Source: Gnetum montanum (taxonomy: Eukaryota; Plantae; Gnetophyta). From it: DNA of 64,000 nt. Each line of letters starts with the position of its first letter. Position 1 is the first letter of the stretch. Shown piece after piece: positions 1 through 64,000 of this stretch. Location of the stretch: NCBI GenBank assembly GCA_015680685.1, contig MNCI01002843.1, positions 1 through 64,000 on the forward strand, written 5' to 3'. The notes below the pieces were generated by a model. That model saw only the letters and a list, made by a program, of their open reading frames with translations. It was not told the DNA's origin and did not search any database. Made by a program: the position numbers and the translations under genes.

Positions 1-42
1 GAAGACGCGATATCGCGGCCTAGTGTAAACCGCGTCTCATCA
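1..42 (-). mobile_element. 5' terminus of a minus-strand Athila-like LTR (rest lies left of the window), nested inside the + strand LTR that follows
   Basis: GCGATATCGC palindrome, then ...CGTCTCATCA at 33-42, the same terminus as the solo LTR ending at 1570. Sequence from 43 resumes mid-LTR (TACGGCAATAAAGATG), matching the LTR interior at ~16971. Confidence 0.7.
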
Positions 43-641
43 TACGGCAATAAAGATGAGCTCTTTGATTCATCCTTGCAGCACTTGAGACTTATTTTCT
101 TACACATTTCTTTTATTTTATATTCTTATGCATTATTTTATTTTATTTTATTTTATGCACTTTACATTGTTGTTATTAGCACAACAATTCATTTTGATCA
201 ATTAAGAAAATCATTAAATTACACAAGCACGACCATTTCAAGCATGTGTGTAATGCTTGGTAACCCAGTAACGATTAGTGTTTGGTAATCCCAGCAGTGT
301 TACACTGGTTCAAGATGTGTACGGCAAGTGAGAACGGATGCTGGTGTTAGGATTAGTTAGAACTTAGTTAATGAGTAGTTAAGTTAAATTAGTCACCTAG
401 TTATCTCTCTCTTTCCCTATTAGCACAAGACATAAAACATAAAAGATATAAAAATCATATGCCTCAAGCTTACTTAACTATACAATCGTGACATACAAGT
501 AAGTTTGAGAAGACAACGATTAATCAACTCATCCTTGTTCCACAAGGGCGCATAAGCACTTAGTCCTTGGAATTCGACCAGATCATGCATAAAACGCTCA
601 TATTCGTATGGTTGAGCGTAGGGGTACCTCGCCACTCATCA
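43..641 (+). mobile_element. Distal part of an Athila-like LTR (3' or solo LTR)
   Basis: Colinear with LTRs 16666-17527 and 60486-61291. Ends GGTTGAGCGTAGGGGTACCTCGCCACTCATCA at 641. No PBS follows. Confidence 0.9.
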
Positions 642-771
642 CCTGTTGTCTCTCTTAGGTCTTCTAATGGACTAGCTTCTTTACCCATAGCTATCTATGA
701 TGTGAGAACCCCTTGTATATTTGACACAACTAAACACTATTGTGCATCACTTTGGGGATGCCTTAGCAAAT

Positions 772-1570
772 TGATGAGTGGTGAGGTACCCCTACACTCA
801 ACCATACGGAACAAGCATAGCACACGCGATTCAGTCGAACTCTATAGACTAAATGCCTATGTGCCCCATGGAATACGTGGGGTTAATCATTCGTTGTCTT
901 CCTAGACTTACTTGTTGTTATCACGGTGTATGGTTAAGTAAGTCCGAGATATGTGATTTTTTTGGTCTTTTTTGGTTTTTCTCCTATGCTGCTATCGAAG
1001 TGAATTGTTGAGAGAACTAACTAAGTCTAACTAATGACTAAGTCTAAATTAACTAGCGTCAGCATCCGTTCCCACTTACCGTACACACCCTAAACTATGC
1101 AACTGTGGCTACCAAACGCTAATCGTTACTGGGATCACCACACGTAACGCACGTGCTCGAAGTGGTCGTACTGAGGCACTTAACTGGCCTAAACGTGATG
1201 AGCAGCCGATTCCTTGACTAGCTGTACACATCCGTAGATGCTCGTAATCAAGGCGTACTCATCCCGCNAATAACAGGTAGGAAATAACATGTAATAAACC
1301 TATTCCATGCACTGCAAGGTTTATCCACAAAGCTCGTCTTTATTGCCATACACAACTTGTGTTCAGGTACAAAGCTACTCGAATAAAGATCCATTCACTT
1401 GGGGACTCCTACTACGAGCACATGGAAAATATTCTATCTCTAGAGTGATCAAACTGCCAGAGTTTCCCTACTTTTAACCTAGGATGGGAAATAAGGGGAG
1501 TGTTGTCTTTTATTTATAGATTTGGCGGTGGACCGCAATATTGCGGTGCATGCGATATCGCGTCTCATCA
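772..1570 (-). mobile_element. Solo LTR of the Athila-like family
   Basis: TGATG...CATCA termini, reverse complement of the family LTR, perfect 5-bp TSD CAAAT at 767-771 and 1571-1575. Confidence 0.95.
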
Positions 1571-3495
1571 CAAATCCTTGCTTATCTATTAGAACAATTA
1601 AGCCTTCTTTCTTTGCATACTACATTTAAGCAATGTCATCACATTCATTTACTTTAAAAATAAAATTTGTTTCATGCTATATTTAAAATATTTGTGAAAT
1701 AAAATACATTGAAATTAAAAAAAGTTAACCTTAACATTTACCTTGTATAGCTCACTATCATCTATGTATTAAAACTTTTCCTAACTTCTTCGAAACCGAA
1801 CTGAAAGATGTAGCATGCCTTAACAAGCAAGGTATAATCATTTACACTCCATTAGGATAAAATACACCTAGGTTGACGATCTTAGAGACAATGAGTGTGA
1901 GGTGATTCCTATTACTAACCATTTTGACATATTACATTCTATACCACTTGCGAAAAACAATAAATAATACTCTACATCTACACTAATTTCCAACACCTCA
2001 CGGAACCCATCCGTATTATATTTTTATTTTTATCTTCATTCAATTTTCAAAAGCCTCTGGGAATCCCATTTCCAAGCAACCAAGAACGTGTCCTTACTCA
2101 TCACATTTACACTTTTAAAAACCAATTTTTTAAGGCATTTTAAAAGGCAGGTTAAATTATCGCAAAATAGGAAATAAACAAACGGAAAATTACTGCACCC
2201 TTAGTTTACCAAATCTGAGCACAGCGAGAAACAGAACTTCAAAAAACAACCGTGGCCGAATCTTCCAGAAAACGTAAGGAACTTTATAAAATCGTAATCA
2301 TTTTCCAAAAAGCTCATCCATTGCACCGACAGATGCAGCGATGCCAGGTGTGAGCCGTCCTAATTACTGGAAAGCGACATTGGCAACTTTGTTGCTGCCT
2401 TACCATTTGAAAAACTTTGTGGATCCTTCAAAATTTCGCCGTCCACGATTTCTTTTAATGAAATCATTCCTTTCAAAAGTCTTTGACTGATAATTAATCG
2501 CCTGAAAGTTGAATGAACGAGGAATCAGCCTCTACCAGAGTCCGAATTCACAAGATTGTGGGTCGGTTTCGCTCTCACAATCTCGGTGGAATTGTTAAAT
2601 ATTTGTTTTGGGAAATCACACAGCTTGAAGGGTTGAAGGAAGAAATTAGAAATGACATTTTAATTTGAAAATTTAACCACATCAACTACCAGTAATGAAG
2701 CGACAAGTGTGATAAAAGTGTAATGGGTTCTGTCAGCAAAAAGTTGCAGGCAAAAACCATCAAACTTTGCCCAAAAACTGGAAACCAGACATCCGCATCC
2801 TTGATTAAGAAGCTACAACGTCTTGCACGTCCTTTCTATCCCATCAAACAAATCCAGCCCAACGTCTCTTAATGATCATAGAATAAGATCAAATCCAAAG
2901 TACACAGGCGCATCAGTTAATTTTTCGTGAAGACATTTTACATTAGTTGCATGTACATATAAGAGCCTGACAGGTGTTTTGTTCCTAAGTAACTCAGATT
3001 CGGGGTCCGACACCGCCCCCCAGATTCAAACATTTGTGAAAAATACTCCTACATATAAGAAGATTCATGCTCCTAAACAGTACAACTTATGGGCAGGTAC
3101 TACTGTTGCTGTTGAATAATTACAAAACACGCAAAAATCAAACCGTAGGATATTGTAGTTGCAGTCACGTGGTTTTCCATCATCAAGACTGCTTCTTATT
3201 TGTTATCTGCTTTCGGATTTCTTTTCTAAGGCCTGGTTTGAGTTCTGAGATTTCTAGCTTTGGTGACCAAAACCCCCAAAATGACTCCAGGCAAAAGGAG
3301 CATTTTCCTGTGTTTTTGACCCTTTTGTTGTTATGGGTCAATGGGATTTTAGCAGCAGGTTTGAAAGAGTTTTCATGCAAATTTTGCTTAGCAGAGTTTG
3401 TATCTGAGATTTTTTTCTTGAATGTATTGGCAAATGAAAAATCTGTAAGTGAGATTCACAACTTTGAAATGTTTGCATGCGTTTGTTCGGAGCAG

Positions 3496-6400
3496 ACCAA
3501 ACGGTGCAGAAAAACAGTTCGCTGATTCTGGCAGCAAACAGAACACACAGAAGAGACCCTCTTGATCATTTCAAGCGTTACGCAAGGGGATGGAACATTA
3601 CCAATCTACATTACTGGACTGTAAGTGATAATAATAGCCAAGAAAACCCCTGTTTTCTTTTTCTTTTTAAAGAAAATTTAACATTGGCATATTGATAATA
3701 TATTTGTAATTTTCGTATTGTCTTAAAAAATTTGTCTTTGGGCATTTTCAGTCTGTGGGTTTTACTGCTGCACCATATTTTGGGATTGCAATTGCCTGGT
3801 TTGCACTGTTTGGAATACTGATTTACCACTTCTGTAAGAAACGGGTTGATGTCACACTGCATCCTCATGCCCACACCATTTCGCTTATCTTGTTAATAAT
3901 CTGTACATGTGGTGGAATGTAAGCACTCATTTTTTTATACCGTTTCGTATGTCTTTTTGAACTGATTTTAAAAATTAGCATCCTGTAGTAAAGAATTGAT
4001 GGTAGCAAGTAATTCTCAGTGGGTTCCCTTCTGTTTATTTTCAAACGTTTCAAATTTATTTTCTAAAGAAAGTTTTAGGGGATAATTGCATGGAATTTTT
4101 TTTAGTATTTAAAATCAAAGGTTATATAAATTGGAACTTTACCCTAGATGTTTAAGGTCTTTATCTCTTTCTCTTAACGTAAACTGCGGAGAGTTTTTTC
4201 TGGGTTGGAAGAAGCGACCATAAGCGTGTTTGATTTTTCTCTCTTTCTGGTATTACTTATGATGTGTTTCTTCACCTATTATCTTTTGTATTTTTAATAA
4301 GCTTGTTTTCCAACCTTTCCTTTGAACTTCAGTTACTTAAAGTACTGTAACTGAGGATGTGAAACAAATATTGTTTTTTCATTTAAGCTGTTAGAGAACC
4401 AAACTCATAGTTCTATCTTGCAATAAATGAATATCAACTTTCTGGCTACAATCAGATGATCCCATATCCATAGTTCTATCTTGCAATAAATGAACATCAA
4501 CTTTCTGGTTACAATCATATGATTACATATGCCAATGTTTTTTCTTTGTTTTTTAAGTTTCTGTTTATTTAACTCTGTTTAATTCTCACTTTAATGTTGA
4601 TTGCAGAATTCAAACGTCTAACATTTTATTATTAATAAAATCTTTTGCTTACCTTTTTAAAAAAAATGCAGAGCTGGAAGTATGATCCTTTATAACTGAC
4701 AAGGACAGTTTAATCGTAGCATAACTCATACTCGGGATTTTGTTGTGAGAGAAGCTGAAAGTATAGTTCAAAATCTGAGAAATGTAACAGATATAATATC
4801 TCTTGCATTGGTGAATGAAATCGATTGTTTTCCTCCCTGTAACTCAGCAGCAAAGAGTTGTTGAAAAATGCAGCTAATACCCTTGAATCAAAGACAAAAT
4901 GATAATTCTCATAAGATTTAAAAAGTTCTTAATGCTGTGTATGTACCTTTGTCCCTCTGTACTAATAGTATATTGGAATATAGTATAATTTACTCTAAAT
5001 GACTTTTTTGTTGCAGGCATGTGGCCTTAATATGTCTTGCTGCATTGATGTTGACTTTGGCTTTTGCTGGATTTAGTATGATTCTCATGATCCTCCTTTC
5101 TCCAACTCAATATTTGAATTTTTAAATTTAGTTTACTTTTACATTTGCCATGTCTTATATTATTATTTTGTTGCTTTCAAGTAGAATCACTACGCAGATT
5201 GAAACCTTTGGTATACAGGTAAGTGAAAGTACACAAATTATAAAAATATTTGAACTTCTAATATGCTACTGATCTTATATTTAGGAAACTTGCTGGAATC
5301 ATGTTTCTGATTGTCATGATCTTATGCTTTGCTCTCCATCTTCGTCCTTATTGCATGGATGCTAGTAACAGCAACATTTATTGTCAGTGGTATATTTCTT
5401 CTACTTACCAAGTAAGTTTTTTAACATCCTTCCTTCAATTTGTATCTGCATACACCATCATTTTTTTTTTATAAAATCGACATCTCCAAATCTATATTGG
5501 CTGGCTCAGTGAAAAGATAATTCCATTTACAAAAGAACCAACATATCATCATTATCAGCTTTTGCTTTTACCCTTTAACAATAGTACTTGTAGTTTTAAA
5601 ACCCTTGTAAGCTTACATAAACCATAACAGTCAACAATGTCTATGAATATTTTTGAACATTTTATCATTTATTATATTTAATATCCTAGAGGAATTCAAA
5701 CTATAAAAGTGTGATATTCACCTTGATATTCTGCATGGAAATTCCTGATATTGTTATCATTATTTTCCAAGTTAGAATCAAACCATGTTTTCCCTTGTAA
5801 GCACGATGGTCACAGTTTTGTGAGTTCTGTGTCTTTTCTGTTTTGAATGATGGAATGCAATCTTGAAGATGTGAACCTTATTAGTGCTAAGTTTCAGCTG
5901 CAAATTATTTGAATGAATGCTTTTTCCTCTATAATCATCGTTGTTTCTACCTATAGTTGAGGGCTATCCTGTAGGTATACTATGTGCTATCTTGGTTCTT
6001 GAAGATTTCCTTAGTTTCATTTAACAGTTTTTTTCTCTTTGGTAGTGTCATTGAGCTTCTAAAAAGAGCTTAATGTTGTTGAGAATATTTAGAATGATTG
6101 AATGTAGTATTAAATTGATAGTCACATGAAATTTTCTGTTGAGTGTTACCATGTATTAGATCCTGGAAATGTTAAACCTTTTTACTTTATTTTCTTGCTT
6201 AAGTTGAACATTGGTTGTCTGAGCTCTAGTCTCTTGATCTTGAATTTTTCCAGATATGATTGGGCTTTTTATTCCTGATTTGAAATAGTTAACTTTTATC
6301 TTCAAAAGCGCATAAGCACTGTTGACAATTCTTATGTTAGGGATATTGATTTAGGACACTTGTGACTGTTATATACATTATGTTTTGTGGTGCACTTATA

Positions 6401-8566
6401 GTGCAATCTCCAAGACTGGTTTATGGTTGCTGTCTCAAGGTTTTCATTGCAATGTTGAATTTTATTTGGTGCTTCTTGTGTATATTACTGCCTGTTTAGG
6501 ATTTTCATTTATTTTTAGCCAAAATGGTTGTAATTTTCTTTTGCAACAGGATTCTTTTGTTACAGGCTTAAGATGTTTCTGTTTTGTTGGTTATTTATCA
6601 TATCTGTGACAAAGGAACTTCATATGATGAAGTTTTTAATGATAACCATTATTGTTGCACATGAACCTTAAGTGATCTGTTTGTTCTGATTGAATTTTTT
6701 GTGACTGAAAATGTCATATTATTATTGCATTGTTCTTGTGGTTGGGCTTTTTTCACATATTGAGAAGCAGTCATTTGCATTTAAAACATTAACGATAATC
6801 ATTATCATTGTCTTTATGTCATTAGAACTCGTATAACTGAGTTGGCCGATATCTCAGTATAACTATGCAGATATTGAATCCTTGTGATGCAAGCCACAAG
6901 CCCTACCAACACGCCACACTTTGTTAACCAAAACAAAAGTGTTTGTTTAATAAAAACATGCGTGCACCATATCCATAAGAATTATTAAACAGAGATATCT
7001 GGGAAAGACTTTTTCTGGTATTTAAAATATCAATTTCTCTTTTCAAATTCTAAGTAAGCATCTTAAGTTGCTTTGACAGGACATTGCCAAGCACAAAGCA
7101 ATGGTCTATATCTAGTAAAAACAATGTGCTTTACCTATTACTAAAAAATGATAAGGTAATTTTTCGGTCTTAAAGTGATTTCTTTCTGTACAGATCATAT
7201 GCTAGCTATTGGAATTTTTATTATATTTTCATTATGAATTTTTTATCCATTCCAGACTAGTTTTGTACAGGACATTACAATTTCAAGTAGACTAAACATT
7301 AAAGTGCCATTCTATAGTACAAAGAGTTTGAAAATGCAAGTTCTATATGACAGTAATGGACTCGGTGGTTTTTTCCTTTAACACTATGTTGTACCTTTGG
7401 CAAATTTTGTAGAAAGCATTTAATGGTGCTTCTCATTACTATTTTAGCAGAAACTCTGGTAATTCGTTCCACAAAAAGGTTCCATATGCTTCTGACAAAT
7501 AAAGCAACTCCTGATGTCAAAGGCATTTGTTGAATCTTTTTATAGTAAAAAATTGGTATTCTAGCAGCATTCCTTGTAGGAATTTGAAAATGCTGAAGAT
7601 GACACTGTTTGCATTCTAATTTTTATGTATATGCCATCTGGTATCTGTCAGCGTTCGGTGTGATAACAAAATCTTTAAAACCACTATTTGATGCATTGAA
7701 TCTAAAATGTCTTTTGTCAAGAATAGATTATTAGCAGCTTATTTTACATTGGTTTGTCTATGAATGAACCAATGTTGTTGGGGATACCTGCATTTCTATG
7801 GAACAATGGGTTGCACATCCTTATGCAGATACTTCCCTTTATGAAATTTTGCCCTGTGTAGATGTTGATACTGCCAAGCAATTTTTAACCCAAAGCAAAC
7901 AAGTGACCAACAAAGTAGTGGATGTAATAAACCTTGTAGTAACCTCAATTTTCAACTCTGACCGGCTGGGATCTGGCATAATTAGTTATAATCAATCAGG
8001 ACCAGCAATGCCTCTTCTTTGTAATCCTTATACATCTCAGTTGGAAGACTGAAACTGTACTAGTGGAGAAGTCAGCCTTGAAGATGCTTCTCAGGTTAGT
8101 GAAATTTTTGCTTGTGCATGATTTTTAAATAAGTGGTCTAATCTATATACAGTCCAAAGATCTTACCAATTGGTTTCCTCAGATGTAGAAGAACTACACG
8201 TGCTTTGTTTCATCTTCTGGTAATTGTATCACAAGTGGAAGAGTGAGTCCTGAAATATACAATGAACTTACTTTGGCAGTTGAGATTAGCTATGGCTTGT
8301 ATAAATATGCTCCATTTCTGATAAATCTGGAGGACTGTACATTTGTGAGAGATGCCTTTACAAGTATAACAACCAAATACTACCCTGAACTTTGCAAGCA
8401 GCTACGGTGGGTTTACATTGGTTTGACATGTGTGGGCACTGGAATTTTGTTGTCAATTGTTTTTTGGGTTACTTATAGCAAGCAACGCACTAGGAGCATT
8501 CAAGTTGGAAATGGGCTCAGTTCATTGTGGGGACTAGGTAAAGAGAAGTTGAGTAGATATGCTTAA
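3496..8566 (+). pseudogene. Pseudogene copy 1 of a plant multi-pass membrane protein (At2g12400/At1g71110-like, DDB_G0292058-like family)
   Basis: Exons ~3496-3620, 3752-3918, 4672-4938, 5017-5075, 5182-5218, 5340-5411, 7773-8094, 8183-8566. Motifs SSLILAANRTHRRDPLDHFKRY..GWNITNLHYW|SVGFTA, DTCISMEQWVAHP..LPCVD, YNQSGPAMPLLCNPY, LEDCTFVRDAF. Lesions: TGA 4697-4699, exon-3 frameshift, TGA 8050-8052, TGG>TAG at start of last exon, acceptors mutated at ~5339 and ~7772. A possible signal-peptide exon at ~3170-3290 is unresolved. Confidence 0.88.
4406..4531. repeat. 63-bp tandem duplication in an intron of pseudogene copy 1
   Basis: CATAGTTCTATCTTGCAATAAATGAA... starts at 4406 and again at 4469. 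Single copy at the homologous site of copy 2 (~49150). Confidence 0.9.
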
Positions 8567-9263
8567 AAAGAATTACAACCTGTTGTATTATTTATGCTCT
8601 AATGTGTGTATATTTATAAATCTATATTGTGATGCCATGATTGTTTATTTAAACTCAATTTCGCCCATTTTGAAGCTGGTGCGGTTTTTTCTCAGACCAT
8701 TTGAATGTGTTTACAGAAGCTTGCACAGAATAGGTACAGATGGTTTTGTGCTGTAATTAACAAAGGATTTTGGAAGATTTATATTTATTTTAAGTTGCGA
8801 ATTTTTCATATTCAGTTCTCAGCCAACTACTTAACATCTCTGCTCTCTTGTAACTTGTAGGTAATAATTTTCAAGGTTAAGCCCGATTCTGCTTAGAGAC
8901 CTATTTCATAATTTGTCTTGGGAAAAAAATTTCTGAGATGCATTGACTTATATTTTATTTGAGACCAAGTTTGAAGAACATTTAGGGCTACTTCTGTACG
9001 CTAAAAGCAAATAGGTTTTATTGTAGTTAGTGATGACATTGATAATAAATTTCATCATAAAGCATAAAGAGTGCTTGCAAAGGGAAATTTGTTCTTTTAT
9101 ACTGAGTCTGCCTATAATGACAAGCTTGAGAAGCTTGTTTGTCTCCCGTAATCGTTTTTTAAAATGCTTACGAGCAAAATGTATGTTTGCAATAATGTAC
9201 TAGTACTGTGTCTCATTACTTATCCACTATGGGCATGAGAAACACAATTTCTTTGGTCAATTG

Positions 9264-9691
9264 TGTTATGAAATTAATTAAATCTGCAAATTGAAATAAC
9301 AAAGACAACAAAATAAATATACGTGGAAATGCCAAAGTGGAGATGGAACCAATGCAAGGCTTTTCTGTTATTTGGAAAAAATATCCCAAAGACAATTTGT
9401 TTTTGATAGTTCTCACAGCTTCTTGTTGCCATGATACTATTTAAGTCTTTACTTTCACACTTTGTTGTTGTGGTTCTTAACACATATTTCTACCCTTAAT
9501 TATAACAGAAAATAATAGTTTTTTTTAATTACAAACTTTAAATAATTTTAAAAATTGCTAATTATATCTCAAGAAGAGAATTCTTCACATTAGAGAAAGT
9601 TATGAAGGACATACCTTAAATCAATAAAAAATAGAGAAAGAGTTTTCTTCACATTGATTGATAGTTAACAATTCTTAAATTTTTACATTAA
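9264..9691 (-). repeat. Copia 3' LTR
   Basis: Starts TGTTATGAAATTAATTAAATC on + and aligns with 13977-14431. Confidence 0.88.
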
Positions 9692-9950
9692 CTGCTTCTA
9701 CCACTTGAAGAAAAATCTGACAAATCTTCACATTAGAGTTGCATTGGTTTCAAGTTGCATTTTTACATCTCTTATTCTAAGCTATTTTGTGCAAAAAAAA
9801 AACATGCACATCATTTGCCACTACTTCAGGGAATGCATTCACAACATTTTTCTTCATGCTAATTTTCTGCAAATTAATTAAACCTTCTTCAAGAGCATTT
9901 CTAATAAAATGATATTTAATATCAATATGTTTTGTTTTGTTATGATATGC

Positions 9951-10298
9951 GAGGCCGATACATGTTTCAAGCAATACAAGAAACACAAACACCTGTCTCA
10001 CTTCGAGGTCGTGGACCTGAGCCTTTATTTTCGCTTGTTGACCTTCAGGTCGAAGTGAGGTGTGCCTCTTCGGGTGGTCCCTACGAGGTGGGTTACTCCT
10101 GCATCTACGGGTACGGCAGCAAGAAGGGGTAAGGTCAAACCTTACCAACTCCCCTTCCTCCTGTGGCACAAGCAAAGAATCCTGTTCTTTGTTGGGTAAC
10201 CAACAAATCAAGTAAAAAGTCAAATATTAGTTGGGTAACCAACACGCATGTAATGACGGTTATGACGTATGTCACCACCGACAGCCTCTGGCGAGGTG
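9951..10298. other. ~350-bp GC-richer, hairpin-rich insertion of unknown origin inside the copia RNase H
   Basis: Splits the RNase H motif SALHLARNS / AYHNKTKHIDI. Contains several inverted repeats (see findings). Confidence 0.85.
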
Positions 10299-13200
10299 GG
10301 AATTTCTTGCTAGATGTAAAGCACTTTGGTTGTTGTAGAAAATTTGATAATTGTCTTGCTTTACACCAAGAAATTGTAAAAATCTTCACAACGATAACAT
10401 CTCCTTACATGCTTTTATCAACACCACATATTTAGATTTTGTAATTGAGAAAGTTGTTAGAGCTTGAAGTTTTGACATCTAGCTTATTGCAGCATTACTT
10501 AAAACAAAAGCATAAGTTGTAGTTAAATGTTTGGTATCTAAATCAACTGCAAAATTTGCATCCACATAATCACAAATATTCAAATCATTATTTTCAAAAC
10601 ATAAATAGGCAGATTGAGTTCCCTTTAAGTATCAAAGAATCCATTTTATAGCAAGCCAAAGGTTCCAACCATAATTATTTCTATATCTACTAACAATATT
10701 AATTGTTTATGCTATACTTGGATGAGTGCATACCATAACATACATTAAAGAGCCAATACCGGAAGTATATAATATCTTTTACTTTCACAATTTCTTTTTA
10801 TAGTACTAGGATAGTCTTTCTTAGATTATTGAAAATGATAAGCCAAAGGAGCACTTACAAGTTATGCTTTTGACATATTAAAATGTTCTAACACTTTTCC
10901 AATATACTTATTTTGACTAAGCCACAAATTTTTCTACTTTCCATCTATGCAAATATGCATTCCAAGGATTTTTTTAGCCTATTCCAAATCGTTCATAGCA
11001 AACTATTCACTCATCTCAATGTTAAGTTGTTTTATTTTTGATATATCATTCCCTGCAATTAGCATATCATCTACATACAATAGTAAAATTACAAATTTAT
11101 TTTTCACTTGAGAAATAAACACAATGATCAAGATCACTCCTACAATAACCTATTTCATGCATAAAAGAATAAATTTTTTATACCATTGTCTAGAAACTTG
11201 TTTTAAACCATATAAACATTTCTTCAAGTGATGCATTGTGAGGTTTAGTTTGATGAACAAATCCTTTTAGTTGATGTATATATATTTCTTCATTTAAATC
11301 GCCATGTAGAAAAGTTGTTTTACCATCTTATTATTCTAACTCCAAATCTAAACAACCAATGAAAGAACAATTTGAATAGAAGAATCCTTAACAATGGGAG
11401 AAAAAATTTCTGTAAAATCAATTCCTAGTTTTTGATTGTAACCTTTAGCTACTAATGTAGCTTTATAAAGATTCCTCCCATTTACCTCATTCTTTAAAGT
11501 AAAAATCCATCTATTTTCAAGTGCTTTACATGCCTTGGGTAATTCCATCAATTCCCAAGTTATATTCTATTGGAATGAATTCCATTCCCTTTTCATAGTT
11601 CCTTTCCATCAAGATTAGCAAGAGCTTCTTTCACCATTTTAGGTTCACCACAATCTGTATAAAGAATATAATCTTTAAATCTAGCAAGAGGATGTATTAT
11701 TCTGCTTGAATGTCTTCCCCCATGTGATGTATTTTTTACAAGATTTTCCTCATTAGTTTCTTTTCCTCATCTTCATTTGAAAATTCTGGGATGTTTTGGT
11801 TTGCCACTTGCTCTTGTATTATATCTTCTTTAAATTGCAAAACAAATATAGGAACTTGCTGTGTAATAGAATTAGAAAATTTTTTCCATTAAAAATCATA
11901 AAACATCACATTTTCTTGAAATTTTACATCTCGTGATCTTACAAAATGCTTTGCCTGAGGATACCATAATTTGAAACCCAATTCATCACTACTATAACCC
12001 ACAAAAATACATTTTTTGATTTATCATCAAATTTAGATATGTTTTTCTTTTGTATATGCATGTAAGCAACACATCCAACAACTTTTAAATGATTATAAAA
12101 AACATGTCTCCCGCTCCACAAAGACTATGATACTTCATTATTTAAAGAGGAATGTGGTGATCTATTAATTAAATAAATAGCAATCATAATAGCCATAGAC
12201 CAAAAACTTTTAGGCAAACTTGCACCAATAATTATAGATCTTGCATGTTCAACCAACATTCTATTGCATCTTTTTACTACTACATTTTCTTGTGGAGTTC
12301 TAGGAGGAGGACAAATATGCCGAATTCCTTATTCTCTGCAAAACTCAAAACTCACTGAATGCATTTGAAGTATATTCACCACCATTATCAATAAGCAAAC
12401 ATTTCAACTCTAAGCCTATTTATGTTTCTATTTTAGCAATAAAGGACTTAAAAATATTTAAAATATTATTTTTGGACTTCATTGGAAATACCCATACTTT
12501 CCATGTATAATCATCAATGAAAGTAACAAAATATAGTGAAGCACTTAATGATGCTGAATTTATTAAACCACAAACATCAGAATAAATAAGCTCCAATTTA
12601 TTAGCTTATCTACATCCCATATTTTTAAGAAAATTTATCCTTTTTTATTTACCAACAGCACAATCTTTGCAAAATTATGTGTAGCTTACTACAAATCTGG
12701 GAATGCAAGAATGAGATTGAAGTACCTTAAAATAGAATAACTGATATGGCCCAATCGTTTATGTCATAAATTAGTATCCTCCCCTATAGCAACTATAGCT
12801 ACAGAATCATCATGCAAACATATATCAGCTCCTAAAGTATACATTGTGCCAATCTTTTTACCCTTCAAAATTGTTAAAATGCCCTTGGTAATTTTCCACT
12901 AATTATTTTCACATGAAAAATTTAAACCCAAATCATCAAGTTGAGAAACAAAAATAAGTTTTTTAAAAACTTCAGGAACATGCCTAACATTATTAAGAGT
13001 GATTTTAGGCAAACCAGGCTATTGTAAAACAACACTTCCTATACCCGCAATTTTTAAAGGAACACCATTAGCAACATACGCAACACCTAATAAAATTGGC
13101 TAAAGAAAATACTGTAGATGATTTAGATACAATAAAATCAAAAGCAAGCTCACCCTCTCTATGATTTATTTGTAGACTTGCACTACTTTTTGATTTTCCT

Positions 13201-13962
13201 AACTTTGTTTTTCTCCTTCTATTTCAGTGATGCTTTCCACACTTTGTAACCACGATAGTCCCTTTTCATGTGACCAATTTTGCGGCGAAACCAGCATTCA
13301 TTCCTTCTTTTAGGTATTTCTCTACTTTTACTCCTTTCCATACTTTGATTAGGTCCCCTACTTTGATCACATTTATTAGATCTCCCTCTATTTGAAACTA
13401 TAAAAGAATTACCTAATGATTGACCTTGTTCTTTAGGTAATCTTTTTTTTGCATCCTAAACAGTAGAAATTAGAAATATTACGGGTACTCATAGAGGTAG
13501 TAATAGTTGTAATAATTGGATTCCAAGATTTAGGTAAAGAATTCAAAACAATATAACACTTCACTAGCTCTAGAATTATTACTTTTAAATTCTTCAAATT
13601 TAACAAAAACAGTGATCATATCATCTAGATGATCTTGCAAAGACACCTTCTTTCATCTTTGCATTAAAAACCTTTTGATAAATATGAAACTGATTCAAAC
13701 CTAAAGCTTTAGCCAAAGAACATGAGGATCATTTTCATTAGAAAGAGATGCTAAAATTTTGTTGCTCAAATAGGGATAGATTAGCATTAGTGCTTTTGCT
13801 TGCAACTTTTTCTTGTCATCATCTAACATCTTTGTAGGTTTTGAAGGTTGCAGAGCCTCATCACACTCCTTTTGTGCCAAGATATCTTTCATTAGCACAC
13901 TCCATATGTTCTAATTTTGACCAATATGCTTGTTTGTTGTCTATAACCACTCCATCAACCTC

Positions 13963-13974
13963 GCTCTGATACCA
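13963..13974 (-). promoter_or_regulatory. Primer-binding site, tRNA-iMet
   Basis: Minus strand reads TGGTATCAGAGC next to the LTR end. Confidence 0.95.
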
Positions 13975-13976
13975 CT

Positions 13977-14431
13977 TGTTATGAAATTTAATTAAATCTA
14001 CAAACTAAAACAACAAAGACAATAAGTAAAACACACGAAAATTTATGTAGAAAATCCCAAAGTGGGAAAAAACCATGGGAACTAGTGCAAAACTCTTCCT
14101 TTATTTGGACAAAATATCCAAAGGACACAAGTCATCCTTGATAACTCTCATAGCTTGTTGCTTCCATGACACTCTTAAGTCCTTCCATTCACACTTTGTA
14201 GCTATTATTATGGTGGTTCTTAACACATCTTCCCACCCTTAATTTATAGGAGAAAACACCAAATTTTTTTCTATTACAAACTTTAGATAATTTTAGAAAC
14301 TGCTAATCATATCTTCAGAAAAGATTACAAAGCTGTAAGTTATGAAAGACATGACTTAAATTGATATAAAATAGAAGAAAAATTTTCTTCACATTAATCA
14401 ACAATTAACAATTCTTAATTTTTCACATTAA
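13977..14431 (-). repeat. Copia 5' LTR
   Basis: Starts TGTTATGAAATTTAATTAAATC on +, 2 nt from the PBS. Confidence 0.88.
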
Positions 14432-14649
14432 TTGACAACTGAAAAATTCATACTTGAAATTCCTTTGGCAACCATGTTGTTACATTTAGCTAAGCATTGT
14501 GGTACATCGTATGGTAGCTCCTGAGTGCATGAAAAATATGCATGTTGGATATGCATGCTATGTGGTAAGGAGGCATTGCATGTGAGGCATAGTTTACATA
14601 TCCAAGTAACTTGGTAAGGAGGCATTGCTATGTATATGTCTTGGGCTGA

Positions 14650-15147
14650 TGCAACTATTATTGAGATTACCAAGTAACTTAATTAAGAAAAGTCACTACT
14701 GGGTTACCAAATAGTTACACTTTGTGCTTGAAATCATTCATACTTGTTCCCCCTTAATAATAGACATTGGAATATTAATTAACTAAGGAAATGTAAATAC
14801 CTGAATAAAAGTAAAATTATGCTAAGTGAAATGCTGCAATGATAAAGAACAATCTTGATCTTTATTGTTGTTCATGAATTGTGTCCAAGAATAATCCACT
14901 TGAATAAAGATTCTGTACAATTGTAATTCAACACATTGCAGACATTCATTCTAACTCTAACTTATGAAAACAAATTATAAGAGTTTCGCTAAGTGTTGGT
15001 GAAATGTTTTTCTTTCAACGCAATGGTAGGTTAGTATTTCTAAGTATAACCATGGCCCAATACATCATATATATGATGAAGTATGCAGAGCTACATAATT
15101 GTAACTAGATACGATATCGTAGTCTACAAACAAAAAAAGTTTTATCA
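14650..15147 (-). mobile_element. Truncated, older LTR remnant of the Athila-like family
   Basis: Contains family blocks CTACTGGGTTACCAA and GATCTTTATTG...GAATAAAGAT. Ends ...ACGATATCGTAGTC...TTTATCA like the element C LTR. Left boundary approximate. Confidence 0.75.
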
Positions 15148-15284
15148 AAAATAAATATCTTCATTGGAAATTACAAGGACAAACTAAAGGAGTTTCAGGA
15201 TAATGTTGCTCCTAATTATTTTTTTCAAGTAATTGGCCTAGATATTACACTATTTCGTCAATGCAAAGGCTTATACAAAATAAG

Positions 15285-16102
15285 TGATAAGTAGTGGAGA
15301 AATCCAACACTCAACTATACAAGTCATAGGTGTTTCATGCACAACCAGATCGTAATTCGTTGACAAGGCAATGTGATTCCCACATGAAACTAGTAAAGTC
15401 TACATGTATGGTTTAGCTCACAGTGAGGTATATGATATGTTGATGTTATTTGGCCATTTGGCTCTTAGCATACATGGTGAAGTAAAAATAATTTCTAACT
15501 ATAATTATAACAATAAATGAATCTAGTCTATCCTAAGGTGATGAGTATCCGATCCTAATCTTCCATATGCACCCTAGGTTTCATGTAACTAGTATTGGGA
15601 TTACTAACTACTTCGCTACTAGGCGATCCAAGCGATAACACTACTAGGTTACCAAGAAATTACCAAGCGATCCAAGTGCTAGAGATCAGTTGTACTCATT
15701 CTGCTTAACAATAGTAATGGTAAGATGCATGGAATAGTAAACATTAACTAAGAAAATAGTAAACTAGGAGAATGCTGCAATAGTATGAAATAGCTTGATC
15801 TTTATTGCTAGTCACATTTGTGCCCAAGTATAAGATGCTCGAATAAAGACTCCATACACCACATCACACTATACTATGGGTATTCACACTTTAAGTGCTT
15901 AAACTAAATTAATGAAAACAAATTGAAAGAGTTCTACTACTATGGAATGAAAACTATTATGAATCTATGTGCCTAAGTGCTATATTTATAGGTTGGCACA
16001 CATATTGCGATATTGCATATACAATGGTGTAGTTAGTGCTACAATATTGGAGTTATAATATCGTATATCCAATATCATAGTCTATCAAATTTGACTTTAT
16101 CA
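15285..16102 (-). repeat. Element C 3' LTR
   Basis: Aligns with 44032-44891. Preceded on the minus strand by the PPT-region block AACTTAAGGATGAGTTTTC. Confidence 0.9.
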
Positions 16103-16297
16103 TGCCTTCACGATTGATTGAAAACTCATCCTTAAGTTAAAACAAAATATGGATAGAGTTTCTTACAAAATTGGGAGGTAGATTTACATAATAGTATTTA
16201 CATGACACCAAATGTCGTAGTGGTGTTTTAGAAAATTAGCACAAGACATGATAAGACAACTTGGACAAAAACAAAATTGGATGAAGCTCAATGTGGC

Positions 16298-16665
16298 CTA
16301 TTTAGGTGCTGGTGGTGGTGGCTCTTCCATTGGTTGATACCCCTTGTCATCAGGCTTCTGAAATTTGTATCTATTTAGGAGCACCTGAAGTTTCTCCTCC
16401 TCCATTCTAGGGTCATGTACCATCCATGTTTGTTGCATAATATGTGATGGAGCTAGTACATCCCATGGACATGGTAGTTGTGGAAACATTTGATTAGCCT
16501 TGACATACTAGGCCATGAACTATCTCCTCTCTTCTTCAAATGCTTTAGCCTCTACTCATAACTCATGACAATATGAAAATATTTTGGCTAGATTTGTTGC
16601 AACATCCTTATGTCCCTGTTAGCCAACCTTTACTGCTTCTAATTCATAGTTTGCTACTTAAAGTT
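16298..16665 (-). pseudogene. Element C extra ORF, 3' part
   Basis: MFPQLPCPWDV..DPRMEEEKLQ..PMEEPPP* matches the C-terminus of the B ORF (24136-24366). Confidence 0.85.
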
Positions 16666-17527
16666 TGATGGGATGTGATATCGCATGGGCCACGATATTG
16701 CGTATGTGATATCACATCAACCACAATATCGCATCCCTCACAATATCACGTCGTTCCCCGCGATATTGCATACGCAATATCGCAGTCCGCCACCAATTCT
16801 ATAAATAAGAGGCGGATCTCCCTTGTTTTTCATTCTAGGCCTAGACCATAGCGAAACTTTGGCAGTTTTACCTCCCCAAAGATAGAATAATTTCCATGTG
16901 CCCATAGTAGAAGCTCCAAAGTGAACGGATCTTTATTCAAGCAAATATTATACCTGAACACAAGTTTGTATACGGAAATAAAGATGAACAGTTGGATAAA
17001 CCTTGTAGTGCATGGACTAAGCTAATTAGGATTTTAATTACTGTTATTTATTGTTTATCATTTAAATGCTTTATTAGTTAATCAAATCTCTCTCAACCCT
17101 TCTCCAATAGTTAAGTGCATTTAGTATGACCACTTCGAGCACGTGCGTTACGCTTGGTGATCCCAGTAACGAATAGCGTTTGGTAACCAAGGTTGCATTG
17201 GTTCAGGGTGTGAATGGTAAGTGGGAACAGATGTTGATGCTAGGTTAATTAAGGCATAGTTAGTTAGTTAAAGTTAGTTAATTAGTCTCTTCACCTTTTA
17301 CCCCATTAGCATAGGTGATAAAACAGAAAAGATATAAAAATCACAAATCTCAGACTTACTTAACCATACAACCGTGACAACTACAAGTAAGTCTGGGAAG
17401 ACAACGAACGATTAACCTTAAGTGTTCCATAAGGCGTGTAGGCACTTAGTTTGCGGAGTTTGACCGGATCGCACATGTAATGCTCGTATTCATATGGTTG
17501 AGTGTAGGGGTACCTCGCCACTCATCA
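16666..17527 (+). repeat. Element A 5' LTR
   Basis: TGATG...CATCA termini, 7 palindrome copies, then TATAAATA at ~16800. Confidence 0.95.
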
Positions 17528-17528
17528 T

Positions 17529-17546
17529 TGGCGCCGTTGCCGGGGA
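17529..17546 (+). promoter_or_regulatory. tRNA-Asp PBS
   Basis: TGGCGCCGTTGCCGGGGA, complementary to the 3' end of plant tRNA-Asp, typical of the Athila lineage. Confidence 0.93.
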
Positions 17547-17671
17547 CTAAGTGTTTGTGTGCTAAGTTGAACATAGAAAATTATCCACATCATTGGGAGC
17601 TTAAACAAACCCTTAGGGTTAATTAAACAAAACAATTATATAATGGTTAATTAGCACATCGATAAGACACA

Positions 17672-20600
17672 ATGTCTTCTTCTTCTTCTCATAAAAGCAC
17701 TTCACCACCTAGGGATCACAAAAGAGCCAATCAGCGGTCTAACACACGTAACCAACCACCACCAGTTCCTCAGCAGCATCAGGTAGTGTATACTCATCAT
17801 GATGAGTATATACCAAATTTTACCTTTATCCTCCATCAAGATGAACAACTGTGATGGAGAGACTTGCAAGGTAACATAGTGTTACCTCTAGATCATTCAA
17901 TCCCAAACATGCTCCTCCGTGCTCTTGCACAAATAGACATGACGCAGCTATATGCTGAATATGTTGTAGGAGATTTTGACACAAGGGATTACCATCCCAC
18001 AGTAGCACAACGTTTAAGGGACTCGAGGCAGGAGAGCTATCATACATGGTTGAAGGGCAAAGGGCCCCGTAACGGTTCACCCGTCATAAGCGAGATCAAG
18101 GGTGGTGAACCTATTTTCATAGGTTCTCCACAAAATGATGTTCCCCTCCTAACGATGGTGAGGAGGTTGGGTATCAAAACCTACACTTCACGATTCACAA
18201 CCTTGGTTCTGATCCCCGTGAACGCCAACTGTTCACTGAGGGAACAAAAACATATGATAAGGACAGGCATTTAGATCATCATCACGATCAGGGCCGTAGC
18301 CACTGAAGAGAAGGTAAGAAACATCGTCATGGCAATGGTTCCCCTTCTTCTTTCCCTTCATCACATCATTCACCCTCTCCTTCCACATCAGGGCATAGTC
18401 ACAAAGAGCACAACGATGAGGATAAGGGTAAGCAAGATGAGAGACCTCAACGAGAGAGTCAAGAGAGAGGATGAGGGTATTCATGAGAATCAAGGCATAG
18501 AAGGGAAAGTAGGGAACCACGTAGGCATCATAGACATCATGAGAGAGATGATCATGACGAACCCTTACTAGCAACCTAGAGTATGTTAGATATTACGGAG
18601 GCTGTGAGAATACCTACAAGGCATAAAAAAGATAGCCGGATCAAGAGATTAGATATGAATAATATCCCATGCTTTGAAGGGGGATACAATGTTGATCCGC
18701 AGAATCATTTATAGGCATTCCACGATGCCTGTGCCTTGCAAAATATTGAAAAAAAGAGACAGAAGTTAAAGTTGTTTCCTAGGACACTCATAAAAGAGGC
18801 AAAAAGTTGGTACCGGTTCTTAGAACTGGAAACCATTAGGAGGTGGAGTACAATGTTATAATTTTTTAACGATAAATACCAAACGTACTCCAGAGTGTCC
18901 AACTTGCATAGGTAGATCCAAGGATGGAAGCAGGGTAATCATGAACCCTTGGATGCTGCCATGGGCCGATACTATGCTTTACTACATCATTGCCTGGACC
19001 ATGGTTACGCACAACGGGATCAACTCCACCACCTCGTAGATGGGCTAAGACATGAAACTAGGAGAACCCATGGGACATAAACCCAAGGGAGATTATCTAA
19101 ACTTAGATCCCATGAAATTCATCAATTTTTGAAGCAAGTAGCTAAAGAATAAGGGGAGCTACGGAAAAGAGAGAGCGTGGAAGAATATAACCGTGATCCT
19201 TCCCTCTGAAAGAGGGGAGTAAGATTTTGTGATGAAGAGGATGAGTCACCACTCGAAGAGTTAGTGAATAGAAAAACCTTGCCTCTTCAAAAGCTAACAA
19301 TGGAAGTATCAGCTAAGGTAGATGAAATATGGAGCTCCTTAGATAGTAAAATTGAAACTATCATAAAAATCGTAGAGGAGTCTAAGGAGGAACGAAGTAG
19401 TGACCAGGATAAGAAAAAGAGAAGAGATTCAGGCCATGCATGTGATAAGGGTAAGGAAAAAATGACTATCGCCGATGAGGTTGTGGATTCTAACACAGAT
19501 AATGACGGTGGATGTGAGATTTGCCAATATGACCATCCTAAGGGATGTTGCCCAATAATCTCACATCTACAAGAGTCTGGGATTTATGCACTCAACCCAA
19601 GACATAACCAACGGAAAGCACCCCGAAGGTTACCTTATCCCCAAGGTAACCCGAGGCAGTTCCACCGACTGTTAACATATTATCCAAGTGGAACTCCACC
19701 ACAACCTATCAGGCAACACCAACAGTGGCAACACCCACAGTCATGGGGGATGCCACTGCCTAGGCAACAATACCCTTACTCGCAACCAGATCCATATGGC
19801 TACTACGTGTAGCAGCTGATTTCTCCAAGTGACTCTATGGGTCAGGCAACTCCACAACGTCACTACCAAGTTTGGGAGTATTTTAGGACTCCTCCTATGA
19901 AAGACACACCATACACATACCATTCTTTGAATCCATCCACCACTCATACACCGATAGTTCCACTACCACCCACTCCAACAATGCAAGGGGAACTCCCCAC
20001 TCAACCGCAGCAACGCACTGCTACAAGAGCTGTGAATCTTCAACCTGCTGTTGGTTCTGACAACCATAAAAGGAGAAGACCTTTCTTCAAAACCAAAAGC
20101 CCAAACAAGCTCTCACGACCACAAGCGGTTGAGTCCGTGCACGCTCCTCCAACAAATAAGGCTTCGGAGCTCCCTTCAAACCAACAACAGGGCTTAATGC
20201 ATATGGTTATGTTAACACATATCATAACTGACTGGATAAAGGTGGGCCACCTTCCCAGGAAACTCTCTGACCCTGGGAGTCCCTTAATCTATCTACAAGT
20301 CATTGGGAATGAACCTCATAAGGCTCTTCTTGACTCAAGTTCCAGAGTCAACTTAATCTCACGAGAAATGTATAAAGCCTGGAACCTACCTCCACTCAAG
20401 AAGAGCAATATTCAACTAGAGCTGGCTAACTAGTCCATCACCATTCCCTTGGGATTGGTGGAGGACATCATTACCACTGTGTGTGGTTGGTCATACCCAG
20501 TCAATTTCCTAGTGATAGAAGTTAACAGTAATAAATGGAACTTTCTAATTATAATGGGGAGGGCATGGCTCAGCACTCTCAACGTGTGCCTAGGGATCCA

Positions 20601-20960
20601 CGATCTTTCCTTGGAAATATCTAAGTAAAATATTTATGGAAAGATCGAGAAGAAGAAAGTTCCATGCATCACATATAGTGACTCAGAGGGTGATGACATG
20701 GGGGAATGCTCAGCATTTCCTGCATGTAACCGGTGTGCACCAGAGGATAACATACAAAGGTGCATGTATGTAGCAACCATGCAACAAGAGAACACCCAGT
20801 GGTTGATAGCTGATCAAAAAAGCAGCCCACCAACATGCATGGAACTAGCTAAGGAAACAACTTGCAATCACAACGAAAGCATGGACACATTGGAATATGA
20901 GCGTCGCCAACTTCCACCCCTTAATCTAAAAACATCAATTGGGAGAAGTTGGACACTTCT
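17672..20960 (+). pseudogene. gag: Element A gag-protease polyprotein (degenerate)
   Basis: KLKLFPRTLIKEAKSWY capsid-like motif ~18770, CEICQYDHPKGC knuckle ~19515, P/Q-rich spacer, KALLDSSSRVNLI protease site ~20320. Ends with no RT. Confidence 0.88.
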
Positions 20961-22913
20961 AAGAAATTCAAATAGGTGCTCATTATTTTGGATCTCTCCC
21001 TTTAAATTTAGTCATGGGGGAGATGACCACCTATGCTAATCATTCGAGGCCCTTAGTTCTTTTAAGTTTTTTTTTACACGTTTTTGTTTTGCACATTTTT
21101 GTTTTACAATTTCTTTAACTTTTCTTGTTTTTGTTTTACAACATCATTTATAATTTTTCATTTATTTGTAAGAGTGTGTGTTATCCATCTTGTAAGTTTG
21201 TCACCCAATAAGTGTTCTTCATGATGGTATGAACTGTTTTCTACTGGTTGCTAATGTTTGGTTTTTACCTTTAAGTTATGATGTTAATACTAAGGTATGG
21301 TTCTTTTGATATGACAGGCAATGAGTCCACTTCATCCATACACCCACAAATTTCTATGGTCTCTCTTGGCTTGGAATTGTACAGTCCCTTCTCAATAATA
21401 AGAACTATAACAAATCAATGATTGGGCAATTCTCAAACTAAGGAAGGACTCAAGGATTGAAAAGGGTATGACTTCAAGGGAACTTGATGCATTTGTGTTG
21501 GCCATTCTCTTGGATGCTTGGATGTTTTCTTCTTGAGTTTTCTTACCACTTCGATGTTACCCAATTATCAGGAAGCTGAGCTAATAAAAATAAGAAGTCT
21601 TTGCATGGTGTGGTTCTCACACATAAACACACAAGAAAAAAATGGTGAGGATTCAAAGCACACCCCTTAGACGAAATAATCATTTGGGCTGCAAGCATTG
21701 GTTATGGAACTCAAATATACATGTTCCCTCTAACTAAGGCCCTTCTCACTTCCCATTCTCTCCTCATTTGTTTTGTCGAAATGGTGGTGGCTCTTTGAGG
21801 GATGCATTCTTGTTACTTCGAGTGGATAGACTAGCTGAATGCATTACTGCAAAGTTAGTGGATGTGGTTTGTTTGAGGCCAGACTTGGAATGGGATCTAC
21901 TAAGTCACAGTAATCATTAAAAACACAAGGGGCTGTACATCACCTTGTTCTTGAGATTCCATTCCATTCTCTTCTTTCCATCATTCTTCCTCCATTATTC
22001 ACCTCATTGTCGGTTGTATCATTAGTGTATATTTTGGTTATTTTCTTTTTGGTAAATTCTTGTGGTTAAGACTTTAACTCTTGTTCCAAATGACATTCCC
22101 AGAGCCTACGGACTCTTTGAATGTGGGTTTGTCAAGCCATTAAGGGCATGAGCCTACTGTGGGGATGACCCACTAGCATTCCTATTTGGTACACCAGCTA
22201 AATTCTTTCCCTTAACATTTTTGCAATCCACTCTGTTTTGTTCATTTCCATCTTGACATCTATTTCATCGACGTTATAGTTGTTTCTTTTTCTCCATCTT
22301 TCTTGTTCTTTTTTTTTCTCCATTCTATCGCTACCAGAGGTTCGCTCTTAGTCATGGGGGTCCTGGTCCAATTTTTTCAATTTTCTCCTAACCCCTACAC
22401 CTTCGGTAGTCACCATGAATATATCTCCAAATCCGCATTAGCCATACCACAACCCAGCCAATGGACCTTTCACCGAAGCAAGGTATCAATTACATTATGA
22501 TTCATTTACCCTTGCTAATATATGATTGTGTTGTGTGTGCAGATGGCAATCATACAACAACGGATTGGATATGGAGGGAACACTTGGAATCGATCAGTGC
22601 TGAAGCAGCTATGCAAGGAGCAAGATCGATTGCATGCTTATGGATAGACAACGAAAGACGCAATCTTGGCATTGGCAGTAGCAAACTTCTTCTCTCTTCT
22701 CTCTTCTCTCTCAGCTGCCAACTAAGGCCTAATGTCAAATGTATAAAGTGTTCACTCTTGTTGTTGTGAACGCCAGCTTTGTCTTGTTTTGTAATGATGA
22801 TCTGTTCACATGTCATCCCATTCATCATTAGTTCCATTCAAGTCAATAATCCCATACCTTCCCAATATTTTGTAAGGAACTCAAGGATGAGTTTTTATTC
22901 AGTCATCATGGTA

Positions 22914-23741
22914 TGATGCGATGCGATATCGCGTACATGATATCGCATCAGCCGCGATATTGCATCATTCCTTACAATATTGCGTACGCAATATCGCGAT
23001 CCACCACCAGTTCTATAAATAAGAGGCGGCTCTCCCTTGTTTCTCATTCTAGGCCTAGACCGTAGTGAAACTCTGGCAATTTTACCTTCCCAGAGATAGA
23101 ATAATTTCCATGTGCCTGCAGTAGGAGCTCCAAAGTGAACGAATCTTTATTCGAGCAAATATTGTACCTGAACACAAGTTTGTGTACGAAAATAAAGACG
23201 AACTGTTGGATAAACCTTGTAGTGCATGGACTAAGCTAATTAGGATTTTAATTACTATTATTTATTGTTTATCATTTAAATGCTTTATTAGTTAATCAAA
23301 TCTCTCTCAACCCTTCTCCCATAGCTAAGTGCATTCAGTATGACCACTTCGAGCACGTTCGTTATGCTTGGTGATCCCAGTAACGAATAGCATTTGGTAA
23401 CCAAGGTTGCATTGGTTCAGGGTGTGAACGGTAAGTGGGAATGGATGCTAATGCTAGGTTAATTAACGCTTATTTAGTTAGTTAAAGTTAGTCAATTAGT
23501 CTCTTCACCTTTTACCCCATTAGCATAGGCGATAAAACAGAAAAGATATTAAAATCACATACCTCAGACTTACTTAACCATACAACCGTGAAAACTATAA
23601 GTAAGTCTAGGAAGACAACGAACGATTAACCTTAAGTGTTCCATAAGGCATGTAGGTACTTAGTCTACGGAGTTCAACTGGATCGCACATGTAATGCTCG
23701 TATTCGTATGGTTGAGTGTAGGGGTACCTCGCCACTCATCA
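22914..23741 (+). repeat. Element A second LTR
   Basis: Near-identical to 16666-17527 but with 5 palindrome copies. Preceded by a PPT-region block, followed by a PBS-like 18-mer. Confidence 0.95.
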
Positions 23742-24135
23742 TTGGCACCATTACCGGGGATTAAGTGTTTGTGCGCTAAGTTGAACATAGAAAATTATCC
23801 ACATCGTTGGGAGCTACTTAAAACTAAACATTTAAAAACTCTAAAAATTTTCTACCAGATCTATCTACCTCTTATTTATAGATGAGGAGACAGGCTGTGA
23901 TATCGCGTACATGATATCGTGGCCAACAAAATGATAACTCATCATACCCCCACAAATGAATGAAAACTCATCCTCGAGTTATAGTGAGGACAAGCTCCAT
24001 TGATTACACAGTGGATAGGTATGGGATTATTGACTGGTGAGAATGGGTTCATGCCATAGTTTGGAATCAGAACAAAATTGAGACACAACACAAAGAATGT
24101 GAAAGAAAATCCTATAGCTACAAAATTGATGGAAC

Positions 24136-26928
24136 TCATGTAGTTCCTAGTGGTGGTGGCTCCTCCATGGGTGCCTTTCCCTTGTCTTGTGCTCCAGGTC
24201 TTGGGACTTGATGGCATTGAATTATGGCTTGGAGTTTCTCCTCTTCGATTCGTGGATCCTGTGCTGTCCATGTTAATGTTCCGATGTTTGATGGAGTCGA
24301 CACCTCCGATGGGCAGGGTAGTTGTAGAAACATTTTATTTTCCTTGACATACCAAGCCGCAAACACCCGTCATTCCTCCTTGTAGGCTCTAGCTTTGTCT
24401 CTGTATTCCTGAAAATCTACAAGCCATCAAGCCAAGTCTGTTGCAACACCTTTTTATCCCTGGTAGCTTGCTTTAACCACCTCAAGTTTAGAATTTGCAA
24501 CCTCCAATTTTTGCAATATCTTCTTGCATTCTGCAAATTCTATTTCATATTTAATGTAGGTGGTGGCTACCTAGTACTTGAGCTCTATTCTCGAGCACCT
24601 TGTTATTAACATGGCAAGGTTGGCATATCGCAGGTTTGCCAACTCCATGTATTCTGTAAGGTCTTGGATCTGCAAGTCCTGGTTCTTAACTTCCACCTAG
24701 TGGGCAAATGCATATGTGTCTAATATGGCCCGCCAATCAGTGTGTTGAGCACTGATAGCATTGATGTGGGGCTTGGCCATATGGATCTCCTTCTCAAAGA
24801 TCTTTTTATACATCCCCAACTGGTCCCGGAAGTGCTCCTTTAGCTTTTCATGTCATTTAGCCTCATTCTGCCATGCGCTTATTTCAATATCCATCTTCTG
24901 GCGAATGGCGTGTACCTCCTCCATTGAGAGGGTTTGATTTTCCCTGGCTAAATAATTCATGTCCTAGTTGACCCGGATGAGTTGTTCTCGTAATTGCTAA
25001 AAATGTTCTTCGAGAACATTCTTTTGCTTTTCCAAGGAGGTCAACCGAAGGTTGTTAGCAACAAGCTACTTGTTTTCCTCTTGTAAGGCCTTGAGTGCCT
25101 TGGTATGTGCATAAGTTTGCGCTTGTGCTACAGAGGCATCCGAAATAGCCTTCTCTTTTTCTTCTGCCACCTTCTTATTCTCTGTTAATAGTTTGTTCAG
25201 TTGCTCAGTTTTAAAAGTATCCAGCTGGTCTGTAGGAACAAATTGCGAAGGATCTCGCTGTGCTGCTTGTAGGGCCATGAGCCTTTCTTGTAATTTTTGC
25301 ACCTCTGCTTCAGCGTGCTCGACCCTCATCTCTGTTAAGACAAGCTTTCCCTTGGTGAAAATGAGGTTTGATTGAATTGTTGTAACATCCTGAGGGATGT
25401 TAAATAGGGACGTCATTACCTATCCTGTTTATAGTAATCAATCAAGTACATCCTCATGTTTCACAGGAGTCATTGAGGTTCCAGCCAGAGTTTGAGTATC
25501 CCATGCTCCTGAAAGATCTGCCAGTGGCACAATAGGTACATTAAACAATTCTTTAATGTGATCTGCGACCACTTCTACGGCTCCTGCTACATCCTCGTGC
25601 TGCATGACCACCATTGTGGCCCCTTCACCAGTTTCTAATTGCACTTGAAATGATGTAGTATTCCCTGAGATCTGTTGTGAGCAAGTGCTCTCCCCTCCTC
25701 CTGTATGGATGAACACTTCACCTCTTGTGCGATCCAAAGAAACTGTGGGGTGTATGGCATCATTGATGATGCGAAAGAGATTTTCATCATCACGACTTCC
25801 CCAACTGACAGTCTCAGTGATGGCCCTGAGATGGCTCATCGACAGTCTATAATCTTGCAGTGACAGCAGTTGATCCTGGCCCTTGCTAGACCCTACTTCT
25901 TGTTGTTGGCTGGGCCCTATACTTGTAAGTTGGCTGGGTCCTACAAGTTGAGTTGTAGTTGGTCCTGCCGTCTATTCTTTTTCTTGTTCTGGTCCTAGCG
26001 TCTCATCAGTGATTTTCCTTGCGATTGGTGGCTTTAGCAATTCAGCATATGAAGCATTTTGGGCTTTTCAAAGGACATCATTGGTGTATCCTCTGATATC
26101 AACACGTCAGCACAGCTTCCTGATAAGACAAGGGAAGGGTAACACCATCTTCCCTGTCTTCTGTTTTTCAAACCGCCTCGAGATCTCTATGAAGTATAGA
26201 TGAGGTAGGTTAGCATTAACCTTTCCCATCAATACTGCACATCCCCTTACCACATATGTTGAAATTCTTTCTAAGCCCTTCATGGGAAAGAGGTGATAAG
26301 TCCCTATTTTAAAATAGATCCTCTCTTCTGTCGTCAACTCTCCAAATGTCTTATCCTCCTTGCCACATGCCCTTTCCAACCAAACTCGTCATGCATCAGG
26401 GTTTGAACAAGTAGACAATTGAGCAACCTTTGGCCCTATATTTGGAAGGTTTAATACTTTTGAAATGGCCTAAACAAAGAAATCGATTGTCACACCACAC
26501 ATGTTAACTGTGGTGCCTTGTTCTCTATTGTGCCAAAATTGGTACGTTTCCCCTAAGTACCAGGCACCACTTTTAGGGAGGATAGGCCATAATGGGGACC
26601 CTTTAAGGTGGCCCCTAACGGCCTTTGAAGCAAACTCTGTGAAAGATTCAAAATTTAATTCCATAATCACCGCAATGAATATGGACCTTTCATGGATAGC
26701 CTAAACACAATCCTGGGGCAATGTGAGATGTTGTCCCTGTTCAAGCGCTATCGCAGCTCCTCCTTCTGCCTACCTTGATTGTATAGTAGTAGTGTCCTAT
26801 TGGTGAATGTTAAATGATTGTTCCTCCTGCTCTGCATGCTATCTGGTAGGAACTTGTCCTTTGCCTCTCCTAGGTTGTCTGCTCCCACCTTGAGCAGGAC
26901 CTCCCTGTTGTCTGCGTTTCAGGGCCAT
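24136..26928 (-). pseudogene. Element B extra ORF: 931 codons, N-terminal plant-transposon (Transposase_32/PMD-like) domain plus long coiled coil
   Basis: ATG 26928. ORF-track pieces ending at 26670, 26379, 25839, 25416 and 24366 share one frame, broken only by point stops. Motifs YQFWHN..VNMCGVTIDF..ISKVLNLP and LPFPCLIRKLC. E/K/Q/L-rich heptad region ~25400-24350. Confidence 0.85.
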
Positions 26929-27403
26929 CTGCAATCACACGAGGCTAATCGTTAGTAAGGTTGTTCCCGAAGTTAGGCTATACCTTAATGCTTGCCTTAA
27001 TGAATTTATTTTATCTCCATGTGATGTTTCTTGAAAGATTATAATAGTGAGTCCTTTTTACTTGGGTGGTTTCCAAATTTAGTTTCTTGGTATAACTAAG
27101 GGGATGAAATTATTTTTGGCACATTTATCCTTAATGTTATAACTAATTACCCTTGATAATGTCCTTCGGGTGATGAAAAATTTCAAAAAATTTATGCGTT
27201 ATTTGACGTGTGCCCCTTCCCCATGACTAAGCTGAATCCTCCGGGTTCAAGTAGGTTCAGACGGAATGAAAATCGAAGGACCAGCGAGCGAGATATAGGT
27301 ATGAAAGCAAGGGGCACGCAATCGTAAGTTGTAGAGAGAAATTTGAAAAAATCCCCCCCGTGAATGGTTGAAAATGATGGCAAGTGGTGCAGGGGGCATC
27401 ACG

Positions 27404-27474
27404 TATATATCGATTTTTTGTGATGTGATATTGCATACATGATATTGCGTAAATATCGATAGACGCGATATCGT
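27404..27474 (-). promoter_or_regulatory. Putative internal promoter of the extra ORF (palindrome array plus TATA)
   Basis: GCGATATCGC-like copies at 27425, 27439 and 27465; TATA-like run 27404-27410; matching TATA run in C at 34678-34686. Confidence 0.55.
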
Positions 27475-28999
27475 GGCCTATCGATATTTAAGGCACAACA
27501 CAATATACCGAATTTTAAGATTTTTCTGAAATTTAAAATGTAAATTAAGGACATGTAGGCAAGTGTTAAAGGGTTCCAGAGTAATTTAGCTAGTTCTAAA
27601 GGCATGAATAATTATGTGTGGGTGGAATTGATCAATAAGGGCCTCAGGTGGTAAGGGAGAGAAAAAGGCCATGTGATGGTTCATAGGAACGTTGGAATTC
27701 GGAGGGATAGTAATAAGGGAAAGAATATCGTTGAAAATATGCTAAGGGTAATAGATGGCATGTGTGAGATGTGTTATGAGTGCAAATTACAAAAAATCAT
27801 GCAAGTGGGTTCTCCCCAAAGCAGGTTCCAACCTATAATGCCCTCGCGTAACCACACTTAAAAGTGTCCGTAGGCACTAGAAGGGTTAAATGTAATCCAT
27901 ACCAGTTTCACAAAACACACACATGTAGATACCACTGGAATGAGGTAATAATTTGACACTATATGAGATGTGAGCTACAATTACATGAATAGTGAGATGA
28001 GACGAACTATAGAAGGGATTGTAGAGATTGGGACATGAGGTATCTGACCCAGGGCACATTGAATCCTACGTGTAAAGCATGATTACTGTGTCATTAACCC
28101 GTTGTTCCAAGATCAGGACCAAGTCCATTCCTCTAATCAGTGACATCACATTGTGTCATCCCATGATGAGCGACTATGAGAGTACCATAACAAGGCGTAT
28201 GATCACTTGGCATTTTGTTCAAGGGAAGAGTGATTTTTGCTTTGTGGCACTTCCTTTGTGGTTGTTTTTTTTTTGTTTTTGTTTTTTTTATTACTGAATC
28301 CAGAGAAACCACCAACCTTCAAGCATGGGTGTATGCCTTTCCAGTGGAACCCCCTAGAACAGCATTGGATTTTTAAGTGCCTTTTAATTACTCTTACTCC
28401 CATTTTGCGTTAGATCTACAAGGATCTTAGTACAACCACGTTGCGTGATAACTCCCACAAACGTCACCAAAGAGAATCCTCAAGTTCCCTTGATGTCACA
28501 CCCTAATCATTCCCTCTTGATCCATCCTTCTTCATTCTAGGTATAATGAACACAAAATTAATTTTAATTTTTAAGAATGTCAAGAATATCACTGTACCCT
28601 CGAATAGAACCTTTTATTTGTAGAGTGGATGAGTGGGTGTAATGGGCTCACTATCCAAATAATTAATCACTCAAGACTCGATAACATAGAACACACCTCA
28701 ACCAATGAGCCACATGAGTGTTTTATTCATAGATGAGATTACTTATAAAAAGATAAAAAGATAAAACAAGAAATTGAAAAATGAAAAACTGGAAAACAAA
28801 AAATTTTAAAATTAAAGAAAATGAAAAAATATTTATTAGTCCTGCTTGTTATTAGAATGGGGGATATGCCCCATAACTAAATGGTTGAGCATGGTGAGGA
28901 CTAATAAATGAAAGATGAGGATCCTTGCATGTTGGAAATATTGAAACTTGGTCATACTTACCCCATTGGGGTTCACACACCTGATGATAGTAAGCATAG

Positions 29000-30850
29000 T
29001 GAGGCAATTTACAAGATGTGATTCTTGGGTAAAGAGTTAACCCACTATGATATTTGAGACTATAAGATGGTACACAAGGATTGAGATGTCACTCTCCATG
29101 GCTGTATTCATTGGACCATATGGTTATTGGAGTGTTAATTGGTGGCCCTGATGAAGTGACACGAGGCATTGGGTTCGAAGAGAAGGATGTACCACAGTGT
29201 TGGACTTGTGCTAAATTGGAGAATGCAATGGCCTCGAAACTATGTTGTCCCTTCCTATGGTCATGTCTAAAGAAGGGATGCCTTCGATGTTGCTGAGGTC
29301 TCTCACTACTGTTGGAAATAGTAGCACAAGTAACATTCATGGGTTGTTGCTGTGGTGTAAACACTTCAGGAACAGTTGGTGGCGACGTAGAAGGAGGGAA
29401 AGGATGAGAATGTTGAAATTTAGGAGAAGTGTAAGGTACACAAGGCAATGGTTGTGTTGAGGACATGGGCTGATAGTACCGAGAAGAATCATAATGCAGC
29501 GAGATAGAGTATGTTGACCTAGTTGGGGAAATAGGATGTTGAACTACATAAGCATTTAGATTCGGATAATACGAAGGGTGTCTCCAGTTTAGGGATATCT
29601 TCCCCCACGATTGGGATTGTTACCATTGTGATCAAACACAATATCTCTGTCCAAACTATGGGTGTAACATGCTTCCCCAATGCTCATATAATTGTAACAA
29701 GATTGGACATTGGCCCTTGATGTGATCATATAGGCAAATGTTGCATTCATACGTGTGATTGGCAGTTGAGCTCTTATTTTCTTCATCCCTTCTTTCCAAT
29801 TGTCTCATGATACTTTGTCTTGCTTCTCAGGTTGTCAAAACTCTATCTTCAATAATATCAATATATTCTCCACACTTTTTATGTGTCCATTCCAACATCT
29901 TATTGATCTTTGCCTCGACTTCTTCTAGTGAGTTTTGTATTGGCAAAGATGGTTCTTCCTCCTTGAGATAGGTTGATTTCTCCTTTTTATGATTATGGAC
30001 CTCTGTTAAGTTGAGATTTTGGTCCCATTGATGCTTTTCAACACTCTCCCATCTAGCCATTTCTCCTTCTTCTTTTGCTACCTGCTTAATAAGCTCTTGG
30101 AATTTATGGGTTCATAGTTTGTATAGTTGACCTTGGGCATACATCCCTAGGGTTTCTCTTGTTGCATCATGAAGCCCATCAATGATATGGTACATTAGCC
30201 TTTCCTTAGCGAACTCATGGCCTGGACAGTTGTTTAATAGTGCATAATATCTTTCTAAGGCCATGTCCAAGGGTTCATGTTGTGCTTGGTTCCACTCTTA
30301 GATTTGTTTCCTCAAGGCCGACACTCTTGCGTAGGTTTGATATATTTCATTAAAGATTTCTACCATTGTTGGCCAATGTCATATTGAATTTGGTTTTAAC
30401 GATCTATACCAGACTTTTGCTTGGCCAACAAGTGTCATAGGAAAGAGCTTAAGTTTTTGCCAACCATTATCAATGAATGTTGTTCCATGCATAGGCATCG
30501 TAGAAGGCTTGTAAATGTTGTTGTGGATCTAAGTCATAGCCTTCTGAAAAATTGGAAAAGTTGTTTAAATCAAGCCTGGGTAGGCGGCTCTCTTTACGAT
30601 GCCTACGGGAGATTTGAACAGCCTCTTGTATTTGTGTTAGGCTTGTAGTGGCTAGTAGGGGTTCATCATCATCGAGTAAGTTATGCTTTCGTGTGTTGGG
30701 ATGATGCTACCTTTGTTTATGTTTATAAGAAACCCCGACTTCGGATTGTGTACTCCAATCTTCATTGTCATATAATTCGTTGGTCCTCCAATGAATTGCC
30801 TCATTGGATATGACATTATCATAGTCTTGTAGGAGAGGCATGGTTGTGCA
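29000..30850 (-). pseudogene. gag: Element B gag (degenerate, short N-terminus, no protease)
   Basis: KLKLFPMTLVGQAKVWYRSLKP ~30430 and CNICLYDHIKGQC ~29720. P-rich tail followed directly by the internal PPT-like motif at ~28870. Confidence 0.85.
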
Positions 30851-30963
30851 ATTGTGTGTGAGTTTGTATGTGACTTTTTATAATTATTTCTACCTAAAAG
30901 ATATATCATTAATTCCTATACAGTGACCTTGTATGATATAACTAATCTAGATAACTAGCATCG

Positions 30964-30981
30964 TCCCCGGCAATGGTGCCA
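30964..30981 (-). promoter_or_regulatory. tRNA-Asp PBS of element B
   Basis: Minus strand TGGCACCATTGCCGGGGA. Confidence 0.88.
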
Positions 30982-30982
30982 A

Positions 30983-31771
30983 TGATGAGTGGCAAGGTAC
31001 CCCTACACTCAACTATATGAATATGAGCATTTCACACAAAATCGAGTTGAACTCCACAAATGGACTAGTTGTGGTATCTAGATAGTTACTCGTAGATCGC
31101 AGTTCGATGTCTTCCCACCTAGACTAGTATTAGCTATGTCACATATGGTTTAGTACAGCGTGAGATGTATGATGTGTTCCTATACTAATGCTACTCCTGG
31201 GGCTAATGGAAAATAATGTTAAATAAACTAGGAGAGAGAGAGAGAGAGTCTAAGCTAGCCTAAGTGCGATGAGAATCCATTCCTTAATCATTCGTACACA
31301 TCTTGGACTTCATGCATGACTACTACTGGGATTACCAAGCACAGATCCTAGGTACGCTACTGGGTTACCAAGTAGTCACACTTAAATGCTCATGATCAAG
31401 TCGTACTCATTCTGCGTTTAATAGGAGTTTAGGGTAAAGAGATGTTAACTATGAAAGCAATAAATAACAATAAAAATTAAATAATTAAACTAAGTGAATG
31501 TTGCAATGATGAAGTAATCTTGATCTTTATTGTCAGTCATGTGCATGTCCAAGTACGTCACACTCGAATAAGGATGTCGTACAATTACAATCACCACACT
31601 ACGGGCATGCATTGGGAGAAAAGGGTTGAGAGAATAACTACTTAAAACTAAACATTTAAAAACTCTAAAAATTGCCTACCAGATCTATCTACCTCTTATT
31701 TATAGATGAGGAGACAAGCTGCGATATCCCGTATGCGATATTGCGGCCAACAAAATGATGATAACTCATCA
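30983..31771 (-). repeat. Element B 5' LTR
   Basis: TGATG...CATCA termini, family blocks, adjacent PBS. Confidence 0.92.
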
Positions 31772-34126
31772 CCTATTGTTAACATGGCTAGGTTAGCATA
31801 GCAAAGGTTAGCTAACCCCACATATTCTTTCAAATTTTCCATCTATAGGTCATTATTTTTAACTTTCGCTTGGTGGGCATGAGCATAACTATCCAAGATG
31901 GGTTGCTAGTCTAGATTCTATGCTGATATGGAGCTAATTTGGGCCTTTGCCTTCTAAATCTCCTTCTATTGATTTTTTTATACATTCCTACCTAATCAAG
32001 GAAGTGTTCCTTTAGCTTTTCATGCTTCTTAGCTTCATTTTTCCATGCGCTAATCTCAATAGTTGATTTCTATCTAATTACACATACCTTCTTCAGGTTC
32101 TATTCTTCCTTGCTAAGTGACTCATATCTTGGTTAGCCCTCATCAATTGATCTCTCAACTAATGGATGCTTTCCTCCAAGATATTCTTTTGCTTCTTGAT
32201 GTTGGTTAACCTGGTATTATTTGCAGTAAGTTTTTTATTCTCTTCTTGTGTTGTTGTAAGTGCCTTAGCATGTGTATATGATTGTGCTTCTACTACTGAG
32301 GCATTTCACACCACTTTCTTCTTATTCTCCATCTGCTTATTTTACTTTAGCAGATAATTGAATTATTTTGTTCTAAATTGTTCTAGTTGATCAAGCGCAA
32401 TGTATTGAGTAACATCTTTGTGTTTTGCCCTCAAGGTCATAAGCTCTTCCTATAGTCTAAGGATTTCAACTTCTACATGCTTCGCCTTGGTCTTTGCCAT
32501 GACCAGCTTACCCCTAGTTACGAACATCTCTAACTGCACTACAATGACATCACTTAGAATGTCAAAAAGAATTATCATCACCTATCCAATCTACAACAGT
32601 TGATCTAGCACATCCTCATGATCAGTATAATTCATTGAGGTGCTAGCTCACATTTGAGGATCTTTGGCTCCAATTAGATCCACTAGTGGCATAACATGTA
32701 TGTTGAAAGATTTTTTAATGTGATCTATGATCACTTCTATGGCTCTTGTGGCATCTTGATGCTACATAATCACAACTGTGGCTCCTTCTATTTCAAGCAC
32801 CACTTGGAATGATGTAACGTTCTCAGAAATCTATTGTGACCATTAGGCCTCTCCTCCTAACTGCAATGGTTTCTATCCACTTACAAGATCTATGGAAACT
32901 ATGGGCTACATGACAATATCAATCACTTTGTAGAGGTTGGCCTCCTCCCCTGTTCCCCAAATAATAGTCTCTACAATTTGTTGCAGATGACTTATTGATG
33001 GCTTGTACTCCTGTGGCGACGATGGTGGAACTTGCTGTTGCTACTATTGTTTTTGTTACTACTGCTACTATTATTGTTGTTGCTACTACTGCTCTTATTG
33101 CTACTATTGCTCTTGTTGCTACTAACCAATGGGTCCCACTTGTTATTTTTGTTTAGTAACTTATGTGGTTTTCCTAGCTTCAATTTCTTTCTCCACTTAA
33201 TCTTTCTTTGGTGGTGCCAGCTTGAGGATTTCAGCATAAGAGACATTTTGAGCCTTCCTAAGGACATCATTAGTATACCCCAAGATTCCAACACATTTAC
33301 ATAGCTTCTTGATTAGGTAAGGAATGGAAGTATCAACTTCCCTACCTTCTTTTCCTCAAACCACCTTTGAATCTCCATAAAATAAAGTTGTGCAAGATTT
33401 TCATTGTACTTTCCCATCAAAATCACACTTCCTCTAGCCACATAGGTGGACAATTTGTTCAATCTCTTTATGAGAAATAGGTGGTACATGCCAATTTTGA
33501 AATAATTTCTTTCCTCCAGATTTAATTCATTATACTCTTTATCTTCTTGGTCATATGCCCTTTTTAGCAACAATTTTCTAGTTTTTTTTATTTAACCTGG
33601 TGGATAGAGGTGCTAATCTTGCCCCTTCATCAGGCATGTTCAAAGCTTGTCCTATTGCCTTGACTAAATAAGAAACAAAGACTCCTTCAATGTTTATTGT
33701 AGCATCTTCATCTTTGTTATGCCAGAACTGGTAAGTCTTCCCTAAATACCATTCATTACTATTGAAAAGGATGGGCCATAGTGGTGCTGCTTGGAGTTAT
33801 GTCCTTACCACTTCTAGAACAAACTCTACAAATGTTCCAAAGTTCATTTTCCCAATCACTGTGGTTAAGAGCAATCTCTCCTAGATATCTTGGAGACATT
33901 CTTGTGATAGTGTGAGATGCTATCCTTGTTCTTGTAGTCCTTCAGCATATGCTTGGACCAATTGTTCGATAGTAGGAGCTTCTTGACGAATATGGAAGGA
34001 TTGAGCCTCTTGCTCTACATGTTCTACTTGTGGCTCTTGTGCTCCTATTTGGCCTCTTCCTTGGCCTCTTGGTCGTTTGCTTGTCAATTTTGAGGGTCCT
34101 CCTATTTCTCTTCCCTTTGGGACCAT
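31772..34126 (-). pseudogene. Element C extra (env-position) ORF, 5' part
   Basis: ATG at 34126. Colinear with element B extra ORF (YFKIGMYHLF, KLILPFL, coiled-coil region). Interrupted at 31772 by the nested block. Confidence 0.85.
33030..33125 (-). repeat. Decayed CAA/CAG (poly-Gln) microsatellite in the linker of the element C extra ORF
   Basis: About 30 TTG/CTG/CTA/TTA triplets on +. Absent at the equivalent position in B. Confidence 0.85.
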
Positions 34127-36249
34127 TTGCAATCATCGAGGAATGAGGACTTATTAGAATGTGTTCTCTAAATTTTATAACTCCCTTCCTTTCTCATACC
34201 TTTAGTTAGATCAAATTCCTAGTTTATTAGGATTGTAGAGTTAGAAATATTTTCAAAAAGAAACCCCATAAGTGTTAATTTACTTATAACCTTTCACAAT
34301 TGTCCATTTCATTCTTGTTCATGGCTTGTAATGATTGTTATGGTTCCTTAAGACCATTATTTAAGTGTTTCTAGCATTAATGTGATTAATTTTTATTGAA
34401 AATTTTCAAGTTTCCCTTCATACTTACCCTTATAATACCTTTCGGACATTAGCAAATTCTAAAAATTTGGGTCAAATTTTCCTCGCTAGCACCCCTCCAT
34501 AACTAAGATGAGCACTTTGGGATCAGATAGATTCAAAAATCACTAAAATTGGAGCAATAGTAAGCAAGTTATGGTTTGGGAAAGCTAGGAGGTTATAGTG
34601 CAAATTGTATAAGAAAAATGGTAAAATCTCCCTTACTCAAATGTGAAAAATGAAAAAAAATTCAACTCAGTCCCACCTATATATAGATTTTATAGGCTCC
34701 AATATTAGAGATATCAGAGGGGCTCAAAGGCAAAACAATCCTTATTTTTTGATAATTTTTTAGAATAAAATATGGGCCATTTGGGATGGTTAGAAGTTAC
34801 AAAGCATGTTCAGAGGATCTCAGACTATGGATGATGCATATTTTTTGAGAATTTGGCATAGAAAGTTCATAAAGAAGGAATCTTGGGCTACGAAAGTTCA
34901 TGAAGTGTTGATAAGATGTGTAATGAATTCATGTTGTTGGAATGGAGATATTGAATAATAAAGAAAGGTTTTATTGACATTTATTGGTATTGGAAGGCTT
35001 AAGATAATGTGGAATTGCTTGGCAGGTATAAGATACAATAATTATACAAGTGGATCCTCCCCAAAGTGGGCTCTAGTCCTTAATGCCCTTGTATAACCAC
35101 ACCTAAAAGTGTCCTTAGACACTCAAGGAGTTAAATATAAACATACCTGTTTAGCAAAACACACATGTTAGTATCACCAAGTTGGGAAAATCATACTATA
35201 CTATACAAAACCACAAGTTATGACTATTTGTATAGTGAGCTAAAATGGATTTAAAAGGGATTGCAGAAATCAAGACGTGAGGTGTCTTACCATAGAAATA
35301 ATGAATTCTTATGTTTTATTAGTGGTTAAAGCAATCATTAGCCTTTCTGTCCAAGATTCAAGCCAAGTCCATACCACATTCTAGTCACATTACATTGTTT
35401 CATCTCTTGGATTAACAATTGTAAGACTATCACTATTGCAAGGAGTATTGTCACTTGGCATATTATCCAAGGAAGGAGTTTATTCATGGCATTATTTATT
35501 TTCTAGATTTCTAAGAAGCTACCTACCTTCAGGCATGGGCAACGTGTCATTCCAGTGGTACCTCCAAAAATTTATTCAGTGCACTTTTTTTTTTATTTGT
35601 GTCAACCTTACCAAAGGACTACCTTCAGGCATGGGTAACATGTCTTTCTAGTGACATGGTAAGGTAGCACTTATTTTACTCTTACTCCCATATTTTGTTA
35701 GATCTACAAGGATATAATACAACCTAAGCAATAGGATAAGACTAACAAAAGTAATTCAAGAGAGTCCACAAATCCCCTTGACGTCACACCCTTTACATTT
35801 TCACTTGGTTCTTCACTTTTCTATCTAGGCCTAACAATCACATGTTTATTCTTATTTGTATGATGAAAAAAGAATATCATTATGGCCATGGTAAGAACCT
35901 CTCATTAATGGAATGGATGGATGAATTTTGTGGTCATTCAAATAATTAGTTCCTTATGACTTATGACTTGATAGCATAGAGAAATCTTCATCTTATTAGA
36001 CTACATCTTACCTTATTCATAATGTGTTTATTAGTCATCAAAATTATTTACAAAGGTTATGAAAATAAAGTATGAAAAAGATAGTAAAAACAAAAAAAGG
36101 TGTAAAGAATGAAAGATGTTAAAAGAATGGAAAAATTGTAAAGAATTGAAAAATGTCAAAGAATATCGAAATTTTAAGAAATAAAAAGTATAAAAGAATG
36201 AGAAAATATCAAAGAACATGAAATAATGAAAAGAAAACAAAAACTTCAA

Positions 36250-37600
36250 TGAAGTACCTACAATCTCATATTAACACCAACGAGCCAACCAAAATTTGGT
36301 GCTGGATACCTTTAAAATTTATTTTCCTTTTTTATTTTGTTGTAGAGATTGTCACCTCATCTGTGACTGACCCGTGAGTCGTATCCCATGGAGGAGCGGT
36401 TAAAAAGTCAAAGAAATCATCAAGACAATAAATAGTTAGAATTGAATCCAATCAAATTTCATACTTATGCCTGTCACTCATAAGCAAAATTATAAACATT
36501 TATCCTAACTTCCAATCATAATTTCAAGAATAAGGATTTATAATTAAATCAAATTGAAATTATAAATAATAATTGAAGATTACAAAGGAGGCTTGCCCAA
36601 ATTGCAATCCTGCCCTGTTGTCTCCACAATGTAGCAATTTGGTTGTGAATTACAAAAATTGCCACAAGGTTCAACAAATCTTTTATAAAATCTCAAGAAT
36701 AATTTATTCCAATGTGATATGGAATTTACTGGTATCAACTCCTTCTTCTTGTTTTCTCAAAAGAAATGAATTCTCTTTTGATGTTCTCGTAGAATCCCCT
36801 CTCTTTTCCTTTTCTCTAGTGCCTGATTTATACTGCCACCAAGTTTAAAAATAAATATTACAATAATATCTAAGTATTGCGAAACCCAATACAGATCCAT
36901 TAAAATTGGTATTACTTCCAATCTTGGCTTTCTAGTATTTTAAATTAATATGGATTCTCAAGGAAGTGGCAAAAGAGGTGTATGTGATGCTCCATGCATT
37001 CATCCAAGAAGAAGGTTTGCTTTAAGCCGATGGAGAATTCAGTAGAAAAGCATGCATAATAGCATCGGTTGGTGTATGCTTTGCTTAATTCCCTTATCAT
37101 CTGCGAAATTCTCTACCACTGCCTTTGCTGGCACCTTATCCTCATCAATCTCCACCACGCCATTACTTGTACCAATGTTTAAAAATAAGTATTGTAATAA
37201 TAAATAGATGCAGAAGAATTTGATACCAATCCATTATTTTTGGTGCAAGTGCCAAATCTAGCATTCTTGTTATTATGAATTTGCTAGAAATGGTGGGAGG
37301 GATATTGCAAAAATGAAGAAGATAACTTAGACAGCTTGCAACCAGCAAAATTCCAGGACCATCATCATTGTCATTGTTATCTGATGATGGCAATGATGAT
37401 GGTGGCAGGTTCAAATCAGGTAGCAACTCCTCCTTTCCTGTCACTGTATATAATATATATATAATATTTTATAATATAGTTTATGTAAAAATTANCACAT
37501 CAATTAACTAATCATAAAATAATAATAAACTAATATTTATAACTTACATAAACAAATAAAATAATCGTTAAATAAACAATTAACTATATGAAATATAGAA
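36250..37600 (-). other. Foreign ~1.3-kb insertion in the element C spacer, with exon/intron-like pieces
   Basis: No counterpart between the PPT-like motif and T-rich tract in A or B. Minus-strand acceptor TATACAG (~37445) then VTGKEELLPDLNLPP. Duplicated intron-end block at ~36840 and ~37175. Boundaries approximate. Confidence 0.6.
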
Positions 37601-37699
37601 TGAAATTAATTAAAATGCATAAGTTTGACAAAAATACTTATTAAAATTGAACAAATTTTTTTGTGTTCACCAAACACCCCCATGACTATCATTGAAATC

Positions 37700-40600
37700 A
37701 GTTAAACGGAAGAGAGAACAAGTAGATGACTATTGGAGAGATTGGGTAGACTCCTTAGAATATTTGTAATAAAGTTTGACTTGTAGGATATTGACAAGAA
37801 TGAGCTTATGTGGATAGGATGGGTGGTAGATATGTAAGACACCAGATGGATAAGTGGCCTGAATAATGTATGGTCCCTTCCAAAGTGTCTAAAATGTAGC
37901 TTTTTGGGGTAAATGATTAGGATAATAGTAGAGGACCTTATCACATGGTTGTATAGTTACATGCCTTATCCATGTATCGTGTCGAAGTTTGGAGTAATGC
38001 TTATGGACTTCACTACTCATAAGTACTACCAGACTATTCTCATATAAAACATGCAGGTTCATGAGATGTTCTTTTTGGGCTAAGCTCATATCAAGGTCAA
38101 GTTTACTAGTAGTAGCTAAAGTGTGAAGCTCTGCCTAGATTGGGAGCATTGGCAACTTGCTGTAAACTAACTCATATGGTGAGTGCCCTATAGATGGTTT
38201 CTAGGATGTCCTATAGGCCCATCGAGCATCATTCAGTTTAGTCTTTTCTAAATCTACTAATCGGCCTAGTAAGTATTCTAGTAATTTCATGGTTAGTCAC
38301 TTTAGCTTGACCATTTTCTTAAGGATGATATGGTGTTGTTAGCTTATGGTTCACCCCAAGTTGTTGCATGAGTTTTTTAAATTTAGCATCAGTAAAGTAA
38401 GTTTCGTTGTCTGATATGAGCATTCATGGTACTCCAGATCTATTCACCACATGTTGTTGGAAGAATTTGACAACTATCTTTGTTATATAGTATTTTATTA
38501 ACTTCTTCCTTTGCTCACTTTGTATAGTAATCCACAGTCACAATGATATATGCTTTTCCATTTGACATTAGTTGTATGGGCCTCATAAAATCAATCCCCC
38601 ATATGCCAAAAGGTTCAAGTGGCTATATCCATTATTGTAGCCCTTCATATTTGTCTATAATTCCTCCATTTATAAGATTGTGCAAAATTGTGGGCATCTC
38701 TGAACAAGGTAGGTCAAAAGTAGCCTACCATCATCAGATTAAGTGCCATTCTGCATCCTACATAGTCATCATTACATGGGCCTTTATGGGCATCCTATAA
38801 GACTCTTTGTTGATCACCCTCTAGCACACACCATCTACTGAGCCCATTTGCACAAATCGTGTACAAATTGCCATTTATTTCCATATACCATTTTGATATG
38901 TGAAGGAATTATTCACATTATTTTCTACTCCATTCAATAGGGAGCTCTTCTGTTGATAGATAAGTCAGATATTCTGTGGTCCATGGCTTCCCTATTGAAC
39001 TTACAACATTTATTATTTTAGTAAACAAATCTTCATTAGGAAATTGGTTTGATAAAAGTTCTACTCGATCTTCAAAATCCCATCTTAACCTTCATAGATG
39101 ATCGACTATCACATTTTCTGTTTCGTTTTTGCCTATCATCATGATGTTGAATTCTTGCAAAATGATGAGTCATCTTATCACTTTGGGACTAACTACTGGT
39201 TTGTTCATAAGAAATCAGATGACACTATGATCGGTATGGACATAAATCTACTACCCAAGCACATAATTTCTAGACTTTTCAAGTGTATACACCACAACCA
39301 TTAACTTCTTTTTCATTGTGATGTAGTTTAATTATGCTCTAGTGATGCTCTTGCTAGCACAATGTATGTAGTAAGGTCTCTTCTGATCATCTAATTGTGT
39401 CAATACTACACCAAGCTTATAATTTAAAGCATCATTCATGATATAAAAAGGCCTTAACCAATCCAAATCTTGAAGGATTGGTGTCTCCACTAGTTTTTTC
39501 TTTAGAGCCTCGAATGCCTTTTCACATGACTCTGTCCACTTGAAGGGTGCATCCTTCTTAGTGAGTTCTATAAGTAGTTTGGCTATCTTTGAAAAATTTT
39601 CTATGAATCTTCTATAGTATCCAGTGCGGTCTAAGAATGATCTCATATCTTTCATTGTTTGTGGCCTTTGATTGATATTTTGTATAACTCTAATTTTTTA
39701 GAATCTACCTCAATGCTTCTCTAGGAGATTTTATGTCCCAACACTATGCCTTCATGGACCATGAGATGGCTTTTCTGCCAATTGAGCTTCAAATTGGTTT
39801 CAACACATCTTTTAACTACCTACTCCAATCGGTCTAGTGCTTGCTTGAAATCTAGCCCATATGCTGAAAAAATCATCCATAAACAATTATACACCAATTT
39901 CAATTTTTTTTTGAAAAATGCTAAGCACAAGTCTCTAGAATGTAGTGTGTGCATTGCAAAGACCAAATGGCATCTACTTGTAAGTAAACGTTCCTCATGG
40001 ACTAGTGAATGTTGTTTTCTCTTGGTCCTTAAGTGCAATGCAGATATAATTGTATCCACTGTGTCCATCCAGAAAGCTATAATATTCATGTCCTGCAATG
40101 ATGTTCAAGACTTGATCAACAAACAACAAAGGAAAATGATCCTTAAATGTAGTTTCATTCAACATCTAGAAGTCAATGTAGACTTGACATTTTCCCCCTT
40201 CTTTAGAACAATTACTAAGGGACTGATCCACTTACAATCTGCAATAGGATAAATTAATCTTGCCTTTAGCAATTTTTTCAACTCTTGCTTGACTACCTCT
40301 TTGAGTTTGGGATTAAGCCTCCATTGAGGTTGGTGTTGTGATTTGACTGCTGGATCAGTACATATTTAGTGTTAAGAAATTCTTAGATCAATTTCCATGA
40401 TCTCATCATAAGACTATGCAAATGCAGTAGGCCATCAATGAATCTTCTAGTAACTTCCTCTTCTACTCTTCTTTCAAATTGTCATTGATTATGACCAGCT
40501 TCTTATTATTCAAAAATGCATATTCCAATGTTGTTGATAGGGCCTTTAGTTCCAACGATTCTAGTTCCATCATGTCTAGGATCTCCAAGTGCCTCCAATT

Positions 40601-41350
40601 TATCTCTTCTTCTTGATTTTTTCATGGGTGGAAGTGAGTTTTCCTTAATTGTTCTAACCTACTAGCCTCTTCAAAGTAGGCACTAACAATTTGTTCCTCT
40701 AGTTCCATGTACTTGTAAGATTAAGTTTCTTCATTTGTGATCAACCATAGGGTACCTTCTTGTTGTGTGGCTGCCACATACATACAATTTTGCACACATA
40801 TTTCTTCTACATATTTATTTTATGCCTTGGTATCCTCTCGTCTAATAGCCCATATTCTTTGCACACAATTGCATCCATTATTGTTGTATGCGATACATGG
40901 AACTCTCCATCTTTGTATAATGATAGCCTCATCTTCCTTGGAAATTTCCAAGGACACAAATTCCAAGCTTAGCATCAACAGTGCTAAGCCAAGCTCTTCC
41001 TATGATAACTGGAAATTCTCACTTACTTTTTCCCACATGAATGATAAGAAAATCAGCAGGGTAAGACCAATCACTGATGGTTGTAATCACATCATCCACT
41101 TGTCCTAGTGGAACTATGATTGACTAGTCTGCAAGCTTCAACCAAATGTTACTCTTCTTTAGTGACGATAGATTCTAGGCCAAATACATGCCTTGGAAAA
41201 TCAAATTTACTTCTGACCCAGAATCAAGTAGAGCTTTGCATGGTTTCTACCCTGATACTTTTAGGTAAACTAAGGGACTTCTTGGATTAGTTCACTTCTA
41301 TGGAAGAACCCCTACCTTTATCCAATGAGTGATCTTCTAAGTTAGCGTGA
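37700..41350 (-). pseudogene. pol: Element C pol (protease-RT-RNase H-integrase), degenerate
   Basis: KALLDSGSEVNLI ~41220; KDHFPL and LFMDDF ~40140-39870; RSFLDRTGYYRRFIENFSKIAK and DALNYKLGVVL 39332-39655; WGIDFM ~38590. Confidence 0.93.
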
Positions 41351-41399
41351 CAATTGTGACATTTAAATTTGATGAAGATATAAGCATGTTGTGTTGAGG

Positions 41400-43900
41400 A
41401 GGATTAAATGTAGATGAGGTGGAAGTAGATGTGTTCCCTAATACTCGAATCTTTTCAAGACTCATTTGAAAGAATAGTTGTTTCTTGGGTTGCAATTCAC
41501 ATGTAATCACCTCCTCTTACATACTAACTACCTTGGTTGCATTCTTTTGCTATGGTTGTGATGGTAGTTCCCCCTTGCATGATAGGAGGTAACATTGGTG
41601 GTAAAGGATTCAGGTGTTGGGTTGAAGGACTAGTTGTTGATGCGTGCACATATGAGTTTGGATTTGTCCTTGGCAGTGTTGGTTTGTGCTACTCTGTTGG
41701 GTAGTATTGTGAAGTTTGTATAATAGCATTGCCCATAGAGTTTGGACGTTGTACAAAGTATCCATACGAATCTAGTTGTCAGTATGGATATTGTTGGCAA
41801 GGTGATGACATGACGCATGAATGGGGTTGTTGCCACTATGGCTAGTACTGCGCTGGTGGTTGTGGCAAAGCTCCACTAGGATAGCACGTGGGTTGGAAGT
41901 TCTACCTGTAGTTACCTTAAGGATAAGATAACCTTTTGGGCATCTATTTCTTAATGAATCTAGGATTAAGTGCATATGCCCCTATTTCCTGCAAATGTGC
42001 CATTATAGGATAACATCCTTTGGGATGTTCGTATTGGCACACACCATAGCCCTCCTCATCTTTGGAGCTTGTGTCTGAACACTCAGCCACTAAAGCCACT
42101 TTGTCTTTTTGTCCAAGGTCTCTTTTATTTTTCTTATCCTTGCCTTTTCCAAAGGTTTGCTTTGCTCTCTCCTCCAAAATCTTTAAGGTTGTTGTACATC
42201 TCTCATCAATTGAGTCCCATATCTTTGCTACCTATGCTACTTCATCTATGATAGATTTTTGGATTGGTAAAGTTTTCTTTTGAATTGTTTGATCTAAAGG
42301 TTTCTTCATCATGTGTGTCACAGACTTGTGCATCCATTTTCCTAATTTATGGATCTCTATTGTATTCTTCTATTGATTCTCTTTTTCGTAATTCACCTTC
42401 TTCCTTTACCACTTGATCAATTAGTCTTTGAATTCAATGGGTAGTGATTTCAAATAATTAGCCTTAAGCATAAATTCCAAGGATCTCTTTGGTCTTATTT
42501 CGTAATCCATCTACAATGTGCCTTAACTATTCCCACTATGAGAATCCATGGGTTGGGCATTTGTGCAATAATGAATAGTACCTACCCATTACCACATCAA
42601 GGGTTTCATGAGTCCCTTGCTTTCATCCTCGGATTTGTTTCCTCAAGTTGGACACTTGTAAGTAGGTTTGGTACTTGTCATTAAAGACATTTAGCATGGT
42701 ACTCTATCTTCTGATTGATTTAGGTTTGAGTGATCTATACCAGCTCTTAGCCTCTTTCACAAGTGTTCATGGGAATAACTTCAACTTCTACCAATCACTT
42801 TCAATGTTTTGAAGGACACAAGCATTATGGAATGCTTGGAGGTGGTGTTGTGAATCAGCATTAGAACCATCCTCAAATCTTGGCATGTTGTTCATATCAA
42901 GCCATTTGATACGACTATTCCTCATGTGCCTAGTTGGTATATGTATAGCTTCTTGGATGTTAATCATACTTCAAGTTTCCATCATGGGTTCATCATCATG
43001 ATTGGGTTCATGTGTTCTGTTGTAGTGGTGACTGCTTTTGTGCTCATACCTTTCTTGATCCTCTCTTTGATCCCTTTGTCTTCTTTGTTCATATTCTTCA
43101 TCTTTTGTATTAGAGTGTCTTAAATAACAGTCGTGACAGTCATGAATTCTCCTTTCCTCCTTGTCCTAGTCTTTGTACTTTGGTCTCCTTTTATCGGAGT
43201 CCACTGATAATCATGATGATGTGGATGAGGTAGTAGGAGAACAACATCAACTTGTCCTCCTTTCATGACTCCTATATTCTCCTTTGTAATATTCAACAAA
43301 AACTCTTGGCCTTGAGTCTTGCTTATACTTTGAGTTAGTAACCTTCCTCTTAGGTGTCTCTGCTAGAGGGGAATGAAGTCAAACTTTGACAGGTTCCTCA
43401 AGTCTAATGATAGGTGTTTTGAAGGCTCTTCATGATTCTGGTAGAGTTGTTCTATGATGAACACATCAACATCAAGTTCTTCCAAGAAAACGAAAGTGTT
43501 AGCCTACTTTTCTTTATTGTGTACATATTTGATTTCCATGGTAGCATCTCTCCTCATCTGCTCCTTTGTGAGTTCATAAGGCCTTGTCATGTGCTTAGTC
43601 ACCTAGTACCCTTCCTAGATTTGGTTTAGATTCATTTCCCTTAGGGTAGTTTGGAGCATGTTAAGCTCTGCACATTCTAGAGGTAGGACTATGTTGCCTT
43701 GTATGTCTCTCCACCTCATTTGATTGTCCTAGTGGAAGATGAAAGTGAAATTTGGATGATAAGGATTCATTTGAGCATATGTGATTCTTATTTACATTAG
43801 CATCCCCCATTCTTCTTCATCGTTGATTCTGTCATTGCTTCTTTTCATCTCTTTGGTAAGTAATGATGTATCTTTGTTTGAAGCAATGTTGTGGTTTAAG
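41400..43900 (-). pseudogene. gag: Element C gag (degenerate) with long N-terminal extension
   Basis: Homologous to gag of A and D: NFTFIFH..WRDIQGNIVLP, KLKLFP..LVKEAKSWYRSL, knuckle-like VCQYEHPKGCYP at ~42040. Boundaries approximate. Confidence 0.85.
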
Positions 43901-44012
43901 ACATTTGTTAAGTGTGCTTACTTTTAAAGTTATTAAAGGATTAGAATTTTGACTTTGGGTTTTTGATACAACAAACTTTGGAAAAATTAGTTACTCAACA
44001 TACATTGACTTC

Positions 44013-44030
44013 TCCTCGGCAACAGTGCCA
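44013..44030 (-). promoter_or_regulatory. Degenerate tRNA-Asp PBS of element C
   Basis: Minus strand TGGCACTGTTGCCGAGGA versus consensus TGGCGCCGTTGCCGGGGA. Confidence 0.85.
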
Positions 44031-44031
44031 A

Positions 44032-44891
44032 TGATGAGCGGTGGAGCAATTCAACACCCAACCATACAAGTCATAGGTGTTTTATGCGTGACCAAATCGT
44101 AATCCATGGACAAGGCAATGTGATTATGCTAGTAATTAGTTTTAGTTCGAGACTGTTGTCTTCCCATGTGGAGCTACTGAAGTCTACGTGTATGGTTTAG
44201 CTCACGATGAGGTATATGATATGTTGATGTTGTTTGGTGATCTGGCTCCTAGCAGACATGGTGAAGTAAAAGTAATTTCTAACTCGAAAGCTAACTATAA
44301 CAATAAACGAATCTAGTCTATCCTAAGGCAATGAGTATTCAATCCTAACCTTCTGTACACACCCTGGGCTTCGTGTAACTACTACTGGGATTACTAAGTA
44401 CTTCACTACTGGGCAAACCAAGCGATAGCACTATTGGATTACCAAGCAATTACATTTAAGTGCTCGAGATTAGTTGTACTCATTCCGCTTAACCGTAGTA
44501 ATGGTAAAGTGTATGGAATAGTAAACATTAACTAAGAAAACAATAATCATTATTTTAAGTAAAACATTAAACTAGGATAATGCTACAATAGTATGAAATA
44601 GCTTGATCTTTATTGCTGGTCACCCTTATGCCCAAGTACAAGATGCGTGAATAAAGACTCTATACACTACATCATACTACACTACGGGCATTCACACTTC
44701 TAAGTGCTTAAACTAAATTTACGAAAACAAATTGAAAGAGTTTTGCTACTATGGAATGAAAACTATTGTGAATTTGTGCACCTAAGTGTTGTATTATGAT
44801 ATTGCATATACAATGACGTAGCTAGTGCTACGATATAGGAGCTATGATATTGTATATCCGATATTATAGTCCAGCAAATTTAACTTTATCC
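44032..44891 (-). repeat. Element C 5' LTR
   Basis: Aligns with 15285-16102 and is followed on the minus strand by the PBS. Confidence 0.9.
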
Positions 44892-45489
44892 ATAAGTATT
44901 TGCTATTGTCGATGAAAAGCTTATGCAAAATCAAAACTTCCTCTGATTTCTTTTTTAGGACCATCCTTTATGAATCCTCTCATAATATTTAATTGTTGCT
45001 CTAACATGTTCATTAACCTAGAAGTTTCCTCCTAATAAAATATACTTTCTTCTTTTGAAATTTATTACTTTAACCTATAGATTTTGAGAGAAACTCTTTT
45101 TAGTATTAGCATTTAATTTAAGGTGCACACACAATCTTTATTTTTTTTGTAACATAAAAATTTCATAGAATTCCAACTCAAATCAATAATGCTTTTATAG
45201 AAAGATAAAGATATATAACATATGACTATGCAAAGAGTTTTAAACCTGTATTTATAGCGCTCTTAATGTTAAAGTTACATAAATATTACACACGGCTACC
45301 GTACCCAAGATTGGTTCATTTATTGAAACAAATAAGTTTACGCAAAAGCAATTAAGCACAAGTTTAGATCCCATCAAGCATTCAATGAATTTAACCAAGG
45401 AAAGGAACAGTGAGATATTCTCGTTTAGGCGCGCTTTCAATGTGTGACATTCAATGTATTTTTTTTGCGTAAAAGTTTCGATGAACAGA

Positions 45490-45795
45490 CACAGAGCAGA
45501 GCAAAAATTGAAGCAAGGTAAAATGGGTAGAGCTCAAAGCCTCAAATAGAGCAAGATGTGCAGGAAATAAAAACGAGTGAGAGTAAGACCAAGATTTCTA
45601 ACAAAAACGAGCTGACAGCGAGGGCAAAATTTAGCCCCACAAGCAGAGTCGGAGTAGGAGCAAAATCCGTAGAGTTGGTTTAGCAAAATCTGGTGAAAAG
45701 GAGGGCCGAATCAAAGCAAGAGCAAAATTTCCATGGTGAGGAAGATGGAGATGGAGTGGAAGCAAGAGCAAAATTTCGAAGCAGGGCAAAATCAG
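45490..45795. repeat. Dispersed degenerate GAGCAAAAT motif cluster
   Basis: Repeated (A/G)GCAAAAT and AGCAAGAGCAAAATTTC in a purine-rich tract. Confidence 0.5.
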
Positions 45796-45963
45796 TCTAA
45801 CAGGCAAAGAATTGAACTCCTACCCTAGATTTGCCGAGTAATTTGTTCTATTGTATCGCCGCCATAACAATTTAACACTAAATTGTTAATATCGTTTTTG
45901 ACGAAATTACGCATACCTTTAAAAAATAAACTTTATCCTGCTATGACATCAAGCCCAATTACA

Positions 45964-46019
45964 TACAAAATACACAGCTAAGCAGCTTCGGTACAAAATA
46001 CATAGCTAAGCAGCTTCGG
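45964..46019. repeat. 28-bp tandem duplication
   Basis: TACAAAATACA(C/T)AGCTAAGCAGCTTCGG twice. Confidence 0.9.
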
Positions 46020-46627
46020 CTGAAAGTCTATGTTGTTTGTTTTCCGAAAGTTCACTTCTTTCTCACATCAGCGTTAGGAATGTGTGCAGAAATTGGCGAA
46101 ATATTTTGGTGGATGCAAATTCTGAACTTCATACGGTACAGAACGTTCTATGCTGTTCTTTGAGGTAAATGCACACCTCCATTTCATTTTATCTAAAGAT
46201 GGGTAAAAACTGTCCAACTTGAATCCAGATAACTTCGTTTATTTTCTGGAAAGATTCCTTGTGTGCAATACCTGGGGACATTCTGCTTAAATTAAGTAGA
46301 GACTCTAGGATAACATACGAAACTTATTTCTAAATCTCAAATAAGAATAACTTAAAATCTTTCTAGAATATGGTAAATCCCAATGTTTAGTACATTTGTT
46401 GATCCAAAATTGATGTTGATGTTGAATTTTCCTTGTAGGAGCTATAGAAACCAATTTTCAAAGTACTGGAGATAAAATCCATTTGATTTTTAGTTCTTAT
46501 AGACGGACAGAAAGCATTCAGTGCAAGGACAATCTTCAAGCACAGTTCGATACATGCAGCCTTATATGTGATTTTCCAGAATTAAACATCTTCAATTTCT
46601 CCTTCCTTTAAATGGAACAATGCTGCC

Positions 46628-46676
46628 GTGTGTTTACATGGAACAATAGGCTGCACATCCTTTTGCAGATGCTTCC
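46628..46676 (+). pseudogene. ~50-bp relic of exon 7 of the membrane-protein gene (third copy)
   Basis: GTGTGTTTACATGGAACAATAGGCTGCACATCCTTTTGCAGATGCTTCC aligns without gaps to 7788-7836 (CISMEQWVAHPYADTS). Confidence 0.75.
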
Positions 46677-49600
46677 TACTTGATTAGGATTTGAGTGCCT
46701 TACCTTTGACATGTACCGGCATTTATTTAAATGAATCTTGTTTTATTTGAAGAGAGAGAAAAAAGAAAGAAATAGATAAGAATTATGCTCTATATAAGCA
46801 TGGGGTGGGAAAGCAAGCTATTTTTTTTTAATTTTGTTTTGTTTTTTCTATTTTTCATGGTCGAAGTAGACAGTCTGCTAGATTTGTGGGATAAACCACC
46901 AAGATAATGATCATGGTCAAATTAAGCAGCTTCCAAAAAAGAAAAATACAAGCTTCAAAAAATGTTTCTCATGCCATCTTCTCTTCACATGTTTGTACAG
47001 CTCAGATAATCACTGATCGTCAAGAGCTGGGCAATCAACTAGAGCTATTGCCATAGCTATGACATCCATCCCAAAGAGACAAAAGAACTGACATCAAATA
47101 CGAAAAATTTGGGCTTCCAAAAACAAATTTGTGGCTATGAAATTATAGTCAAGATTAATTCTAACAGGCCCTGAAGAGGGACATACCCTCGAAAATTATG
47201 CCACGTGAACATGGCTTTAAAATTAGCTATAGTTTACCACTGTTTGGAACTCTGTTGTACACCTATGCTTTGCCTATTTTGTTCAAATTCAATTTGAGAT
47301 TATGCTATTTCTGAGCTTAACTAACAATCTACAGCTGAGGCATGATAAATCAGTTTATACATAAGAATCAGAGACAATGATTAGCCTGATTTCTGTAGCA
47401 ATTCTTCTTCAAATTATGGATCGTCCTTCCATTTCTGTGCTTCCATCTATGTAATGTCGTGTTGTTAATCTCCTAAATACAAAATACATCTGCTTTATAG
47501 AATATTATTCATCAATGACAATGTTTATCACAGGGTGAAGGACTGAAAGCACCAATGGGAAGGAAGAGGGTATTCTGGACTTGGTTTTCTGGGATATTTC
47601 ATAAAATGAAAAAGCCCAACATCTACAAAATCATGCAAGGCAATGCAGAAATTGAAAGGTAAATAAACAAAACGGAAAGGAAAAGTTGTAGTGGTTTCAA
47701 AATTCCATAAAACGTCTGGAAAATTGGAATTTAAAAGCATTTCATGCAATTTTTTGTTTAGCAGAATTTTGAGAATCTTCATTTTGAATGTTTAGCAAAT
47801 GTAAATCTATGATTGTAATTGAAATGTTGGAATGCATTTATGTGTTTGCCTGAGGCAGAGAGGTTTATGGTGGAAAATGCCAGCAAACATACTGTGAAGA
47901 ACAGTTCGCTGATTTTGGGAGGAAACAGAACATATGGAAGAGGCCCTCTTGATAAATTTAGGCATTACAAAGGGGGATGGAACATCAGCGATAAACATTA
48001 TTGGGCTGTAAGAAATACTAATAACCCAACTCATTTTTTGGTTACCAATATAGTTAATACAGTTATTTTTTATTTATGTTTTTGGCAATTGCAATCTGTG
48101 GGTTTCACTGCAGCGTCATATTTTGGGATTGCAATTGCTTGGTTTGCACTTTTTGGAATAATGTTATGTGGACTACTGATTTGCCACTATTGGAAAAAGA
48201 GGGTCAATATCACATTGCATCCTTATGCCTATGCCATTTTGCTTGTCCTTTTAATAATCTTCACTTGTAGTGGAATGTAAGCACTCCTTTTCATTTTTAA
48301 ATGTTCCATATTTATTTTTTAAGCTTTTAGGTCAGTTGTTTAGAATCCTTTTAAAAAAATTAAAGATATCCAGTTATATATGTAAAATTTTTTATTTAAA
48401 TGTTTAAGGTCTAGTTTTACTTTTGAGGATATACTTTGGCATTTTTTTTTATCCATTTGGAAGATAATAGAATAATGGTGGTGTGTGAAATTTTACAAGT
48501 GCTGGAACTATCATGCTGTTCACTTTTCATTTTTACATAAGTGCTGATGAAAAATGCTGTGTAACTAAAATGAAAGCCAAATATGAACAAGTATAAAAAT
48601 ATTGACTTCCATATTTTTTTTTAAGATTGATGTCTTGAGATGGATTTGTGGTTAATTTAAAATGTCATTTTTATGAAAGATCAGATCTTTAGCAATTAAA
48701 AACAACATATGATATTAATTTTTTACAGTGTGATTTGAAATTTGATCAATACAAAGAAATAAGATGAAAGGATGAATTTTCATGTCAAAGTTTGTTTATT
48801 ATCTACCTTTTTGTTATGATATATCAAAGATATATGATTAAGAGCAAGAAATGATGATAACAGTGTCTGATCTTCATCTTTCTTCGATGATTCTTACAAT
48901 GTGATTAGTTAGTAAAATGTTCCTTAAGTGGACCATGAAAGGCCATCTCAAATATTTCCAAGGGCTCTTTTCCATTTTGAAATGCTTTGCCTAAATGCCC
49001 AAGTTTTTTGCCTGTTGGCGCTTATCTATTATGCCTGTGTATTTAATAATTTGGTTGTTTTGAACCTTTTACTTTGAAGTTTTAATACTCAACTGTTGTA
49101 ACTGAGGATGCATTTATGTTAGTTTTGTTAGCTATTATAGAATGAAATTCGTAGTCTTATTTTGCAATAAATAAATATTAAATCTGTGTTTGCAATTATA
49201 TGATCCCATACACCAATGTTTTTTTACTTTGGTTCAGTTTTCCTTCTATTTAATTTACACCTTGATATTAATTACATTTAAAGCTTTAAAATTCTATTTT
49301 TGTTACAACCTTCTGTGATACAGAGCTGGAAGTATCATGCTTTATAATGGACAAGTTCATTTCCATTGAAGCATAACTCATACTATGGATTTTCTTGTGG
49401 GTGTTGCTGAAAGTACAGTTCAAACTCTGAGAAATGTGATAGATGTAATATCTCTAGCATTGGTAAATGAACTTGATCTTCTCTTTGTCCTTGAAGGTCA
49501 ACAGCAAACAACATTTGATTCATTAAATAGAAAGTTGAAACATGCAGCTAATACACTTGAATTAAAGATGAATGATGATCATGACAAGATTAAAAGAGTT

Positions 49601-50739
49601 CTCAATGCTGTGTATGTACCCCTACCCTCTGCTATCATATCAACGTTCCAATAGGAAGTGAAATTAATACGGTTTACTCTAAATTATTTTTTTGATGTAG
49701 GCGTTTGGCCTTAGTATGTCTTGCTGTAGTGATGTTGACTTTAGCTTTTGTTGGACTTGGTATGATTTTTCTCACCTTCTATTTGCCCTGCTCATTATTT
49801 TAATTTTTGTATTTATTTTACTTTTACATTTGCTATGTCTTATATTATTTGTTTGTTTTCTTCAAGTATCATCACTACGCGGATTGAGACGTGTGGTATA
49901 CAGGTAAGAAAAAGTACCTAAATTACAAAAATGTATGGCCTTCTAGTATGCTAATCATGATGCATTTAGGAAACTTGATTGAATCACGTTTTTGATGGTC
50001 TTGCTGTTATGTATTATTGTCCAGCTTGGTCCTCGTTTCATGGCTGTTAGTAACAGCAACATTTATTCTAAGCAGTATATTTCTTCTAGTAAGCAAGTAA
50101 GTTTTTCTCAAGTCATTCCATCAATACGTATTTGCAGTTTTCCACATGTTAGCATTCTCTGCTAGTGACAGCAACANTTGAACCGAAAAAGTGTGATATT
50201 CACCCTGATATTTTGCATGGAGTTTCTTGATTTTATTAACACTTTCAAAATTGTAATCAAAATGCTTTCCCCCTAGTAAGCCTCATAGTGAAGGTTGTTC
50301 TGAGTCTTGCATTTTTAAAGGCTGATTATGCAGGTTCTGTTTTCTCTGTTTGTTCTTATCTGTAATTTTACTGTACTTTTTTATTTCTTTGAAATTGAGT
50401 GCATACAACAGCATTACTGGTTGCTGCCTGTACAGATCACTGTGTTTAGGAATTTTCATTATTTTTAGATGAAATGGCCATATTTTCTTTTGTAACTGTA
50501 TTATTTAGTTATAGTCCTAAGATGTTTCTGTTTTGTAGCCCATACATCATATTTAAACTTAAGAATCTTAACCTTTGCAATTAGTAAAATGGAGTTTTCA
50601 AAGGGAATTATTTCTTATCACACAAACCTTGAAAGATACAATTTTTTTGACTAACAGTATTGGGGCTGAAAATGATACTATTTTTGTGTTGTTTCTTAGT
50701 TGGCTTAAATGGAAGAAGGGGCTGGGGGCACCTAGAAAC

Positions 50740-52720
50740 CAACAAATTTTATTCATAAACAACAACACTACATCCACATTGGTGATATGCTGGTTTATGA
50801 CCAAAATAACTAAACACAAAGTGCATTATATCATAGCTTCAAAACACCAATAATATGAGAAAGAGAAAGGAAAGGCTCAACAGTTTGGAGGTGCCAATAT
50901 TGGTTATCACCCTTGCAACCAATCCTGAAAAAATTCCCCTCTAGGTTAAGAAAAGGATCAAAAATTGCCCTCTATTAAAAGTACCCTTTCATGTTTTTAC
51001 TTCCAACAAGAGGCTTCTGATAAATCAAAATAAATAAAAAAGTAGGCTAAATCACAATGACAGAAAATCATAAATCTTCCATAAGAAATTGAGGAATAGC
51101 ACAAGGAGCATCCTTCCATGCACATAAGGAAGAAAAGAGAGAATTGATATCCATAGAGTACTTCCTTCTCTTACTATGAACCTGATGTAAAAAATTTATA
51201 TAAATATTCAACTTCAGCTCAAAATTGTAGCTTTGTCCTGTAGTGTGTCGCTTGTAAATCACATCACATTTGTACTTCCAAATGTAAAAAAGTACATCAA
51301 GCCTAAGCATGTTCCAAAAAATATTAAAAGTGCCATTATTCATTGTTTTTGCACAAATACCATAAGTAGAAGAATTTTGGAATTTTTGAAATCTAGAAAC
51401 TGAAAAACACCATTGCTAAGTTGGTTGAGCAAAATAACAATGAACAAAAACATGTTCAATAGAATTTTCATGATAGCAAACTAGACAAATTAGATTATCA
51501 AAACTAACAAAACTAAGAGTTGTAATCAATGTCCAATAGGATGACCTCTATGTAATAATAACCAAGCAAAAAATTGCACTTTCAGCTAAACTCTTAAGTT
51601 TCCATAAGTTTTTAAACCTTTGTATCAAATCATTCTCAATATCTTGAGTATTCCATCTACGGTTAAGGATTTTAATAGGAGCTTTCTCTCTATCAAACCA
51701 CTGTTGACCTTTAGGAATAGAAAAATCCATTATTTTACCATAATTAGGCCAAATCCAATTATCTCAAAAACATGATGGAAATTGAGAAGAAGATCCCAAC
51801 AAAATTGCCAAACACTTGTCATGGAGAATTTGAATAGGATGCCATATTTGTTTTAATTAAACTGAATTTATCTTGAAAACTCTTCCCATTCTAATGATAG
51901 GAGGGCTGTATGAGAGAAAAAATCTGTGATATGAAAATTTCTTTTATGATTAAATTTAAGTGAAAATCATAAGCTGCTAAATTTCCAATATTTCCACAAC
52001 AAGATGTCCACTAGACAGACATCCATTTAATGCTATCCCCTGAATGTTGGGAAGGGTGCCATTGTAGATAAGAATTAATTTATTGCCAAGTTGTCCAAAT
52101 TTAGTGAAGCACAAGTGATCATCCAGTCTTAATTCTGGCAGAAGTAATAACTCAATTGTTCCATGAAGTATTAAACCAAATTTTTGAATTAGCTGGACAA
52201 CTAGATTTAATTTGATGTATAATAAGCAATTTCCAACTTTTATCACCTTGTAAAACTCTTAAAATCTATTTGGCAATAAGCAATATTCCTTGATGATAAG
52301 CTGAAGGAAAACCTAAACTACAAACTTTTTTGTCAATAGTACAAAATTCCTAATTAACTTGAGGAAAGTAATGAAGAGCATCATTATTTCCCCCCCCAAA
52401 AAAAGGGATTTAATAAGTTGCTTTAACTGCTCATATGATCTCTTAGAAGGAGCCATAAATGAAGAGTAATAAACATGAGTAGACTGCAAAATTCTATAAG
52501 AAATGATAAATCTTCTTGCTAAAGATAATGGTTTTCCAACCCACTTACTGATATTCTGATGAACTTTGTGAAGAACTATCTGCCAAAAAATACTAGAGAA
52601 GCTAAGTGAAAAAAAGGAATGCCTAGCAGAGTTATAAACTCAAAAGGTTGAACCTGGCTCCAAGGAAAATTAGAAAGCTCAAATGGAATATCTCCAAACT
52701 TGGATCTGATGACACAACTA
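50740..52720 (-). mobile_element. 5'-truncated L1-type LINE in intron 6 of pseudogene copy 2
   Basis: Minus-strand FWQIVLHKVHQNISKWVGKPLSLARRFIISYRILQSTHVYY (post-RT L1 motif), zf-RVT-like CLVCYHENSIEHVFVHCYFA ~51470, YIWKYKCDVIY. Absent from the copy 1 intron. Ends approximate. Confidence 0.85.
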
Positions 52721-54554
52721 TAAAACCTTAAAAATTTATTGGAGAAAACTCAGTTTTGTTTATTGCTTTTAGATAACTCTAGCATAATTTACTTAACCCA
52801 TTAGGATTGAAAATGCAACTTGTAACTTGGCAATTCAAAATAAGTATTCATTAATATTTTAGAACACTTAAAAAATCAATATCACTGTCTTTGTCTTTAT
52901 CACATTGATGTGGTATGACCCCATGTAGACTATATCTCAGTCTGATGTGTCAGAGAGATTGAATCTGTGACTTGTGCAAGTTAAAAGCCTTACTAATAAG
53001 CTACATCACATTGATTGCTTGAGAACACATTTTGTATGCAACGTCTATGATTTAAAAGAACTCTTTAAAAAGTTGGGAAAGGCTTTTCCATTTGACAATG
53101 TATAAGCCTGTCTTTTCAAATGAAACTATTACGGACTGCACTGTAAGAATTTAGGTTGGTCTCAATCAGCTGTTTTGTTCTTACCCAACTCTGTCCCATA
53201 CGATTGCCAATGTGCTTTATAAATTTACTAAGAAATGCAAAAGTAATTTCTGGGTAGAAACATACGTGCACATCCCAAATTGTATTTGTTAGCTGTCCAT
53301 TTTTGTTTTCATCGCCAGTCCATTATCTGCTCCACCATAACTTTGATCACCCAAAAAAAAAAGTGTCTATAGCTACAGTGCATCAGAAATTTATCGTTTT
53401 TATGTAGGTTCAACTTACCATGTATCATTGTTTTGATGTTTGCCAGTGAGGTTCAACTCAATTGATTAGGGCTTGTGGACGGTTTGCAAGTCAAGTTAAA
53501 TTTCAGGGGCTATCTATGATCAATCACTTTTTTGTTAAAAAAATATTATTGTTTGCTTTTTTAAAGTTTAAATATGTGCCAGACGGTACCTATAAGGATT
53601 TGGTGTGATTGAAAAACTTTAATAACACAGTTTTATGCATTCATTTTCAAATGCCTTTCCTTGTCTTAGAGAATATACCAGCAGCTCATTTGCTACTGGT
53701 TTGTCTATGAACCAGTGCCCTTGCCGATACATGTGTTTCAATGGAACAATGGGTTGCACATCCTCATGCACATACCTCCCTGGATGATATTCTGCCCTAT
53801 GTAGATGTTGATATTGCTAAACAATCCTTAATCCAGAGCAAGTCACTAACTTAGTAGTAGACGTAATAAATGCTCTTGTAGATTTTGTTTTTAATTCCAA
53901 CCGGGCAGGATCAGGTGTTACTGGCTACAATCAATCTGGACCATCAATGCATTTTCTCTGCAATCCTTATACATCTGAGTTGGAAGACAGAAATTGTACC
54001 GATGGAGAAGTCGGCCTTGAAGATGCTTCTGAGGTCAGTAAGTAATTGTTTTGCCTGTGCATAATTTTCAAGTAACTTGTTGACTTGAATCTGAGTGATA
54101 GTAAAGTTCTTGTTTTTCAAGTTAACCTGGACAGAGCCACTTGAAAAAGGTTAGGCCTTTGTTTATCCACCAGTTGTCCCTCTCCCAGGTGAACATTGAG
54201 CTTTTGAGTGTTAACCGTTGTTGAATATGTATACAGTCCATAGGTCTTACCAATTGTTTTTGTCAGGTGTGGAAGAGCTGTACCTGCTCTGTTGCATCAT
54301 CTGGTAATTGTATCACAGTTGTAAGAATGACTCCTGCTATATATGATGAAGTAGCTGTGGCAGTCCAGATGATCTATGGCTCGTATAAATGCCATTTCTG
54401 ATAGATCTCAAGGACTGTACATTTGTGAGAATTGTGTTTACAAACATAACCACAGAGTACTGCCCTGACCTTCGGAAACAGCTGCAGTGGATGTACGTTG
54501 GTTTGACATCTGTGGGCACAGCAATTTTGTTGTCCATTGTTCTTTGGATTATTT

Positions 54555-54621
54555 ATAGTAGGCAACGTAGGCACATGGAAAATTATTATAATAGGCAACG
54601 TAGGCACATGGAAAATTATTA
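54555..54621 (+). repeat. 33-bp in-frame tandem duplication (RQRRHMENYY twice) in the last exon of copy 2
   Basis: TAGGCAACGTAGGCACATGGAAAATTATTA twice. Confidence 0.9.
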
Positions 54622-55847
54622 CAGAACGCATCCAAGTCGCAGAGGGATCCAGTCATTGTAGGGAGACTGGACAGAGCTAGGTAGACCCACTTTTACTTAA
54701 CTGTTGTTTGTATTTCTGCTCCTAAACATTTACTTTTGTGCACAATGTACGATTTCATGGGAGACAGGGAGTCTGTTTTTGCTTTTCTAATAAACTATTT
54801 TAATATTGCAGTCTTTTTCCCAAAAGATCCGTGGTACAGAAGCCTGGAGTGTGCCAAAATTATATCTATTTTAAGTTTTATCAAGTTTTCATTTCTGGTT
54901 GTGTCAGCGACCTGTCTATCAGTTGTGTTAATAATCAGTCAATTATATAGGGAATAATCAAGGTTTCTGAGTTGACGATTGTTTTACTTTGGAATAAAAT
55001 CGTAACATGTATTAGTGATGTCTAATAAAATACATCTTTAGCTATGTAATTCTGCAAAATCAAGAAAGAAGTTGTGAACTAAATAAAATGAAATTGATAA
55101 GCTTGAAGATGTATGAGTTTATTTAGTATGGGGTAACATTATTATCAAGAGATCAAATTTGTATCAGACTTGGTGCATTGATGCATGAATCACGTCATGC
55201 AAACATGAAAATTACAAAAATTTAGAACAGCAATAATATTGTTATTAGTCTTTATGTATGTTTTTGGTTCACATGGTTAAATAAAATTCTTATGGTAGAA
55301 AACCTTGAATGTTATTTTGTTATGGTTTGGGGTAATATGAAGTTGATGATTTTCATAAATGGTTTTTTGAGATATGGTATATTTATAGATGATTGATTAC
55401 GGTTTAAGGATTAAAAAATATTAAGTCTATGTTTAGATGGCTCTATGAGAAATTGTAAAATATTAGCAAGAAAATATGTATAAAAACTCAGATGAAGGTG
55501 TAGGTAAATTTACCTAAAAGTTGGCGGATTTGTTTAATGAAGATGTTTAGATGTTATGTTAATATATTCGGATAGTTTGCATATTAATATATTTGTTAGG
55601 ATGTTGTATCTCCAAGGTGGTATGTCATGTACCTTATTCCATAATTTGTATTAGGTAATGCACATGATTGATTTCTACTCAAGGTAGTTTCCTAATAATT
55701 TTCTATATGTTTACAAGTTACTCAAGTGCGGTGATCGATAACTTGATTTGATTTAGATTTGACATAACTTAGTACTTGACAATGGAGGTGGTTCATAAGG
55801 CTATGTGCTATGGAACCTCATAGCACCTTTACTTAGCTTACATTTTG

Positions 55848-56090
55848 TTATGATATCAACATATGTAGTTTGTATCTACTAGTGTGTTTGGGATGTTAAT
55901 AGACTTGACCCCTAAGTTTATTATGTGTTTCATATGGTTTTCTTTATTATTAATCATGTGTATTTGTGCTATTATGATATCAATATATGTAGTTTGTATC
56001 TAGTGTGTTTGGGATGTTAACAAACTTGACCCCTAAGTTTATTATGTGTTTAGTATGGTTTTCTTTATTATCAATCAAGTGTACTAGTGT
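55848..56090. repeat. ~124-bp tandem duplication
   Basis: TTATGATATCAA..GGGATGTTAA..CTTGACCCCTAAGTTTATTATGTG starts at 55848 and again at 55972. Confidence 0.9.
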
Positions 56091-56307
56091 ACTAGTTTAT
56101 TGATTCACAATGATTGTTGATGTGTTTGATATAACTATGTCGAAAGTTCCATGTAAATGCCATTGGTTTCTAGCTTGTTTATAATTGTATTTATGAGTAC
56201 TAAGATTTCAAATTATTATTATTTTTTGTCATAGAGATACCTTGAAGTTATATAATACTATTGGACCTTTGGGATCTATCAAGGTAGCTTTAGAATTTCC
56301 TTTATGA

Positions 56308-56410
56308 TTTTTTTTTTTTTGAAATTTATAACTTAGTGTTATTGAGTAGAATCGAACCTATGACCTAGGATTACCAAGCTAAGATCCTTACCACTAGGCA
56401 ATAAGTTGTG
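56308..56410 (-). mobile_element. tRNA-derived SINE-like element
   Basis: Minus strand: A-box-like TGCCTAGTGGTAA (56400-56388), B box GGTTCGATTC (56358-56349), short tail, A13 (56320-56308). Confidence 0.7.
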
Positions 56411-56651
56411 TATCACATATCTTACTTAGTAGTAGGTAACACCTTCTTGGCCTTAGCTAGGTTATGGGTTATTCTATGTTATCCTTGCAAAAATTTTAAA
56501 AAATTGAGTTACTGATGTGTATGCTTAGAGTGCACAAGCAATATAATTTGTTAATGCAATATCCAAGAAATGATTATGAAACTAATTGATTGCCTTCTAA
56601 CATAAATTTGCTTTTTCTTGAGCAATCTACAACCTCATTAGGTAGTGAATA

Positions 56652-56791
56652 AAAATGATGTGTTAGCCTACTTTGGAAGCTCTAAGTCATGGGTTCAATT
56701 CCAGTGGGTAATGTTGAGTTATATAAACTTCTATTTGGACTATATATCTTGGGGTACACCTATGTTTTACTTATTTTACATTCCAACACCC
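56652..56791 (+). mobile_element. Degenerate related SINE-like fragment between 19-bp direct repeats
   Basis: GTCATGGGTTCAATTCC...GAGTTATATAAA resembles the element above. CCTCATTAGGTAGTGAATA at 56633-56651 and 56792-56810. Confidence 0.45.
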
Positions 56792-57269
56792 CCTCATTAG
56801 GTAGTGAATACCCTATGGTATTTTATGTGTGAAAAATCAAAATTATTGAAGTTAGCTTTTTTAGAGTAGAAGACACTAATTTTTTATTTTTTAAATATAC
56901 AATAGGAGTTTATTTTAATAAAATATAGGAAATTTCTGAATTGATGGGTAGTTGTAATGTTATTTTGGCCCCAATCCATATATATATATAATTATAAAGT
57001 TTGTTTTTGTCATTGGGGCTTTTTTGTATTATTTTTAGTAAACTTTGCCCCACTTGTCACATATATATATCCAAGGCATATCCTGGAAATTTGTATAATG
57101 GAATCATCAATATAATTTTAGCAAGAATTTGACTATATTTTCATCAATTCATCAACATCATTCATCATTATTTACTCAATCTTGGAAGTTCAATAGTTAG
57201 AATTAAAGACATTTCTATTTGAATTATATCTTAGTCATTTTGTAGCATTTTTAAGTGATTCCAAATTTA

Positions 57270-58220
57270 TTAGAAAGTTAGAACATGTGTTTTGGGTGTA
57301 TTATTGGCTCGCTCGTAGTTACCTATCTAGGATAGCCTTTATTTTGCAGACAGAAATTAGCTAATAGTTGGAAGGAAGTGTTGGGAAAGATGTAAAAGAA
57401 GTTGGCCTTTTGGAGAGTTATATTTCTATCTTCCATAGGTAAGTTGGCTTTGACTAAATTTGTCCTCTCAAGCATTCCCATTTATAGTACATTGGTTTTC
57501 AATCCCCCAACCCATTTTGTATTGCAAGTTAATTAAATTATGAGGAATTTCCTTTGGTCTAGTGGGGAGGAGCATTATCAATTTTATTTGATTGTTTGGG
57601 ATAAGGTGGTTGTGGGCTTTGGCATTTTAGGAGGTAGGCTTGCATTTGAGTTGCTAAGCTAGTTGGAGAGTTTTGATCCTGGGCAAACAAGCTTTGGGTT
57701 AGTCGTCTTTAAATGTGATATCCTAATTTGTAGACTACCCTGACCAAAGCCTTGGAGATATGGAAAACCATTAGGAGAGGATGGATTTTCGTTCAGTCAC
57801 TTGAACACTTGGAATTTAGGGAAGCAGACATTTTGGTGGAAGGTCTTTTGATAGAACAAGCTCATCACAAAATGATTAGGAGGGGGCCAAGGTGGGGTGG
57901 TTTTAAAGTAGTCATCCTATTGTGCTGAGTTCTAGAGGTACATGTAAATGATTATCCAACAATAGGGTTTTATCATGGTCTCTTGGTATATCTTTTGCTA
58001 TAAGGAGATTGAAACTATGACACACTTTTTCAAGGAATGTTTGTTTGCATAGGTTGTAGGTCAATTTGTGCACGTGGATTAGTATCTTGTGGGATTAGTA
58101 TTGGGCAATGATTCTAGAAGGGCTCATCATTCAAAGTTACTTGCATGAGATTTCATTATGGATGGAGGTCCCCTGGGAGATTTTGCTGGAGAGGAATGCT
58201 CATACTTTTTGTGTGAAGTG
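57270..58220 (+). mobile_element. Degenerate L1-type LINE fragment
   Basis: KKLAFWRVIFLSSIGKLALTKFVLSSIPIY...MRNFLWS...IVWDKV (57400-57610), zf-RVT-like FCYKEIETMTHFFKECLFA (~58000), WEILLERN. Confidence 0.85.
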
Positions 58221-58943
58221 CCTAAAATTTCTTTAAAAAATGCATCTCAAAAGCATTTACCAACTTTCACTTGTAGGAAAACAACATGAATGCATGATGA
58301 CAACATTTAATACTTATGATTCGTTGAGAGATAAGCTAATGTGGCTACTGCAAACTATGTTCTTTTACTTTTCTGAATATGCATACTCTCTATTTTAAAT
58401 GAACTTTATGATGTTGCACATGATTATGTTTTGGTTTTTTATTTTGATACCTTATAGGAATGCCTGGGGCATTTTGTTTGGTCTAAGTGTTCATCAGTTT
58501 TGTCAGAGGATCTTCTACCCTCCATAAATGATACTACTATTGTAATTATTGATTTGGAGGTTTACCTCTCTTATTATATAAATGACCAAACTTTTCCTTA
58601 AAAAGCTAGAACATGTGGCTATGTGCAGTAAAACTTTTAGTTCAATATCTATTGTGGTTTGGGAGAAATTAGCTTTATGATTTGGTAGATTTTCTAAATC
58701 TTGAACTTTTACAAAATGAATTATAGTTAATTATTAGATTATTTATCCTTCATCACATAATGATTTGATGTGATATAGATTGCAACACCCCAATTTGATC
58801 AATAATGTAGAACAATTGATACAGTGATGCAATTGCTTCTCACCAGCATGATTGATAGTAAAGCGCTTGTGAGAACATCATCTTTCCCATTTATCGCCAT
58901 AGGCTTTTCTTTTAGGATCATATATTAAGATAGGTGGAAATAA

Positions 58944-59666
58944 TGGCTTGATGGTGACATCATAGATATGTATATCATGTATTTAAAGCAACTTCAAAAG
59001 TTAATCTATGTTTGTGAAGCATATCAAAATTCAAAATATTTCATTTTTAATAGTGTATTTCAACCATTTGCAAAGTCCTTCGAGAGTGAGATGCAAGTGA
59101 TTCAAAAGAATAAGTTGAGATATAAATCAAAGAAAGGCATCAAAATATTGAAAGTGGTACATTAGTTAAAGAAGAAGTAATGATTTGGCTATAGAAAATG
59201 ATTTCATAAAAGAGCTTAAAGAAAAAACTTGTTGGAATGAGTTTCTACAATCTGAACACTCTTTATTTTGTCTTCCCTTCAACATTGGTGGGCACTAGGT
59301 GCTTCTTATCATAGACATGGCTACCAAAAAATATTAATGTATGATTCCTTATCTTCTTTATAACATGTTGCTATTATTAAAAAATTGATGTTGAATTTGA
59401 TTAACTATTTATTCAAAGATGATTCTGTATTGGGTCAAGACATAATGGAAGTGAGGAGAAAGAGAAAGACATTATCTACAAAATGAAATATAATGGCTGT
59501 AAGTGGTATTTTTACATAAGAAAATAGATATGATTGTAACATGTATACATTAATGTATATGCATCATCTAGTATTTAGTAAAGACTTGAATTTCACACTT
59601 GATTCTATTTTAATCTATTGAAAGATCATGATACAAGAAATCCTCGGTTCTCTAGCAATTGGTTAA
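58944..59666 (+). pseudogene. Decayed Ulp1-like (peptidase C48) SUMO-protease domain
   Basis: Motifs in correct order across frameshifts: WLDGDIIDMYIMYL (58944), LPFNIGGH*VLLIID (His 59293), YDSL (59340), *ENRYDCNMY (Cys 59535), LNFT...Y*KIMIQEI. Confidence 0.78.
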
Positions 59667-60485
59667 CTTTAGAAAAACATGTCTACGACACATGTTAAAT
59701 GAGAAGTGCACTAAACATGATATAATGGTATTTTTAGATGTAACTAAAATTAATAATGAAGATTGAGATTACGTGCTGCCATTAGGCATTAACTAGTTTT
59801 GATGAAATTGGGCTATAATGCATGATTTTTGTAATTGCTAAAAGCAATTCGTAATATATGGTTATTTACCTTTTTCATTTGGGTTTCATATTCAATATAC
59901 TGTACATCCAATTGATTTTTCCTCCACATTCTTATTATATGTACACTTCATATATGTATATATTATTGGCTCAAAATCTTCACTTTGATTTTCACAAATA
60001 TTTCGGTTACAGCTAAAATATCTTATAACTATTTGACCTTAATTCAAGGGAAATGTTAAACCTATAATCGAAACACCGCTTGGAAGATTTTATAGAGTTG
60101 AACTAGATAGAATTTTATTACATTCCAGTGACCAAATTAGTTTTGTCTAAAATTTGAGATTGCAAGATCATGCGATTTGTAGATGTCTTGCAATAGAATC
60201 CATTGCAACTAAAAAAAAGCACAATCTCATTCTTTTTCATTCATAGGTTAAACAAACCTAATTAATTTTTTACCCATATTTATTGCCAAATTAAGGGTGT
60301 TTCCCACCAAACTAATGCATTCTTGTCATCATTTAGAAAAGATCCTATAACTTTCTTTCAAAATACCAGTCTAGTAGCTTATTGTGTTGTCAATCCTATT
60401 GTTTTTATTAATGATAACACCAAGTTCTTTGAGCTTAACTCATTAAAAAATATAATAAGAACAAGAATCACAAATTAAATAAGAT

Positions 60486-61291
60486 TGATGAGCCGTGATA
60501 TCGCGTACGCGATATTGCATCTACGATATCGCGTTGGCCCCTGCGATATCGCGTATGCGATATCGCAGCCCGTCGCCTTGTCTATAAATAAGAGGTGGCT
60601 TTCACTCATCTAGATCTAGACCCTTAGCCAAACTATAGCAGTTTTACCATTCCAGAGTTAGAATAATTTCCATGTGCCCGTAGTAGGAGTCTCAAAGTGA
60701 ACAGATCTTTATTTGAGCAAATTGTACCTGAGCACACATTTGTGTATAGAAATAAAGACAAACTTTCTTATAAACCTTGCAGCATATGGACTAAGCTAAA
60801 TAGGAATTAATTAGTGTTAAATGCTTCATTGCTTTCTTAGATAATTAATCCTTCTCAACCCTTAACTCTCTTAGTTAAGTGCATTTAGTATGACTGCTTC
60901 AAGCACGTGTGTAATGCTTGGTAACCCAGTAACGAGTAGCATTTGGTAATCCTAGTAGCGTTGCACTAGTTTAGGGTGTGTACGACAAGTGGGAACGGAT
61001 ATTGGTGCTAGGATAATTAGACCTTAGTTAATGAAAGTTAGTCATTTAGTCTCTTCACTCTTTCCTCTTAGCATAAGGCGTTAAAAAGATAAAAGACATA
61101 AAAATCATATACCTCAAACTTACTTAACCATACAACCATGACAATACAAGTAAGTTTGGGAAGACAATGATTGATTAACCTTAAGTGTTCCATTAGGGCG
61201 CGTAAGCACTTAGTCCTTGGTGTTCGATCGGATCACGCGTGAGATGCTCGTATTCGTATGGTTGAGTGTAGGGGTACCTTGCCACTCATCA
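60486..61291 (+). repeat. Element D 5' LTR
   Basis: TGATG...CATCA termini, 5 palindrome copies 60495-60566, TATAAATA 60583-60590. Confidence 0.93.
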
Positions 61292-61436
61292 TTGGCGTCA
61301 TTGCCAAGGACTTAGTTGTTTGTGCGCTACGTAGAACATAGGAAATCATTCATATCGTTGGGAGCTAGAATGAACCCTTAGGATTGATCATAAGAAAAAT
61401 AACATAACGGTAAACAGCACACTGCACAAGGCTAAA

Positions 61437-64000
61437 ATATCTTCTTCTTTTCACAAACTTCACCGCCTAGGAACAACACAAGAGATAGTCAACAGCACAA
61501 CACACATAACCAAGAATCGCCAGTTCCTCAACAATTTATTGTGGTATATATTCATCACGATGAATATATACTCGACTTTACCTTCTTCTTCCATCAAGAT
61601 GAACAACTGCGTTGGAGAGACTTGGAGGGTAACATAGTGTTGCCTCTAGACAAAGTAGCCCCCAACATGCTCCTTCGTGCCTTTGCACAAATAGGCATGT
61701 CACAATTATACGCTGAGTACGTTGCATGTGATTACAACACAAGGGACTACTATCCCACAGAAGTGCAATGTCAATGGGACTTGCAATAGGAGCATTACTA
61801 CACATCGTTGAAGGGCAAAGGGCCCCATAACGCTCTGCTTGTCTTAAGTGAAATTGAGGGTGGGGTGGTGAACCTATTTCGATGGGTTCTCCACAAAATG
61901 ATGTTCCCCCTCCTAACGATGGTGAGGAGGTGGTGTTTCAGAACCTTCACTCCATGATTCACAACCCTGGTTCTGATCTCCATGAGCACCAAGTGTTCAA
62001 TGAGGGAAGAAAAACACAAGATAAGGACGGGCATTCTAATCATCATCACGATCGGGGTTGAGATCACCGAAGAGAAGGTAGGGAACATCATCATGGCGAT
62101 GGTTCTCCTTCTTCTTCACCTTCATCGTCACACTCACCCTCTCCTTCAACATCAAGACATAGTCATAAGGAACCTCATTGTGAGGATAAGGGTAAGAAAA
62201 ATGAGAAACCTCGATGAGAGAGTCGAGAATGAGGATGAGGGAATTCTAGAGAATCACGGCATGGAAGAAGGGAAAGTAGGGAACCACATAGACATCACAG
62301 ATGCTATGAAAGAAATGACCACGAAGAACCCCTACTTGTAACCCAAAGCATGTTAGACATTACAAAGGCTGTTAGAATTCCTACAAGGCATTAGAAAGAT
62401 AGTAGGATCAAGAGACTAGACGTGAATAATATCCCACAATTTGAGGGGGGATACAACGCTGATCCTCAGAACCATTTACAAGCATTTCACGATGAATGTG
62501 CCTTGCAGAATATTGAGAACGAGTGGCAAAAATTAAAGTTGTTCCCAAAGATACTAGTAAAAGAAGCGGAAAGCTGGTACCGATCCTTAGAACCAAAATC
62601 CATTCGAAGGTGGACTACGATGCTAGAACTATTTAATGATAAATATCAAACGTACTTCTGAGTGTCCAACTTGTGAAAGAAAATCCAAGGATGAAAGCAG
62701 GGAATTCATGAACCCTTGGATGCTGCCATGGACCGATACTATGCACTGTTACATCATTTCTCGGGCCATGGTTACTTGCAGCGGGATCAACTACGCCATC
62801 TCGTAGATGGACTTAGGTAGGAAACTAAGAGAACCCTTGGAACATATGCCCAAGGGAGATTATCAGAGCTTAGGTCCCATTAGATCCATAGATTGTTGGA
62901 GCAAGTAGCTAAGGAAGAAGGAGAGCTACGCAAGAGAGAAAGTGTACAAGGGTACAACCACGATCCTTCCCTATGAAAAAGGGGAGTAAGATTCTATGAG
63001 GAGGAGGATGAGTCACCACTCGAAGAGAAGGTGAATAGGAAAACCTTGCCACTTTAAAAATTAACAACAGAAGTGTCAGCAAAGGTAGATCAAATGTGGG
63101 ACTCCTTGATAGTAGATTCGAAACCATTCTCAAAATCAGAGGAGTCTAAGGAGCAAATTAGTGACTATGATAGAAAGAAAAATAGGGATTTGGACCATGC
63201 ACGTAACAAAGGTAAGGGTAAAATGGTTATCACCGAAGAGGTTGTGGATTCTAATATGGACAATGATGGTGGATGTGAGATATGCCAGTATGACCATCCT
63301 AAGGGATGTTGCCTAATAATCTCACATCTGCAAGAGTCTGGGTTGTATGCACTTAACCCACAACTTAACAAATGGCAAGCACCCCGACGGTTACCTTATC
63401 CCCAAGGTAACCTGAGGTAGTTCCACCAACCGTTAACGTATTATCCAAGTGGAACTCTGCCACAACCTATTGAGCAACACCAGTAGTGGCAATACCCATA
63501 GTCATGGGGGATGCCATCGCCAAGGCAACAATACCTTTATCAACAACTAGATCCATATGGCTACTACGTGAAACAACTGATCTCTCCACATGACTCTATT
63601 GGTCACATGACCCCACAACGTCACTACCAAGCTCGGGAGTACTATAGGACTCTTTCGACTGGGAGAGACACACCACACACATACCATCCTTCGAATCCTT
63701 CCACAACTCTCACACCAATAGCTCCATTACCACCCATTCCAGCAATGCAAGGGGAACTCCCCACTCAACCGCAGCAACGCAATGCTATAAGAGCTGTAAA
63801 CCTTCAACCCGCTATTGGTTCTGACAACCGTACAAGGAGAAGACCTTTCTTTAGAACCAACAGTCCAAACAAGCTCTCACAACTACAAGCAGTTGAGCCT
63901 CTGAACGTTCCTCCATCAAATAAGGCTTCGGAGCTTCCTTCAAACCAAAAATAGAGCTCAACGTACACGGTTATGTTAACACATACCGTCCCCGACTGGA
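61437..64000 (+). pseudogene. gag: Element D gag (degenerate, truncated by window)
   Basis: KLKLFPKILVKEAESWYRSLEP and CEICQYDHPKGCC. High similarity to 17672-20240. Confidence 0.9.

What the first reader, a model, noticed from the sequence alone, without database searches (positions are those of the whole stretch)
24136..27474. Self-contained gene inside the retrotransposon: a 931-codon PMD/Transposase_32-like plus coiled-coil ORF with its own TATA, non-coding exon and 5'-UTR intron
Seen in B (minus strand): TATA run 27410-27404, ~250 nt to donor AAGG|GTAATT (27150), branch point TACTAAC (26957-26951), and acceptor TTGCAG directly abutting ATG 26928. One frame then runs 931 codons with no frameshift; its stops are mostly explained by single transitions from Gln/Arg/Trp codons. 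The diverged element C repeats the layout: TATA 34686-34678, donor AAGG|GTAAGT 34427, acceptor decayed to TTGCAA, ATG 34126. Known: Athila-lineage elements carry an env-position ORF with a predicted upstream acceptor, and the FWHN..V.GVTIDF..I..VLNLP and LPFP.LI..LC motifs resemble the Pfam Transposase_32 plant transposon domain. Inference: the product has a basic N-terminus, no obvious transmembrane segment and ~350 aa of coiled coil. It looks more like an independently expressed nuclear or chromatin factor (possibly anti-silencing or scaffolding) than an envelope protein.
Basis: partly seen in the sequence, partly recalled or inferred. Interest (0 to 1): 0.8.

Follow-up and report, generated by a model that had tools for sequence, protein, structure and literature searches.

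The report
Retrotransposon accessory gene with internal promoter
A dead plant Athila-type retrotransposon carries a once-functional extra gene for a membrane-less coiled-coil protein, with a copy of the element's own LTR promoter signals just upstream, so the gene was likely transcribed from a second, internal promoter rather than only spliced from the LTR; this would be unusual, but RNA reads did not confirm it.

Summary
The coordinates are right. Element B (gag, no pol) has a 930-codon frame with 21 stops. It was under purifying selection against element C (dN/dS 0.20). It has a weak Transposase_32 (PF20167) match below Pfam's cut-off, no PMD match, no transmembrane segment and a predicted C-terminal coiled coil. 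That protein type is known: the Athila env-position ORF, already described as PF20167-like, predicted nuclear and coiled-coil, and kept by pol-less Athila families. The gene layout is the part that may be new. B-C similarity starts at the TATA, runs through a 259/258-nt leader, and is lost in the intron and upstream. Three palindromic boxes sit before B's internal TATA with almost the spacing found before all seven LTR TATA boxes of this element group in the window. This favours an internal, LTR-like promoter. RNA reads, mostly from diverged copies, drop at the acceptor, but show no 27150-26929 junction and no start site. One related contig has other sequence across the promoter. PMD, anti-silencing and a strictly non-coding exon are unsupported. 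Verdict: new variant of a known kind; internal promoter about 50%.

The parts
30983..31771 (-). 5' LTR of element B, inserted in the ORF of element C
   Evidence: TG..CA ends, match to 23814-23943, junction with C ORF
30964..30982 (-). Primer-binding site of B (tRNA-Asp type, label recalled)
   Evidence: sequence directly after the LTR end
30169..30450 (-). Retrotrans_gag core of B's broken gag; no protease, RT, RNase H or integrase follows
   Evidence: PF03732 E 1.2e-11, no pol hit in three frames of 27500-31000
27792..28690 (-). Two non-coding spacer blocks conserved between B and C (27792-28231, 28388-28690), function unknown
   Evidence: 68% identity by blastn; z 32.8 for the first block
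27426..27473 (-). Three palindromic YRATATYR boxes, the module found before the LTR TATA boxes
   Evidence: 20 of 22 bases match B's 3' LTR U3
27404..27410 (-). Internal TATA-like element
   Evidence: sequence; B-C conservation starts here
27151..27380 (-). Predicted leader exon (5' end inferred), with conserved motif and upstream ATG at 27231-27221
   Evidence: TATA to donor 259 nt in B, 258 nt in C, 61% identical, z 13.3
26929..27150 (-). Predicted 222-nt leader intron: donor 27150, branch 26957-26951, acceptor abutting ATG
   Evidence: sequence; read depth falls at the acceptor but no joint listed
24136..26928 (-). Env-position accessory ORF, 930 codons, 21 internal stops, no frameshift
26098..26514 (-). 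Transposase_32-like domain, aa 139-277
   Evidence: PF20167 E 3.7e-7, 30.6 bits against cut-off 45
24376..25392 (-). Predicted long helices / coiled coil, about aa 513-851
   Evidence: low-confidence AlphaFold2 helices; rough heptad score
23814..23955 (-). Polypurine tract and first 130 nt of B's 3' LTR, cut off at the junction with element A
34127..34707 (-). Element C equivalent: one box, TATA 34686-34678, leader, donor 34427, 301-nt intron with decayed acceptor
31772..34126 (-). C's ORF, main part, frameshifted
   Evidence: tblastn, codon comparison
16298..16666 (-). Tail of C's ORF beyond the nested insertions
   Evidence: tblastn aa 807-917, 50% identity

Best explanation
This is the dead remnant of an Athila-type accessory gene that was kept under purifying selection and was likely transcribed from its own internal promoter, likely spliced once in the leader, to make a predicted nuclear, non-membrane coiled-coil protein. 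Shown: the ORF, its selection, the lack of a transmembrane segment, the conserved leader between TATA and donor, and LTR-type boxes before the TATA. Inferred: the boxes bind the same factor as in the LTR, so the accessory mRNA would be switched on together with the genomic RNA without needing a splice from the LTR leader. Also inferred: the N-terminal Transposase_32-like domain would contact chromatin or nucleic acid and the coiled coil would oligomerise it, helping the element's transcription or nuclear steps, and pol-less elements such as B would supply it in trans. Action on the element's own boxes is the most specific version and the least supported step.
For: dN/dS 0.20, bootstrap 0.14-0.27, from 821 of 869 aligned codon pairs (48 with a stop dropped); third positions differ in 52% against 34% and 26%. 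B vs C: leader z 13.3, first 260 nt of ORF z 12.3, intron z 2.0, 250 nt upstream of TATA z 1.6. In-register identity is 7-10 of 30 in four bins before the TATA and 12-20 of 30 in six bins after it. All 7 LTR TATA boxes examined have 1-6 YRATATYR boxes within 110 nt, the last 16 nt upstream in 6 of 7; B's internal TATA has 3, 14 nt apart and 14 nt upstream; 3 unrelated CTATAAATA sites have none; 4 of 5 box clusters in 64 kb are at LTRs and the fifth is this one; 2 of 3000 simulated spacers gave such a cluster. Depth falls across the acceptor in 4 of 4 runs (54 to 17, 23 to 5, 10 to 5, 214 to 6). Best 19-residue hydropathy 1.51, no R-x-K/R-R site. Literature: sunflower Athila 3' ORF with PF20167 and predicted NLS (PMC11728184, passages); Athila-domain proteins predicted to oligomerise through coiled coils (PMC13547354, passages); pol-less gag+env Athila families with env dN/dS 0.20-0.30 (PMC2410132, passages).
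Against: No joint 26928-27151 among the 3 joints listed for 4 runs, no pile-up of starts, and intron reads are common. The zero-depth zone at the TATA tapers on both sides, and one contig runs across it with 96 other letters in place of 27397-27517, so divergence explains it as well as a start site. C has only one box. Element A keeps the leader motif, a donor and the acceptor-ATG but has no TATA module, and its upstream 178 nt do not match B (z 0.9). The introns are A-rich. The published model for Athila is splicing from the LTR transcript (PMC7197481 passages; PMC7264820). Only two full copies could be compared. Both structure models are low confidence (mean pLDDT 38.8 and 40.6), so the protein's function rests on analogy.
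Confidence: 0.5

Rival explanations
1. Classical Athila route: the ORF is expressed only from the LTR promoter as a spliced subgenomic RNA. The leader is an internal exon or RNA cis-element (a two-intron mRNA, entering for example at the conserved CTTAG), and the internal TATA is incidental.
For: This is the model in print. A has a pyrimidine tract and CAG before the conserved motif and no TATA module. Donor-like sites exist upstream in B (28964, 31597) and C (35149, 35293, 36014, 43052). Contigs and reads cross the promoter region.
Against: B-C conservation extends 178 nt upstream of CTTAG without length change (z 10.1) and stops at the TATA. The LTR-type boxes sit at promoter spacing. No LTR-to-acceptor joint was among the 15 joints shown (100 more were not shown).
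Confidence: 0.3
2. B's box cluster is a copy- or subfamily-specific U3 fragment picked up by template switching or conversion. It may act as a promoter in that lineage only, or not at all.
For: 20 of 22 bases match B's own LTR; a related contig has different sequence there; C has one box only.
Against: C has a box and a TATA at the same distance from the donor. LTR U3 box arrays also vary between copies (1-6 boxes). Sequence after the internal TATA is not LTR-like.
Confidence: 0.15
3. The product is a true envelope or cell-to-cell movement protein.
For: Env position between pol and the 3' LTR and an acceptor directly before the ATG; some plant env-like ORFs have transmembrane segments (PMC7264820).
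Against: No hydrophobic window above 1.51, a basic and polar N-terminus, no furin-type site. The best window lies inside the PF20167 match.
Confidence: 0.05

Closest known systems
Athila env-position ORF (Arabidopsis Athila ORF2 / 'Athila domain'; sunflower Athila 14 3' aORF)
   Same: Sense ORF between pol and 3' LTR; PF20167 similarity; predicted nuclear signal; coiled coils; dN/dS about 0.2; kept by pol-less gag+env elements.
   Different: 930 aa against 487 aa in sunflower; about 340 aa of predicted coiled coil; no close relative found beyond two Logan fragments; LTR-like module and leader intron upstream, where the published model is splicing from the LTR RNA.
Maize Grande gene23 and Retand antisense aORFs (Transposase_28, some with Smc-type coiled coils)
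   Same: [quoted passage not shown]
   Different: Those are antisense, in the Tat/Retand clade, with PF04195; this one is sense, Athila-like, PF20167-like.
Foamy virus internal promoter and Tas transactivator
   Same: A second, same-sense promoter inside the element drives an accessory nuclear protein; Tas acts on both the LTR and the internal promoter (abstract starts of PMC4929722, PMC8670036, PMC13220597).
   Different: Analogy only: no sequence relationship was tested or is claimed, and binding of this protein to the boxes is untested.
VANC anti-silencing proteins and MAIN/PMD
   Same: Transposon-encoded accessory proteins that bind repeated motifs in their own element (PMC12844716 passages); VANC resembles MAIN structurally (PMC13547354 section 10).
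   Different: No PMD hit, no PDB sequence hit, no usable fold; DNA transposon rather than retrotransposon.

Membership tests
Athila clade (Ty3/gypsy, OTA) | gag-PR-RT-RH-INT order in the autonomous relative | tested here: met
   C has gag, RVT_1, RT_RNaseH and rve in that order; protease seen in translation only
Athila clade (Ty3/gypsy, OTA) | No additional archaeal-type RNase H (marks Tat) and no chromodomain | tested here: met
   No such Pfam hit in three frames of C; decay could hide one; definition from PMC6317226 passages
Athila clade (Ty3/gypsy, OTA) | Sense extra ORF and long non-coding region before the 3' LTR | tested here: met
Athila clade (Ty3/gypsy, OTA) | RT/RH/INT phylogeny inside Athila | not tested
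   No reference set was fetched
Pfam Transposase_32 (PF20167) | Score at or above the gathering cut-off (45 bits) | tested here: not met
   30.6 bits whole protein, 33.9 bits domain alone; E 3.7e-7 and 3.6e-8; profile positions 37-175 of 177. Distant relative; X at stops lowers the score
Plant mobile domain (PMD, PF10536; MAIN/MAIL1) | Profile match to PMD | tested here: not met
   No hit at E up to 5 for 7 queries
Plant mobile domain (PMD) / VANC | Shared fold | tested here: inconclusive
   Models at pLDDT about 40; best Z 5.0, no Foldseek E under 0.001
SMC proteins | ABC-type ATPase head and hinge | tested here: not met
   No Pfam hit; only weak generic coiled-coil matches
Retroviral-type envelope | Signal peptide, transmembrane anchor, furin-type cleavage site | tested here: not met
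   Hydropathy maximum 1.51, basic N-terminus, no R-x-K/R-R (simple scan, no dedicated predictor)
Internal-promoter accessory gene (Grande gene23 or foamy-virus type) | Transcripts start inside the element | tested here: inconclusive
   No start pile-up; reads mostly under 90% identical; oligo-dT runs appear unstranded
Internal-promoter accessory gene (foamy-virus type) | Product binds and activates LTR and internal promoter | not testable with these tools
   Needs binding and reporter assays

The most novel reading that the evidence does not exclude
A plant LTR retrotransposon with a foamy-virus-like circuit: a same-sense internal promoter built from the LTR's palindromic boxes drives an oligomeric nuclear protein that binds those boxes and activates or de-silences both promoters, and pol-less elements supply it in trans. 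It would be a sequence-specific transactivator or anti-silencing factor for a retrotransposon and would give the Athila 'env' a function.
Probability: 0.12. Interest if true: 0.85.

Novelty: new variant of a known kind. Interest (0 to 1): 0.48.

Why it matters
The function and expression route of the Athila 'env' ORF is an old open question. A shared, short, palindromic motif at both the LTR and the ORF's upstream region gives a concrete test: map start sites, assay the fragment as a promoter, and ask what binds the boxes. A positive result would move these ORFs from 'envelope-like' to regulatory accessory genes and could explain why pol-less families keep them. If transcripts come only from the LTR, the finding is an ordinary, decayed Athila env-position ORF with an unusually long coiled coil.

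Tried and rejected
No whole genome is held, so family-wide comparison was limited to the window. Protein searches: none at E 0.001 among 7997 near-length candidates; 2 Logan fragments among 1.84 billion representatives; 1 of these again among 1050 and 4585 candidates; 53 pattern matches in metagenome contigs, none confirmed; no PDB sequence hit. The language-model atlas comparison was not obtained, so remote look-alikes of the N-terminal domain remain open. Both AlphaFold2 models were low confidence and the fold searches uninformative. No RNA holder of this exact stretch was listed; that blank is no evidence either way. Zero read depth at the TATA was rejected as start-site evidence because it tapers on both sides and coincides with a variable stretch. 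The stop-codon argument was rejected as true of any stop. No tRNA genes in the window. Three look-ups in earlier findings returned nothing. Nine paper searches showed no report of a sense internal promoter for an Athila env-position ORF in the listings and passages read. The library holds only openly licensed papers, no supplements were opened, and I recall without a call that some Arabidopsis Athila transcripts (TSI) start in the 3' part of the element, which would lower the novelty. PMC7319988, PMC12859917 and PMC11410651 (passages) gave nothing on this point.

Full report
Setting. The window is a nest of decayed plant LTR retrotransposons. Element C (minus strand; LTRs at about 44890-44032 and 16101-15285, 86% identical) has gag, RT, RNase H and integrase in Ty3/gypsy order, with no hit for a second RNase H or a chromodomain. 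By the definitions in PMC6317226 (passages) that fits the Athila clade; I did not build a tree. Element B is inserted in C's 3' ORF at 31772. It has an LTR, a PBS, a broken gag, no pol, a 1.9-kb spacer, the ORF in question, a polypurine tract and a truncated 3' LTR. A third element, A, lies on the plus strand at about 16670-23741. No whole genome is held.

Observation. The frame has 930 codons and 21 internal stops, against 31-64 in the other five frames and a minimum of 35 in 2000 shuffles. The remark about stops arising from Gln/Arg/Trp codons carries no weight, since it holds for any stop. The leader has an upstream ATG at the same offset in B and C, so it is not strictly non-coding.

The ORF was functional. 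B and C are 63% identical in DNA. Over 821 of 869 aligned codon pairs (48 with a stop dropped), dN is 0.34 and dS 1.65, ratio 0.20 (bootstrap 0.14-0.27). The ratio is lowest in the N-terminal domain and the coiled-coil part; dS is near saturation. This matches the 0.20-0.30 reported for Arabidopsis Athila env, including pol-less gag+env families (PMC2410132, passages).

The protein. Residues 139-277 match Transposase_32 at E 3.7e-7 but below the curated cut-off; PMD gives no hit. The first 30 residues are 27% Lys/Arg with no acidic residue. The best 19-residue hydropathy is 1.51 and there is no furin-type site. A rough heptad score is reached in 8 of 24 windows starting at 519-841 and 1 of 41 elsewhere. 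AlphaFold2 gives long helices over 513-851 but mean pLDDT 38.8, and a six-row alignment did not rescue the N-terminal domain (40.6); fold searches gave only generic matches. Sequence searches found two short Logan fragments and nothing named. In print, a sunflower Athila 3' ORF has PF20167 and a predicted NLS (PMC11728184, passages), and Arabidopsis Athila-domain proteins are predicted to form pentamers through coiled coils (PMC13547354, passages and section 10). So 'nuclear factor rather than envelope' is reasonable and already suggested. 'Anti-silencing' has no direct support here.

The promoter question. A TATA-like run is common in this window (118 matches), so I looked for independent signs. 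First, B and C are as alike from TATA to donor (259 and 258 nt, 61%, z 13.3) as in the first 260 nt of the ORF (z 12.3), while the intron (z 2.0) and the 250 nt upstream (z 1.6) are not significantly alike. In register, identity rises from 7-10 of 30 to 12-20 of 30 at the TATA. Second, all seven LTR TATA boxes of this element group are preceded by palindromic YRATATYR boxes, often 14 nt apart, the last 16 nt before the TATA in six of seven. B's internal TATA has three, two of them 14 nt apart and the last 14 nt before it. It is the only one of five clusters in 64 kb outside an LTR, and 2 of 3000 simulated spacers matched it. C has one box 13 nt before its TATA.

RNA. No run was listed as an RNA holder of this copy; related runs were laid at 80% likeness. 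The family is multi-copy and covered end to end. On 26650-28000, 322, 159 and 83 reads and 59 contigs were laid, of which 255, 130, 75 and 38 were under 90% identical. Depth falls across the acceptor in all four runs, and loose ends gather there (10 mixed reads and 1 contig at 26929, 4 reads at 26931). The contig's loose end is purine-rich and does not end in AG, as a spliced exon might, but it does not resemble B's leader; the four reads look like another intron end. No 26928-27151 joint and no start pile-up were listed, intron reads are common, and one contig crosses the promoter with 96 other letters in place of 27397-27517. Full-length genomic RNA or DNA in the libraries would also give such reads, and joints from diverged copies are hard to place. 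The RNA test is therefore inconclusive and mildly against abundant use of this exact junction.

Mechanism. Most likely (0.5) the ORF had its own LTR-like promoter and one leader intron, and was co-induced with the genomic RNA. Its product was probably a nuclear oligomer that assisted the element and could be supplied in trans by pol-less copies. The rivals are LTR-only splicing (0.3; the published model, PMC7197481 passages, and PMC7264820 parts 1-2 of 3), a captured U3 fragment limited to B's lineage (0.15) and a true envelope (0.05). Element A, which keeps leader motif, donor and acceptor but no TATA module, fits the first rival.

Comparison and novelty. The ORF works like, and very probably is, an Athila env-position accessory gene; it is Transposase_32-like but misses the family cut-off, and it is not PMD, SMC or envelope by the tests run. 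Own-promoter accessory genes are known for antisense ORFs of Grande (through the review; original not read), and Smc-type coils for Retand (PMC11963269, passages). A same-sense internal promoter sharing the LTR's boxes recalls foamy viruses (abstract starts only) and, for self-binding, VANC (PMC12844716, passages). Nine searches of the open library showed no such report for Athila, with the limits given under Tried and rejected. I rate it a new variant of a known kind, interest 0.48; the self-activating circuit has probability about 0.12 and would deserve 0.85.

Noticed in passing
window 24239-25075: An 837-nt in-frame deletion (279 codons, about aa 618-897) between short direct repeats appears in 4 of 4 runs (2 contigs, 10 reads, 23 reads, 1 contig). 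It has no GT-AG ends, so it is likely a DNA subfamily lacking most of the coiled coil.
   Followed up: partly
window 22347-22650 (+), element A: A (gag-protease, no RT) keeps the CTTAGTCATGG motif, a donor at 22483, a 60-nt intron-like stretch and TGCAG|ATG at 22543, followed by a 34-codon stub with no tblastn match to B's ORF.
   Followed up: partly
window 27792-28690, 35037-35980, 21440-22190: Non-coding spacer blocks conserved among B, C and more weakly A, at identities above that of the ORF; possible packaging or RNA-structure signals. C has a TACTAAC...CAG|GTATGT site at 35173-35142 (acceptor directly followed by a donor) that is decayed in B.
   Followed up: no
window 31488-31449 and from 44570 (minus strand): Acceptor-like tracts inside the 5' LTRs of B and C suggest the LTR leader may hold its own intron.
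   Followed up: no
window 23742-23815: A's 3' LTR is followed by a second PBS and 5' leader fragment before it meets B's truncated 3' LTR head to head; about 90 nt of C's ORF and the rest of B's LTR are missing.
   Followed up: partly
window 9264-14434 (-): A decayed Ty1/copia element (RVT_2, rve, SH3_retrovirus hits).
   Followed up: no
window 3509-8487 and 47896-54567: Duplicated blocks at 70-80% identity with exon-like coding stretches, probably a tandemly duplicated host gene flanking the nested retrotransposons; no Pfam hit in the raw frames.
   Followed up: no
window 26864-26931: Reads from other subfamilies match only the first 15-20 codons and then diverge; 4 reads in one run show a different T-rich stretch ending in CAG directly before the ATG, so acceptor-abutting-ATG appears shared more widely.
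   Followed up: no
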